The notes below the pieces were generated by a model. The model did not search any database. It had not been told where the DNA came from and was given only the letters and a program-made list of their open reading frames with translations. Positions 1 to 64,000 of a DNA stretch of 64,000 bases are shown piece by piece. Within the stretch, counting starts at the first letter, position 1. The number at the start of each line of letters is the position of its first letter. The stretch covers positions 1,746,945 to 1,810,944 of the forward strand of contig JAHDYR010000012.1 of assembly GCA_019828565.1 (NCBI GenBank), given 5' to 3'. The position numbers and the translations under genes are program-made. Source of the DNA: Carpediemonas membranifera BICM (taxonomy: Eukaryota; Protista; Fornicata).

Positions 1-1607
1 CCGAAACACTCCTTCTCGGTCGTGTTCCACGAGCGTTCATGGCCCGTGAATCGTCTGCTGAAGAACGCGAGCGGTACATCCCGTCCTTCATTCTTCTGGA
101 TGAGCACCGCCCCGACGGCGATGTTCGACGCATCAGTGAATACGTGAACTGGCTCGGCTGGGTCAAAGTGAGCCAGCTGGATCCTGTTGGTGATGAGGCT
201 CTTGACTTCGCGCACGGCCGCGGCGATCTCATCGGCATCGACTTTCTCCTTGTTCGTCAGTCGCTGGATCGGGTCGACGACATCTGCGAAGCGGGGAACG
301 AAACCGCGGAGGTATCCCGTGATACCGCTGAAGTGGCGTGCCTCCTCGGCGGTGCTGGGGACTGGTAAAGCGTTCACGTCCTTAACGCGCTCGGGGTCAA
401 CGAGGATACCATTCGGGGTCAGCTGGAACCCGAGGTACTGGACGCGGTCTGAGCCGATCAACGACTTCTTCCCTGCGATACGGACGCGGTGCTCCCGGCA
501 GATGCGAAGCAGCCCGCGGAGCAGTTCGAGCAGTTGTGCTTCCGTTCCTGCGAACAACAGGACGTCATCAATGTACAGCGCACATCCTCCCTTGAGCGAC
601 TTCAGGAGTGACGCGATACGTTGCTGGAATACGACAGGGCCATTGCGGACCCCGAAAGGGAGTCTGTTAAAAACATACTCTTTCGACAGATGGGCGAAAC
701 CCGTAAGCCTCTTGGCTTCCTCAGTCAGCGGCAGTTGATAAAATCCAGACGTGAGGTCAAGCGTTGCGAAGACAGTTGCCCTTTGAGCTTGGGCGAAGAG
801 TTGCTCCGGCGTGGGCAGTGCCGCTCTCACAGGCATCGTGACAGCGTTCAGAGCTCGGTAGTCGAGCGTAGGGCGGAAGGGTGGCGTGGCTCCAGGCTTG
901 GGTATCAAGTTAAGCGGCGTGAGCCACTCAAGATGCTCAGCAGGCGAGATGACACCGAGCTCCAAGAGCTCTTCAATGATGGTCGAGGCAGCATCGCTGC
1001 GGGTCCGACTCATTGTGCGTGGCGTAGCGCGGTAAGGGGTGGCCCCCGGCATCAGCTCGATGTCATACGGCGGCAGAAGTGCTCCGCGGCGGTCAAGCGG
1101 GCCGAACACATCTGTATATTCCTCGATCAGGTGCTTGAATGCGACCGGATCTTGGAGGCAGTCACCGATTTGCGGCAAAACCGGCGGCTTCGTGTATAGC
1201 ACAGCAAGATCCTTCACGTCGGCCACGTCGTGGAGACTGACATGGGTCGGCAGGGGTGTGCCATTGGGGCGTAACTCGATGTGCAGCTTTTCGAGCAGGG
1301 AGCGTGACGCGAGCGCGTCGAAGCTGATAGCGTCGGTGAAAAGCAGTCGGCTCTCCAGGGCGACTTCGTGGAACAGCGGTCCATCGTGCAGCCAGCCAGG
1401 TGCATCTCGGCTGAGGTCGAGACGGGCGATGGCCTTGCCCGTCCCAATGCCATGCAGGGGCGTCTCCTCCCGAACTGCAGAGGGGAAATGGTGCAGGTGC
1501 CTCGTATGGACGAGGACGTCGTGGCGTAGATTGAACGTATCTAGGCCCAGGTCGAGGTCGACGCCGCCTACACGGAGACGGCAGAACCACTTGTTGCATG
1601 CAGGTGC
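1..1607 (-). pseudogene. Element A pol portion (protease-RT-RNase H), cut off from gag by insertion B
   Basis: Manual minus-strand translation: LDT protease motif near 1540, YIDD near 570, RNase H TDAS near 130. Not in the ORF track because it runs off the window. Confidence 0.9.
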
Positions 1608-1692
1608 TGTAGCGATGAGAGGAGAGAGAGGATTTATAGGGTTTGACCCGGGACACAAAATTGGATAAAACTAATCGACCCGAAGGTCTACA
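1608..1692 (-). repeat. 3' LTR of element B (85 bp)
   Basis: Exact direct repeat of 6191-6275; TG...CA termini. Confidence 0.97.
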
Positions 1693-2195
1693 CTACCCCC
1701 ATGATGTTGGTAGGCATCATCTGCGTCTGGATAGTCAGAACTTTGATCCAACCCTTAAAGTGCACGACTCTAAGTTCGAGTCATCGCTGAACGAACGTAT
1801 GAAGGGATGAAGTTGGCGAAAAACTGAAAGTGGGCTCAGTTCGTTGGCCGCCCTGGGGGAATGCGTTGGCGTAGTACCGGCTATGATCAACGTGCGTGGG
1901 CGGAGTTCTCGTCGGAACGAAAAGTTGCCGTCAGCAACTTGATGTCGCCGATCACGCTGGAACTTGTGGAATAGGCATCATATCTATAAAGGAGATCAAT
2001 CCTTGTGTATCTGCCTATATGCAGCAACGGGGCGGTTGTATCAACCAAAAGTTGGTGGGATAAAGGAAAGCTCAGCGTGATGAGAATGATACGGTAAGTC
2101 TGTGAAGATTCTGCCGTAACTCTGAAGATAACTGGCTTGTCGGCGTGGAATGAAGCAGTTTGGGAGAAATGCCTCTCGAGGCCTTTGTGTGCAGC

Positions 2196-5100
2196 TTAGT
2201 GCCGAGGGCGCTGCGACTTGCTCCGCCCCCATGCCCGGCGGGCACGCGCTAGGAGGGGTATGACCTCTGGATGTGACCCGACATAACGGTCGAGGGCTTC
2301 AAGCTGATCTAGCTCTCGGGAGAAGGGCTCATCTGTGGACTCTTCCGGCTCGTAGTTGAGCCATTTGATGGTGAGAAACAGACGATTATCGTTGTCTAAG
2401 TGATGGTCAACGATGGCTTCAACTAGGTATTCGCCGGTCTGCCGCGTGGCGTACTCCGTGACTTCATCTCGTGTGAGCTTGGTGTAGAATGGCGTCAGGC
2501 GGTCCGCGTGGACGGTGAAGGTGGCTAGGGACACCAAGTCTTGTAGTTCATACGTATTACGGATAGTTCCCGCCCCCACAACCAGCAATGGGCCTCTCAC
2601 ACGGCGATCGAGCTTGGAAGGCTTGCTGGTTGGCCATAAGAGGACATAGTCGTCGGCTTGGAAGCTCTGACCACTCTTCGGACGTCTTTCTTGCTGGGCT
2701 ACGAGCATTTCCTCCTGTATTTGCGCCCAATTGTTGATGTCGGCGCGGAATTGTTCAATCTGCGCGGCAATGTGCGGCTCACTAGCGAGCGTTGTAGGAT
2801 CCACCGGTGTGAAGTTCGCGTTAAAACAAAAGCTTCAGTGGGGACAATTTGCTGCGAGTGTTGGGTGTCGCGTTGAGGATATAGGTGACGGCCGGGATTA
2901 GGCTGGGCCACTCCGTCTTGTCTTGCCGGTTGTCGAAAAGCAGTGACCTCATATACTTAATGATCTCCGCGTTCTGGCGTTCCACTATGCCGTTGGCGGC
3001 TGGGTGGTAGGGCGGGGAGAAGCGGTGGGATAAGTCGAGACGTTCGTGGAGCTCGGCGATGGCCTGGGCTGTGAATTGAGTGGCGTTATCGGACTGTATC
3101 TCCTTAGGTCTGCCGAAATTGGCGGACCAATCGCGGATGGCAGCGGCAGCGGCGCTCGCCGAGCAAGTCACTGTGGGGTAAAGCTTAGTATACTTGCTGA
3201 AAGTGTCCACAAGGACTAGGAGATATCTCTCGCCGGTGTCGGCAACAGGGAGAGGGCCGAGCGTGTCTATCTGAATCCGCTCGAATGGAGCACTGGCGGC
3301 GGTGCGTCCCATGGATGTCTGTGCGGGCTTCGTAGGCCTTGTCAGCTGGCAGGTAGGGCAGGTGGAGATGACACGTCGAGTGTCGGCTACCATGCCTTTC
3401 CAAGTGTGGCCTGCCTCTCGGAGGTGCTCTACAACGGCCCTATATCCGACATGGCCTCCACGTCGGCCGTGGAAATGCATAATTAGCTCCTCCCGTTCGG
3501 AGGGAAGTAGCGTGACAGATAGAAGGCGACTAAGTGCGTCGGCGGCGCCGTTGTCGGCGCCGGCCACATGCACAATGTCGAAGTCGTATGTCTGAAGCTG
3601 CAGGCGCCACCTCTGGACCTTGGGTGCTGTGGCGGTGGCCATAAAGACCAGATTACGGTGGTCGGTATGCAGTGTGAAGTGGCGACCCCTGAGAAAGTGT
3701 TGTGCCTGAGCAATCGCTGATATAATAGCGAAACCTTCTTGTTCATAGGTAGACCACCTACGTTGGACGGGGGTCAGAGTCTTGGAAAAATAGGAGACGA
3801 CTTTCATCTCCGAGCCGGTCCCGGTAGTGAGCACCGCACCTATGCCTATGTCGCTGGCATCAGTAAACAGGTGAAGGGGCTGGTTTGGTTTCGGGTGGGC
3901 CAGGACCATGTTATCCAGGAGGGTCTCCTTGATCCGCTCGAGGGCTTGCTGTTGGGGGGCCTCCCAGCGCCACGCGACGCCGGATCGCGTTAGTGCTAGG
4001 ATCGGCTCAGCTGTCACAGCGAAGCTCGGTATCATCGGGCGGAAATAGTTGACGAGACCTAAGAGGCTGCGTACCTCAGAGATGTTTGAGGGGGCCTTGA
4101 GCGTGCGGATGGGTTCGAGACGATCGGTCGAGATGGATTTCCCTTCCGCGGAGACATGCCATCCGAGATAGTCGATGCTTCGGGCTGCGAGGATGGTCTT
4201 CTTGGCGTTGATCCGAAGGTTGGCGGCGTCGAGCCGTTCTAACACATCCCTCAGATTGCTGATGAACTCATCTTGGTCGTTACCGAAGACAACGATGTCA
4301 TCAATGTAGACCAGCGCTCTTATGTAGAGAGCGGGACCCAGGGCTTCCTCTAGGCATCTCTGGCAATGTATTGCGGCGTTCCGGAGGCCGAAAGGCATCC
4401 GTAAGTACTCGTATTTCTTCCCGGCAGCAACAAATGCAGTAATGGTTCTTGCTGTATCAGTGAGTGGGATTTGAAGGAAGGCCTTGGACAAGTCTATTGC
4501 AGCGAAAAACTGCTTTCCTTCCAGGGTTCCCACGAGGTCATCAATGATAGGCAGGGGGTGCTCGTCAGGTCGGGTAATCTCGTTGACCCGGCGGAAGTCA
4601 AGGCACAGTCTTATTGTCCCGTCACGCTTGGTGACGGCAACGATTGGGGAGTTGAACTGCGACTCTGAGGGTTGAATGATTCCAGTTGCCTCCTGCTCCT
4701 CAGTCTGCCGGCGAATTTCTTCGAGGACAGCGGCTGAGTAGCGGTATGGTGGGCAGTTGGTGGTCATTCCTTCCTCGAGGACAATGTCGAAGGGTGTGAC
4801 CTTGGCTGGCGTGGCTGTCAGACCGCCGAACAGCTCAGGAAAGCGCCTTTGAAGGGCCTCGACTTCTGAAGCTAGCTCGGGCACCAGGCACTGGGGCTCC
4901 TGGTTATCGTCGGTCTCTATGACGTTGAGGTCCACGTCCACCTCGCTGTCAGTGTCAGAAACGTCTGGTTCGCCCATATCAAAGCGAACGACGCCTAGCT
5001 CGTTAAGAAGTGGATAGCCAAGTACAAGTGGATGGGATAGCTGATCCAAAACTAGGAGGGGGCCAACGCCGTGAGTTGGCGCCCCGATGTCTTACAAACT

Positions 5101-6168
5101 CCAAGGTCGAGCTCCAGTATGGCTTCCTGAGCGGCTTTCATTATTTGGCCACTGCCAAACTGGACCTTGCGAGTCGTGGGCCGTACCGAGATTGGTTTGA
5201 GCTGCTCCAGGAGCTCGCGGCTAATAAAATTCGCTGTGGCGCCTGTGTCAAATAGCGCGCGGACACATGGCATCCCTGGGGTCGACACCGAGAATACGGC
5301 CTGCGGTGTCACTCTCTCTGGACCAGGCAAGGGATCTATCGTCAACAGCTCAAAATAGGATGCCCGTTTATTACGGGGCTTCTTGTCACGCTTAGCGAAA
5401 CAGTGGTCTATGTCATGGCCGACCTTGCCGCAGAAGGAACACGTAGGGCGCGGAGCCGCGGAGTGGGCGTTGGGGCCCGGGCGTTCAGCGGCGCGTAGGC
5501 GGTCCCCCTCGCGGGTGACCTGTTCCACGTGCCGAGCCTGCTCTATGGCGGCGCGGAAAGTGGCGTCTAGGTCCCGGCGATCCTGGTAGGTTAAGACGCG
5601 ATCGCGGAGGCGCTCCGGCTGGATGTGCTGCACGAAACAGCGGACGAGTTGCTTGATTGAAGGGCGAACATCGCCGCAGTTCTCAAGCTGCGTCTGATAT
5701 GCATGGACGTAACGGAGAACGTTGTCCTGAAGGGGACCACGAGAGTGGCAGGTAATCCGCTCGAAGCGGTCAAGGGCTTCTCTGCGGTCGATGGGCTGGA
5801 AGAGAACGTTGATGCGGCGTAGGATGCGCGAGGATTCGGCGTCCTCGGGGAAAACGGGAAGAGGATCAGGAATAGGTGCTTCGTCCTCGGTGTCATCATC
5901 CGTGGCGTCTTCGAAGTCTTCGTCGCTCTCATCGTCCTCCCTCAGCAACAAGGGCGTTGCGAGCGGGATCAGGAAGGGATTCTTTGAGAGCGGGGTCACG
6001 GAGAGCGAAGATTTGCCATACCGTACGGCCAATCAAGTGCTTAATAGGAATAGCACCGCCTTTGGCACGGTACGCGTAATAGTTCTCGCGGAATTCCTCC
6101 CACTCTTTCTGAGTAGTCTTGGTGAGGAAGGGGGCCATAAACAGGTCAATTGACTGGAGCTGATTCAT
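2196..6168 (-). pseudogene. Element B gag-pol (CCHC knuckle, protease, RT, RNase H, integrase, chromodomain), broken into four reading-frame segments
   Basis: ORF pieces 5929-6168, 5052-6032, 2821-5049 and 2196-2804. Motifs CSFCGKVGHDIDHC, FDTGA, YIDD, FTDAS, H-H-C-C, DDE core and YLVEAIVDH...IKWLNY. Confidence 0.93.
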
Positions 6169-6190
6169 CTTACTAGGTACCAGTAATTAC

Positions 6191-6275
6191 TGTAGCGATG
6201 AGAGGAGAGAGAGGATTTATAGGGTTTGACCCGGGACACAAAATTGGATAAAACTAATCGACCCGAAGGTCTACA
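6191..6275 (-). repeat. 5' LTR of element B (85 bp)
   Basis: Exact direct repeat of 1608-1692. Confidence 0.97.
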
Positions 6276-7615
6276 GGTGCGAAGCGGGTCCGGACTGCTT
6301 CTTCGGCGAGAAACAGTGCCTTCTGACGGGTGCGGTCGGCCGCTACATCCGCGGTCCTGGAAAGGTCGATCTTGCGGCGTTCGGCCTCAGCTCGGACCTC
6401 CCTCATCGGCTTCCAGGCCGGGTAGTGTGTCTTACACTCACGGGCGTGCGCGACAATCTGGGCGTCAGATAGCTTGTCAATGCCCTTAACGAGGTCGGGA
6501 CAGGAGTTGGTGCTGTGGTCTTTTGCAGCTGGGTGGAATGCGCAGACCTGGCGAGGAGCCTTCTTCGGCTTGGCATCCTTGGTCTCACGGTCAACCTGTG
6601 CGCTGGTTTCGGCGGGTACCTTAGCGGGCGGGGCTCTGCGCGCGTCACCCTCGGTGTCGTTGTGCTGGGTGCTCCGGGCGCTCTGGGCGGCATGGCCTTC
6701 AAATTCCCGGATTTCATCGCGGTAGCTACGAAGCTTCGCAACCAGCGCGGTTGCTCTCGACATCAGGTCGTCGAGGCAGAGACTGCCGTCGAAGTACGTT
6801 GTGGCGCCCTCACCGAACAGGCGGGTGAGAGCGAGAGGGGGGGCGTTCATGTGGGTGAGGATAATCTTAATCACGGCGGCGTTGATTTCCTCGCTCACAG
6901 CGGGTGCGGCATCGTCGCCGGTCTCGGCGAGGAGTGCGGTGTAGTTGTAGTCTCGGAGCGTCTGCTGAACTTCAGCGAGATACACGGCGGCATTGTCGAT
7001 CGAGAAGTGCTCATGGCCTTTAGGCTTGCGCGACAGTTGGCGGAGCGCCACCTGGAGCTGTTCTGCGGGCGTCGCAGAGAGTGTCCGACCGACAAGGTCC
7101 CGCAGCCTGCGGGCCTGCTCAACCAGAGCTGCCTTTTGTTGCGCTCGCGTCCCGTGCGGGAACACTGGCTTGTAAGGCTTGATGAGAAGCATGCCGCGGG
7201 CGGCCTTGAGCTCCTCCAGCTCAGCCTCGGCCTCGGCACAGGTCTCGACGGAGGCTTCGTCGGTGCGGGCCTTGAGGAGTCTAATACCCTCCTCGAGCTG
7301 ATCCATACGCTTCTTCCCTTCTTCTAAGGGGTCCTGATCGGGCTTGGGCTTCTTGAGGGTGTACGGTTCGGCTTCGGTTGATAGGAACGTCAGTAGGTCC
7401 GTGTGCGTTCGGAACTTGCGGGCGTCGGAGCCATCAAGTGGCAGATATGCGGCTTCCTTACTACGCAGCAGCGTTGTAAAGAAGTCATGATGTGCGGGCG
7501 TGAACAGGCTTGCCACAGGACACAGAACGTCCTCGGCTTGTAGGTAGTGCTGCAGCGACTCTACAAAACCATTCCAGACGGACAAGTCATCTGAATTGGG
7601 TAAGAGTGGTTTCAT
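6276..7615 (-). pseudogene. Element A gag portion
   Basis: Long ORF from ATG 7615 with CAFH...HSTNSC zinc-knuckle-like motif. It continues in frame into the protease after removal of B. Confidence 0.85.
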
Positions 7616-7637
7616 TGTTGTTGGCTCAACAAGCTTG

Positions 7638-7688
7638 TGTGGCGTTAACTGAATGAAACTTCCAGAGGTGCACTTTACGTCACTCACA
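7638..7688 (-). repeat. Putative 5' LTR of element A (about 51 bp)
   Basis: TGTG...CACA termini, followed by an 8-nt palindrome and an ATG 22 nt later, exactly as in element B. The partner LTR lies outside the window, so boundaries are uncertain by 2 nt. Confidence 0.6.
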
Positions 7689-7689
7689 C

Positions 7690-8775
7690 ATGAATGTCAG
7701 TGATATCGATGTGGACGCTTTATTTGACAGTATTGAAGACTCTTCCGATACTGAAATGCAGCAAGAAGACGAGCTTCAGCTTCATGAAACACTAGATCTT
7801 GCGGTTGTCGAAAGACTTGTCGAGGAGTCTTTATCTTCAAAATCAAGCCTTTCCTCAGCGCTTTCACTGCAAAGACGTTTGAGACAAAGTCTTTTTGCAC
7901 TGCAGGCGAGGCTCATTGGCCTGATCTCCTCCGCGATCCCAGAGTACGACCGCCTTACACCCCCCGAGCTCACCACCCGCCAGTTCGTCCATGTATGCGC
8001 CTGCTACATCAACGGCCGGGATATAGACACGCTTATAGACCAGGGAATTCTCAGTGAGCCCCAGGCAGCGCTCAGTCGTCTCGTGGTCCTCCGGGCACCC
8101 TCGACACCCGCCCCCTCACCGCTGATAGACGACATGGCACGGTTCGCAGACGCCCTGGAGAATGCTGTCATACGACTTGACGACTGGCTTGCAAGTGAGA
8201 CATTGGCTCGTTATCCCAACATTTATAATTTCCTGGCAAACCCAAGAGTTGCAAGTGTTCTTGCATCCTGCGTGCAGGACGACGAGGCGGGGCGGGTAAA
8301 CCCAGGCGACGGGTTTGCACGACGCACTACAGGCCAGATCAAGATGGTGGGGAAGGCTTATAGACTATCGCAGCGAAGAAAGCCGCAAGGTGGGGTGCTC
8401 GCCGACATTGCGGCAGACATTGTTGAGGAAAACGGTCTAGATGAAAAGAAGATGGGCAATAGGATTCTGACCAAGCTCGCTAACAAATTCAAGCTCGTGG
8501 CAGCGGTTGACATCGCGTGTACCGATCCAGAGGGAAGTTTTGGTCAGAAGACGCGCGACCAGGTTCTTAAGGCATTCGAGAACTCCCTTGCTCCAAATCA
8601 AAAGATTACTCAACGCCAGCTGAAGATAGCGATGCCCGGGGATAAGAAGAAGCACCGCGCCGGCCGCAAGTACAATGCTCGCCGGAGACGAACCCAGATG
8701 ACCGCTGTCCGCGAGCGGGCCAACCGGGTAGCCTTTGGTCAAGGATCGTCCTATGCGGCAGAGGGCATGGTGTGA
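7690..8775 (+). CDS. PRP31: Divergent U4/U6 snRNP protein Prp31 (Nop domain family)
   Basis: Nop-domain-like KLANKFKLVAAVD and Prp31 C-terminal signature KKHRAGRKY...T.VRERANRVAFG. Confidence 0.75.
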   Translation: MNVSDIDVDALFDSIEDSSDTEMQQEDELQLHETLDLAVVERLVEESLSSKSSLSSALSLQRRLRQSLFALQARLIGLISSAIPEYDRLTPPELTTRQFVHVCACYINGRDIDTLIDQGILSEPQAALSRLVVLRAPSTPAPSPLIDDMARFADALENAVIRLDDWLASETLARYPNIYNFLANPRVASVLASCVQDDEAGRVNPGDGFARRTTGQIKMVGKAYRLSQRRKPQGGVLADIAADIVEENGLDEKKMGNRILTKLANKFKLVAAVDIACTDPEGSFGQKTRDQVLKAFENSLAPNQKITQRQLKIAMPGDKKKHRAGRKYNARRRRTQMTAVRERANRVAFGQGSSYAAEGMV

Positions 8776-9072
8776 GCCCGACGATGACTGAAGCTTTGTG
8801 GCCACAGACGGTGTCAACCCTCATTGCCGTTGTTTAAACTGCACACTCCATTTACTATGTACCACAGGTTAGTCCACGAGAACGCCCTCCTCGTTGAACT
8901 GTGACCTTAAACTGCACCGTCCAATTTTTACTGTATGTGTTCAACATGAGCCCTAACAGGGGCCATAGTCAGCCTAGTCGATTACTGACACTGGATGCCG
9001 CTCAATTAGAGGCAGAATAATTTGTTGGAAAAAAAATGATCCTTTTCGCTCGGTTATTCAGTACAGTCTCAT

Positions 9073-9498
9073 ATGGCAACTAAGGAGATCGTTCTTCCCA
9101 CCGTTCCCGCCGGAAAGGAGGTGGTAGCTGTTTGCCACCTTTATGCTTCCTACAACGACACCTTCGTCCACGTTACCGATCTGTCTGGCAAGGAGACGCT
9201 TTCCCGCGTCACTGGTGGCATGATGGTGAAGGCAAACCGCGATGAGTCTTCTCCCTACGCCGCTATGCTCGCCGCCCAGAAGGTTGCTGAGCGCCTTCAG
9301 CAGCTTGGCGTTACTGCCATCCACATCAAGCTTCGCGCTACCGGTGGTGTCGGTTCCCGCTCCCCCGGCCCCGGTGCCCAGTCCGCTATCCGCGCTCTTG
9401 CTCGCACTGGCCTTAAGATCGGCCGCATCGAGGATGTTACCCCCATCCCCACCGATAGCACCCGCCGCAAGGGCTCCCGCCGTGGTCGCCGTCTTTAA
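9073..9498 (+). CDS. RPS14: 40S ribosomal protein S14 (uS11)
   Basis: [59 protein letters not shown]. Confidence 0.99.
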
Positions 9499-9594
9499 GG
9501 TAGTAAATTACCGGTTGCTACGTTTCTTCTTTGCTTCTTTACTTTGGGACTCACACTGTCAGTCTCCATCTATCTGTCGCTCAGAACAATACAT

Positions 9595-11088
9595 ATGACG
9601 GGAAACAGCTGGTCCGACATACGACGACTGCCACCAGAGGTGCAGGAGGAGACTGACCACCAGACTGGCACCTTGGCTAAGGTGCACTTCGAATCTTCTT
9701 CCGAACGAAGAAGCCGAGTATCTTGGCAGATTCAGAGCGCGATGCTCTTTGACTTTCGGCTTTATATCGAGTACTTCGCTGATTATGGGTATATCGCCGC
9801 CGACATCATTTGCGTCGCGCTATTCTTCATATTCTGTCCGTTTATCATTGTTCGCCGCATCCGATCGCCAATGATGACGGTACATGTCCTTTGTAGTTCA
9901 TTTTACGTATTTACTGCCATTTCCGACATCATAGACCGCATCCAGGGCGACTACATCTGGCCTGAGCAGTACCCCTTTACCATCTTCTATTACTTGAGTT
10001 TTGTGGGCACAAACATGTCCGTCTTCGCCCCATTCTGCGTCCTACCGTTCTTGATCATCAGTGTCTTCCTGTCGCGACGTGGCTGGCATCTCAAGGGGCT
10101 CGACAAGTTCTTGCCCGTAATCGTCGTCGCCATCGTCGCCATCGCCATCCTCATCTCGGCCCTCATCCTCTTTGTCAGCCCCAGCAGCGGTTTCTTCGGC
10201 CCGCTGGAACGACGCGACTACGAGTCGATCATGATGGACCGTTCGTTCCAGACCGTTTCCCGCTTTGGTCGGATCAGCGTCATCCTCGCATGGGGGCTCT
10301 TGCTGATGGTCACGTACCTCGGGAACTACCCCGTGTTGAACACCCAGATGCTCCACATGTTCATCGCCGTCCTCCGTCTCATCACGCTCTTCGCATGGCC
10401 ATTTAGCACGGACCTCGCGACTGGCGAGGTCGACATCCACTACATCGGCTTCGTCTTCCGTCTCTTCATCTCCTCAACAGCCCCTGTCGCCAACGTGGTC
10501 CTGCTGGTCACGGTCCCCATTCTAGTCTTCCCCAGCACAGTGGGGGAAATCTTGACAACCACCACGGGATGCAGGGCTCTGTTCGAGTTCCTCAAACTCG
10601 AGTACTCCGAGGAGAACCTGACATTCCTGTTCGCCATCCGCCACGCCATCATCGCGGCGGGGTTCGACACGTTCTACACGCTCAAGTTCCTGAGGGAGGT
10701 CAACGCGACGTACCTCAGCGAACAGTCCGACCAGTGCGTCAACCTGCCCTCAGAGATCTCGAACCCCATCCGGATTGCCATAGACAAGGCGACCCAACCC
10801 GACGTCACCCCCGAGTTCGTCGAGGCGTTGTTCACCCCAGCCATCGCTGACGTCAGAGCCATGCTCGACGGCAGCTGCCAGCGCTTCGTCAACACTGACC
10901 AGTATGCCGCCTTCCTCCGGCACCTACAGATTGTCGAGGACCTACCCCAGGACCATAGCGTGCTGGGCATGATCCTGCAGTGGATCACGCAGCGGGACAG
11001 GACGCTGATCACGCCGCTGGTGCTGAAGCAGCTTCCAGACGAGTACGCGTGGATGGTCAAGAACTCTGGCAGCGTGGGCATGTTTTAG
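9595..11088 (+). CDS. Multi-pass (about 7TM) membrane protein with C-terminal RGS domain (start may be ATG 9742)
   Basis: Several hydrophobic segments, then RGS motifs FEFLKLEYSEENLTF, YL...CVNLP, LF..A...V..ML...C.RF. Confidence 0.8.
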   Translation: MTGNSWSDIRRLPPEVQEETDHQTGTLAKVHFESSSERRSRVSWQIQSAMLFDFRLYIEYFADYGYIAADIICVALFFIFCPFIIVRRIRSPMMTVHVLCSSFYVFTAISDIIDRIQGDYIWPEQYPFTIFYYLSFVGTNMSVFAPFCVLPFLIISVFLSRRGWHLKGLDKFLPVIVVAIVAIAILISALILFVSPSSGFFGPLERRDYESIMMDRSFQTVSRFGRISVILAWGLLLMVTYLGNYPVLNTQMLHMFIAVLRLITLFAWPFSTDLATGEVDIHYIGFVFRLFISSTAPVANVVLLVTVPILVFPSTVGEILTTTTGCRALFEFLKLEYSEENLTFLFAIRHAIIAAGFDTFYTLKFLREVNATYLSEQSDQCVNLPSEISNPIRIAIDKATQPDVTPEFVEALFTPAIADVRAMLDGSCQRFVNTDQYAAFLRHLQIVEDLPQDHSVLGMILQWITQRDRTLITPLVLKQLPDEYAWMVKNSGSVGMF

Positions 11089-12098
11089 AGGTAACATATA
11101 GCGTCACTGTCATAGTAAACCAACGGTTTGGCGGATTTCCGGACTGCCGGAGAGACCCATGTGAGTCCGGCATTATTAAGCCGTGAGACTGAGAAGCTGT
11201 GACGCGAGAGGATGACTGAGGTCCTTCGCCCCGACTCGGAGATGGCAAGATACCAACACCTAGCTGCATTGACGACGCAGACGGCCCCGATTGCTAAGTT
11301 TGTGTCGAGATACCGCGCTCGCGCTCGTTTCCTCTTCGGTGACGTCGATGCCGTTGATAAGGCCTTCGCGGTGGTCAAGCTGTCGACCAGCCTCGGGGCG
11401 AGCCAGGCAAGCGGACGGCCAACCGCGGGGCGATGATGTCCCGGTCCCTCGCCCTCGGTGGCAAGCGACTTACCCCTGCAGTTGCCAAGAGGATCGCGGC
11501 AGCCATGGTCGACCTACTCAACCAGTATGCGGCCATCCGCAGCATCGCCCGCGAGCTCACGCCGGATTGACAGGAGGCTGAGGAACCCGCTGACACTGTA
11601 AATGTACGAAGGTGACCCCGAGTGGGACCAGGCCGCGTTTCCTAAGCTGCTCGGGTGGATGAGATGACCACCAGAACCAAGCGGCGAACGTCCACAGGCT
11701 CGGGTGGGTAGTCAGGGTTACTGGGACCTAGACTCGCTTTCTCGCGCGGATTGTATGTCTAGGGTCAGCAGTGCCGATGTTCAACCCTAGGTGTCCTCGA
11801 TGAGGGCGATCCAGCGGTAACCTGCTTTGCAGTCAAAAATGCAGTTCCCACGGAGCTTTACAAGGCAGTCCTCGATGATCGTGATAGGGTGAATGAACGG
11901 CGTTGTTTGCCGGAAACAACCGGATTGGGTCGCCCCATGCCCCGTCGCCCAGGCCATTATACTGTGCCCACACCATCTCAGACGATGGTACAGCGACCCA
12001 TAACTGTCCGTAAGCCCTCATGATCTCGTTACTGGGCGTCGAACAAGAAGAAGACTCCGGAAAAATGGAGGAAATCTGGCAAAACTCCGCGACTCAAG

Positions 12099-14008
12099 AT
12101 GACGAAGCCTTCAAAGAACGGCGCTGTGAATGCCGAAATACCACAGAAAGAGGGCATTCCAGCGAATAATCCTTCTTCTGGGCCGCAGTTTGATTTTTGT
12201 GCCGTTTCTCACACAGGAGCGACAATGGAGAGGTGACTGTGGTTCCGCGTCGCAGCTCTCGACTTGGTACGCCTACAGCCCCCATGATTCTGAAGAAGAA
12301 GGGATCTAGAGCAGGAAAGAAGCGTGTTGACAAGATGAAACTGCCCAACGTGTGCAACAGACCCAAGAGGGTGAAAAAGAAGGTTGCGTACTATCAGTCC
12401 CCCGTCCCTTCGCCGGACGAGATCCTCAAGAAGAGGCGAGAGGACAATGAATACGTCTTCAAGAACCCCGGCTACGACGTCCTGATTGACAACCCGGACA
12501 GGATCCCAGGTATCATGATGCGGCGCGAGAGGAACTATTACGACCCGAACTGCGTCTCCCTGCAGGAAGAGTGGGTGCTGTTCGAGGATTGGGAGAATCT
12601 AGGGGCAGCGGGTCCACTGTACCTGGGCCACGCCGTCGAGAACGAGTACGGTGTCGTCGCGATCAGTCTCACTGTTGACGACAACTACCTCGAACTATTC
12701 CTGCCCGCCACCCTCCTCGAGCGCATAGCCGGCGTGCCTCTGACGGATGTCCCGGTCACTCTCGACCTCCACGGCGGCCTCGTCGCCCTGGATGATTTCA
12801 GGCAGTTTATCAAGGAGCACAACGACCTGCTGCCGACTGTTGTGGCCCACCCCTTCTGGCAGGCTGCGTCTCTCTTCGTTGATTACACGAGCACCGACTT
12901 CGCCGTCTCTCTCATTCGCTGCCCCGATGCCCACAAGCCCCTGCTGGACGGGGCCTTCGATTACATCGACAGATACACGAAGGGGCGGCAGCAGGTCTGG
13001 TCCCAGTACTGCTCGTGGTACAGCACGTTCATCCACGCGGACCCGGCCTACAGACCCCGCATCCAGGGCGTCCTGTCACTGTTCGCCACCGAGTTCCTAG
13101 CCAAGCCCAGCAAGAAGCGGAGTGCCATCGAGAAGGTCGAGCAGCACCTCTGCTTCCTCGCCATGGCCAAGCGGTTTGAGATCCCAGAGGTCCCTGCCCT
13201 GCAACGTCAGTTCGAGGAGGAGATGGTGCCCCTTCTCACGGACTTCGACGACATATGCTCCTTCGACCTCACCAAGCCCAGCGCTTACACCTTCACCCGC
13301 ATGGCGCCCCGGGAGGTGCTCGAAGAGCTGCTGATGTTCTTCAACAGCCACGCCTTCTTCGCCATCACCGACAACCTCCGCTTCGCTCCCCCGGCCCTGG
13401 CGATGCCGCTCGGCGTCAGCCCCCTTGTGCGGTGGATCCCGTTTATCCGCCGGTTCATGAAGGTCCCTGCAGACACCGAGCCGACGCCGACCCACGCCAA
13501 GCTTCTCGAGCAGCTGTTCTACACCAGCACTCACATCATCTTCGCTCTGTCGCACTGGTGTTCGTATCGACTGCCGACGGAGTTGTTCTTCCCCGAGATC
13601 GACTACATGCGGCGCTACATCTGCATGATGGAGGCGTGCGAGCTGCTCAACACTGACTACGTCGCCGAGTACAGCCTCGCCATGTCCGTGTTCCACCTCG
13701 GCGTGGCTGACGCCCCCGTGTACATGGGCGGGGCACACGACTGGCGCTGGGCGTGCGGCAGGATTGTCCGCGAAGCGTCTCTGTCCTCCGTCAAGGGCGC
13801 CCTCATCCGAGCTGGGCCGTGGGGCTACGAGAACAGGTTCCACGCCACGCTGCTCAGCATCCCAGCGCTGCACTACCGCTCGCTGCCGTTCGTGACCAGC
13901 CCGTACGTCGACGACCTCAGGGCCCTGCTCTCGCCCGAGGACAGCGATGACGAGACCGACTCCGAGGACGAGTCCCACAGCGGGTCCGGTGGCGAGGAGG
14001 AGGATTAA
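12099..14008 (+). CDS. Hypothetical protein with probable 29-nt intron (12188-12216); helical C-terminal domain and acidic tail
   Basis: 603-codon open frame with host-like codon bias. Removing GTTTGA...CACAG joins upstream ATG 12099 in frame. Without splicing the start is ATG 12284. Confidence 0.7.
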
Positions 14009-14029
14009 AAGTCTTATTTTATGTTATGG

Positions 14030-14420
14030 TGCTCGAGCTGTCTCACGCTAGTCCCAGCGGGCGGCAGACCCGGGGTTGTGCAGCGAGTTGGCCGAGTCGA
14101 GGCTGGTTCAGCCAGCACACTGCTGTTGATGTCCCCTAGCTCGGCATCGGGGACCCTCTCAGCGAACCCTGCCTCCTCGAGCTCTCGCGCAACCGCGAGC
14201 GCCTTGGGCAGCATGTCCTAAGCGAGGTACCCTGCAGAATCCTCATCGAACGGGGGCGGGGGTGCCACCCACGGCGGTGTGTAGCCGCTCATGGTCCACT
14301 TGATGACCTCCTCTGGTGCGTTCATGGCGGCCAGAAAGTCGGGATCCAGCGCGCCACCCGGGCGGAAGGGGGCCTGAGGCACCACCCTCAGAGTCTGCGA
14401 CGGCGTCTCCACGCACAGTG
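14030..14420 (-). mobile_element. Remnant of DIRS/Ngaro-like retroelement (pre-RT region)
   Basis: PFRPGGAL...EEVIKWTMSGYTPPWVAPPPP and ARELEEAGF resemble the DIRS pol N-terminus and the remnant at 16900-17150. Confidence 0.5.
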
Positions 14421-14929
14421 GATCGGCCCTCCCACCAATCCGCCATCACCGCACGGACTAGATCCAGTACGGCGGCCTGGCCCTCCACGGTGGAGAGGGC
14501 CTGGGCGACCTCGGTGGGCTCGACGGAGGTCTCCGGAGTCTTCGCTATTCGGCTCGATGGGAGCTTGACCCCCGGAGGCTATGACCGAAGATGCCTCGAC
14601 GTGATGTGCGAGGACTTCCGGCTGCCCGACGCCTTGCTGGGCGGAGGCTGATACCGGCTCGACAGGGGTCCGTACAGGCCCTCTGGAGACTTTCACTCGC
14701 ATTATCCTATTCTGGTGTCCACGTGACGCGACCCGTGTATCTCCACAATCAAACTCACGATATGACTTGGCTTTTACCTCGTCTTCAGGAATACTTCCTC
14801 GGGATTTCGTGGAGAGCGTCGGAGGTAAGCCCGGCGGCTGCTCCGATCTTTTCACACCTGGGCCAGACGCCACGGGAGAGACTCGATCTCAATTCGACTC
14901 GACGCCAGTCAGAGTAGCGCAGCAGGAGA

Positions 14930-15871
14930 ATGAATTCAACCGATGCCGCGCTATACTTCGAAACACAGCATGCAATCCTCATTTCTAGGGCTTTAGAGGC
15001 CATTTCATTCAACATTGCTACTCAGCAGGTCTGCATTTCCGTGGAAGGGACCGAGGAAGAAGGAAGAGACCTCAAATTTGTCTCCATCTCTCCAGATCGC
15101 TGTCTTGAATGCAGCGTGTCTATCACAGAGCGTGTAATGAGCATCGACAGCGCTGCAGGCAGCGGGTTGTACACCATTGCAGACCAGACCAGCGACAAGG
15201 CGCCCGATGCCCAGCTGATACTCAACTCGCTCACAACGTCGGGATTTGAGCCCTTCTCAGTACGGGTGTCGGACCTCCGGATGGCGCTGGACCTTGTACT
15301 GCCCCACTCGCCACCCCGGGTGACCTTTTATCATGCCGGGCAGGGGAAACCACTAGTAATCGTTATCAAGGCGCACGACCACGTCCTCTCGAGTGTCCAG
15401 ATCGCCACGCAGCCCCTTATCCGCGATCTGATCGGCGTGGACTTCGACCCGACGACAGTCACACACACAGCGACGCTACAGCCGCACGCCCTGCCGATGG
15501 CATTTCCCCTCAAAGGCCGGATGAGGATAGACCAATCAAACTTCGCCCGTATCCGGTTTGACGGCGAGTCAGAGCGCCTTGTCATCATGAGCGGGTCGTC
15601 CGAGGTGGAGGCCCAGACGGAGTTCCCCATGGATGCACCGATCACCGTGTTCGAGCGGCCGCCCGCCCGCGGGTTCGAGTCGGCGGAGTTCGGGTACAAG
15701 CCTGCGCACCTGGCGACGGCGGTGCTGAGTGCGAAGTACGCTCATCTGACCCGGTTGCTCATCACCAGCGAGGGTGTGCTCAACGTCGCCCACCTGATTC
15801 CTAGGGAGACCAACGTGCGGTGCTTCGTGCAGTTCTTTCTCATGCCGCTTGTGGACGCACTGCCGGGCTGA
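14930..15871 (+). CDS. RAD1: Checkpoint clamp (9-1-1) subunit Rad1/Rec1, PCNA-like
   Basis: About 310 aa; L.AISF, G.G.PL.I, YK..HL and GVLNVAHLI...FVQFFLMP match the Rad1 family pattern. Confidence 0.75.
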   Translation: MNSTDAALYFETQHAILISRALEAISFNIATQQVCISVEGTEEEGRDLKFVSISPDRCLECSVSITERVMSIDSAAGSGLYTIADQTSDKAPDAQLILNSLTTSGFEPFSVRVSDLRMALDLVLPHSPPRVTFYHAGQGKPLVIVIKAHDHVLSSVQIATQPLIRDLIGVDFDPTTVTHTATLQPHALPMAFPLKGRMRIDQSNFARIRFDGESERLVIMSGSSEVEAQTEFPMDAPITVFERPPARGFESAEFGYKPAHLATAVLSAKYAHLTRLLITSEGVLNVAHLIPRETNVRCFVQFFLMPLVDALPG

Positions 15872-16054
15872 TGGTCGCGCTGATTCTAGAGGATATCACT
15901 CGATTTGCAGTAGATTTGCTTTAGATCGGCGCTACTCCTCGATCGTGTCGTTTGGGTCTGGCCTGTGGTTTGGGGGACTGCGCGCCAGTTAGGGTCCTCC
16001 CGAACGATGGATCTCTGGTGTGGCTTGCGGCTGGGGTGGGAGGTGGGAGGCGGG

Positions 16055-16078
16055 GTAAGGTAAGGTACCTTACCTTAC
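16055..16078. repeat. Perfect 24-bp palindrome of head-to-head (GTAAG)/(CTTAC) pentamers
   Basis: GTAAGGTAAGGTACCTTACCTTAC. Confidence 0.9.
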
Positions 16079-17150
16079 AGGGTTCTTGTCCACTGCCTCG
16101 AACGCCGCAAGGAGGGCGTCCTTGTGCTCCTTGGTCAGGCAGACCCGCTGGTGCTCCTTCCGGGTGCCTCTCTCATCCTGCGAGTGCGAGGCGGGTGCCA
16201 CGGCACCGTGGAAGGGGCGGGCAATTACCTTACAATGTTCGAGATGCCTAACGCCGCCGGCTCTAGCGCAGCTAGCTTGCCGTGCCAAGACTCGACCTCA
16301 GGCAGCGGGAACTCCGTCGTACTGTCTTCTCGACTGTCACCAGTATCCAAGCGTTGCACGCGTTCTGCTTGTCCTTCGGGATGAACAGCATCTCCCGCCG
16401 AAGATCGTGGACGAGTCCCATGAACACCGGGGTCTGGGAGGCCTCGCTAGTCTTAGCATCCTTGAAGCGAAGGTTAACCGCCATACCGAGGGCACGGAGA
16501 GTGTCCCTGCTCGCCGTATACCTTGCTCCTTCGTGACCCCGTAGACGCAAAGTCATTGATGAGATGGGCTGTCGGTATACCCAGTGCTCGGGCCGCGCAC
16601 ACGAGAGGCTGTGTGACTCTCGTGAAGAGGTGAGCGGAAGGCGAGGCGCCCATGGGGAGAGCTGTGAATGAGGTGGGGCCTCTGTCACTCTGGAATGCGG
16701 CTATGGACCTGGCCTTGTCGTCAATGGGGACTTGGTAGAACCCCTTCTCCAGGTAACGTGCACATCCAGCCATATTGCTGGTCGAGGAGTGTAGGCTGTC
16801 CCTCAAAGGCAAAGGGTTGCACGTCGAGGAACGCGTTGGGCCACCTCATGTCGGCGATCTCGCGGTGACTGCCATCGTGATTGGGTGCCGAAGAGCCCGA
16901 TCGGCCGGGCGAGGACGGGGACCCCCTTGGGGTGGGTCTTGGCAATCCCGCTCTTCTTCAGCTTAGCGGCTATGGCTGTCGGCCATCCCACTTTCTTGCC
17001 ATTGGTCATCGGCGAGGGGGACCCGTGAGGCCCCAGGCAGCGGGAACGCCCGCTTGGTTGCGGCGGAGATGACCTCGTCGCAGTAGCCCACCGCCGCGAC
17101 GTGTGCGGAGACGCTGCGAGAGCCTGGCCGGCCTTGAAAGGTCCGACGGA
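16079..17150 (-). mobile_element. Degenerate DIRS/Ngaro-type reverse transcriptase remnant
   Basis: Frameshifted RT motifs: REIADMRWPN, LEKGFYQVPI, ALPMGASPSAHLFT, HLINDF (YxDD degenerate), PVFMGLVHD...LFIPKDK. Confidence 0.75.
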
Positions 17151-17969
17151 AACCTCGGGAGCGCTCTTGTGTATGTAGTCCCGTGCCCTGGCCTTCTCTT
17201 CCTCTGGCGTCTCGCTCCAAAGGACCCTGACGGGGCCGAGGAATTCCGCGACATGAGCGCGGAATTCGGCCAGCTGGTTGGGGCGGCGCTTCTTGCAGGG
17301 TGTCGCAACCCACCTGGTGGGAATGCCAAGGATGGTCTTGGCTGGGGCCGGGCTGGGGTGGGCGTTAATGCCACCTGGGCCGGTGACTGGACCTGCGGGG
17401 CCTCAGGGCGCGGCGACGTGAGGGTGATGACCCTGCCGGGCGCAGGTAACTCGTCCCATCCATCCTCGATGTCGTTGGAGACCTCCTCGGGTGCGGTGTG
17501 GGGCACCGGTGTCCTGGGCTCCGGTTCTGCACTGGGTCTGCCTGAGGTGGCGTCCGGCACGAACATCGGGGGCACAATGCCGCTCGGGACCAGAAAGAGA
17601 GTACTGGGTTTATCATTACCGGTTTATTATTCGTAGACACTGGCTTTCTTTATTTTCGGACTGGGTCCTCGGCTGCCGGCCACCCCCGCCGCTCGTGACG
17701 CGAGCCTTCTTCTTTCTCGGCGCGAGGTAGAGAGGCACCTCATGCAACATACTGGAGGTGATGTCGCACGTCGCCGCGAGCTTCTTCCGAATGATCACAA
17801 GCTCAGACCCAGACCGGACATTTATTGGGAAAGATGTCGACACAGGTATGTACGATCCTGCACAGTCGGTGTAGGCTCTGGCAGCGTCTGATCCGGGTCT
17901 GATCTTCCGAAGTGTGTGTGAGATTTTCGCCACTGAAACAAGGTCTGTTGGTGCCGAAGCGGGAGAATA

Positions 17970-19112
17970 ATGCTTACTCCAGCTGAAAAGACACACTTGC
18001 TGAACTACAAGTACCAAGGCGGCGATAACTCTTTGCTTATGCGTTTCTTCCTGCGTCCGTTTATCTATAATCCCATTGTCCGCGTGTTGCCAAAGAACCT
18101 GGCTCCGAATGTGATCACAGTTGTTGGCATCCTTGCCACCGTCATCGGCTACCTCGTAACCATCTACGTCTTCCCCCAGTTCCCCGACGAGGACACGTCA
18201 TACGCCCCCGTCCCGTGGCTCTCCTTCCTCCTCGCCGCATGCCTCTTCATCTACCAGACATGCGACAACATTGACGGCCCCCATGCCCGCAACATCGCCT
18301 GCTGCTCGCATGTCGGCGACTTCCTCGACCATGCCGGGGACCAGATCGCCTTCTTCACGTTCATCACCTCCCTGACGACAACCTTCTTCACGGGCCCGAC
18401 CCTGCTGTCAGCCTTCTCAGTGCTCTCCGTGATGTGGGCCGGCTGGTTCGCGCAGTGGGAGACGCTGTACATGGGCAAGCTCGTCCTCGCCCCCATCAAC
18501 GGGTGCATGGAGGGCATCTTCACCGGCGTCATGATCCATGTCGGATTCGGCCTCTTCCCCGACATCCCCATCTCTCACGTCACCCTCCCCGCCGTCGGCA
18601 CCGTCTCCGTCGGCCAGGTCATCGCCCTCGTCTCCGCAGTCGGCGGCGTCACCCTCGGCCCCACTGCTTCCCTCGTCTCCGTGTTCAAGAAGCTTGGGCC
18701 CCGTGCCTACGCCAGGTCCCTCATGACCCACTTCCCCTATCTCGTCCTCAACGGCCTCTGCTTCGCCACGGCCCTGCTCGACCCCGCCGTCAGGGCCCAT
18801 GTGCCACACGCCTGGATGAGCCTGCACGGCGTCCTCATCTGCTATATTATCATGAACCTCATCATCCACCGCCTCGTCGGCCGGCCGTTCCCCCTCCTCC
18901 AACCCGCGATCCTCCTGGCCGTTGTCCCCTTCGCCGTGGCTGTCAGCAACAAGCTCAACCCGGTCCCCTTCGAGGTCAGGGTCAACGTCATGGTGATATG
19001 TGCCGTCTTCGCGGCTGTAATGTTCGCTGTCAAATTCCTTAAGGTCGCCTCGGACATCTCTGCTGCCAGTGGAAAACCCCTCTGGACCGTCCCGAAGACA
19101 AAGCGGGACTAG
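17970..19112 (+). CDS. Choline/ethanolamine phosphotransferase (CDP-alcohol phosphatidyltransferase)
   Basis: YKYQGGDNS, LAPNVIT, DNIDGPHAR...GDFLDHAGD; multiple TM segments. Confidence 0.95.
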   Translation: MLTPAEKTHLLNYKYQGGDNSLLMRFFLRPFIYNPIVRVLPKNLAPNVITVVGILATVIGYLVTIYVFPQFPDEDTSYAPVPWLSFLLAACLFIYQTCDNIDGPHARNIACCSHVGDFLDHAGDQIAFFTFITSLTTTFFTGPTLLSAFSVLSVMWAGWFAQWETLYMGKLVLAPINGCMEGIFTGVMIHVGFGLFPDIPISHVTLPAVGTVSVGQVIALVSAVGGVTLGPTASLVSVFKKLGPRAYARSLMTHFPYLVLNGLCFATALLDPAVRAHVPHAWMSLHGVLICYIIMNLIIHRLVGRPFPLLQPAILLAVVPFAVAVSNKLNPVPFEVRVNVMVICAVFAAVMFAVKFLKVASDISAASGKPLWTVPKTKRD

Positions 19113-19462
19113 ACGCAATGTTCATAAATGGGTGAATTTATGCTAACCAGTGACGGGATCCACAGGGAAGTTGACCCCCATCCAGTCCGGGTGCCGGCCG
19201 TTTACAGTGGGGTCGGACGTCAGGCACAACAGCGGCAGTGGCGGCAATGTGAAATTGTGCCTCCATCGCTCTTCGTGTAAAGCCGAATGACAAGCTGCCA
19301 TAGCTTCTTCTTAGTGGTTAGCTGCTTAATTGTGGCTTCGGCGCCGTTGGACGAGCTACGCTGGGGGAACGACACGTTGACGTGATCGACTATGCGGTGG
19401 CCGATCCACTTGGACGAAGCGTCTGGGCCGGAGCCCTCAGTCGAGGCGGCGTTGTCAGGAAG

Positions 19463-20966
19463 GAAAGAAAGAAAAGAAAGAATTTAATGTGTCCTGCTGT
19501 GTAAGCTGAATGTCACAGTTTGTGTCACCCCTTCGAGGAACGCCTAAGCGTGTTGGTACCTCTACAGAGCACACCTAACACTTCCTAAGAGGGCGTGAAC
19601 AACGGCCGTCAAGGCCTAGCTGGTACGCTAGAGGGATCCTATACATGGCCACATTAATACCCCCAAAGTTAGGCTAACCCAGGTCTTACTCTTAGGGGCC
19701 CTTTGGGTCCCAGGTCTGCCTGGCACCTACAAAGCCTTGCCCTGCACGCTGCTGTCAGGGACCTTCCGTACGTTTCCCCTCTCCCCCGGGTCCCCTAGGG
19801 AGGTCCTGGGGTTTCCTCGACCCGCTCGCCATGTTTCAGGCACCCGCCAGGGCGGGTTCGGGTCTAGAGTTCGCCGTACCAGCTGGGCCGGGTTAGGAAC
19901 CCACCGACGCCGCGTAGGTAGACTTCCACGGACTTGCCGGCTGCGTTCGGGCTCATCTAGCGCTGTCCGATTTCACTCCAGGTTCCCATTATCGGGGGGA
20001 GCTCCCAGGGGCGGTTGCCACGTCTTCCAGTGTTCCTGGCTAGGCGCCGGGCCACATCAGGATGGCCCTGCCTTCCCGGCAGGTTACCGACGGAGTGGGT
20101 AGCTTCTTGCGTCATCCAGTACCTCCGCCAGTCTGCCATGCATCATCCTCCTGGTGCGCCCCCACTGTGTGGGGAGGGGGTACCCCCTTGCGCGCCGGAG
20201 GGATGCGCCGGACCGCTTGTCCGGACGCTTGCGCCCTACTGGCCCAGCTGTTTTGCCAGGCCTTCCCTATTTCGTGCTTGTTGTATGCGATTGTCCCTTA
20301 GTGGTCCTTTGCAGCCTTCCCTCCGCCTGGCGCTACCGGAACATGGGGTGTTGTCCTCATTGGTTCCAGGCCCGCTGCGCTTGGGGTCGGTGCTCGGGCC
20401 ACCTTTCCAGGCCGCCCTGTGGGTTGGGCCTGTCCCCTCTTGGTGGTGGGGGAGTTGTTTCAAGTGTGGTGCAGGCATCAGAGTGCTCCCTTGCTGCGTG
20501 GGTTGGGTTGGGTGTGCGGCCGGGCGCTACCGGAACATGTGGGGGGAAAACACCTCCCGCCGGTTCCAGGAGTGTTCCGCCCTGTGCCTTGTCTTCACCC
20601 AGGGCCTTCCTCCTAGGGGTCTGGGCCTGTTCTGAGGTTCATGAGGGCCTTTTTCCCGCATAATAGACCCTCCTTCACTGTTTCATCCTCCTGTTGCAGT
20701 AGCCAGTGGAGCTCCAATATGGCCCTGGAGTTATACCACTCCCCATCTGGGCCGTGCCGCAGCCTACTTGCCATGGTGTGTGTTGCCGCAGCTTCCCAGC
20801 ACTGCTCCCACCCACTTGGGCGGCCGACGCCCTGGCACTCCGCTATGATGTGGCTTTGTGTTCCTAGCGGTTGGTCTTCCAGCCACCCGGCTACTGCCAC
20901 TAGCGCCTGCGCCTGGGGGGGGGTATAGTTGGAGGTAGTTGATCAATTCGCGTTCGGCTGCGAGTG
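19463..20966 (-). mobile_element. APE-type LINE copy B, 3' part (ORF2 C-terminus, 3' UTR, (TTTC)n tail)
   Basis: QPLGTQSHII and EWYNSRAILE are shared with LINE A. The tail reads (GAAA)n on the plus strand at 19463-19481. Joins 39480-41216 in frame (ICTL|AAERE) after removal of element C. Confidence 0.9.
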
Positions 20967-21078
20967 TGTGGTGGTCATAGACCACACTAATCATTTATAC
21001 AGTTTAAGCCATTTATTGGCACAAGGGTTTTCTCGTCTTCTTTCCCTGTAAAAGCATTCTCCGCATTAGCGAGGCACA
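20967..21078 (+). repeat. 5' LTR of element C
   Basis: Direct repeat of 39368-39479. Confidence 0.95.
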
Positions 21079-21098
21079 TTAACGTTAATTCCCCTCAA

Positions 21099-24000
21099 AT
21101 GCTGAAGAAATCCGATCCCCCGTTGCTGAAGTCGCCAGATCTGAACGAACTGTTCATCTTTGTGGACAAGTTCAACGATTACCGCGCCTTAGGGGGCAAG
21201 CGAGACATTGAGAAGCTAATCGACAGCGAGGTTCGGGAGATGGTGACAGCAATCCTACCAGCGGACGATCTTGACGACGCGGAGGAAGAGATCCCTCTCC
21301 TCCTTAATCAACATCATCGTGCCGCTCGCTTCAGAGCCCAGAAGGACCTCAAGATCATCAAGCGCCTAGGACGCGCTCTCAGACCTACTCAAGAAGTCAA
21401 CAAGCTCCGTCTCTTTAGAATCACCGCCAAGGACTTCTCCCCTATCGAAGTTGCTCGAGTCAACAAGAAGTTCCGTATTACCATGGCAGTCGTCCAACCC
21501 GAGTTCCCCCTCGAGACACTACGCGACATATACGTTCGTTGTTTCAAGTTCGGATCCAACCAGACGATGTACCGCATCAAGGAGGTGATCCAGGACATGT
21601 CGCTAGAAGATGCCATGCCGCGCGTTCTAGCCCTATCCAGAACAGTCCAAGAGAGCACCGCGATCGCCAACGCGTTCCAGGACAAGCCGTCCAACGCCGA
21701 GCACCACCACACGAGCCGTAACTCCCACCGACGCAACGATCGCAAGCCTCAGTCACGTCCCACCGAAGACCGTTCGCATGCTATCAACACGCGTCGACTA
21801 AGCCTATCGACAAGAAGGGCAGACGTGATCATTCACAGTTCACTTGCTATAACTGTGGTGGTAAGGGTCACGCCGTCTACGAGTGTAAGAAGCCCAAGAA
21901 CAAGTGTCAGAAGTGCGGGAAGAGCGGACACCTTGACAGGTTCTGTAAATCCCCACAGTACTTGTCCTTGTTCTCGATGACTTCACACAAACGCAAAGAT
22001 AGCCTACCTCTGTGCAAAGTTAAGGTCGAGGGTCGAGACGTCGTTGCCTTGATTGATTCGGGAGCCAACTGCTCCACTATATCCCCCAAGCTGACCAAGG
22101 GTATGACGCGTATATCAGATGAAGAGCGAAGCGTGCGTACAGCCAAGGGAACTATACAGTCCCAAGGTTCCGTGCAAGGGAACATCAAACTCATGCCGTC
22201 AGCCTTTACACCTAAGGCAGTGTCCTTCAAGCCGGAGTTGATTGTGCTAGATACTGAGTTCGACGTTGTCCTGGGGTACCCCCACCTTGTCGAGCTGGGA
22301 ATCCTCCCCGACGTGAACGTAGAGTCAGGGGAATACTCGGACGAAGTCCAGGTCCCCGAAGCTTTCAAGCACAACGCTGCCATTTTTAGTCTATCCGACC
22401 AGTCGACCAAGAGTCAAGCCGAACTGATCAAGAGGTTCTCCGATCTATTCCAAGACCGGGACGAACCTAGCAGGCTAGAGTCGTACGACCTCGTTCTGAA
22501 GGACGATCGGGTCGTGAACGCCAGACCTTACTATGTACCCCCAGCGAAGATACACGTCGTGAGAGAGCACATCGACACGCTGCTAGCCAAGAAATATATC
22601 GAGGCCTGCCAGTCACAATACGCTTCCCCAGCTATGACTGTGCCTAAGAAGGGAGGCAAGTCGCGTTTCGTAGTCGATTTCCGCCGTATTAACGAGCTTA
22701 CTGAGCCGTTCGACTACCCCATCCCTCGTATCGACGAGGTTCTGTCACAGCTCGCAGGACAGAAGATCTTCGCGACTCTAGACCTGTCGTCCGGGTACCA
22801 CCAGATCCATTTGACAGAACGATCAAGACCCCTGACTGCATTTACCACCGTACTAGGGCAGTATCAATACCGACGGATGCCTTTCGGGCTGCGCAACGCA
22901 GGAGCTCACTTCCAGAAGGCCATGGAGCGCGCCTTCGCCGGGCTCGTGGGCAGCTCATGTTACATTTACATCGACGATATTATTGTCTTCGGCAGCGACG
23001 AGGCCGAATATCTCGCGAACCTCGAAAGAGTCCTGGACCGTGCGCGTAAGGTCAAGCTCCAGCTCAATCGCGAGAAATGCCAATTCGGCAGGCAGGAGGT
23101 CGAGTTCTTAGGTTGGGTTGTCAATGATGGGCAGGTGAGCATCGCACCCAGCCGTGTAGACGACATCGCAAATCTCCAGATGCCGACATCCATCAAGGGC
23201 ATGCAGGGCCTAGTAGGATTCCTCAACTATTTCCGGGATCACATCCCCCATTTTGCGGAAATCGGACACCCGTTAATCAAAGCTATGTCCGGTCACACAA
23301 GTCTCGGCCTGACCGCCCAGCAGGAGGCCCTCGATAAGCTCAAGCAGAGCCTTACCTCCGCTGACGCCCTAGCAATTTTCGACGCCACGAAGGAGCATTC
23401 TATAATGACCGACGCCTCGGGAGTGGGGTACGGCGCAGTCCTATTGCAAGAGGGCAAGCCTGTCTGTTACATGTCGAAGGCCTTCAACGCCACACAGTCT
23501 CGTTGGTCAACGATTGAGAAGGAGGCGTACGCCATTGTGGCGGCCTTGCAGCGCTGGCGCAAGTTCCTTGCCTGGGGACCTTTCTCCATACTCACTGACC
23601 ACCGAAACCTTACCTTCATGTACCGTAGCATCAACCCGAAAGTCGGGAGGTGGGCCGATGCCATTTCCGACTTGGACTTTGAGATTAAGCACGTCGCCGG
23701 CCTGGACAATGGAGCCGCAGATGGTCTGTCCCGTGTGTTTACTATGTTCACTCGCAAAGCTACGACCGATGAGATTGAAGAAGCACACACCACCGCCGGC
23801 GCCCATCTATCTCGACGACTAACGACCGAGAAGCTTAGAGCCGAAGGGTTGTCGGTGTCGAGAGCCGCAGTCGACCAGGTGATTGCAGCTTGCCCGGTGT
23901 GCCAAGTCCTCGAGAGACCCCACGTCGATACACCGGATGGTCTGCATACCGCCGTTGATGAACCGTTTAAGCGAGTAGCCATCGACACCTTAGGTCCGTT

Positions 24001-25027
24001 CCCCAAGTCGCAGGGGTTCACGCACATCTCCGTCATCATAGATATGTGTAGTAGGTGGACCGAGTTGGTTCCAGTTACAGGTACGACTGCGCAAGCCGCA
24101 GTTACGGCGTTCGTTAATAACTGGGTCTTACGCTATGGCTGCCCCGGGGTCTTACAGACTGACGGCGGGCCCGAGTTTAACAATCAGCTCATGAAGTCCC
24201 TGGCCGACGAAATGGGTTTCCACACCCATGTTACGACTCCACATCACCCGCAATCTAATGGCATCGTCGAACGGGCCAACAGTGGAGTTCTCAAAATCTT
24301 GAAGGCCAGAAAGTTCCATTTCCGGGACGCGGACTGGGTCAAGCACTTACCTGTCGCACAATTTATCGTCAATTCGACGCCCAGGATACCCACTCACCTC
24401 TCACCATCCGAGATCATACTAGGTGTCAACATCAGGATCCCGAACGAGATCATCATCTGCACCCACTCGACTAGCGCCAGAATACAGGACAGACGCGCGG
24501 CGGCTGGCCAAGCCATCCAGCTAGCGAAGGCTAGAATTCAGGCAATGAGAGAGGACGCTCTCGCAAACGCCGCATCGTCACGTCAGGAGTTACTGTGCCG
24601 GTTCGTGTTGGTCAAGTACCCAGCCAGACCTCCCAACAAGCTGATGCCAGGATGGCGAGGGCCCATGCGACGGGTCAGTGCGGTTAAGCAAGATGGCGTG
24701 ACGGTCGCCTATGAAGTTCAGGACCTCAACCAGGGAAGCCAAGGCAAGATATTGAAGGTCGACGCCTCGCGCGTACGCAGATTTAACCCTGGCAATCTAT
24801 CCGAGCGAGAGATCAAGGACTTGGCCGCCACGGCGAACGATGAGTGGGAAGTGGACCGTATTTCCAAATCGCGAGGGAACGGAACACGAACCAAACGCGA
24901 ATACCGCATTCACTGGTCTGGTTTCGAGGACGAGGAGGCGACATGGCAGGATTGGGACTCCGTCAAGGACCTGGAAGCATTAGATATATATTTGAAGTCT
25001 GACCAAGCCAAACTGGACGGTCTATAA
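21099..25027 (+). CDS. Element C gag-pol (2 CCHC knuckles, protease, RT, RNase H, integrase, chromodomain), one frameshift at about 21722-21800
   Basis: CYNCGGKGH, LIDSGA, YIDD, MTDAS, TDGG, WEVDRI...YRIHWSGF. Close homolog of the single-ORF gag-pol of element D. Confidence 0.93.
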
Positions 25028-25069
25028 ATCTTCACCACATCTAATCGCTCCAGCGTCAAGTCATCAGAT

Positions 25070-25395
25070 TTATTCGTCGTCCGACTCCTCGGTATCGGTC
25101 AGCTCGACCAACCAAGACGCGTCAGCGTGGCGCTCAAGATCGTGCTCAGCAAGATAGTCGCGCACACAACGGACGAGACAGAGATCGGCGTTCAGCCAGA
25201 CGATGCTGAGGCCAGAGTAACCCTCATACTGGAGTATGAGAGCGAAGGTCCCAGGTCCACGAGTCGTTTTGAGGAATTCATGACGGATAACACACGTCAC
25301 GGTGTAGTAACGGTCCGGGTCCGAGACCTGAATAGGCTCCCAGTGGACCTCGTCACCGATCGCAGGCAGGTGACCCTCGCGACACAGCTCGTCGA
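25070..25395 (-). pseudogene. Element C antisense accessory gene, 3' part (chromodomain-like), separated from its 5' part by element E
   Basis: YYTVTCVIRH...LILQYEGYS...VRDYLAEH. Joins 37879-38408 in frame across the CCAGG TSD. Confidence 0.75.
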
Positions 25396-26499
25396 CCAGG
25401 TGTAGTGGTCCAAGACCCATCAAAAGATTATCGTGCAGTTTATGTAAACAGTCCATTGCTCGCCTCACGCCCCGCGTTCCGAGCGGGACGGAGTTGAGCA
25501 TGCCGACTCAGTCGACCTTGATGGCGACAGACTCGTGCTGGCCATGTCCACCAGGCAGCCGCCTGTACCACGCCCGGGCGGAGTGACCGGATTTATCCAG
25601 TCGACCATGCCCGTGGCGACCCGGCACATCCTCTCGACCCCACGTCCATCTCCTGGGGCACGGACGCAATTAGCTAATGATCCACGCAGCGAACAACCGT
25701 TCCACAGTCGACTTGCACCATGCAGTCGCCCGGACTCACGCGCCGGCGGCAACCAACACGACTGGACACATCGCTGCCCCGTTTGCCCGCGTCGAAGTGC
25801 CCACACTCGCCTGTCAGACCCCGCTCGCCAGCCTGCAGCACGGCGACACTTAGCCTGACCTTCTCCGTTGGAAATGTCCGGTATGGGAAGTTGACGAAAC
25901 CAACCGGAAAAAGGCCAAAAGCTGGCAATCGGGATTTATCGGATCTCATTGAAAGCTATTCGAGCTCGAAGCGAGCGACGGTGCCCCGCGGCGCCAGCAT
26001 CCACCAAATGGTAATTTCAGGACCAAGAGTTCGTCTGCTCTGGGGCACGAGAGCAGAAATGGGAAGTATTCTCCTAACCCACTAGCCATAGGGCACATTG
26101 GGGAAGCAAATTGCTCCCCGGAGGAGATCGCCCGTTGCGAAGCAGGTTAGCGCCAGAGCGGGCCGGCAGAGGACAACTGGCTGCTCCAGGTGAGGTGCGC
26201 ACCACCTCACCTGGAGCCCACTCCCCTGCCCTGTATACCTCGCCGTGCGCCAAGCTATGTCGAGCAACAGATGATCGTCCTCGTGTGCCCAAAAATGCAC
26301 AGAGGCAAAAACCACCCAAAAGGGAATAAGTTAGCCTCGGTAGGAAAGCGTTGACAGAATACACAGTACTCTAACAACAAACAAAACCTACCGCCCATGC
26401 TCCTGGGACCCACAAGGGGACCAGACGCAACTAAACGCTCCTCGCACAAACCCACAAGGGAAATCAACGCGAACAAGCGTACTGCGCCACCTTTATGAT

Positions 26500-29400
26500 T
26501 GAAACCCCTACCGTAACCGGTACCCGCAGTAGGCCCCAGAGGCACTGCGACACGATTGCCTCAGACAACTTAACTGGGGCCATATGGCAAAGTAACCCGA
26601 GAGCACCGGGACCGGCGGCCAATAGGCTCTCACTGGGAGGCCACTGGGCCACACTACTCCGGCGCCCGTGCTCTCATGCCGCCCAAGACCGGGCTTGTGG
26701 ACGTCATTGCCACGAGAGCCGGGATCGCCGCCCGCCGCCGGCATAGGCAACAGGGCCACCACAACAGGCCCCCAGTACACCAGCCATACCGGACAACAGA
26801 CCGGGAGCGCTGAGGGCCCCGTCCACAGCCCCACAAGAAACGCCCAGCCGAAGCCAAAAGGCATAAACCATCACGGTGTTTACCAGGACTCACAACCTCT
26901 TGGGAGTGACGCGACCCAGGAAGGAAACAACCGGGCTGCGACCACAAGATACAGGACGAGCGGCGTGAATGGCAACCAGCTGGTGCAGCCGGGCGTCTAT
27001 GCGAGCACGAAGGCGCTTATAGACCCGCATTTGGCCCCTCAGCTCAGCGTCGAAACCCCGAGCCGACTTAGACTCGTGGGGACTCAGGTCCTCGTCACGG
27101 TAATTCTGAGCCAGGTAGGAAAAGGCAGCGGCACGCTCCCGCCACCGGCTGGCCAGGACGTCCACCTGGGCAAAATCGTCAGCTATGGTCCGCAGGAAAT
27201 GCGCCTCCCAACCCCGAGGAGTCGCCGGGCCAGGAGTCGGGGACTCCCGAGAAGGAGCGGTGAAGCCCCTGCCGCCACAAGGCAAGGGACTACCCTGGGG
27301 CCCGGAGGGGAATATGGGATCCCCCGTCGGAGTGCGAAGAGGGCCCTGCTTCCCGGGAAAGAGGCGGCGCCCCCGAAATCGGAGTCCAGGCCGTACTCGG
27401 GCCAAGGACTCGATAGGGATCGGAGTGCATAACCCCTGGTAATGCACCTCCCCCTCTGGGGACCGCTGGGCAGCGGAGGCGCCGGCCGAATGGCCAGGAG
27501 GAGGCGTGAAGGTGGAAGGAGAGATGGAACGGACGCATGGGGAATAAGGGACAGCAGCCCCGTGTGGGGCGATGCTCCCTGTCCCTGCAATAAGGTTCCC
27601 TTTTGGGTTTTCGCCAGACATGTTTTGTGTGGAAACAAGGTCCGCAACAAACCTCGCATACCTCGCCCCTGAACCATCCGCCCTGAGGAAGGGAAAGGAG
27701 CCATACAAGACCAGGACATCGCTGGCTGGCGCCCCTTGGAACCTCCACCAAACCTCCTCAAGCCCCTCCAAGAAGCTGGCAAAAGTGCACTTCCCGCCTT
27801 TTGCCACTCCAAATGGAAACAGGGGAATATCCCAACAGGGACATGCCAGATAGGGAAGAAAGCATGATTTATGGCTTATTCGCCCTTAAGGCTGCACCCA
27901 GAAGGGATCTCAGGAAAACCAGAAGGGAAAAAGCAAATACGTCCATTATCCAGCTCGGCAACGCGATAGGATACGACAAGATTGTAGACCCAGAACAGGG
28001 AAGCTTTACAGCAAAGGAAGGCCCAGGGGAGCTCCGGAAAAGCCGGGCCAAGAAGCTGTTTGCATCACTTCCCCTCCTGAGACGGTACACAAAAGCCGCC
28101 CAACAGCCATACTGGCTATTCATTGAAGGGAACCGGCTGGACCTAGAGCAGGCGGAGACACTAAGCCGGCTTCGCCCAGGGTCCCCCAAATTTGTGTTCT
28201 ACCCCAGAGTCCAGGCGGACTACTCCAAGTACGTAGCACATCCCCACCGGACGAGCCAGACGGCACCAGCTAGTGATCAACACACCCCATCACTTCTCCC
28301 CGTGGAGGAGGGCCTTGATCTCGGCCGAATCCATAACCGGGACTTTTCGAGACCACGCCACACAATGACCTCGAACAGCTCCCAAAGCGTCCCAGACGCC
28401 TTGGATTGCGCAAACACCACCCCAAATGGGATCAAGGAGTCGTTAACGCCACTGGGCAAGCAACTGGCCACACCGGACGAATGGGACTGCATCAGAGCCT
28501 CAGCAGATGCGGCTATTCCCACAAGGGACGTTGCCATGGTCTTCACCAGAGATGACGCAACGGACTTCACTGCCCGAACGGGAAAGGTCGCAAGGACGCT
28601 CCTCCTAGAGCTCGTGGCAACATCGCTGCAAGCTGCAGGACATTCTTCGATCTCAGGCAACGGCATCCAGACCAAGTACGGGATGGAGGCTGCAATGTGG
28701 CTCCTCCATGCCGCCGGACACGCCATCTCCGCGGGAGCTGCAGCCAGAGGGCTCCCCCTCACTAGGACGCGAAAACAAGAAGCTCTGGGCCGACCTAGGC
28801 CGGGAACTAGCCAAAGGGCAAGGCTACCACGCCCCTCACCCCCCGGAGGGAGGTTTCCGCAGACCAGACGGCACGCCCATCCAGATCTGGACCCAGGGCC
28901 CCGTCGAGGAGATCCTCATCTACAGCAGAACCGAGGGTGTGATGAGGCCAGTCTTCCCACCCCCACCCCTGGAAGAAGAGCCTTCGGCAGCAGAGGCAGA
29001 CCTGAGGGAGGAGGTCAGAGACCTCATCCAACGGTGGTCAGTCCCCGGCTTCCCCGAACTCTGGTCGGCATGGGATAAGACCAGGCGTCTCTGGCCCCCA
29101 CCCGCGAGGATTGCCCGCGAACTGGTGTCTGCCTCCTTTCTGACGCGCAACATCACTAACTACTGGCTCACAACGGGGCAGACCCAAGTTATAGAGCCCG
29201 TACGGGACGGGGCATCTCATGGAGCCCTGGGTACTAACGAAGAAGAAACCCCCCTGGGCCCGAGCGGCAGCAGGACTTCCGGCCCTGATGACACACCCAC
29301 CACGCCAAACAAGGGCACATGCGGGCCCAGCATGGGAGCTAGCCCGCCTCGTTCCAATATCACCCAACGAGCCAACACCACCAGGCAGTTGATCGCTATG

Positions 29401-31653
29401 GTGGACTTTGAGGAAGGAAGAGCCAGATCCAACCAAGGATACGAGGCCATCATTTGCGAAGGGGCGGCACTGATTTTCGACCCAGCTAACGAGCAAATCC
29501 TCTACTACATGCACGGGATGCTTGGGGAAGACATCACAGTGGATGCCCTGGACCAATGTCTGTGGGCCACGCACTACATCCATGGCTGCCCACCAGCTAC
29601 GTTTGTCGACGTCACCACGGGCAAAGCCCCCAAGGGATACGAAGCAGACTTCCCCCACGCCAAGCGATGGTGCACCGAGATGGCTACAGAGCTGAAGAGA
29701 CTGGAAGACGACTCGGGGCCACAGAAGACCCACGTCCACATCGTGGCTAAGGGAGTCGAGGCTGAGAGAAGCATCCTGACCAGTGAGAAGTTCGTCCCAG
29801 ACGGGAACCTCCGCACCTGGCTAAGCTTACGCCTCATGGATGAAACTGACCTCAACACGATCTTCCCCAACATCCTCGACACGCTGACCTGGTTCTACCC
29901 CCAATAGTGGGGAGAAGAGCCTCACCGGCCTCCCCTCCCGACCCCAGTCCGAACTGGGCCGGACCTGGACCAGAAGGTACCAACAGCGCCCGGAGGCAAA
30001 ATTGGTGTGCCCCTATCACAAGCACGCACCCCACCACTGCCACGGCGCCCTAGCAGATGTCTCCATATTCTACGCCAGACTAGCAACAGCGTTCTGGATG
30101 AGAGACAACCCAGGCTGGGACTGGGGGCAGGTAGAAGCCCACCTCACAGCCCTAGGAAGCATGCTCATGGGCAGGGAGTCGCCGTACCATGATGAATACA
30201 AGGACCTGGCGACCAAAGTCAACGCCAGACACGGCCTCGGCACCGTGGCGGCCGGTCGCCTAACCCCATTGTCCCAACAAGTCAACCTCTTTGGCACCAA
30301 GAACCCCAAACGGGGCCAGATTATCATGACCAACTGGGAGGAAAACGATTTCAGCTCCGGAAAGGGTATCACCAGAGCCCTGGAAGGAACAGCCGTGATC
30401 ATCGGAAACCCAGAATCGCTCGCGAGAGTAGGCGAACTAGCGCGACCCATCCTCCTGGAAATCCACTCGGAGTGGAACGGGCGCCGCCACGCTGTCCAAG
30501 ACGGTTTCCCTTGGGCGAACCTGAGGGGGAGCCCACGGAAATAGACGCGGAAAAAGATGCTTACTCTAGACGTCAGCGACACCAAAACGATGACCCTATC
30601 CCAAGCGGCGTCTTTGATGCCCGTCCACAAATTCGACATAGCTGGAGGCCACATGGGCAGAGAAGCCAGGAAGAAGATCTTCAACTACTTCACGGAGGTC
30701 CCAGCCGACGATCGAGAACTCCTGGCCAACATGTGTGTCGACCCGGAGACAGGCTCCATCAACTTCCTCCCCTCGTTCCTCCCCCGGGACTGGGGTATCA
30801 CGGATGAACCAGCAGAAAGAGGAAAGAGGCGAGTGGGCACCTTGAGGAGCGCCTCCTGGATAGGCAAACTCGCCCTGGCGGGCTCAGGCGTGGAACACCC
30901 AAAAGGGGGGAAGCCATGGGACACGCTGAACTGTGTTTTCCCGGAAGGCGCCAGCACTAACACCAAGAACAGACTGAGGACCGAGAGGAAGCAGGCGCTT
31001 CGAACAAAGGTGAGACGAAGGGCTACTGAACTCGCCAAGATGCTCCACAGGAGGACGGAGGTCTACCTGCCGAATGGCGGCATAGGGGGCCTATATGGCC
31101 CTCCACGCGGGCAAATTGTCACTGAACAACCGCAAAGTAGCAGGACAGAGCGAACAGAGCCCGGGCCCCCTCCAACTAAGAGCTGTGCCCCCCCCATACC
31201 CCCCAACCCATCAGCCAAGACCCGCCAGGTCAGACAGGTGGACCAAGAGGACCTGCAGCCCAAAAAGAGCACGACAGGAGGACACCGACCTGGGCAGAGG
31301 CATAGCGGCCCTGCTGGACCAAGCCATGGCCCGGCGAGAAGCAGAGGTCAGACAACAGCTGGAAGAAGCTGCAGCCAGAACCATCAACGAGCTCAAGGCC
31401 AAAAAGCCAGGAGCTGGAGGAAGAACGGGAAGCCCGGAGAGCAGCCCAAGCTGCGTTGGACGAGATGCGGAAGGACCTCAGGAAGACAACGGAGAAGTGC
31501 TCGTCTCTAACCGAAGAGAACGAGGACTTACTCAGCCGCGCGGCCCGACTCTCGGCGACCAACGAAGCCCTCAGCTTCACCCTAGCAGCCAAGATGGATA
31601 ACTTCAGGTCTGACCTGAGAAGGAAGAGAGGCGAGGAGAAGGAAGGAGAGTAG
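26500..31653 (+). pseudogene. LINE A ORF1 region (frameshifted, about 5 kb): DEDDh exonuclease, degenerate SF1 helicase-like motifs, C-terminal coiled coil
   Basis: Chain of overlapping plus-strand ORFs (26668, 27572, 27801, 28708, 30002, 30557, 31456). Motifs MVDFE, HYIHG, VAKG..AE..IL, CPYH...HGALAD, ARTGKV.RTL, LTPLSQQV, ITRA...VIIGN. The start is uncertain. Confidence 0.6.
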
Positions 31654-32226
31654 AAACAATCATAAGTAAGAGGTGCAGAGGGTAGTGTGATATAAGTCTG
31701 AGCTAAAAGTGTATATATGAACCAGCATGTATGGCCAGGCTGTGACTAGTAGGGCCTTAAAGTCCAAATGGACACCGGCGAACCATTCCGGCGGGAGCAA
31801 AAATGCAACACATTCTTTTTCAACAAACCCCTGTGCCCCACAGGGGCCGGGGGCAGGGTTACCAAAAGGTAAAAAGAGCCCTGCCTGTCCGGCAGGCTGT
31901 AACTCCAGCCTTGGGAGGGGCAACAACCACTGTCGCTCCCACCTAAGCTCGTTAGGTAATGGTCCTGCCATGCGGCGAGGAAGGAAGCTAAGCGGAGACC
32001 GGCAGCAATGCCGACAAGCATCGTGAGGCCCCGACTGTGAAAGGGAATGGTATGCCCTAGGCCGGGAACTAAGGGAATACAGGCACAAGCCTGCCCAAAA
32101 AGGAAACGACTGCTCGGTTAGAGGCCTCAGCAACCCACCAAAAGGTACGCCCAAAAAGGGAATGTCTACAAAGAGCAGATTAGTGCGCGCAGGGTAACTC
32201 CCGCAGTTTATGTCAGAACAACCTGA

Positions 32227-35200
32227 ATGAGAATAATATCGCTAAACAGCGAAGGGCACCTAGCGGGCGCAAACGATTACAGCGGATCCATAGCTTTATC
32301 CATCCGCAAGAGGATAAGGACTGATGCGATCCTCCTCCAGGAAACCAAGCGGTACGGTAATACCACCATCCCTTGCTGGGTAGATCTCCAGTACGCCTGT
32401 GCAGGAGAGGTCAAGCCATTAGAGGCAACGCGCAAGCGACCCACAAAGGGACTGGCCACACTGATTAGCCCGCACTCCAAAGCGGAATGGGACGTAGGCG
32501 TGTCCGACGGGACGAACCCACGAATCCAAGTAAGCATCCTCAAAGCATCGAGGGCCACGGCAGTCATCAATATCTACGCTCCCGATAGTGGATGTGCACG
32601 ACCCGAGATTGAGGAGTTCGACCGGATGCTAGAGCAAACCGTCGCGAACTATGAGGGGTGTGACATCATCATCATCGGGGACTGGAACAGGAGGCCAGGG
32701 AAACTCAGGCAAGCAACTGCGATGACCCTCCAGCGATGGAACCTCACCCCAATAGCACCAACTGCACCGACGTACGGGACTAACTCCCGAACGTCCACAA
32801 TAGACTATGCAGCGGTAACAGGGGGTATCCAAAACCCGGTTGTTAGGGTAATAGACAAGACCACAATCGGGCACTGGGGGTCGGCACACAAAGCCATAGA
32901 GCTCACCTGGGATAGCAACCCGACAGGGAAACCAGAGATATCAAAGAGACTGGAAATCCCACGGATCGATACGTGGCTGGTCAAACCCAGGAGAACAGGG
33001 CCCAAGCTAGAAGAGTGGCCACCACTAGACAGCAAAAATACCAGTGGACGAGATGGAGACTCTCATAAGGAAATGGTTGTCCACCGGGTTTGCTACTCCA
33101 GAAGGCACCCATTCGCTGTAGAAAACCAGGAACGTATCCCTAGTGAGGTATGGGAACGGCTGGCCAAAGCCTCCACCTGGAGCAAAAACCGCCGCCAAAG
33201 ATATCAAAAAGTCCCACAACGGAGCACTGAGCAGATCATGGAGGACCTTCCAACATGACTGGAATGAGCAGGTTGAGGTTGGATCCCGTGATGGGTACAA
33301 AACGACAAAAAGGATCCTCGCAAACCAAGTGTTCCGCTTCTGGAACGAGAAGCAGCACGCCGGTCTCCCGGTGATGCTGAAGGCTGGAAACAAGATTCTA
33401 GCAAGGCAGAGGGAGATTGCAGACTCCCTCCAGGAGCAGTACGCGAAGGTAAGCTCCGGGAAGGAACCCACCTGGGAACCCACCTGGGAAACCGAGCCGG
33501 AAACGGACATGGAGGACCATCCGCCATCGCTTGAAGAAGTGACAGCGGCGGTCAAGTCCATAAGGAAGTCCTCGGCCGGAGGCCCGGACGGGATTATTGG
33601 AGATTGTCTGAGGGACCTCCCCGAGTCAGCGTACGAGGCAATCACAGTCCTGCTCGCGAAAGTATACGACAGCGGGACCATGCCAACCACATGGAAGTAT
33701 GCAGCGGTGTCGCCTATCCACAAGGTTGGGAAGGACAAGCTCACGCCCAGCTCGTACAGACCGATCCCCCTCACCCCCCCTCCTATACAGAGCCTACGGG
33801 AGGATACTGAAATGGCGCCTCAGGCCGACGGTGGAGAAGTTCATCCCCAGAGAGCAAGTTGGGTTCATGAAAGGGAAAACTGTAGTGGATCACATAGCCC
33901 TCCTAGCCCAACTCCACCAGTCCGGAAACCGTACCAGCGTCCTACTTGACATAGCAAAAGCATATGATACGGTCCCAAGGGACCTGCTGGTGAACAAGTT
34001 GACGCTCATGGGGGTACACCCAAGACTGACGAGGGCCATCCGAAATACACTTACAGAAACGTACATCTCGGTACGAGGGGCAAGCACATGGTCCAGAACA
34101 AACATGGGGGTCAAGCAAGGATGTGTGGTGGCCCCCACTCTGTTCATTCTCTTCACAGCTAACTGGCTAAGCCAGGCGGCACTGTACCTCCGGCATAGAG
34201 AGATCCCGGACCCCTGCCTCCCTCCAACGGACGATAGGCCCAAAAACTGCCTCATTGCAATGTTTGTAGATGATACAAGCATCTCAGCCGAGACCCCGCA
34301 GCTCGCCGAAGAAGGCACAGACGCAGTGGTCAGGGTAATTGAAGCCCATGGACTCCAGACCAGCCCAGGCAAAAGTGTGGTGATAAGTACCGACGTAACT
34401 GCAGCGGTCAGCATCCAAGGAACTCCCACACTGGCGTCAGACTCAGCAAGGTATCTGGGACTCTGGCTAGCCAGCGGGAAGAATCCGTTGGCAGCATGCA
34501 TCAAAAATGAAGACGTCACAATCCCGGAAATACCTAGCCCTGGCAGGAGAGCAGGGTGGACCAAAGGATCCACCCCGGCCGCCACCTCGGAATCCATCCT
34601 CAGAACCTTCCTCTGGCCCAAGATCGAGTTCGGGATCGAGATCTGGGGGCCAAGCGCCAGGGGAAGAGCCATCTGGAACAACTGGCGCGGCCTAATGGCA
34701 GGCACAGGACCAGGGGGAGGAGGAGCCGCCCGTGTACTAATGGGATGGATGTGCTGGGAGGCAGATATGGGGCAGAGAGCGGTGAGGCTCTATGAGTCTG
34801 CGCACGACCCGGACCGTCCGCCCCCCTAGGGAATCTGGACTGGGCGACAGCGGAGAGAGGATCGGTCTTACATCGCCTCTACCAATGGCGACGGAGCGTC
34901 CTCCAGGGCACACAGGAGGAGATGCCCGCCAGGGAAAGAGCAAAGAGGGGAGGCTGGACCCTCACAGCAGAAGAACTACTGCACACCGGGGAGCCGAACG
35001 GCCAAAGGGGTGGCAACAGTACTAGCCCCGGAAGTCATCCTCAGCATGCAGCAAGGGAAGAGACCCAAGAAACCAGGAATGATCAAGGGTGAGATGATAA
35101 CCAGACGGGAAGTCAAGAGAGTAATCATGACTGCATCCAACACACTCCCCTCCCCCAGCAACAGTGGCAGAAGCAGAGCCATACTTGGGAGCGCGATCGG

Positions 35201-35601
35201 CCAGCCCCAGGCCCTCCTGAGCAGGATCAAGCGGTGTTGCCCCCTATGTACCCTGGACTCAGAAGGTGACACCATTACTCGCCTGTACACTGTCACCAGA
35301 ACCGCGGCGGAAACCACCAAAAATCCTCTCAGAATGGGCATACAACCAGCCCCTGGGAACACAAAGCCACATCATCTGCCAATGCAAGGCGGTAGAACGC
35401 CCAGAAGGATGGAATGACATCCTGGCGGAGGCGCATCTACGCACACAGTACCACGCCCTAAGGCAAGGGCAGGAGGCGGAGTGGTACAACTCAAGGGCAA
35501 TCCTGGAAATGCTCTGGCTCCTCCGCAGCGAGGACCATACCGTCAGAGAGGGACTGCAGAACGGCAGACGTGCCCTTCTGAACCTCCGAAAAGATGGGTA
35601 A
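32227..35601 (+). pseudogene. LINE A ORF2: AP endonuclease, reverse transcriptase and C-terminal zinc finger, with frameshifts and stops
   Basis: SLN, LQETK, NIYAP, GDWN, IDY and SAH (APE). SAGGPDG, YRPI, LDIAKAYDTV, GVKQG and FVDD (RT). CPLC...HIICQC. Confidence 0.93.
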
Positions 35602-37784
35602 GTACACCATCCCAGAATCCTATGACCTCTGGGACCAGGGTCAAACTGGGACCCAACCCCCCGCCTCAACCGAAGCGGAGCGCTCCTGGGATCAGCGGGG
35701 GACGCAAGCCCCACGTATCCCGGTAGCACCCAGCCGCGGAAGGGGGACTCAACCCCGAACACTAATCTCGCTAACACACAAACGCTCACCCATACTGGGA
35801 ACGTAGACAACATTCAGCCGGCAGAACCGGCACACTCTTCACACGTATAAGAAATAACCCAGAGCCATAGGGCGGGGCACGTATGCACATGTATACACGT
35901 ACGTGCGAGGTATCGGGGCGCAGCAGCCAAACAGGAGGGTAACCATAAGGCAACAATACCACCTGGGCGGCACCTGGACCAAATCAGAGCTGCGCCGAAC
36001 GGCCCGGCACCCAAAACTTGGAACCAGCCGGAAGCTAGGAAGAAGCCCTATAGGGAACAAATCCTTGAGGAGGGGATCCATGCCGGAACGGAAAGTGTGG
36101 AAGAGCCCGAACGCAGCCGTGAATCATATAGCTACCCAGCGATGATCGGTGGGTTTCATAACTGGCCCAATTGCGTGGTACGGCAAACGCCAAGCCCGAA
36201 ACCGCTTCGGCGGGTGCCTGAAAAATTGCAAACTGGGTCGAATGGTATGGAGAACATATCCCTGAGAGGAGCCCTGTAGGGGGAAACCGAGCAGAAGGCC
36301 CCGGTGGCGGGTGTGCAGGGCAAGGCCTTGCGGGTGCCAGGCAGAACGGGGGCCCGAAGGACCCCCAAGAGTAAGACCTGGGTTATCCCGACTTTGGGGG
36401 TATCGGGCCAGCCAGTTGATAGGTCAACATGCAAGGGACTACCCAGCCTTACCAGCTGGACCCTGACGGTGATGGTGCTAACGCCCCCAACGTAGTATCA
36501 GGCTCGCTCACGAAGGGAAGTCAACACGCTAAGGCGTTCCCGGGGACATGGGGTGGTGCAAACTGGTAATTCCCTGATTTACACAGGTGTACAGGATACG
36601 TTAAATTTCTTTCTTTCTTTCTAGCCTGACCTTCTCCACGTCCGCTGATGCATGTCCGCTCTCATCGCACCGTCAATGTGGAGTTTGGCGGAGTGTGTCG
36701 GCTGGGCCTCATTCAGTTGACCCAGTCGACGGCAGACCAGTCCACGCCTATGGAAGGCATAGTCACCTGTCACGTGACATCGGGACACGTCAGCACATGC
36801 TCCGGCCTGCCTAATGTCGGCAATCTCCACGACGCCTGCTCACCTGAGCCACTCTTAATCAGCTAATCCTCACTGCTCCTCCCTCCACATGAAGTGGCCC
36901 CCAGTTTCCTCGCCCTTGTTTCAGCTTGGGTGATGACTGCCGGTTAGGGCAGCGCGCGTCCCGTTTCACCCAGACGATAACTGCCCCAAATCCGGCCCGG
37001 CCGCTCGCGCCATGGCGCAGCTCACCCGCCACGCTTCTGCCTCATTGCCAGTCCTCGACTCGCCCTTGTCTTACCCTGGGTGACGAGGGGCCGGCCCTGC
37101 CTCTCCCATGACTGGGACAGCCAGAACACAGCAGCTGCCACGTACTCCCTTCTGACACCTCGATGCTTGTCGACTCGACTAGAACGACGCGCGTTTCACC
37201 GCCGTCAACGGTCATTCTCATCAGCCCAGTTTCCGAGTACTTATCACCTCCGATGTGCTATACGTCCTATACGTCTCAGCTGTCGCTGTCGACAACATAA
37301 TTCGCTTCGAACTCACGCATGTGAATCTTATCGAACGTCGACTGATGGCACAATACCCGCTTCCGGAGTCCGCCCCGTTCTCATTAAGGCGGGGTAGAGT
37401 GCAGCACCCATGTGCAGCCGTCACGGCAACCATGACCGCAGCATTTCCTGCCACTGAGAATCCTCATTCCCGTGTTCCTTCGCCGATCGGCGCTTCAGTC
37501 TCATGCTAAGCCATCTCAGGTCCCGCTCGAAGATGCCGCACCTCGCACCACCACCGTTTGCCGCGTTTCCCCTGCTTGATTTGACTTGGCGCATCGCCTT
37601 GGACGAGATCTCCGTCCAGTATCCTTCGCCCTCTCGGGTCCATCAGCAGCCGGATGTCGCGCATCCTCCATTTCATATCTGCCATATCTCTTTGATCTCT
37701 CGCAGACCGCTTACAGTATACCTTGTCTCGGATATTACACTCCCGACTTCCAGTTTCCAGTACAGGCGTTGAGCGTGGGGGCAG

Positions 37785-37878
37785 TGTAGTGGTCCAAGAC
37801 CCATCAAAAGATTATCGTGCAGTTTATGTAAACAGTCCATTGCTCTTCTTCCCATCCTGACCTGTGGGGACTATCACA
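37785..37878 (+). repeat. 3' LTR of element E (94 bp)
   Basis: First 61 bp identical to 25401-25461; TGT...ACA termini. Confidence 0.88.
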
Positions 37879-38609
37879 CCAGGGTCGCCCAGAAGGCGCT
37901 GGGAGCTGAGATGCAGCGGCTGATCCCGAAGAGTGCCACTCGGAAGTAATCGGGCGAGAGGACGAGGATCAGCAGGCGGTTGAGGTATCCGCGAGCCGTG
38001 GTATCCGACGTGACACCGGCAGCAGCGCGAAATGCGGCCACGAGCCCGGCAGAGTAGCGCCCACTACCGGTCAGGCTGATGTCGCCACTCCGGAGGGCTG
38101 CTGAGACGATATCGCCATCAGTGAGCGTCGGGCACAGCTTGATCTTGAGGTGGGTCACCACCCCAGCGAGAGCGAACTGGCAGTAAGCCACGAGGTTAAG
38201 AATCTGGCGAGACTTCTTAACATCGGTGACTACCGCGGCGTCGTGGAGGTGACCCTGCTCAATGGCGTCGAAGATACGCTGAAGAGGCATTTCAATCGAG
38301 TTGCTGTAGCCATTCAGGCGCCGGGAGACCTCAGCTCTGATGTCGCGGGGAAGATTCATAGATGCTGTCACGGGTCGAGTAACACGCTCTGCGGCTTGTA
38401 CACGGTGCCTGGATGAGTGGTTGATTGATATTTGTTACTTACAGGTTACCGGAGGCCAAGCGCTTGCGCTGAGTACGTGTTTGAGCACGAAGAGAACGAC
38501 AGACGGCGGAATGAGCGGAAACAAGAGGCTTAGTGAGTTCCTCACCAATTTCGGCGGTTTTAGCGCGAATAGTATCCAGAATTGCTTCTACGGCGGCGTT
38601 GTCCGACAT
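37879..38609 (-). pseudogene. Element C antisense accessory gene, 5' part, with 34-nt intron (38409-38442)
   Basis: ATG 38609 (MSDNAAVEA). Removing GTAAGT...CCAG joins ORF 38439-38696 in frame to ORF 37874-38371. The reconstructed protein is 340 aa. Confidence 0.75.
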
Positions 38610-39367
38610 CAACTGAGTTGACGGCGACATATTCTGCACTTTTGGAACAATCGGTTTCAGGACGAAACCTAGAGCAGTAATAGGACGCCAAATCAAGCTA
38701 ATTCATCTATTTACTAAGCGCTGTAGCCTATTAGCTCCATCGGAAGCCGATTGATGTTGTTAATGAAGTACGAGCGCGCCAGGAAAAATGAAAGGCCCAA
38801 AACTCGCCAACGAAGGCCTTTTGGAGCCTCTTAATGCCTTTTTCGGCGTCTGCGTAAGTTTCAGCGCAAATGGTACAGTACTTCTTCTTATTCTTCTAGA
38901 CGCCGAGATCAACCCTCGAATTACTTAGAAGCATGCGTAACACGTAATATTTTTCGAGACACGGCCATATGAGGCCGTGGAGGGGCAGGGATAAGCCTCT
39001 ATGAATACGGGCGAACCCTAGCCGTCCGTTTGACTGTCATTGACGTCGGTAAGTTCGGACCCTATATGCGGTTCATGAGGGCGGCGAAGCCCTGGTAAGA
39101 CCATCTTAACACGTAACATAGCAATTGCTTACACAGTGGATCCACGTTATCATATACAGCTGTCGGGTTTTATTCCCATGTCACCGTTGGTGATACCATA
39201 ATTCCGTATCGGAAGACCGCGGGTCGGGCGTTGCCCACTCCACTGCCAATGGAGTAGACCGTTGCATAGCTTGGGTGGCACCAAACTATAACACGGATGA
39301 CCCTAGGCCAACCTAACCCCCGTAACTCGTTGAGTGTCATGCCTATTACCCAGGCATGGAGGGGCAG

Positions 39368-39479
39368 TGTGGTGGTCATAGACCACACTAATCATTTATA
39401 CAGTTTAAGCCATTTATTGGCACAAGGGTTTTCTCTTCTTCTTTCCCTGTAAAAGCATTCTCCGCATTAGCGAGGCACA
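39368..39479 (+). repeat. 3' LTR of element C
   Basis: Direct repeat of 20967-21078. Confidence 0.95.
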
Positions 39480-41216
39480 AGTGTGCATATCGGGCATATT
39501 CTTTGGATACGGTCGCAGAGCATTTCCTGCCCAGGGTACCTCCTGCTTATGATGAGCGCGGCTCCTCGAGTTGTGTGGCTGTTGCTAGCGGAGGGGAGCG
39601 TGTTGGAGGCTGTTGCAACTACCCTCTTCAGCTCCCTCCTGAGCATCATCTCCCCTCTGATAATCTTTGGTTTCTTGGGTGCTCTCCCGCCTGCCATTGT
39701 CTGCATTGCCTCCGCAGCTAGCACTTCGGCGGCCGCCTTGGCTGTTCGGCTACCTTTGGTGACGATGTCTCGTGCTGTCATCTTCCATCCCCCGGCTATT
39801 GCTCTGGGTCTGGGTCCGTGAAGGTCGCTAGGGGCCAGATCTAGTACGTTGTCTGCTCACTTGTTCAGCTTTCCGATAACGGACTTGGGGTTCGCTCTTC
39901 CCCAGTCGAAGTCCGCTAGGGGCGATGGGCGGTCAGGGTCCCGGGCCGATTCGCGGATTCTAACCGCTCTTACACCCATGTCCGCTTCCCAGCACATCCA
40001 TCCCATCATCAGGCGGGCGACACCCCTCCACCGGGTCCGGTTCCCGCCATGAGTCCTCGCCAGTCGTTCCAAAGCCTTCTGCCTCCTGGGACTTGGCCCC
40101 AGATTTCGATTCCGAATTCGATCTTTGGCCATAGGAAGGTGCGGAGGATGGACTCGGAGACAGCCGCGGGCGTGGAGCCTTTAGTCCATCCCACTCTCCG
40201 GGCGAGGGCGATGTACTTGTTCGACTGTTCTCTTTTCTTTTGCGATGCATGCGCTGAGCGGATGAGGGCCACTTGCTATCCAGAGTCCCAAGTATCGGCC
40301 TGACTCCGCTGCTCGGGTGGCCTCCCCTTGAATTCGCACTTCCGCATTTGGATTGGTACTTATGACGATGTTCTTTCCTGGGCTGATACACAGCTTGTGT
40401 GCCACTATCACTTCCACCATTGCGGCGGTGAGGGACTCCGCATCATTTTATTTCTTTGCCGAGATGCTCGTATCGTCTACGAACATTGCTATGATGCCAT
40501 TCCCGGGTCTGTGGTGGGTGGGGGGAAGCTTCGGGTCTGGTATCTCGCCGTACTGTATTCTGAGTGACGCCTGGCTAATCCAGTTGGCCGTAAATAGTAT
40601 GAATAGGGTGGGGGCGACCACGCAACCTTGCTTGACTCCTAGGTTCGTTTCGGACCATAGGTCGGATCCCCTTACCGCAATGTAGGTCCTCTCCATTTTG
40701 CTTTGTACTGCTCTGACTAGGTGGGGGTGTACACCCATATTGATCAGCTTGCTGACTAGGATGTCCCTGGGAACCGTGTCGTACGCCTTTGCAATGTCGA
40801 GCAGCACGCTGGTCCGGTCTCCTTCTTGGTGCAGTTGGGTTAGGAGGGCGATGTGGTCTATGACTGTCTTTCCCTTCATGAAGCCGATCTGCTCTCCGGG
40901 GGTGTGCCTCTCAACTGTTGGTTTGAGCCTCCATTTGAGTACCTTCCCATATGCTCGGTAGAGGAGGGGGGTGAGTGAGATGGGTCGGTAGGATCCTGGC
41001 AGTAGCTTATCTTTCCCTACTTTGTGTATCGGGGAGATGGAGGCGTACTTCCACGTGGTGGGTAGTTCCCCAGACTCGTATACTTTCTGGAAGAGGCATG
41101 CGATTGCCCTGTAGGCCGCCTGGGGGAGGTCTCTCAGACATTCGCCCGTGATACCATCCGGGCCTCCTGCCGATGATTTCTTCAGGGACTTGATGGCGGC
41201 CGTGACCTCCTCCTCC
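39480..41216 (-). mobile_element. LINE B, RT portion (5'-truncated)
   Basis: KSSAGGPDG, LDIAKAYDTV, GVKQG and MFVDDT; highly similar to LINE A ORF2. Confidence 0.92.
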
Positions 41217-41218
41217 TA

Positions 41219-41233
41219 CTTACCTTACCTTAC
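41219..41233. repeat. (CTTAC)3 telomere-like pentamers at a junction
   Basis: CTTACCTTACCTTAC at the truncation point of LINE B. Confidence 0.75.
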
Positions 41234-41475
41234 TTCTCTGGTCCGAGCTCTGAATTCCTCGGGTCTGGTTCTGGCGCGGCTTGGGGCGTCCTGGGGCGCG
41301 ATCGCTGCCAGGGACGTCTCTCTGGCCCAGAATTCCTGGGGTGCGCCACATGAGGACCTGTGGGTCTGAAGTGTGCGATCAAGGGCGCCTGGTCTGAAGA
41401 CTTCGCCACACTTGGGGCACCTCCATAACGTCGCCCTCTCCGCGTGGTACTTGCGCGCATCACCGGGGCCGATGT
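41234..41475 (-). mobile_element. Short fragment encoding a C2HC zinc finger, probably from the N-terminus of an RLE-type retroelement
   Basis: Manual translation WRCPKCGEVF...QTHRSSC. Confidence 0.4.
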
Positions 41476-42871
41476 TCCTGGCTGCCCAGTCGATCGGTGA
41501 GCCATCGACTCAGATGACTCTGAACAGTTTGTATCTTTTCGTATCTACACGCGTTACGCAGCTTTCCATCTTGCCGGTCACGGCGCCGTTGATGTCACCC
41601 AGGGCATCCCCCGCATGCGTGAGGTCCTCCTCGTCGCCACGAAGTCGATCAAGACACCCGTCATGAACCTCCTCCTCCGGCCCCACGCCACGCGCGAGGA
41701 CGCCCAGGCTCTTGCCGGTCTCTTGCGCCGTATCTCTTTCATGGACGTCCTGACGAAGATGGAAGTCGGCGAGCGGGTGGACCAGAGCAAGACGGCTTTC
41801 GGCACCCGCCGTGAGCGTGTCTTTACCCTGTACATGAATGTCCTCGGTGAAGAAGACCGCAAGGCCCTGGGGCTCACGGTCGCCCGCGTCAGGCTGGGAG
41901 TCTGCCGGTTCATCGCGATGATTGCCTCTGGCCTCTCGCGCGAGCTCAACGCCGTCGACGATATGGACGACCTCGCCTCTGGATTTATCGACGATGAGGT
42001 GCATGGTAGCTCTAACGCTGCTGCTGAAGAAGCTGACTCGGCCAAGGACGCCAGCAACGCCCGCCAGACCCAGGAGGGGCAGATGTACGGCGCCGACGAC
42101 AATGGAGAGCCCGCCCGCACCGAGCGACACAGCGCTGCCGCCGTAGACGCCGACGGCGAGCTCCTCGAAGGCAACGAGAAGGTGCTCATCAACAAGGCCA
42201 AGCGGTCATATCTGGATCAGATTTCGCTGCCCGACGACAACGACGACTTCTGCTGGGCATCATTCAGGGTGCCCCTCTCTGACCAGAGCGTGCTCATGAC
42301 GTCGATGGCCGAGGAGCTCGCCAACAAGGTCAATGTCAAGGCCATTACCGGCGTCACGCGCGCCTCTGTCGGTGAGCCCAAGACCGTTGACGGCCAGACT
42401 CGTCAGGTTGTCGCGTGTAACGGTGTCAACCTCGCCACCGCCCGGCAGCACGACGAGCTCGTCGACGTCGACCACCTCTACTGCAACTGCGTGATGACAA
42501 CTCTCGAGCAGTACGGTGTTGAAGCTGCTCGCGCTGCCATCATCAACGAAGTTTCCTCGATCTTCAAGGTCTACGGTATTGGCGTTGATGCCCGCCATCT
42601 CTCGTTGATTGCCGACCACATGACTCGAGAGGGCGGCTACAAGCCCTTCAACAGGCACGGTATTGACAACTCGCCGTCCCAACTTCACAAGATGACTTAT
42701 GAGACCACCACCGCCTTCCTGACACAGTCGGCTCTGTACGGAATCTCCGACAACGCCGCGGGACCCTCGTCTCGCGTGGCGGTCGGCCGGCCCCTTCGGG
42801 CGGGAACAGGCATGGTTGACATCCTTCTCGACATGCAGGACCAGGAGCTCGGATGGAGCGTCAAGGAGTAA
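41472..42871 (+). pseudogene. RPA1: RNA polymerase I largest subunit, C-terminal fragment only, with 35-nt intron (41527-41561)
   Basis: LAAQSIGEPSTQMTLN|TFHLAG is restored by splicing. YGVEAAR, RHLSLIADHMT, GGYKPFNR and KMTYETTTAFL are Pol I-type. The N-terminal part of the gene is not in the window. Confidence 0.88.
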
Positions 42872-43046
42872 TAAATCGGATTCGGATTGTGCGTGAGAGG
42901 TGATGATGCTGTGGCAGGTTGATTGTACGTTTGTGGGATAATGCTCTGAGACATCTTGAATAGCGCTGCACAGTGCTACAGAAGAAATCCATTTATAGAA
43001 ATGTACAAGCTGGGCGGTAAATCAATCATGTATCACAGCCACACGC

Positions 43047-44588
43047 CTAGTCAAACTTGGCGAGAACGTCCCGGCCAGCGTTCTCCACGCGGATCAGGCC
43101 ATTCTGTATGTCCTGCAGCAACGCAAGGTCGTCGTCAGTCGCCACAATCTCGTCATCTCCGGCATTCCGGCGCATATTAGCATTAAACTGCGCCAAACCT
43201 GGCATGACTTTGGCCAAGTCGTCCATAAACTCAGCAACTCCGGCAGACTCGAGCTGACTCGGCTGTTCCGGAATAGGCTCAGGTTCTACGGCCTGGGCGG
43301 TCGACTTAGTCCTCATGAAAGCATCAACTGCGAGGCCAAGATTTGTGATTTTCACAGCGAGCTCCGCAGCGTTTTGTCTTTCTTCGAACGCGGCAATCGC
43401 CTTCCTCATACCGGCCGCGCCTTCGATCATTTCCAGTCTACTTGCCTCGAGCGTATGAACGTTTCTTGTAAGAATAGCGTTTTGGCGCAACAAGTGTGAA
43501 ATTCTGGCATTGATCTCGCCATCTCTACTGTGATCGACGACCGGGATCTCAACGCGGTGCTTCGAAGACATCGGCCTCTCTCGCCGCTTCAGGTCTGCCG
43601 AGCGCATGCTTGTCCGCCCAACGGCAGAAGCTGAGCCGCTCCTGGTCATCTTGGTCTTCACCGCGCTCGACTTTGGGCGTGGGTCGACTTTCTTCGCTGG
43701 TGCAGTCGGGGTTGGCTCAAGACCGTCCTTGGCGAGCTTAACAAGCTCCTCAGCCCACTCGAAGAAGGACGAGACAGTGGTAGCGAGGCTTTGCTCGGTG
43801 TATGGTAGGTTGTACAGCTTGTCATAGGACTCCCGGAACGATCTGTAGCTGTCAAGACAAATGCGGAAGAACTGGTGCTCTTGGGCTTCGGAAAGACGGA
43901 CCTCGGACTTCCCAGGGGGGAACATCTTCGCACGCCACATCCTGGCGCGGTTCATCTTTGAATCGGAAGAGGAAAACTGGGCTAGGAGGGTCGAAATGAC
44001 GAGTGAACGCACTGGGAAGCCGCCTTCAAGCAAGTCGTCATCTGAGACGTAGGCTACTAGCTTGCCCTTGTTGGCTGCTTTCAGGACAATTGGTTGCGCG
44101 AGCGTCCAGGGTCTGCCACCGATGCGTGCGGCTTCGTCCTCGGAGAGGAGTGTCGGGCAGTTCGCGCCGGAGTCTGGGTCGACCAAGCGTGTTAGCCCGC
44201 GGATCTCGATCTCGACGGGGTCTGCCCATGTGCAGCTCACTCTGGGTTCTGAGTTGCGGGCAGTATCCTTCGGCGCCTGAGCCTGGGCCTTGGTTCCAAC
44301 GTGTGAAGAATATGAAGAATAACTGCGGGCGTTTACGTGTTGCCGCGACAGCTTCTTAATCTTCTCGTCCTTCTTCTTCAGTTGTGCCTTGAGGCGGGCG
44401 ATCTCGGCCTTGAGCTTCGGTGTCTCGGCCGACTTGGGGGTACCAGTAGGGTGGACTGGGGCGGGCCAGTAGACGGGGCTCTTATGGCTACTACTATCGA
44501 GGTCCGCCTTCAGTCTCCGGGACGCTGTGGCGAGGTCCAGAAGGCGGAGCTCGGCCTTAGCCGACTCACCCACCGCGCAGGTGATGAG
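43047..44588 (-). pseudogene. 3' part of chimeric Gag-protease/host coiled-coil ORF (5' part at 50732-51178), interrupted by element D
   Basis: Joins in frame across the CAGC TSD (VEWL|LITCAVG). Protease-like LVDPDSGAN, then non-retroviral coiled-coil sequence. Confidence 0.7.
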
Positions 44589-44592
44589 CAGC

Positions 44593-44713
44593 TGTAGTCC
44601 GTTAGGGACAAGAAAGCTTTACAGGGAAAAGAGACGACACCAAATGTGTCGACAGAAACCTGAAGACGATGTAAATAATACAACTATGTAAATATTGGGT
44701 AAGACCCACGACA
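44593..44713 (-). repeat. 3' LTR of element D
   Basis: Exact repeat of 50611-50731. Confidence 0.97.
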
Positions 44714-45363
44714 CCGCCCCTCCATGGACCCCAAAGGGGCCATGGCCTCAGGCGTATGCCACTCGAACGAATGTGCGATGAGGGACTTGACCAGTCCCGA
44801 GACCTCCGATGCCACTCATTGGTCTACGAGACTCTGTACCATGGCAGGGTACAGGGTGAATGCCTTGTTCAAGTCGGGAGCCAGAATTGGCGGGGTGAAT
44901 CTGAAAGATTCGGAAAATATCTGCGGATCTCAAAATCCTATCGTGGTACCACTTGTTAGCGCGCTGTGTAATTAGAATGATCTTACGTGAGGCATTCCGC
45001 CCCTCCACGGTCGTAAAACGGCCGTTTGAATATTGATTAGATCAAATGAGCGCCTAAAACTGCTCACTGTGATGATCTTTGTGTTTCTCTTGGTATGTAC
45101 TTCACGTCGCCGTCCTTATTACATAGAGATCGAAAAACGTCATTAGAAGCCTCAATTCGGCTTCGTTCGCGAGTTCTCGCGTTTTTTGCTCTCGACGGTG
45201 CGACGTTCTCTCTCGCGGCTGCAAAAGGCCGCGTTCATCCTTAATAACATCAATCGGGCTTGAATTAGCCGTAAAACAGTGTCTTTCAAGTTCCATTGAG
45301 GTTGGTTGCTACTTCTTTCGAGTTGTTGTTTTCTCAGTGAAAACGGGAAGTGACGAACAAGCA

Positions 45364-46608
45364 ATGTCCGACGTACGTGAGCAGATTACGCAGATGCTGG
45401 CGCTATTTGATGAGGAGAAAGCCCGAAAGGCCTTCAAACGCTTCTTGAACCGCTATCTCGATCGTGCCCGTTTTTTCAACTCAGCCAGCGACTACCACGC
45501 TTTGTTCAGCGCACCTGCTCCTACAAACGTGACATCTATCCGGGACACCTCTACTGAGAGCGTTACGAGTGCTCCGGTCACTTCTTGTGTGCGTTCGCCG
45601 ACGCCGGGCGGTGACGAAAGCCCGGAGGAGGCTGAGACGGTGAGTGGTGATGCTGGCTCTCCACGTGAGAACCGTGGTGACTCGTGCGAGGCCGAGACCG
45701 CTCGTAGCGATAATGAATCCCGGCCAACGGGTCACGGCGACTCGGGGTCGGGTGAGGAAACCGAGGTCTCGCCGCTCTTCTCTCTGGAGGAGATGATCAC
45801 CGCTGTTGCCGCAGAGGGCGTGAGTTACATCACTCTAGACATGTCTGGTACCTTGCGGGCGCTCCGCGCCGGGATGCTCAACTCATATGGGCATCTCGCC
45901 GCAACGGAGAACGCTTCTTCCGTTGCGCGTGACATCTGTCGCGATGGTCTCGTGTTGCTGGCGCTATCGCGCGAGTACCACACTCGGGCTATGTGTGGTC
46001 GGCCTGGCGATCCCACCGATCAGGATCTGGTGGCTTTGCACCTCCGCCGCCTCGACGCGACCTCGCGTACGCTCTGTCATCAGGGTTTGCGCGAGCGTAT
46101 TCAGCTTCTCTCGGGGCGTGGTCACACCGTCATGACCCCTCATCTGCGTCGCGCCATAATGTTAGGTAATGACCCAGACCTGTATGACATGATGGTCGTG
46201 GGCCACGCGCAGGGCATCCTAGACGCTGCTGACGTGCGAGAGTTCAGCCGCCAATACATTGAAGCAATCCGGACCCCCACTGGTTTCGGTCATGTGCGCC
46301 ACTCTTTGATGGACAACTTCCTGTTCGATGTCCCCAGCAATGACGTCCTGCCCGTCGCGCTCGATCATAACGAGCCACGTCGTGTGTATGTGCTTGAGGC
46401 AATCGTTGGCCACCATCTGCATGAGAATTCCCTGCGTCTGCTCGTGCACTATGCTCGACGCGAGTACAGCTCGATTATCCTGGCAACCGAGGCAATCCGT
46501 GATAGTCAGGCTGGGGTCAAGTTCTTTGCTGCTCATCCCGAGCTAGTTCGCTATTGTACCCGGTCTGAGGACGCGAACGGTGCTCTCAGCGGGGGTGTTT
46601 TGGAGTGA
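45364..46608 (+). CDS. Element D antisense accessory protein with C-terminal chromodomain-like region
   Basis: 414-aa ORF from ATG 45364, convergent with pol. VYVLEAIVGHH...LLVHY...AHPEL resembles the element B integrase chromodomain. Confidence 0.8.
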   Translation: MSDVREQITQMLALFDEEKARKAFKRFLNRYLDRARFFNSASDYHALFSAPAPTNVTSIRDTSTESVTSAPVTSCVRSPTPGGDESPEEAETVSGDAGSPRENRGDSCEAETARSDNESRPTGHGDSGSGEETEVSPLFSLEEMITAVAAEGVSYITLDMSGTLRALRAGMLNSYGHLAATENASSVARDICRDGLVLLALSREYHTRAMCGRPGDPTDQDLVALHLRRLDATSRTLCHQGLRERIQLLSGRGHTVMTPHLRRAIMLGNDPDLYDMMVVGHAQGILDAADVREFSRQYIEAIRTPTGFGHVRHSLMDNFLFDVPSNDVLPVALDHNEPRRVYVLEAIVGHHLHENSLRLLVHYARREYSSIILATEAIRDSQAGVKFFAAHPELVRYCTRSEDANGALSGGVLE

Positions 46609-46641
46609 GATAAAGGTTTGGATTGAGTAGCTGCTGAAGGT

Positions 46642-49600
46642 TTACAGACCGGCTCGCTTGGCCTCGTCTGACTTCAGGAATATGTCTAGCGCCTCTAGGT
46701 CCTTGACTGACGAATAGTCTTGCCACGTGGCCTCTTCGTCTTCGCACCCAGCCCAATGGACGAGGTATTCCCGCTTGGACATCGGGCCTCGACCTCGAGA
46801 TCGACTGATTCGCTCAACTTCCCACTCGTCGTCAGCCGTGGCTGCGAGTGCTTTGATCTGATCTTCTGTCAGCCTGCCGGGATTGAACTTCCGAACTCTC
46901 GATGCGTCTACCGTGATCGCTTTCGAGTTGTCCTTCTCAGCTAGGTCTAAAACCTTATACGCGACAACGACACCGTGTTGTTTCACTCCGGCGAGCCTTC
47001 GCATTGGCCCTCTCCATCCAGGTGACAACTTGTTCGGTGGTCTAGAGGGGTACTTGACTAGGACGAACCTGCTAATAATCTCATTCCTCGAGGCAGTAGC
47101 CTTTGCGAGGGCGTCCTCTCTCATCGCCTGGACTCGGCTGCTGGCGAGTTGGACAGCCGCTGCGGCCGCTTCCCTGTGAGACTCACTCGCGCTCGCTGTA
47201 CTAGAATCAGTCACATACACGTTCTGTGGTATTCTCAGGTCGTACCCGAGAACTATCTCGGCTGGTGACAGGCGTGTAGACGTGCGCGGGGATGAATTAA
47301 CGATGAACTGGGCGACAGGTAGATTCTCGATCCAGGTTGACCCTCTGAGCTGAAACTTACGCGCCTTGAGGATGCGTAATACTTGCTGGTTGGCGCGCTC
47401 TACCATCCCATTGGATTGCGGGTGGTGAGCCGTGGTAATATGGATCTTGAACCCCATCTCATCTGCGATGCGCTTGAAGAGTTGGTTCTTGAACTCTGGT
47501 CCTCCGTCGGATTGGAGAACCTCAGGGCACCCGAAACGCAATATCCAGTTGTTGACCAGGGCGTCCGCTGCTGCCGCGCCGGTGGTACTCGAAGATGCGA
47601 CTAGCTCAGTCCACCGACTGCACATGTCGATCATGACTGTGATGTAAGCCTTGCCGTCGACGGAGAGGAAAGGCCCCATCGTGTCAACTGCCACCCAACG
47701 GAACGGGCGATCTACGGCTGTGTGCAATCCTGACGGGCTGTCAACCGGAGGGCGTCTAATCACCTGGCACACCGGGCAGTTTTCGATGACCTTGCTGACA
47801 GTCTCACGTGATACTGACTTGCCTTGGTCCTTGAGTCGTTCAGTAACTACACGTCGGGAGAGGTGGGCCCCGGCGGTGAGGTGTTCTGCTTCAACGTCAT
47901 CTTCTGATGCGGACTGCATAACGTACACTCGCGATAAGCCGTCTGCCCCACCGTTATCAAGGCCAGCGACGTGCTTGACGTCGAAGTCCATGTCGGACAT
48001 AGCCTCAGCCCATCTGCGGACCTTGGCGTTAGTCGACTTGTACATGTAAATCAGGTTGCGATGGTCCGTGAGAAGGGTGAACTTTCCCCAGGAGAGGTAC
48101 TTGTTCCATCGCTTAATGGCGGCGACGATGGCGAATGCCTCCTTCTCTCCGACCGACCATCGCGATTGCACTTGGTCAAAGGCCTTGCTCATAAAGCACA
48201 CGGGTTGGCCTTCCTGCAATAGCACAGCGCCGTAGCCTACTCCTGACGCGTCGGTCATGATGGTGTGTTCCTTGGACGCATCGAAGATGGCGAGTGCTTC
48301 TGCTTGGGCGAGGAGTGTCTTGACTTTGCGTAGGGCTTGCTCTTGCTCGTCGCCATCCAGCGGGATCTTGGAGGCCATCGCTTGAGTTAAGGGGTGTACT
48401 ACTTCTGCGAAACCAGGGACATGATCCCGGAAATAGTTAAGAAATCCGACGAGCGCTTGCATTCCCTTGACCGACTTAGGCATTTCGAGATCCAGGATGT
48501 CTTGAATGCGGTCCGCTGCGATGCGTTGACAGCCATGGGATATGACCCTGCCCAGGAACTCGACCTCGGCCCTCGAAAACTGGCACTTGTCACGGTTGAG
48601 TTGTAACTTGATCTGTCTAGTACGCTGCAGCACGCTCTCCAGGTTCTTGAGGTAATCCTCCTCGTTTTCCCCGAAGACAATGATATCGTCGATATAGATA
48701 TAACAGGCGTGACCAACCAGTTCGGCGAAAGCCGACTCCATGGCACGCTGAAAGTGAGCTCCTGCGTTCCTTAGCCCGAAGGGCATCCTAGTGTATTGAT
48801 ATTGACCTAGAATGGTGGTGAACGCAGTGTACTTGCGGCAGCGTTTGGTCAGTTCGACCTGGTGATAACCCGACGACAGGTCTAGTGTGGCGAAGATCTT
48901 CTTGTTGGGTAGTTGGGCGATCACCTCGTCGATCATTGGGATCGGGTAGTCGAAAGTGGGGGTGATCTCGTTGATCTGCCGGAAATCCACGACGAAGCGC
49001 GACTTCCCGCCCTTCTTCGGCACCGTCATGGCCGGGGATGCGTACGGTGAGTTGCTTCTCTCGATAAACCCCTTCAAGGACAGCTCGTCGATGTGCTCCC
49101 GTATTATGTCGACCTTGGCTGGTGGGACGAAGTATGGTCTGGCGTTGACCACTCGGTCCTCGCGTAGGATGAGGTCATACGGCTCGAGGCGGCTGGGTTC
49201 GCTACGGTCCTCGAACACGTCGCTATAACGTCTGATGAGCTCGGCCTGCCGGTCGATGCTGGTCTGCGACAAAGAAAACAATGGTGCCTGATACTTGTAC
49301 ACGTCCGGAATCTCGATCTCGTCATCATCTTGCTCGTCGGTGTAGGCTTGGGGAAGGATTCCCAGTGCTACCATGTCTGGATATCCGATAATCATGTCGA
49401 ACTCAGTGTCAAGTAGCAGCATACGTGGCTTGTAGGAGCACGCCTTGGGTGTAAACGCTGACGCTAGCAGTCTTACGTCGCCTTCAACAGCGCCTTGCGC
49501 GTGAAGAATACCCTTGTTGGCGGTACGGATCGGAATAACCTCGGAGCTAACTTTTGTCAGCTTGGACGCCCACGTGCTCTTGATGATCGTGACTCCGGCA

Positions 49601-50592
49601 CCTGAATCAAGTAGAGCAGTGAGGTTGTGACCATTAATCTGGACTTTGATCAAGGGAACAGATGGCTTAGTCTCGGTCTCGCCCTTAGTCTTTGACGGTT
49701 CGCCCTCGGCCGGTGACTCCTTGGAACTTAAAACACACACGCACTTGGAGGATTTACAGTAATCCTCCAGGTGGCCGACACGACCACACTTCTTACATGT
49801 GTGCTTGGGCTTCTTACACTTGAACACCGAGTGACCCTTGCCACCGCAGTTATAGCAGGTGTAGTTAGAGTAGTCCTTTGCCGGCTTCTCCTTCTTGATT
49901 GCCTTGTGGCCCTTGTTGGTTTCAGCCGACCGGTTATCGGACGAGGGCTTCTTCGGGATCACAGACGAGTCGTGTCTGCGGTCATGGCGGGACGTGTAGG
50001 GTTGACGAGAGGGAGCGTCTTCGAAAGCGCTTAGTAGATCCCGTGACTCTTGGACTTCACGTGCTAGGGCTAGGACGGCGGGCATAGCCTTTTCCAGAGG
50101 CTGGTCCTCGATGAGCTCTTGGATGCGGTACATGGCCTTGGGGTTGCTCTTAAAGGCACGCGTATACGCCTCCTTGAGGTTGTCCTCGTTGAGGGACTTC
50201 CCATCGAACAGGGACAAGAGGAGAGTGAACTTCCGATTGACGCGTGCGACCTGTACCGTGTCGAAGCTGTTGGCTCTTAGACGGAACAGCTGGAGGCGTG
50301 AGGTCTTGGTTCTGGGTTGCAGGGCTTGTCCGAGCCGCTTGAGAGTTCTCTGATCCTTCAGATCGCGGATGTTCTTCCTTGAGGCTACTAGGGGAGTGTG
50401 ATCGTCGTCTTCGTCCTGCGTAGTGGATAGGATCGTGGCAATGAGGTCTTGTACCGAGCTATCAATCAAGTCTGAGATATCCCGATGGCCTCCGTAAGCG
50501 CGATAGTCGCGGAAGGCCTCGGCGAAAGTGATGAGAGCCTCAACTGACGGAACCGTTAGTAGAGGAGGTATAAGGCGTTTCTTATCGTTCAT
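46642..50592 (-). CDS. Element D gag-pol polyprotein (2 CCHC, protease, RT, RNase H, integrase, chromodomain)
   Basis: 1316-aa ORF: CYNCGGKGH, LLDSGA, YIDD, MTDAS, SDGG, WEVERI...YLVHWAG. Confidence 0.97.
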   Translation of the reverse strand: MNDKKRLIPPLLTVPSVEALITFAEAFRDYRAYGGHRDISDLIDSSVQDLIATILSTTQDEDDDHTPLVASRKNIRDLKDQRTLKRLGQALQPRTKTSRLQLFRLRANSFDTVQVARVNRKFTLLLSLFDGKSLNEDNLKEAYTRAFKSNPKAMYRIQELIEDQPLEKAMPAVLALAREVQESRDLLSAFEDAPSRQPYTSRHDRRHDSSVIPKKPSSDNRSAETNKGHKAIKKEKPAKDYSNYTCYNCGGKGHSVFKCKKPKHTCKKCGRVGHLEDYCKSSKCVCVLSSKESPAEGEPSKTKGETETKPSVPLIKVQINGHNLTALLDSGAGVTIIKSTWASKLTKVSSEVIPIRTANKGILHAQGAVEGDVRLLASAFTPKACSYKPRMLLLDTEFDMIIGYPDMVALGILPQAYTDEQDDDEIEIPDVYKYQAPLFSLSQTSIDRQAELIRRYSDVFEDRSEPSRLEPYDLILREDRVVNARPYFVPPAKVDIIREHIDELSLKGFIERSNSPYASPAMTVPKKGGKSRFVVDFRQINEITPTFDYPIPMIDEVIAQLPNKKIFATLDLSSGYHQVELTKRCRKYTAFTTILGQYQYTRMPFGLRNAGAHFQRAMESAFAELVGHACYIYIDDIIVFGENEEDYLKNLESVLQRTRQIKLQLNRDKCQFSRAEVEFLGRVISHGCQRIAADRIQDILDLEMPKSVKGMQALVGFLNYFRDHVPGFAEVVHPLTQAMASKIPLDGDEQEQALRKVKTLLAQAEALAIFDASKEHTIMTDASGVGYGAVLLQEGQPVCFMSKAFDQVQSRWSVGEKEAFAIVAAIKRWNKYLSWGKFTLLTDHRNLIYMYKSTNAKVRRWAEAMSDMDFDVKHVAGLDNGGADGLSRVYVMQSASEDDVEAEHLTAGAHLSRRVVTERLKDQGKSVSRETVSKVIENCPVCQVIRRPPVDSPSGLHTAVDRPFRWVAVDTMGPFLSVDGKAYITVMIDMCSRWTELVASSSTTGAAAADALVNNWILRFGCPEVLQSDGGPEFKNQLFKRIADEMGFKIHITTAHHPQSNGMVERANQQVLRILKARKFQLRGSTWIENLPVAQFIVNSSPRTSTRLSPAEIVLGYDLRIPQNVYVTDSSTASASESHREAAAAAVQLASSRVQAMREDALAKATASRNEIISRFVLVKYPSRPPNKLSPGWRGPMRRLAGVKQHGVVVAYKVLDLAEKDNSKAITVDASRVRKFNPGRLTEDQIKALAATADDEWEVERISRSRGRGPMSKREYLVHWAGCEDEEATWQDYSSVKDLEALDIFLKSDEAKRAGL

Positions 50593-50610
50593 GGCTTGAA
50601 TTTCTAGAAA

Positions 50611-50731
50611 TGTAGTCCGTTAGGGACAAGAAAGCTTTACAGGGAAAAGAGACGACACCAAATGTGTCGACAGAAACCTGAAGACGATGTAAATAATACA
50701 ACTATGTAAATATTGGGTAAGACCCACGACA
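50611..50731 (-). repeat. 5' LTR of element D
   Basis: Exact repeat of 44593-44713. Confidence 0.97.
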
Positions 50732-51178
50732 CAGCCACTCAACCAGGAAAGTCTTGGCTGCGGTGTCTGAGGTGTACGGCTCCAGGCGTAAAAAGTCATT
50801 GACAATGGCCGATAGCTGGGCTTGTGTGGGCGCACCGCGGCCTGAGGCCCTACGGATGCTCCTAGCTGCTTCAATCTGCTGCTCTTTGGTTGCTAGGAAG
50901 TCTTGGGTGTAGGCGGACTTAAAGTCTGAGACCAGCGCCTTGTAGCTAGCCCTAGTTGTAGCGCGGTCCTCCTCCTCCTCGTCTAGTGAGGCTTTGGCCT
51001 TCGTGAACCAGGTGCGGAGGGCCGTGGTTTCCGTGAGGGACCGGAGCACAGGCGTATCTAGGAACTCAAGGGGGTGTTGCGGCTCGCAGCACACGTCCAG
51101 GTGCTCCTCGATGAGCTGAATAAAGGTACAAACACGTCTCGGCTCGAGAGATCCCAAATGCAGGGATTCGTGTTTCAT
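50732..51178 (-). pseudogene. 5' (gag-like) part of the chimeric ORF interrupted by element D
   Basis: ATG 51178. The N-terminus (V..FI..IEEHL....EPQHPL) resembles the element A gag N-terminus and 58840-59112. Confidence 0.65.
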
Positions 51179-51625
51179 ATTTAGACCGCACTGGACCTCT
51201 TACAGGCTCTCTGCATACGCGCTTTAGTATGCAATGAAGGTATTCATTTTCCCGTAAATTGTTTAAATTCAATGAATACTTCATTTTCGGTCCGGAAGAA
51301 ATCGATAATCTAAGATTTTTAGGGCCTAGATTATCTAGAAAAATAGTAGATTATCTACCGACTTTCACAGTATGATTGGGCATGTTAAGGAGTGGGCAAC
51401 CCAGTCTTGCCACTGCAACATCGGCATTTCTGATCAGGCTCCTTCGAGAGCGTTTCATAACCTCTCTCGGGCCCCCAACCCGGTGCGATCGGAGCTTCTG
51501 ACCGCGATGAAAAAGGTTCTCATGAGAGTTGGTCTGGACGCCCCCGTGAATTTTGATTCGCGTCCTCTGTCCCTTAATCTGCCGGACCTTTCGGCACCCG
51601 ACATCCTTAAGGTATCCTTAAGTCT

Positions 51626-51710
51626 GTAAGGTAAGGAACCTTACCTTACCTTACCTTCTGCCCGATGACATACAAAAGGCTATTCCGATTGAAGGTAAGG
51701 TAAGGTACCT
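51626..51710. repeat. Two head-to-head (TAAGG)/(CCTTA) microarrays flanking a 34-bp spacer
   Basis: GTAAGGTAAGG-AA-CCTTACCTTACCTTACCTT at 51626-51657 and AAGGTAAGGTAAGGTACCT at 51692-51710. Confidence 0.88.
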
Positions 51711-52070
51711 CGCACCCAGACGAGGGTCGAGTTGGGTCGACCGCGCATCGAGGCGGGTGGAGGGCGCCGGACCGCGCGCTACCGGAATACGTGGAGTGAG
51801 TATCGCTCTGCTGATTCCAGGAGCGCGCTGCCCGTTCGCGTCCGACTCGCCATTTGGGGGTCGAGTCACAACTCGGCCCCGAATGAACTGCCCACACGTA
51901 TGCTGCAAGGGAACAGTCAGAGCAAATCGATGCGCGGAGGGGAGGGACCAGGTGTGCGCGAGGGCAGACCGGGAGGCTAGCCCTCTGGCACACACAAAAT
52001 CGGTCTGGTCGGTCAGACCCATGTCAACCCAGACACCATCAGTCAACATGGTGCGTGAATGCATGCTTTA
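51711..52070 (-). mobile_element. Fragment of a third, diverged member of the LINE A/B family (distal ORF2 region)
   Basis: GCGCTCCTGGAATCAGC...CCACGTATTCCGGTAGC matches LINE A at about 35680-35727 and LINE B at about 20523-20573. SRSALAHTWSL resembles SRAILEMLWLL. Confidence 0.6.
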
Positions 52071-54009
52071 GAGCCCAGCCCGAAGCTATATCGGCCATCG
52101 ATTTGGTTGACGAACTGTTCACCTGCTTTTCGAAATCGTCCCGAGACTGGACCCGAAGCTGAGCGATGCCGTCACCTCGACTACAACCATCGAATCGCTG
52201 CCGCTCTGCCATAATGCTTGTATAGCCCTCTTACATCTGGATCCGGGCCATTACCAGCGGGCGCACACTGGAAGTATGCGTTTGGAGTCGGCCCAAACAT
52301 CGATTTCGACCGACATCGAACATGACGAGTAGAGGTCGGAGAGGGCTGAAACTCACATCATTACACTGTACGAGAAGCTCATACATGATGGCTGACCCAT
52401 CTTAGTCTTTAAACTCCCAACCTTAATCTCTGGAGTCGTCGAAAATGACGACTCAGTTTGACTCAATTCACCCTCAGCCCGCACCCAATGGCGTAACCTC
52501 AGCTACTAGGCCTGGATATAGTGCGAGTGCCCCACTAACAGCCTTGGACGCAACGTCTGCCGTCATCGAGATGGTTGTGCAGAATACGCCATCTTTTTTC
52601 ACACATCCCTTCGCGACCTCGAATAATCGCTCTCCAAGCACCTCTGCTGCTATATTTGTGTAAGATGCTCATTTAATACGTCTAGATCACGATTCCTCGC
52701 TTTCGCTCTTTCAGTTTCGGTCACTTCTTCGTGCCGAACTAAACAACATCAATCAGGTGCGCCGACGGGACCCTGGAGCGGCAACAAGGTAAGTCCGCCA
52801 CCATCTAATGCTGTCAAAATCCTAGCTGTGCGCCACGGCGTCTTCGGACCCGGGGTATTGCATTGGCCTCTGGCCCTTGCTGCACACCGGGACATCCGCG
52901 CCACCTTACACGGCGCGGAACCCGGCTTCTAGCTAGGAGCGCGCGGGCGGTGTGAGACTGCCGCGCGGACATCAGATGGACCTAGGACAGTGAGCCTAGA
53001 TGATACACTTGGACGACCCAGCAGCTGCTGGCGGTTGGCGAGTGTATGCGGGAGGGCAAGATCGCGGTGTGGAGCCCCATCTGTGAGTCACACCCATGGG
53101 AGGTCATTTTCGTCCAAAATTTCCATTTGCCAGAATTGCCCACGTGTGATGCGAGCCCGCTCTTGCCGCGCACAGTTGCACATTATTCATCGCTCAGCTG
53201 CCAACCATGGGGCAGCGTGTGCCCGGAGGCTGCGTACCAGCAGCTGGGGTCTGTCGAGCCCACCCTCTGCCAGTCTAAAAGTGCAGCACAATGTTTTGCT
53301 GTTGAGTCTGGTTTAATGAAAGCATGGACATCAACGATCAGCCATATGATGAGGCAGAAAACATCGAAATCACATCATCCCACCCATCATTTGGCGAAAT
53401 GGACAGCTAGTTCCCCGAGGACGATCTTGACGGCGATCTCGGTAGCTTCGAGGAATCTCCAGCTCTGCACAACTCTGAGTACGGATTAGATGATATGGAT
53501 GACCATATGGACACGGACGCCCAATTCCAGCCAACGCGAGGGAGGGCCTGCTCGACAGCACCAAAGAGGAGCTCGCCCAGGCCAGGGCCGCCGCTGAGGC
53601 CGCCGCTGGATAGGTCAGGCTTGCGAAGATGGAAGTGCAGGAGAAGACATGGTCTGCAGACCAGGTGACTGCCAAGATGCAGCAGGGCATCCAACAGAGA
53701 GACCGCCTACGCTCAAGGGGCAGACGGGCAGCCTCGAGCAGGAGGTAGCTCTGTTCAAGAGCAAGGCGGCCACTCTAGAACACGACCTGGCCGTCGCCAC
53801 TGACATGCTGGCCCAATGTCATGCCAAGGCCGAGGATGACGAGACCCAGTTTGGGTCGACACACGATGAGGACGACGGCATGCTCGCTGACATCCCGCCG
53901 CCCCGGGACATGACCTAGAGCACAGCCCACGCCAACAGGATCCTCGACGGTATTGAGGCCCGTGTCACGGCCCTGCGGATGAGCAAGCTGGACTCGCGTC
54001 TCGTCATAC

Positions 54010-54380
54010 GTGGAGCAGGCCGGTCTGGTGCCAAAGCCCGGACCAGAGCCAGAAGCGGATGAGGTGCAATGTTCCTATCTGGCGCACAACCTAGAGGGCA
54101 AGGCGAAGGAGACCGGTGTAATGAAGGCGTCCCCGTCCGTCTCCAGAACCGAGACCCACCGCCGCACGCCGTCGCGGTCCATCTCTCGATCTGACTCCCA
54201 GATCAAGCTTGACCCGAAGTTTACGATCGTCCGGCGGGCCCTGGAGCGGCTTGTCGAGGGAGTCAGCGAGTCGACCCATGTGAAAGCACTAGACGCCTTC
54301 GACTCGAACGGCATGGACGGTACATCCCAATTCGTCATCGTCCTCACGAGCAAGACGAGTCAGACGTTCAGGGCGCTGAA
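54010..54380 (+). pseudogene. Truncated host gene fragment with possible CKK (CAMSAP/Patronin)-like domain start
   Basis: IVRRAL..L..G...K.L..F......FVIVL....QTFRAL follows the CKK pattern. It is cut off by a retroelement remnant. Confidence 0.35.
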
Positions 54381-54720
54381 CACCAAGCGAGAACGGAGGC
54401 GATTCGATGCTGAACTTCAGCTGAGCCGTTCTTGATTCCGAATGGCACTACACAATATTGGTAAAGGCCCTTCTGTGTCTGGCATGCGGCGAATGGCAGT
54501 CGGTAGTCAATGTGAAAATACCAGGTCAACCCTTCCCAGAGACATGCGTGGAGCTGACCATGGCGACTCGGAGGCTTTGATGTAGCCTTCACGGCGAAGG
54601 GATTCGATTCGTCAATGATTTGTTGGTGCACGCGACCGACTGGGCGATGGTCACGACGAGTTAACCGGCGACCCGGTCGTTCGGGTGGCAGGGCGGATGG
54701 TACACGTGACGATACGTGGC
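54380..54720 (-). mobile_element. Degenerate Ty3/gypsy RT remnant
   Basis: QTQKGLYQYCVVPFGIKNGSAEVQHRI. Confidence 0.65.
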
Positions 54721-54936
54721 TTTCTCTCACATTTAACGATATGAAATGCTGTTTATGCTTGGTTTCGTCACCGGCAGAGGGATCACATCCACGGCTTGGC
54801 CCGAGGAAAAGAACGCCTACCAAGCCGTCACAGACGCCACCGTCCACCGCGCAAGTGCACGAGGGCTTGGTTGTGGCACGAGGGCCCATGTTCGTTCCTT
54901 TATCGCAGTTTAAGCCAAGACGACGATTGACGACAA

Positions 54937-55648
54937 ATGCTTAGTACGCTCTTTACGCGCACTCCAGCCAAAATACCTGGTTGCTTCAGCAGAGCGCTGA
55001 GCTCATCGGTCATTGGCATCGATCTGGGTACCACCAACAGTTGTGTGGGCGTGTTCACCAATGAGCCCATGATTTGCAAGAATGTAGAGGGTGATAGAAC
55101 TACCCCTTCCACGGTTGCATTCACCAAGGACAAGAAGACGCTTGTAGGAGCTCCGGCGAAGCGCCAGGCGCTTACTAACTCCGCGAACACGTTCTTCGCC
55201 ACGAAGCGGCTCATTGGGCGCCGGTACCAGGAGCTTGAGGACTGGAAAACCCCCTACAGCATCGTTCAGAGCGACTCCGGGGATGCCTGGGTCGAGAGTC
55301 CGGCCATGGGCAAGACATACTCGCCTTCCCAGATCGGGGCATACGTCCTCACCAAGATGAAGCAGTCCGCCGAGAAGTACCTCAACGATGAGGTCAACAA
55401 GGCGGTCATCACTGTCCCCGCTTACTTCAACGACTCGCAGCGCCAGGCTACCAAGGACGCCGGCCAGATCGCCGGCCTTGAGGTCCTCCGCATCATCAAC
55501 GAGCCGACCGCCGCCGCCATTGCCTACGGCCTCGACAAGACCGACAAGGACCAGCGCATCGCGGTGTACGACCTTGGTGGCGGTACCTTCGACATTTCTA
55601 TCCTCGAGCTGAGCGGCGGTGTCTTCGAGGTCAAGTCGACCAACGGCA

Positions 55649-55681
<33 letters not shown>

Positions 55682-56811
55682 TGCTCGTGAACTGGATGCT
55701 CACCGAGATCAAGAAGGAGCACAAGCTTGACGTCAGCGGCGAGATCCAGGCGATGCAGCGGCTCAAGGAGATGGCCGAGAAGACCAAGATCGACCTGTCC
55801 GTCATGGAGGAGGTCGACATCCAGCTCCCCTTCCTCGCCCAGAACAAGGCCGGCGACGTCATTCACTTCGAGCGCCGTCTTACCCGCCCCCAGTTCGAGC
55901 GCATGGTCGGCGGCCTCGTCACCCAGACGGAGGGCCCCTGCAAGGCCGCCCTCAAGGACGCCGGTCTGACCCCCGCCGACGTCGACGAGGTGATCCTCGT
56001 GGGAGGTATGACCCGCATGCCCCTGGTCCAGCAGCGCGTCGAGAAGCTCTTCGGCAAGGCCGCCAACACCAGCGTCGACCCGGACGAGGTCGTGGCCCTT
56101 GGCGCAGCCATCCAGGGCGGCATCCTCAAGGGCGACGTGTCATCCGTCGTCCTGCTCGACGTCACCCCGCTCTCCCTCGGGCTCGAGACCAGGGGCGGCG
56201 TGTTCACCCGCCTCATCCCCCGCAACACGACTATCCCCACGAAGCGCGCCCAGATGTTCAGCACGGCCGTGGATAACCAGACCGCCGTCAACATCAGGGT
56301 GTTCCAGGGCGAGCGGGACATCGCTGAGCACAACAAGATGCTCGGCGAGTTTGAGCTGACGGGTGTTCCTCCAGCCCCGAGAGGCGTGCCCCAGATCGAA
56401 GTGTCATTCGACATTGACGCCAACGGTATTGTGACGGTCTCTGCGCTTGATAAGGCGACCAACAAGAAGCAGGACATCACTGTTCAGACGAGCGGCGGGC
56501 TCAGCGAGGAGGAGGTCGCACGCATGGTGGAGGAGGCCGAGGCTTCGCGGGAGGAGGACAAGATCGCCACGGAGCTTCTCGAGCTCAAGAATGTCAGCGA
56601 TAACCTCGTCTACTCGACTGAGGGCTCGCTGGAGGAGCACGCCGCCCGCATCCCCACGGGCCTCGTTTCCGACCTGCGAGACATGATTGCCAAGGTCCGC
56701 GGCCTCATGAGCAAGCCGGACTGCAGCTACGATGAGCTTTTCGACGCGAAGGAAGCCCTTAGAGTTGCCGCCGCCAAGATCGGCGAGAGTATGTATGGCC
56801 AGAAGGCCTAA
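54937..56811 (+). CDS. Mitochondrial-type Hsp70 (DnaK) with short N-terminal presequence
   Basis: GIDLGTTNS and DLGGGTFD. Mitochondrial/proteobacterial signatures GDAWV and YSPSQIG. No EEVD or KDEL. Arg/Ser-rich leader MLSTLFTR without acidic residues. Confidence 0.96.
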
Positions 56812-56899
56812 GGCTGCGGGATCGTTGTAAATATTAATGGTTTAATGTATTCTATTGGAACCATGAATAAGACACGGCACCGCACGGACGATCCTCATG

Positions 56900-57780
56900 A
56901 GAGGTGGCGCCCCCTGGTCATACCGACCACCCCCCGACGCCGCTCAGTGCACGCCTGTTGCGGAGCCCGTCGTTGGGGCAGCTCCAGGTCTGCCATTGAC
57001 CCGGGCGTCGAATAACGATGGATTCGCAGGCCAGCCGCTAGCGAGTCCATCGGGCGGTGGTTGCGGAGCAGGTAGTTCAGTTGGGGAATGGCGCAGGACC
57101 GCAGCATTCTCATCGCGTGCAGGCGAGCCCGAGGGGTTGACTCCGCAATGTCCTCCAGCTGGGCAGCTCCGACGAGCCGCTGTGCGTCGCGCACCCAGGC
57201 CTCGAGCCTGGCCTCGCAGCCTTCATCCGGGCCGATGTATCCTCCGGGGAACTCCCTGGCGACTGTCCTGACTACCTCCTCGAGCTCGTACGACTCGGCT
57301 TCCCCCGCGTGGATCACGACTGTCTTCGTGGGATGGTAGGTGAAGTCGAGCCCCGACGGGCCGGCTGCACTCTTCAGTCGGCCGATGACGGTCGGTGGCA
57401 GTCGACCCTGGGAAGATGAGGATGCAGTCAAAAGCAGCACGCGCCGTCCGCCTGTGCGACGAACTCGACCGCAACGGGAAGGCATACCGCAGCCTCAGCC
57501 AGACTGGGGACCTGCCTAACTCGGACGTGGTACATGCTGAGCTCAGCCGGCTTCACCCGCTCAAGCAGCTGACTGCCCCGCCGACCTTGCAGACTTGACG
57601 CCCCCAGATGGGGTCACCCCTACCGCCTCGATAGTGGCCACCGGTGCCGACGTGCACCGAGCGATCATGGCTGCCAACCGAGAATCATGCCCAGGACCCT
57701 CAGGGATGGACTTCACCCTGCTGTGGCAGATGGAGGTGGCCTCCCATAACGAACTTCCCATGCTTGACTTCATGCTGGGC
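56900..57780. mobile_element. Scrambled CRE/SLACS-like (RLE-type) non-LTR retrotransposon remnants on both strands
   Basis: Minus strand: MLRSCAIPQLNYLLRN, LELPQRR and GGYIG. Plus strand: RESCPGPSGMDF. Confidence 0.55.
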
Positions 57781-58113
57781 GGGCTAGCGTTCGGTGAGTG
57801 GCGATCTAGGCGATATGCCAAGCGGATTGAACACGCCCAGCCGCTGTACGCTTTTACTGACGAAAACCCCCTCCGCTCGGCCTTTGACGACGTCGGGTCA
57901 GTGCTGGACGCTGGGGTACCGGACTTGGTTGAGGACAAGGGGACGTACGTCTCGCTACATGAACTCAGCAGGTGACGCGATAAATAATACATTAGCAACG
58001 TAGGGGGGCTGAGGGAATGGGCTGGGCGTGTTACTGGGTGCGTGGATAGGATCCGCACGTGCTATTGATCGCCCACACGAAACAGGGTGGCGCCATTTCC
58101 ATGCCGCATTTTT

Positions 58114-58758
58114 ATGGTATGCCTCGCGATCAAGATGGCAATCGAGAAGAATGGCGAATTTGCTGTTGTACGAGATGATATGCAAGGCGTACATCGGATA
58201 ATTGATACCGCCAGTGCCGTGAGATCCAAGGTGGCGGCTATTATGGCCGAGGACGACGCCTACATCGCCGGAATTGGCGAAATTCAAGCAATGAGCATCA
58301 CAGCACAAGCGGAGAAGCATCTTGATGCCAATATTTCTCGGCTTTCTCGGCTTGCGGACGAGAAAGTTGACACTGTCTGCCATGCGGAGCAACGTCTCCT
58401 GGCAGAGCAAGAACGACTCCGCGCCGAGATCGAGCGGGAGAAGAGAGCAGTCACAGAGTGTGGGAACAGAGTTGATTCGCTCGCCAGCCACCTCAACGGC
58501 AAGCGGCGTCAGCTCCTGCAGCTCGAACACGACATGGATGTCGCCGAACAGCGCCGTGTCGAGGAGATGCAGGCGATGGTGGCGAGGAACGAGGAGCTCC
58601 AGCTCCGGATGGCCATGGTGAGCGCGGCAGGGGCCCATGGGGACGACTCGCTCGACAGTCAGGTGCATAGTGTCATGGAGCAGTTTAACGTAGCATTCGG
58701 GGCGAAGACGGCGGCTGTGCCTGTCATGCAGGTACCCTCTGACCTCGTAGACGACTGA
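58114..58758 (+). CDS. Hypothetical coiled-coil protein
   Basis: Open frame with heptad-rich charged sequence; the start is uncertain. Confidence 0.65.
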   Translation: MVCLAIKMAIEKNGEFAVVRDDMQGVHRIIDTASAVRSKVAAIMAEDDAYIAGIGEIQAMSITAQAEKHLDANISRLSRLADEKVDTVCHAEQRLLAEQERLRAEIEREKRAVTECGNRVDSLASHLNGKRRQLLQLEHDMDVAEQRRVEEMQAMVARNEELQLRMAMVSAAGAHGDDSLDSQVHSVMEQFNVAFGAKTAAVPVMQVPSDLVDD

Positions 58759-58839
58759 GGCTATGCATAGATGTAGTAATAGCAGCTGCATGTATTTATA
58801 AAACCTGCAGCCTTTCTCATCAACCATCCGTGACACGGT

Positions 58840-59112
58840 TTATTTATTTTGACGTTGTGACACCATCCCCTGTACCGCCGGGTTCCTAGTTCGAGATACG
58901 ACAAGACGCGCTGGCACCATGGATTGGCGCCAAGCCTGGGCGATCTGGAGAGTTCCCAGATTTTTTCCGCATTTTTTCCCAATGGCCTCTTTGCTCAGGA
59001 GGGCGAGGGGATGCTCGGGAGCCGCTGACACCTGTAAATAGTTCGTCAGGTCCCTGACAAAGCGCGCCACAGACTGATGGCGCAGGTCCCGTAGAATGGG
59101 AGTTTTAGCCAT
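58840..59112 (-). pseudogene. Truncated gag-like N-terminus
   Basis: SVARFVRDLTNYL...PEHPLALL resembles the N-termini at 51178 and 7615. Confidence 0.45.
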
Positions 59113-59418
59113 GTCCAGTTTTTTACATCCAATCATTTACATTCATGACTCACCAGCCCGCGGCAACCCCAAGTGTGACTCAAGCTCGCACCAGAAGTCG
59201 ACAGAGACGAGTTAAACATGAGGTAGGGCAATTGTCTTCTGCGCAATCTGCACCATGCTTCCGCGGGCTCCCTCTCGAACACAGAGGCTCTCCATCTTGT
59301 CTGTGGACGCCGCTCCCACGGTCAGGTCACGTATTATTCGCGGGGATGCTGGACTGGCTTGGGTGGCGTATACGGCCGGAGGAAAAAAGTGCCTTAAGGT
59401 GCGTATTTTGGTGTGTTC

Positions 59419-60420
59419 ATGAAAGACGGGGTAGAGAACGTCATCGACCCTGCTATCTTTGCAGAAGAGTTCATGGACTTCATCGTGAACAGAAAGGCGA
59501 AACAATCTTCGCTTGCCTCAATTCTTGGCGACGAAATCATCTCGTTTATCGAGAACGGCATTGTTTCAACAGAGGTGACGCCACCGCCAAAGAAATCGGC
59601 GTCCGTAACATATCATACCTCCTCGTTTGCGCCCAAACGTGAGCACCATCCTTCGCCGGCCCGTACCGTTACCCCCTCGCCAGCCCCGAAGAGCTCGACC
59701 CCGGCAACAGAGAACGGTTCACAGCCAAAGTCGATGCGGTATGTGGTGAGTACCGCCGCCAAGCCACAGACCGCGCACCAGCCAGCAAGGTTCTCTGACG
59801 TCACCAAGTTTGTCGCCAAGGCGCCCCCGGCACGCCGGCAGAGGCCAAAGGATCCGGCGCATATTGTTATTAATAACATTCCCCGTGCTGCCCCGCGTGC
59901 CGCCCAGATGCCCGGGCAGTCGGACCTGAGGCTCGCCCAGGCGCCCACAGCGCGGGTCGAGGGCACACCGCTGAGGCCGATAGTTCTCAGCGTCCGCCAT
60001 GACAGAATAGTGGAGAAGGACACGCCGGTGGTCGCCGCGTCCGACTGGGCGGGAGTCACCCGTGCAGTCGCCCCGACACCCGCAGCGATCCTCCCCCGCC
60101 CGGCCCCGGAGACGGCCACCCCGGTCCAGCCCCCTAAGCCCGAGTCAGCGACCCCACTGTCTGCCTCCCCGTCGGACACCGGCCCCGAGGCGACGTCGCC
60201 CCTTCAGTATGAGTCCGAGAGCACATTCATCCCCTCGTCCGGGACCTCTATCTCCAGGGGCCTGTTTAGCAGCGGCACCCGGTTCTCCACCTCCTCGGCC
60301 TCTGAAGACTCCGCCCTGTCTGGGCTCGACAGCGGCATGACGAGCGGGGACTCGCTGCTGGGCGATACCGGGCTGTCTCCCGGGGAAGTGAGGCAGACTG
60401 TCGGCCGCAGGTGGAGGTGA
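59419..60420 (+). CDS. Hypothetical Pro/Ser-rich protein
   Basis: 333-aa ORF with a short helical N-terminus and a low-complexity remainder. Confidence 0.65.
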   Translation: MKDGVENVIDPAIFAEEFMDFIVNRKAKQSSLASILGDEIISFIENGIVSTEVTPPPKKSASVTYHTSSFAPKREHHPSPARTVTPSPAPKSSTPATENGSQPKSMRYVVSTAAKPQTAHQPARFSDVTKFVAKAPPARRQRPKDPAHIVINNIPRAAPRAAQMPGQSDLRLAQAPTARVEGTPLRPIVLSVRHDRIVEKDTPVVAASDWAGVTRAVAPTPAAILPRPAPETATPVQPPKPESATPLSASPSDTGPEATSPLQYESESTFIPSSGTSISRGLFSSGTRFSTSSASEDSALSGLDSGMTSGDSLLGDTGLSPGEVRQTVGRRWR

Positions 60421-60698
60421 GCCGTGCCATGGTCTGTAAGCAAGCTTTAGTTACATTAGATACTATTATTCACGTAAATGCTGTTGGATCTTCCTGCTTG
60501 TTGTCCCCCGTGAGAGTCCAGACCTCGTCGACCTCATTGTTCGCTGTCTCCAGAGCCATACCTGACCCAGAGCAGCCATGCCCTCTCAAGAACTACAGCA
60601 AGAAGTGCGACTTCGGTTCTGCTTGGTAAATGAGCATGGTTAGACACGTGCAGAAGACCGCTGATGTCAATCAATTGATTGACCCTTAAAATGCACCT

Positions 60699-61079
60699 AT
60701 GGGGAAGCCGAAGAAGAGCGTGGGTGTGAAGGATACTGCGACTGCGCAGTATATCCCAAAGAATCCCGGAAGACCAACTTTCAAGAAGACTGGGCGCATT
60801 GAGAAGAAAGGAGAAGGTTTGCAGCCTGTCGTGAAGGATGTGGTTCAAAAAGGACAAAAGAGAGATATTGAGCGCAATATTCTTAAGAACAGAGGCCTTA
60901 CCGCCTTCAGAAAGAAGGACAAGCGTGTGCCCCGTTCGAAGCGCCGGATGCAGTTCGAAAAGCTTGACCGGAAGCACAAGTCCATGACCAAGAACTTCAC
61001 TGAAGCGAAGCACGGCAACTATGAGGGCGAGGCCAACGGTATCAACCCCAACGTGGTCCACAGTGTGTCCCTTCACTGA
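60699..61079 (+). CDS. Sas10/Utp3 C-terminal domain protein (SSU processome)
   Basis: R.I...ILKNRGLT..RKK....PR.K.R..FEK and YEGE..GI.PNVV.SV. Confidence 0.85.
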   Translation: MGKPKKSVGVKDTATAQYIPKNPGRPTFKKTGRIEKKGEGLQPVVKDVVQKGQKRDIERNILKNRGLTAFRKKDKRVPRSKRRMQFEKLDRKHKSMTKNFTEAKHGNYEGEANGINPNVVHSVSLH

Positions 61080-61273
61080 GTTGCAGTGTTTGTGTTGGAT
61101 GAAAAGCGACCAGCGCCATTCGGATAAAGACAGTCTTATTTCGTGGTCAGGGTGCTGAGCCGACCTTCTCAATGTCATATAGTTCGACTGATGAGGAATT
61201 ATCAGGATTTATGTGACCTCATGTATGCAGTAAGTGGCCAGCATCACAGACAGGGCTTCTTTCAAGCACAAGA

Positions 61274-62317
61274 ATGGTCAGACATATCACTGCGAACGGC
61301 ATCGGAAAGAGTGGCGTAGCATGTGTTGAAATGGCCCTGAAGCATCTTCTTGAACAGCCCGAGCGCTGCAGCGAGATGCTGCAGGAGAGCTCTTCCACGG
61401 TCAAGCAGGACCAAATCCTCGCCGTTCTTGGTCTTTCGAGCTCCAAGCCCTCTGCTAACTCCAAGTCCTCCGGCACATCCAACGTCCTGCCCATAGATCT
61501 GGCCTACTACCTCTACATGATGCGTGTTCCGGCCATCATGACCTCTGCCGTCCTCGGCGCCCCCATCGAGGCCGAGGAGGCTGATGCTGCACGTGCCAAC
61601 AAGCTCTTCCGCATCGCCCCCTCCAAGTACTTCCCAGTTACACGCCGATTCGTCGCCGTGAGCGAGCTGAAGGCAATCCTTGCCCACGGGCACCAGATCA
61701 TCGCCCACCTCGACTCTAGATTCATCCGCTACGTCCGTGAGGGCGAGCTCCTCTCCGTTGACGACGCCTTCGACGCCCCCCCGCTGCTGAGCAGCGCCGA
61801 CCCGCTCCCCATTACCCTCCGCCAGCTGGACCCCACCCCCGAGGGTTTCGACCCCTCTGACGTCGCAGACATGACCTCTCCCTTCATCGACGACGTTGGC
61901 GGTGACATCAAGCCGACGTACACGGCGTGGTGGCGCGGCATGGGCGATGAGCAGACCGCCGACACCATCACCGGCGGCGACGGCTTCCTGGGCGACGAGG
62001 AGTCGATCGACTCTGGTTTCATTTATGAGTCCGCGCTGCCCTTTGCACTCCCCTTCAGCGCCTGCGGTCTCGAGCAGTCGACTCGCCCTGCCTTGACTGA
62101 TGTCACGCGCTGGTTCAAGAAGAAGGTCGGCCAGTTCCAGTCGCGGTACGTGCTACTGTCGAGCTGGCACTCGACGACACAGTGCTTTGTCGTGTACGAT
62201 CCGGAGCTCCCCAACGGGCCGCTGCTGATGCGGGTCGAGGCGTTCGAGACGGCACGGAGGCGGCCAGAGACGCAGGACGCTCTCATCGTCGTCCTGAACC
62301 AGGAGATGCGGAAGTAG
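61274..62317 (+). CDS. GUCD1-like (peptidase C39-like fold) protein
   Basis: GVACVEMAL, IDLAYYL, RANKLF, YVLL...F..YDP and FETAR...T match the GUCD1 family pattern. Confidence 0.65.
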   Translation: MVRHITANGIGKSGVACVEMALKHLLEQPERCSEMLQESSSTVKQDQILAVLGLSSSKPSANSKSSGTSNVLPIDLAYYLYMMRVPAIMTSAVLGAPIEAEEADAARANKLFRIAPSKYFPVTRRFVAVSELKAILAHGHQIIAHLDSRFIRYVREGELLSVDDAFDAPPLLSSADPLPITLRQLDPTPEGFDPSDVADMTSPFIDDVGGDIKPTYTAWWRGMGDEQTADTITGGDGFLGDEESIDSGFIYESALPFALPFSACGLEQSTRPALTDVTRWFKKKVGQFQSRYVLLSSWHSTTQCFVVYDPELPNGPLLMRVEAFETARRRPETQDALIVVLNQEMRK

Positions 62318-63500
62318 GTGTAAAGTGTGTTTCAGGGTAGAGCTCTGTCAGATGAGGTCGGCAAAGGCTGTAGCAAGGATCAAGGAGGTTCGGCGGTAGA
62401 AACGGGTGTTGTTCTTGTGGATGAATGCGCGTACGTCAACGACTTTGTTCTTCTTCTGCTCGAGGCGTTGGAAGGCAATCAAATCGGCGGGAGTCAGAGG
62501 GAACTAACAAAGGGGTTTAGTGGTGGTGCGGTGGACTCAGGGGCTGTCCCGCTCCTCGCGGTCAGCCCCGTCATCCCTCTCTAAAAATAGGTCTTATTAT
62601 CGTGCGTTCAGCAGCGTGAACGACTCCGCCGATTCGATTGCGACCAATCTTCTCCGAAGATTGGGGCCGAACAATAGAGCTAAGTCCCGGACCCGACGAC
62701 CAGGGGACAGGGCCAGCAGGACGCCATTGTCTGGGCAGCTGGCTGCCAGTAAGTACCTTACCGGTCGGCTTCGCACACACCCATCCAGGCCCTACGGAGG
62801 CGGCCATTACGTTCGGCCCGAGACTCCCGGTCCGAGTCCGACGAAGATGAGGAAGACGACGAGGAATCAGGGCCCTGCTTGGGGGGCCACAGGGAAACCT
62901 TCATTGGAGGCCAAGAAAATCTTAGCATCCAGGCGCCATTCTTTGATCGAAACGGGCGATAAGTTATCGCTAGTGAGCTTTGAAACATTCGTATTCACTT
63001 TCACGTTCATTCGAAGGGAAATCCAGAGTGATCACTGTGGTGAATCCTTGTGCTTTTATACTGCGAATTCAATATTTTTCAATATAACTCAACATCATAA
63101 CAGAGGGGCAGCGCAAGGTCGCGCGCCAGCCCACTCAGTGTCTCTGCCCTGTTGAGGAAGTTGCCCATGGTGTCATGACACAGGCTGAACTGTTCCGTCC
63201 TGAGCGCGCGCCGGGGTGATTCACCTGAAGAATCAAACTGTTTATTGTCAGATTTGACCATTTACTATGCCGTGAGGTATAGTAAATGGCCTGACGTATT
63301 TAACCATAGGTAAATACCATGGAATATTTAATGTCCCATGTCACTACCCCCCTTGACAGAGAGAAAAACCCACCTTGCAAAGGAAGGGAAAAGAAGGTGT
63401 TCCGGATCTTTCTGTGTTTGAATTATTGTTGCCCAAAGTTAAAATGACCTAACCTTCTTGCGCACTTTTAGCACTTTCTGAGCAGCTGAACTAGTAGCCA

Positions 63501-64000
63501 ATGCCGTGCAGTGTCTGCAAGCGCAATGGTCACAACCGCACATCGTGCCCGTTTAGACACCTGATTGAGCGTTCTGATGACAGGACACTCCTCTCCGTCA
63601 TGCAGGACTTGGTTGAACGGAATGCGATCGCAAAGGAACTGCCTGTGGAGCGAGTGGCTTCATGGGCAGTTCAAGTACTGAATGGTAACAGCTTCACATC
63701 TTTCTCTTTACACAGGAACCGCCTCTTTCGATGATCCGCCCACCGGACTTTGCTCTCCGGCCAGTCCGCAGTATGTGGCCACCGACCGCCAGAGGGAGCG
63801 AGATATAGGCGTCCAGCAAGCACGCCCGCATCAAGATTACTTGTCTGTTCCAGTCCCGGCCGCCAGACTGATGGAGGTCTACACTCTCCTTGCGTCAGCT
63901 CCACCCCAGGAGACAGTGGCTGCAACACCATCTATCAGCCAGTCTCTTGGCCCTCCGAGAGCCTCTTCCCAGACGAATAAACACTTGTTCCTGATGATCT
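63501..64000 (+). CDS. Partial protein with N-terminal CCHC zinc knuckle; probable 31-nt intron (63685-63715)
   Basis: CSVCKRNGHNRTSC. Removing GTAACA...CACAG gives a frame open to the window end. Confidence 0.55.

What the first reader, a model, noticed from the sequence alone, without database searches (positions are those of the whole stretch)
25070..38609. Spliceosomal intron inside a retrotransposon's antisense gene
Seen: the C antisense gene can be rebuilt as exon 38609-38443, intron 38442-38409 (GTAAGT...CCAG, 34 nt), exon 38408-37879 and, after removing nested element E, 25395-25070. This gives 1023 nt, one open frame of 340 aa. The intron size matches host introns here (29-35 nt). 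Inference: the intron survives reverse transcription because it is antisense to the genomic RNA, like a natural retro-indicator cassette. This implies a separately transcribed, spliced mRNA under selection.
Basis: partly seen in the sequence, partly recalled or inferred. Interest (0 to 1): 0.75.

Follow-up and report, generated by a model that had tools for sequence, protein, structure and literature searches.

The report
Spliced antisense chromodomain gene in retrotransposon
A jumping gene of a free-living anaerobic protist carries, backwards behind its polymerase gene, an extra gene whose 34-base intron is missing from a public contig of a sister copy, and whose protein ends in a predicted chromodomain that likely reads histone marks to help the element escape silencing.

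Summary
Observation confirmed. The pieces join to 1023 nt, 340 aa, without a stop. A public contig of an uninterrupted sister copy skips exactly the 34-nt GT..AG intron and the nested element E (the run is only guessed to be RNA, strand unknown). A second, diverged copy keeps a 34-nt intron. Eight of 9 listed exon-1 differences are synonymous. Host proteins cluster with Carpediemonas membranifera. Relatives of 31-88% identity occur only there. New: the C-terminus is predicted to fold as a chromodomain (Z up to 6.8, below the tool's safe level), so the element would carry a second one beside its integrase's. Corrections: the 'indicator cassette' analogy is mirror-imaged; host intron sizes were not confirmed; this copy is broken. 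Antisense genes between pol and the 3' LTR are known (Grande, Retand, Boty), as are spliced antisense retroviral genes, and this scan noted spliced ones in other genomes. Verdict: new variant of a known kind.

The parts
20967..21078 (+). 5' LTR of Ty3/Gypsy element C (112 bp, TG..CA), preceded by target-site duplication AGTG (20963-20966)
   Evidence: 1 mismatch in 111 compared positions against the 3' LTR
21099..21980 (+). gag, frameshifted in this copy; a sister contig has 7 more bases at 21783, a length that would put gag in frame with pol as in element F
   Evidence: fusion is inferred from lengths
21977..25027 (+). pol: protease, RT, RNase H, integrase, C-terminal chromodomain
   Evidence: RVT_1 4e-34, RT_RNaseH 1.1e-25, rve 3.8e-10, Chromo 7.8e-06
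25070..25395 (-). 3' part of exon 2 of the antisense gene, ending 42 bp from the pol stop
25136..25312 (-). approximate stretch coding for the predicted chromodomain, three tyrosines at the aromatic-cage positions
   Evidence: (model of sister protein P0015)
25396..37878 (+). nested element E (25401-37878 plus one copy of its 5-bp target-site duplication): full 94-bp LTR at 37785-37878, truncated LTR at 25401-25461, a LINE inside, no Gypsy pol found
   Evidence: skipped by contig X1 record 3
37879..38408 (-). 5' part of exon 2 of the antisense gene
   Evidence: family matches
38409..38442 (-). 34-nt spliceosomal-type intron (GTAAGT donor, ACTCAT next to a YAG acceptor), phase 2
   Evidence: skipped in X1 record 3, kept in X2 record 6
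38443..38609 (-). exon 1 (55 codons + 2 nt); basic stretch near its end is a candidate nuclear localisation signal (inference); alternative in-frame ATG at 38630
38747..38772 (-). 26-nt motif shared (85%) with the region upstream of element F's antisense ORF; candidate promoter or leader element
   Evidence: (pair I7); function inferred
39355..39367 (+). purine-rich tract abutting the 3' LTR (polypurine tract)
   Evidence: read from the sequence
39368..39479 (+). 3' LTR of C, followed by AGTG (39480-39483)

Best explanation
Element C is a Ty3/Gypsy retrotransposon whose family carries a two-exon antisense accessory gene; its 34-nt intron is absent from a sister-copy contig, likely through host splicing of a separate antisense mRNA, and the 340-residue product ends in a predicted chromodomain that likely binds methylated histone tails to counter silencing of the element. 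Steps. (1) Shown: layout LTR-gag-pol-antisense gene-LTR, 6,030 bp without E. (2) Shown: a joined form without the intron, and a diverged copy with it. (3) Inferred: the sense genomic RNA reads the intron as CT..AC, is not spliced there, and so every new copy inherits it; C itself is a recent copy (LTRs 1 mismatch apart, duplication intact) and has it. (4) Inferred: an antisense promoter between the ATG and the 3' LTR, or in that LTR, makes the mRNA; splicing removes an in-frame stop and adds the 55-residue N-terminus. (5) Predicted: helical N-terminal and central regions of unknown fold, then a chromodomain and an acidic tail. (6) Inferred: the protein enters the nucleus, sits on methyl-lysine chromatin (H3K9me more likely than H3K27me) and acts in trans for the family, competing with or redirecting host readers. 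My odds: gene and intron real 0.93; chromodomain fold 0.8; chromatin-reading accessory factor 0.6; of that, anti-silencing about half.
For: Open 340-aa frame. Both joints in one 805-nt contig. X2 record 6 runs ungapped through the donor to 38425; its 30 printed loose letters match window 38395-38424 without gaps, by eye: 6 of 16 intron positions differ while ACTCAT and YAG are kept, and 3 of 14 exon positions differ, all synonymous. 8 of 9 listed exon-1 differences are synonymous, plus an in-frame 3-nt indel. P0015, 75% identical to P0004, matches exon 1 residues 1-34 at 57% (E 1e-10) and resumes at the first residues of exon 2. Family members down to 31% identity keep the same layout of blocks. 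Model residues 239-304 match chromodomains: 29 of the top 30 rows are chromodomain-family proteins by title, Z 6.8 to 4.2, rmsd mostly 2-4 A over 41-62 residues; Foldseek gives prob 0.85-0.92 to four chromodomain rows. Three cage positions are Tyr in 4 of 6 antisense sequences aligned. E(z) is reported absent from the metamonads studied (bioRxiv 2021.07.16.452543, passages). Precedents: Grande gene23 is transcribed antisense from its own promoter and nuclear (PMC7264820).
Against: Each joint rests on one contig. Outside exon 1, 3 of the 4 listed X1 differences change the residue. Six differences (1 in X1, 5 in X2) were counted but not listed, so are unclassified. P0015 and P0010 lack 21 residues at the end of exon 1, including the basic stretch, and their DNA was not seen; sister F's ORF has no intron in its coding part, so the intron is not universal. 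The model is middling (pLDDT 59.6, pTM 0.46); no Z reaches 8 and no Foldseek E reaches 0.001; Pfam and PDB sequence searches find no chromodomain. P0012 lacks the second half of the domain and F's third cage position is Arg. That P0012, P0014, P0015 and P0017 lie antisense in LTR elements was not tested. No binding or function was tested.
Confidence: 0.6

Rival explanations
1. Same gene and intron, but the protein is an integration-targeting adaptor: it binds the integrase or cDNA complex and its chromodomain steers new copies into particular chromatin, such as other transposons.
For: Integrase chromodomains promote heterochromatin localisation (PMC11728184, passage). The window is full of nested elements (E in C, a LINE in E). 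The predicted domain keeps candidate cage residues.
Against: Pol already has a chromodomain with aromatic residues at the three positions. A separately expressed protein would have to reach the particle or the integration complex in trans (inference).
Confidence: 0.2
2. The intron-less contig is DNA: some genomic copies lack the 34 nt through deletion or intron loss, and present-day copies with the intron are not spliced and use the ATG at 38359 or are dead.
For: X1's RNA status is a guess. The window's own gene model (P0003) and P0004/P0014 start downstream of the intron.
Against: The skip lands on GT..AG with a full GTAAGT donor. The intron-bearing X2 copy has 5 synonymous changes in exon 1 and a diverged intron of unchanged length with kept splice signals, which needs splicing to make sense. 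Precise intron loss would itself imply a spliced RNA (inference).
Confidence: 0.07
3. The antisense RNA is the main agent: it converges on the pol end and limits the element by double-stranded RNA or transcriptional interference; the protein is a self-restraint factor or secondary.
For: The two stops are 42 bp apart, so the transcripts must overlap the genomic RNA. HBZ represses its own virus and its RNA has separate activity (PMC10186651, passages). Non-coding multi-exonic antisense RNAs occur in Arabidopsis Copia elements (bioRxiv 2024.04.02.587720, passage).
Against: Synonymous bias and a protein family conserved down to 31% identity show selection on the protein. This rival is compatible with a chromodomain protein that represses rather than de-represses.
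Confidence: 0.13

Closest known systems
aORF-3R class: antisense additional ORFs between pol and the 3' LTR (maize Grande gene23, rice RIRE2, Silene Retand, bean PvRetro13)
   Same: Position, orientation, conservation across copies; Grande gene23 has its own antisense promoter and a nuclear product (PMC7264820, parts 1-2 of 3 read; PMC11963269 passages).
   Different: The Retand lineage is non-chromovirus, mostly with TRP28 domains; no Pfam family matches this protein. The passages read report no intron in these ORFs, and the 2020 review asks for a search for antisense spliced transcripts. Host here is a metamonad; product has a predicted chromodomain.
[quoted passage not shown] 2011)
   Same: [quoted passage not shown]
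   Different: Paper not held: seen only as a citation. That brtn has introns is implied by unchecked notes of this scan, not verified. No fungal protein appeared in the homology searches.
HTLV-1 hbz and HTLV-2/3/4 aph antisense genes
   Same: Spliced, protein-coding antisense transcripts of an LTR retroelement; nuclear regulators of the element's transcription (PMC10186651 passages).
   Different: Retroviruses, promoter in the 3' LTR, bZIP-type products that overlap sense genes; here a dedicated non-overlapping gene with a 34-nt intron and a predicted chromodomain.
Integrase chromodomains of chromoviruses
   Same: Same predicted fold; same element carries one on pol.
   Different: Here the second domain sits on a separate antisense protein and is not a recent copy of the pol domain: profile scores against the three pol chromodomains were no better than shuffles (51, 200 and 27 of 200).
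Retrotransposition indicator cassettes (antisense reporter with an intron)
   Same: A gene placed antisense inside the element, with an intron.
   Different: Their intron is sense to the element and removed during transposition (PMC12786077 passage); this intron is sense to the antisense gene and retained.

Membership tests
Ty3/Gypsy LTR retrotransposon | Two LTRs with TG..CA ends, target-site duplication, polypurine tract | tested here: met
Ty3/Gypsy LTR retrotransposon | Domain order PR-RT-RH-IN | tested here: met
Chromovirus clade | Chromodomain at the integrase C-terminus | tested here: met
   residues 957-1006, above the Pfam cut-off
Chromovirus clade | RT phylogeny within chromoviruses | not tested
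   no reference set; chromodomain-bearing Gypsy lineages outside chromoviruses exist (PMC12477816 passage)
aORF-3R | ORF antisense to gag-pol between pol and 3' LTR | tested here: met
aORF-3R | Present and conserved in other copies of the family | tested here: met
   sister contigs X1, X2 and models P0004, P0014; share of copies not counted, no genome held
aORF-3R | Transcribed antisense from its own promoter | tested here: inconclusive
   GT..AG polarity of the skip points to the minus strand, but contigs show no strand or start
Spliceosomal (U2-type) intron | GT..AG ends with donor consensus; removal restores the frame | tested here: met
Spliceosomal (U2-type) intron | Absent from RNA, present in DNA of the same family | tested here: inconclusive
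   absent from X1 contig, present in window and X2 contig; X1 not shown to be RNA
Spliceosomal (U2-type) intron | Branch point and lariat | not testable with these tools
   ACTCAT beside the acceptor is kept in X2; branch-like motifs abut the 3' boundary in two C. membranifera introns (PMC1201135 passage)
Chromodomain | Three-stranded sheet plus C-terminal helix | tested here: met
   predicted only; Z 6.8 at best, under the tool's safe level of 8
Chromodomain | Sequence match to PF00385 | tested here: not met
   none of 8 antisense-family sequences or pieces
Chromodomain | Three aromatic cage residues | tested here: met
   Tyr at all three in 4 of 6; positions set by alignment to pol chromodomains, cage assignment recalled
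Chromodomain | Binds methyl-lysine | not testable with these tools
   needs a binding assay
Retro-indicator cassette | Intron sense to the element, lost on transposition | tested here: not met
   intron is antisense to the element and present in a recent copy (definition)

The most novel reading that the evidence does not exclude
Several LTR retrotransposon lineages of this metamonad carry a second, free-standing chromodomain protein on a spliced antisense gene, a histone reader of their own that occupies methylated chromatin on element copies and displaces the host's HP1-type readers: a retrotransposon anti-silencing factor built from a silencing module.
Probability: 0.3. Interest if true: 0.75.

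Novelty: new variant of a known kind. Interest (0 to 1): 0.5.

Why it matters
Antisense extra genes of LTR retrotransposons have been known for decades without an assigned function, largely because their products have no recognisable active part. This one has a spliced form on record, measurable selection and a predicted, assayable domain, so it turns 'what do antisense ORFs do' into a peptide-binding and localisation experiment. It extends the layout to Metamonada and shows that a tiny host-type intron can ride through reverse transcription on the unspliced strand.

Tried and rejected
No whole genome is held, so copies were not counted. The run search listed no holder on record as RNA. In one search, X1 covered 7 of 30 bins, with no cover over most of pol or over E, and X3 none; lack of cover and depth differences are not used as evidence. 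A read control on host genes and element F could not be obtained, which leaves X1's RNA status open. Host intron size: scans gave candidates; 3 were tried with Pfam and none was bridged. P0011 (Photobacterium repeat protein) rejected as a repeat artefact and left out of alignment A1; P0009 left out as a fused model. Pfam, PDB sequences, BFVD and the ESM Atlas (unnamed Ascomycota clusters at 0.91 and below, leads only) named no family; the central helical region was not folded alone, so it is untested rather than novel. Element F's antisense ORF: no homologues, unusable model (pLDDT 35), family profile E 0.98 though the best non-self hit of 1,501 segments, chromodomain-stretch score beaten by 3 of 200 shuffles: homology suggestive only. 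Recent duplication of the pol chromodomain rejected. Literature: searches (listings and abstract starts) showed no paper on Carpediemonas retrotransposons or on an antisense ORF with a chromodomain; the genome paper's main text has 0 hits for 'transpos', its supplements were not opened; Zhao 2011 is not held and Steinbauerova 2011 was seen only as a citation, and either may describe introns in such ORFs.
Full report
What is in the sequence. Element C runs from 20967 to 39479, with 112-bp LTRs one mismatch apart, a 4-bp target-site duplication and a purine tract before the 3' LTR. Its pol reads protease, RT, RNase H, integrase, chromodomain. The 34-nt gap begins GTAAGT, ends CAG, is AT-richer than the exons and stops the frame if left in. 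Element E sits between two copies of a 5-bp duplication, so its removal is dictated by the sequence. Without E, C is 6,030 bp. This copy is broken twice: E cuts the antisense product at 233 residues, and gag is out of frame with pol.

Host. Five of 10 proteins looked up were in the collection; three of these share a 90% cluster with proteins named Carpediemonas membranifera. No whole genome was available.

Is the intron real? The run search returned three runs of one sample, all 'RNA?' by guess and kept as contigs. Laid on 21000-40500, contig record 3 of X1 (805 nt) skips exactly 34 bases with CT..AC ends on the plus strand, which is GT..AG on the minus strand, and also skips E. It therefore comes from an uninterrupted sister copy; three of its differences match gene model P0004. 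Record 6 of X2 is a more diverged copy that runs through the donor into the intron; its printed loose end lines up without gaps with window 38395-38424, with 6 of 16 intron positions changed, the branch-like ACTCAT and the YAG kept, and 3 of 14 exon positions changed, all synonymous (compared by eye). In exon 1, 8 of 9 listed differences are synonymous in the proposed frame, against 26-30% expected (P = 1.5-4.3e-4), and the one indel is 3 nt. Against this: 6 differences were not listed and are unclassified; 3 of 4 listed X1 differences outside exon 1 are non-synonymous; each joint rests on one contig; X1 is not shown to be RNA, and a host-intron control could not be obtained. An intron-less DNA copy remains possible but does not explain the X2 pattern.

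The protein family. Searches found relatives only among C. membranifera models: 6 hits in the 1.84-billion library, of which one is the window's own and one a bacterial repeat artefact, and 3 and 4 hits in the word-index searches. P0004 and P0014 (88% to each other) and P0015 (75% to P0004) read across the E site; P0017 and P0012 are 31-33% identical to these. P0015 begins with a 57% match to exon 1 residues 1-34 and resumes at the start of exon 2, but lacks 21 residues between; its DNA was not seen. Whether the distant members lie in LTR elements was not tested. Element F in this window (pol 64% identical) has a 414-aa antisense ORF in the same slot, with no intron in its coding part and a shared 26-nt upstream motif; its homology to the family is only suggestive.

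What the protein looks like. Pfam and PDB sequence searches name nothing. An AlphaFold2 model of P0015 on alignment A1 (mean pLDDT 59.6) has helical N-terminal and central parts and a three-strand-plus-helix C-terminal domain. Against 48,161 solved chains, 29 of the top 30 rows are chromodomain-family proteins by title, aligned to the C-terminal domain (about residues 236-304), Z 6.8 to 4.2. The tool warns that Z under 8 can be a common arrangement, and Foldseek found nothing at E 0.001, so the assignment rests on the uniformity of the list and on tyrosines at the three positions that align with the aromatic residues of the pol chromodomains in 4 of 6 sequences. It is not a recent copy of the integrase domain.

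How it most likely works. New copies are made from the sense RNA, on which the intron reads CT..AC and is not a substrate; it is inherited. A minus-strand transcript is spliced by the host, which removes the stop and attaches the N-terminal 55 residues. The product is most likely a nuclear reader of methylated histone tails acting in trans for the family. Anti-silencing is my first choice, integration targeting the second, self-restraint the third; none was tested. E(z) is reported absent from the metamonads studied (passages), which favours H3K9 over H3K27 methylation as the mark.

Comparison with what is known. Antisense ORFs between pol and the 3' LTR are a described class (PMC7264820, parts 1-2 of 3; PMC11963269, PMC6317226, PMC4408406, passages), including the fungal brtn (citation only). 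Spliced antisense genes are established in deltaretroviruses (passages), and multi-exonic non-coding antisense RNAs in Arabidopsis Copia elements (passage). This scan's own unchecked notes list spliced antisense genes in fungal, animal and other elements. So an intron in such a gene is not a new principle. The indicator-cassette analogy is reversed. What I did not find in nine searches (listings only) is an antisense accessory protein with a chromodomain, or this layout in a metamonad; two key subscription papers and all supplements were not seen.

Verdict. Observation confirmed, interpretation partly supported, new variant of a known kind. Interest 0.5; 0.75 if the protein proves to be an anti-silencing histone reader (probability 0.3).

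Noticed in passing
window 45364-46608 (+), element F 44593-50740: Sister Gypsy element with single gag-pol ORF and a 414-aa antisense ORF in the same slot, ending in a chromodomain-like stretch; stop 33 bp from the pol stop.
   Followed up: partly
window 45093-45126 (+): A 34-nt GT..AG candidate upstream of F's antisense ORF; removing it would join a 7-codon exon to a frame open for 79 codons before the 45364 ATG. Could be a second case of the intron, or chance.
   Followed up: partly
window 38747-38763 (-), 45241-45257 (+), 52740-52756 (+): 17-nt motif upstream of both antisense ORFs, with a 2-mismatch copy at 52740; the first two defined the pattern.
   Followed up: partly
window 39092-39136: Intron-like GTAAG..YAG strings on both strands at the same place upstream of the antisense ATG (41-42 nt); not skipped in X1 record 4.
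   Followed up: no
window 38972-38998 and 39350-39375: X1 record 5 (615 nt) shares two short stretches with C's 3' non-coding region and is otherwise different: probably a related family with its own antisense leader.
   Followed up: no
window 25401-37878: E has one full and one truncated LTR, no Gypsy pol, a broken LINE (32227-34829) and unnamed ORFs at 27813-29907 and 30557-31510; likely several nested pieces.
   Followed up: partly
protein P0009: Its match to the family ends within two residues of the point where E interrupts C, then continues as unrelated sequence; an insertion hot spot or a gene-model artefact.
   Followed up: no
window 2196-2708 (-), element A 1607-6275: In element A the chromodomain lies in a separate ORF downstream of the integrase ORF, sense to pol; frameshift or separate expression not examined.
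   Followed up: no
window 41528-42871 (+): RNA polymerase Rpb1 domain-5 fragment directly downstream of a minus-strand LINE (39893-41212); possibly an interrupted gene.
   Followed up: no
window 16055-16080, 41215-41235, 51624-51710: Short CTTAC/GTAAG tandem and palindromic repeats that mimic splice donors, one at a LINE end.
   Followed up: no
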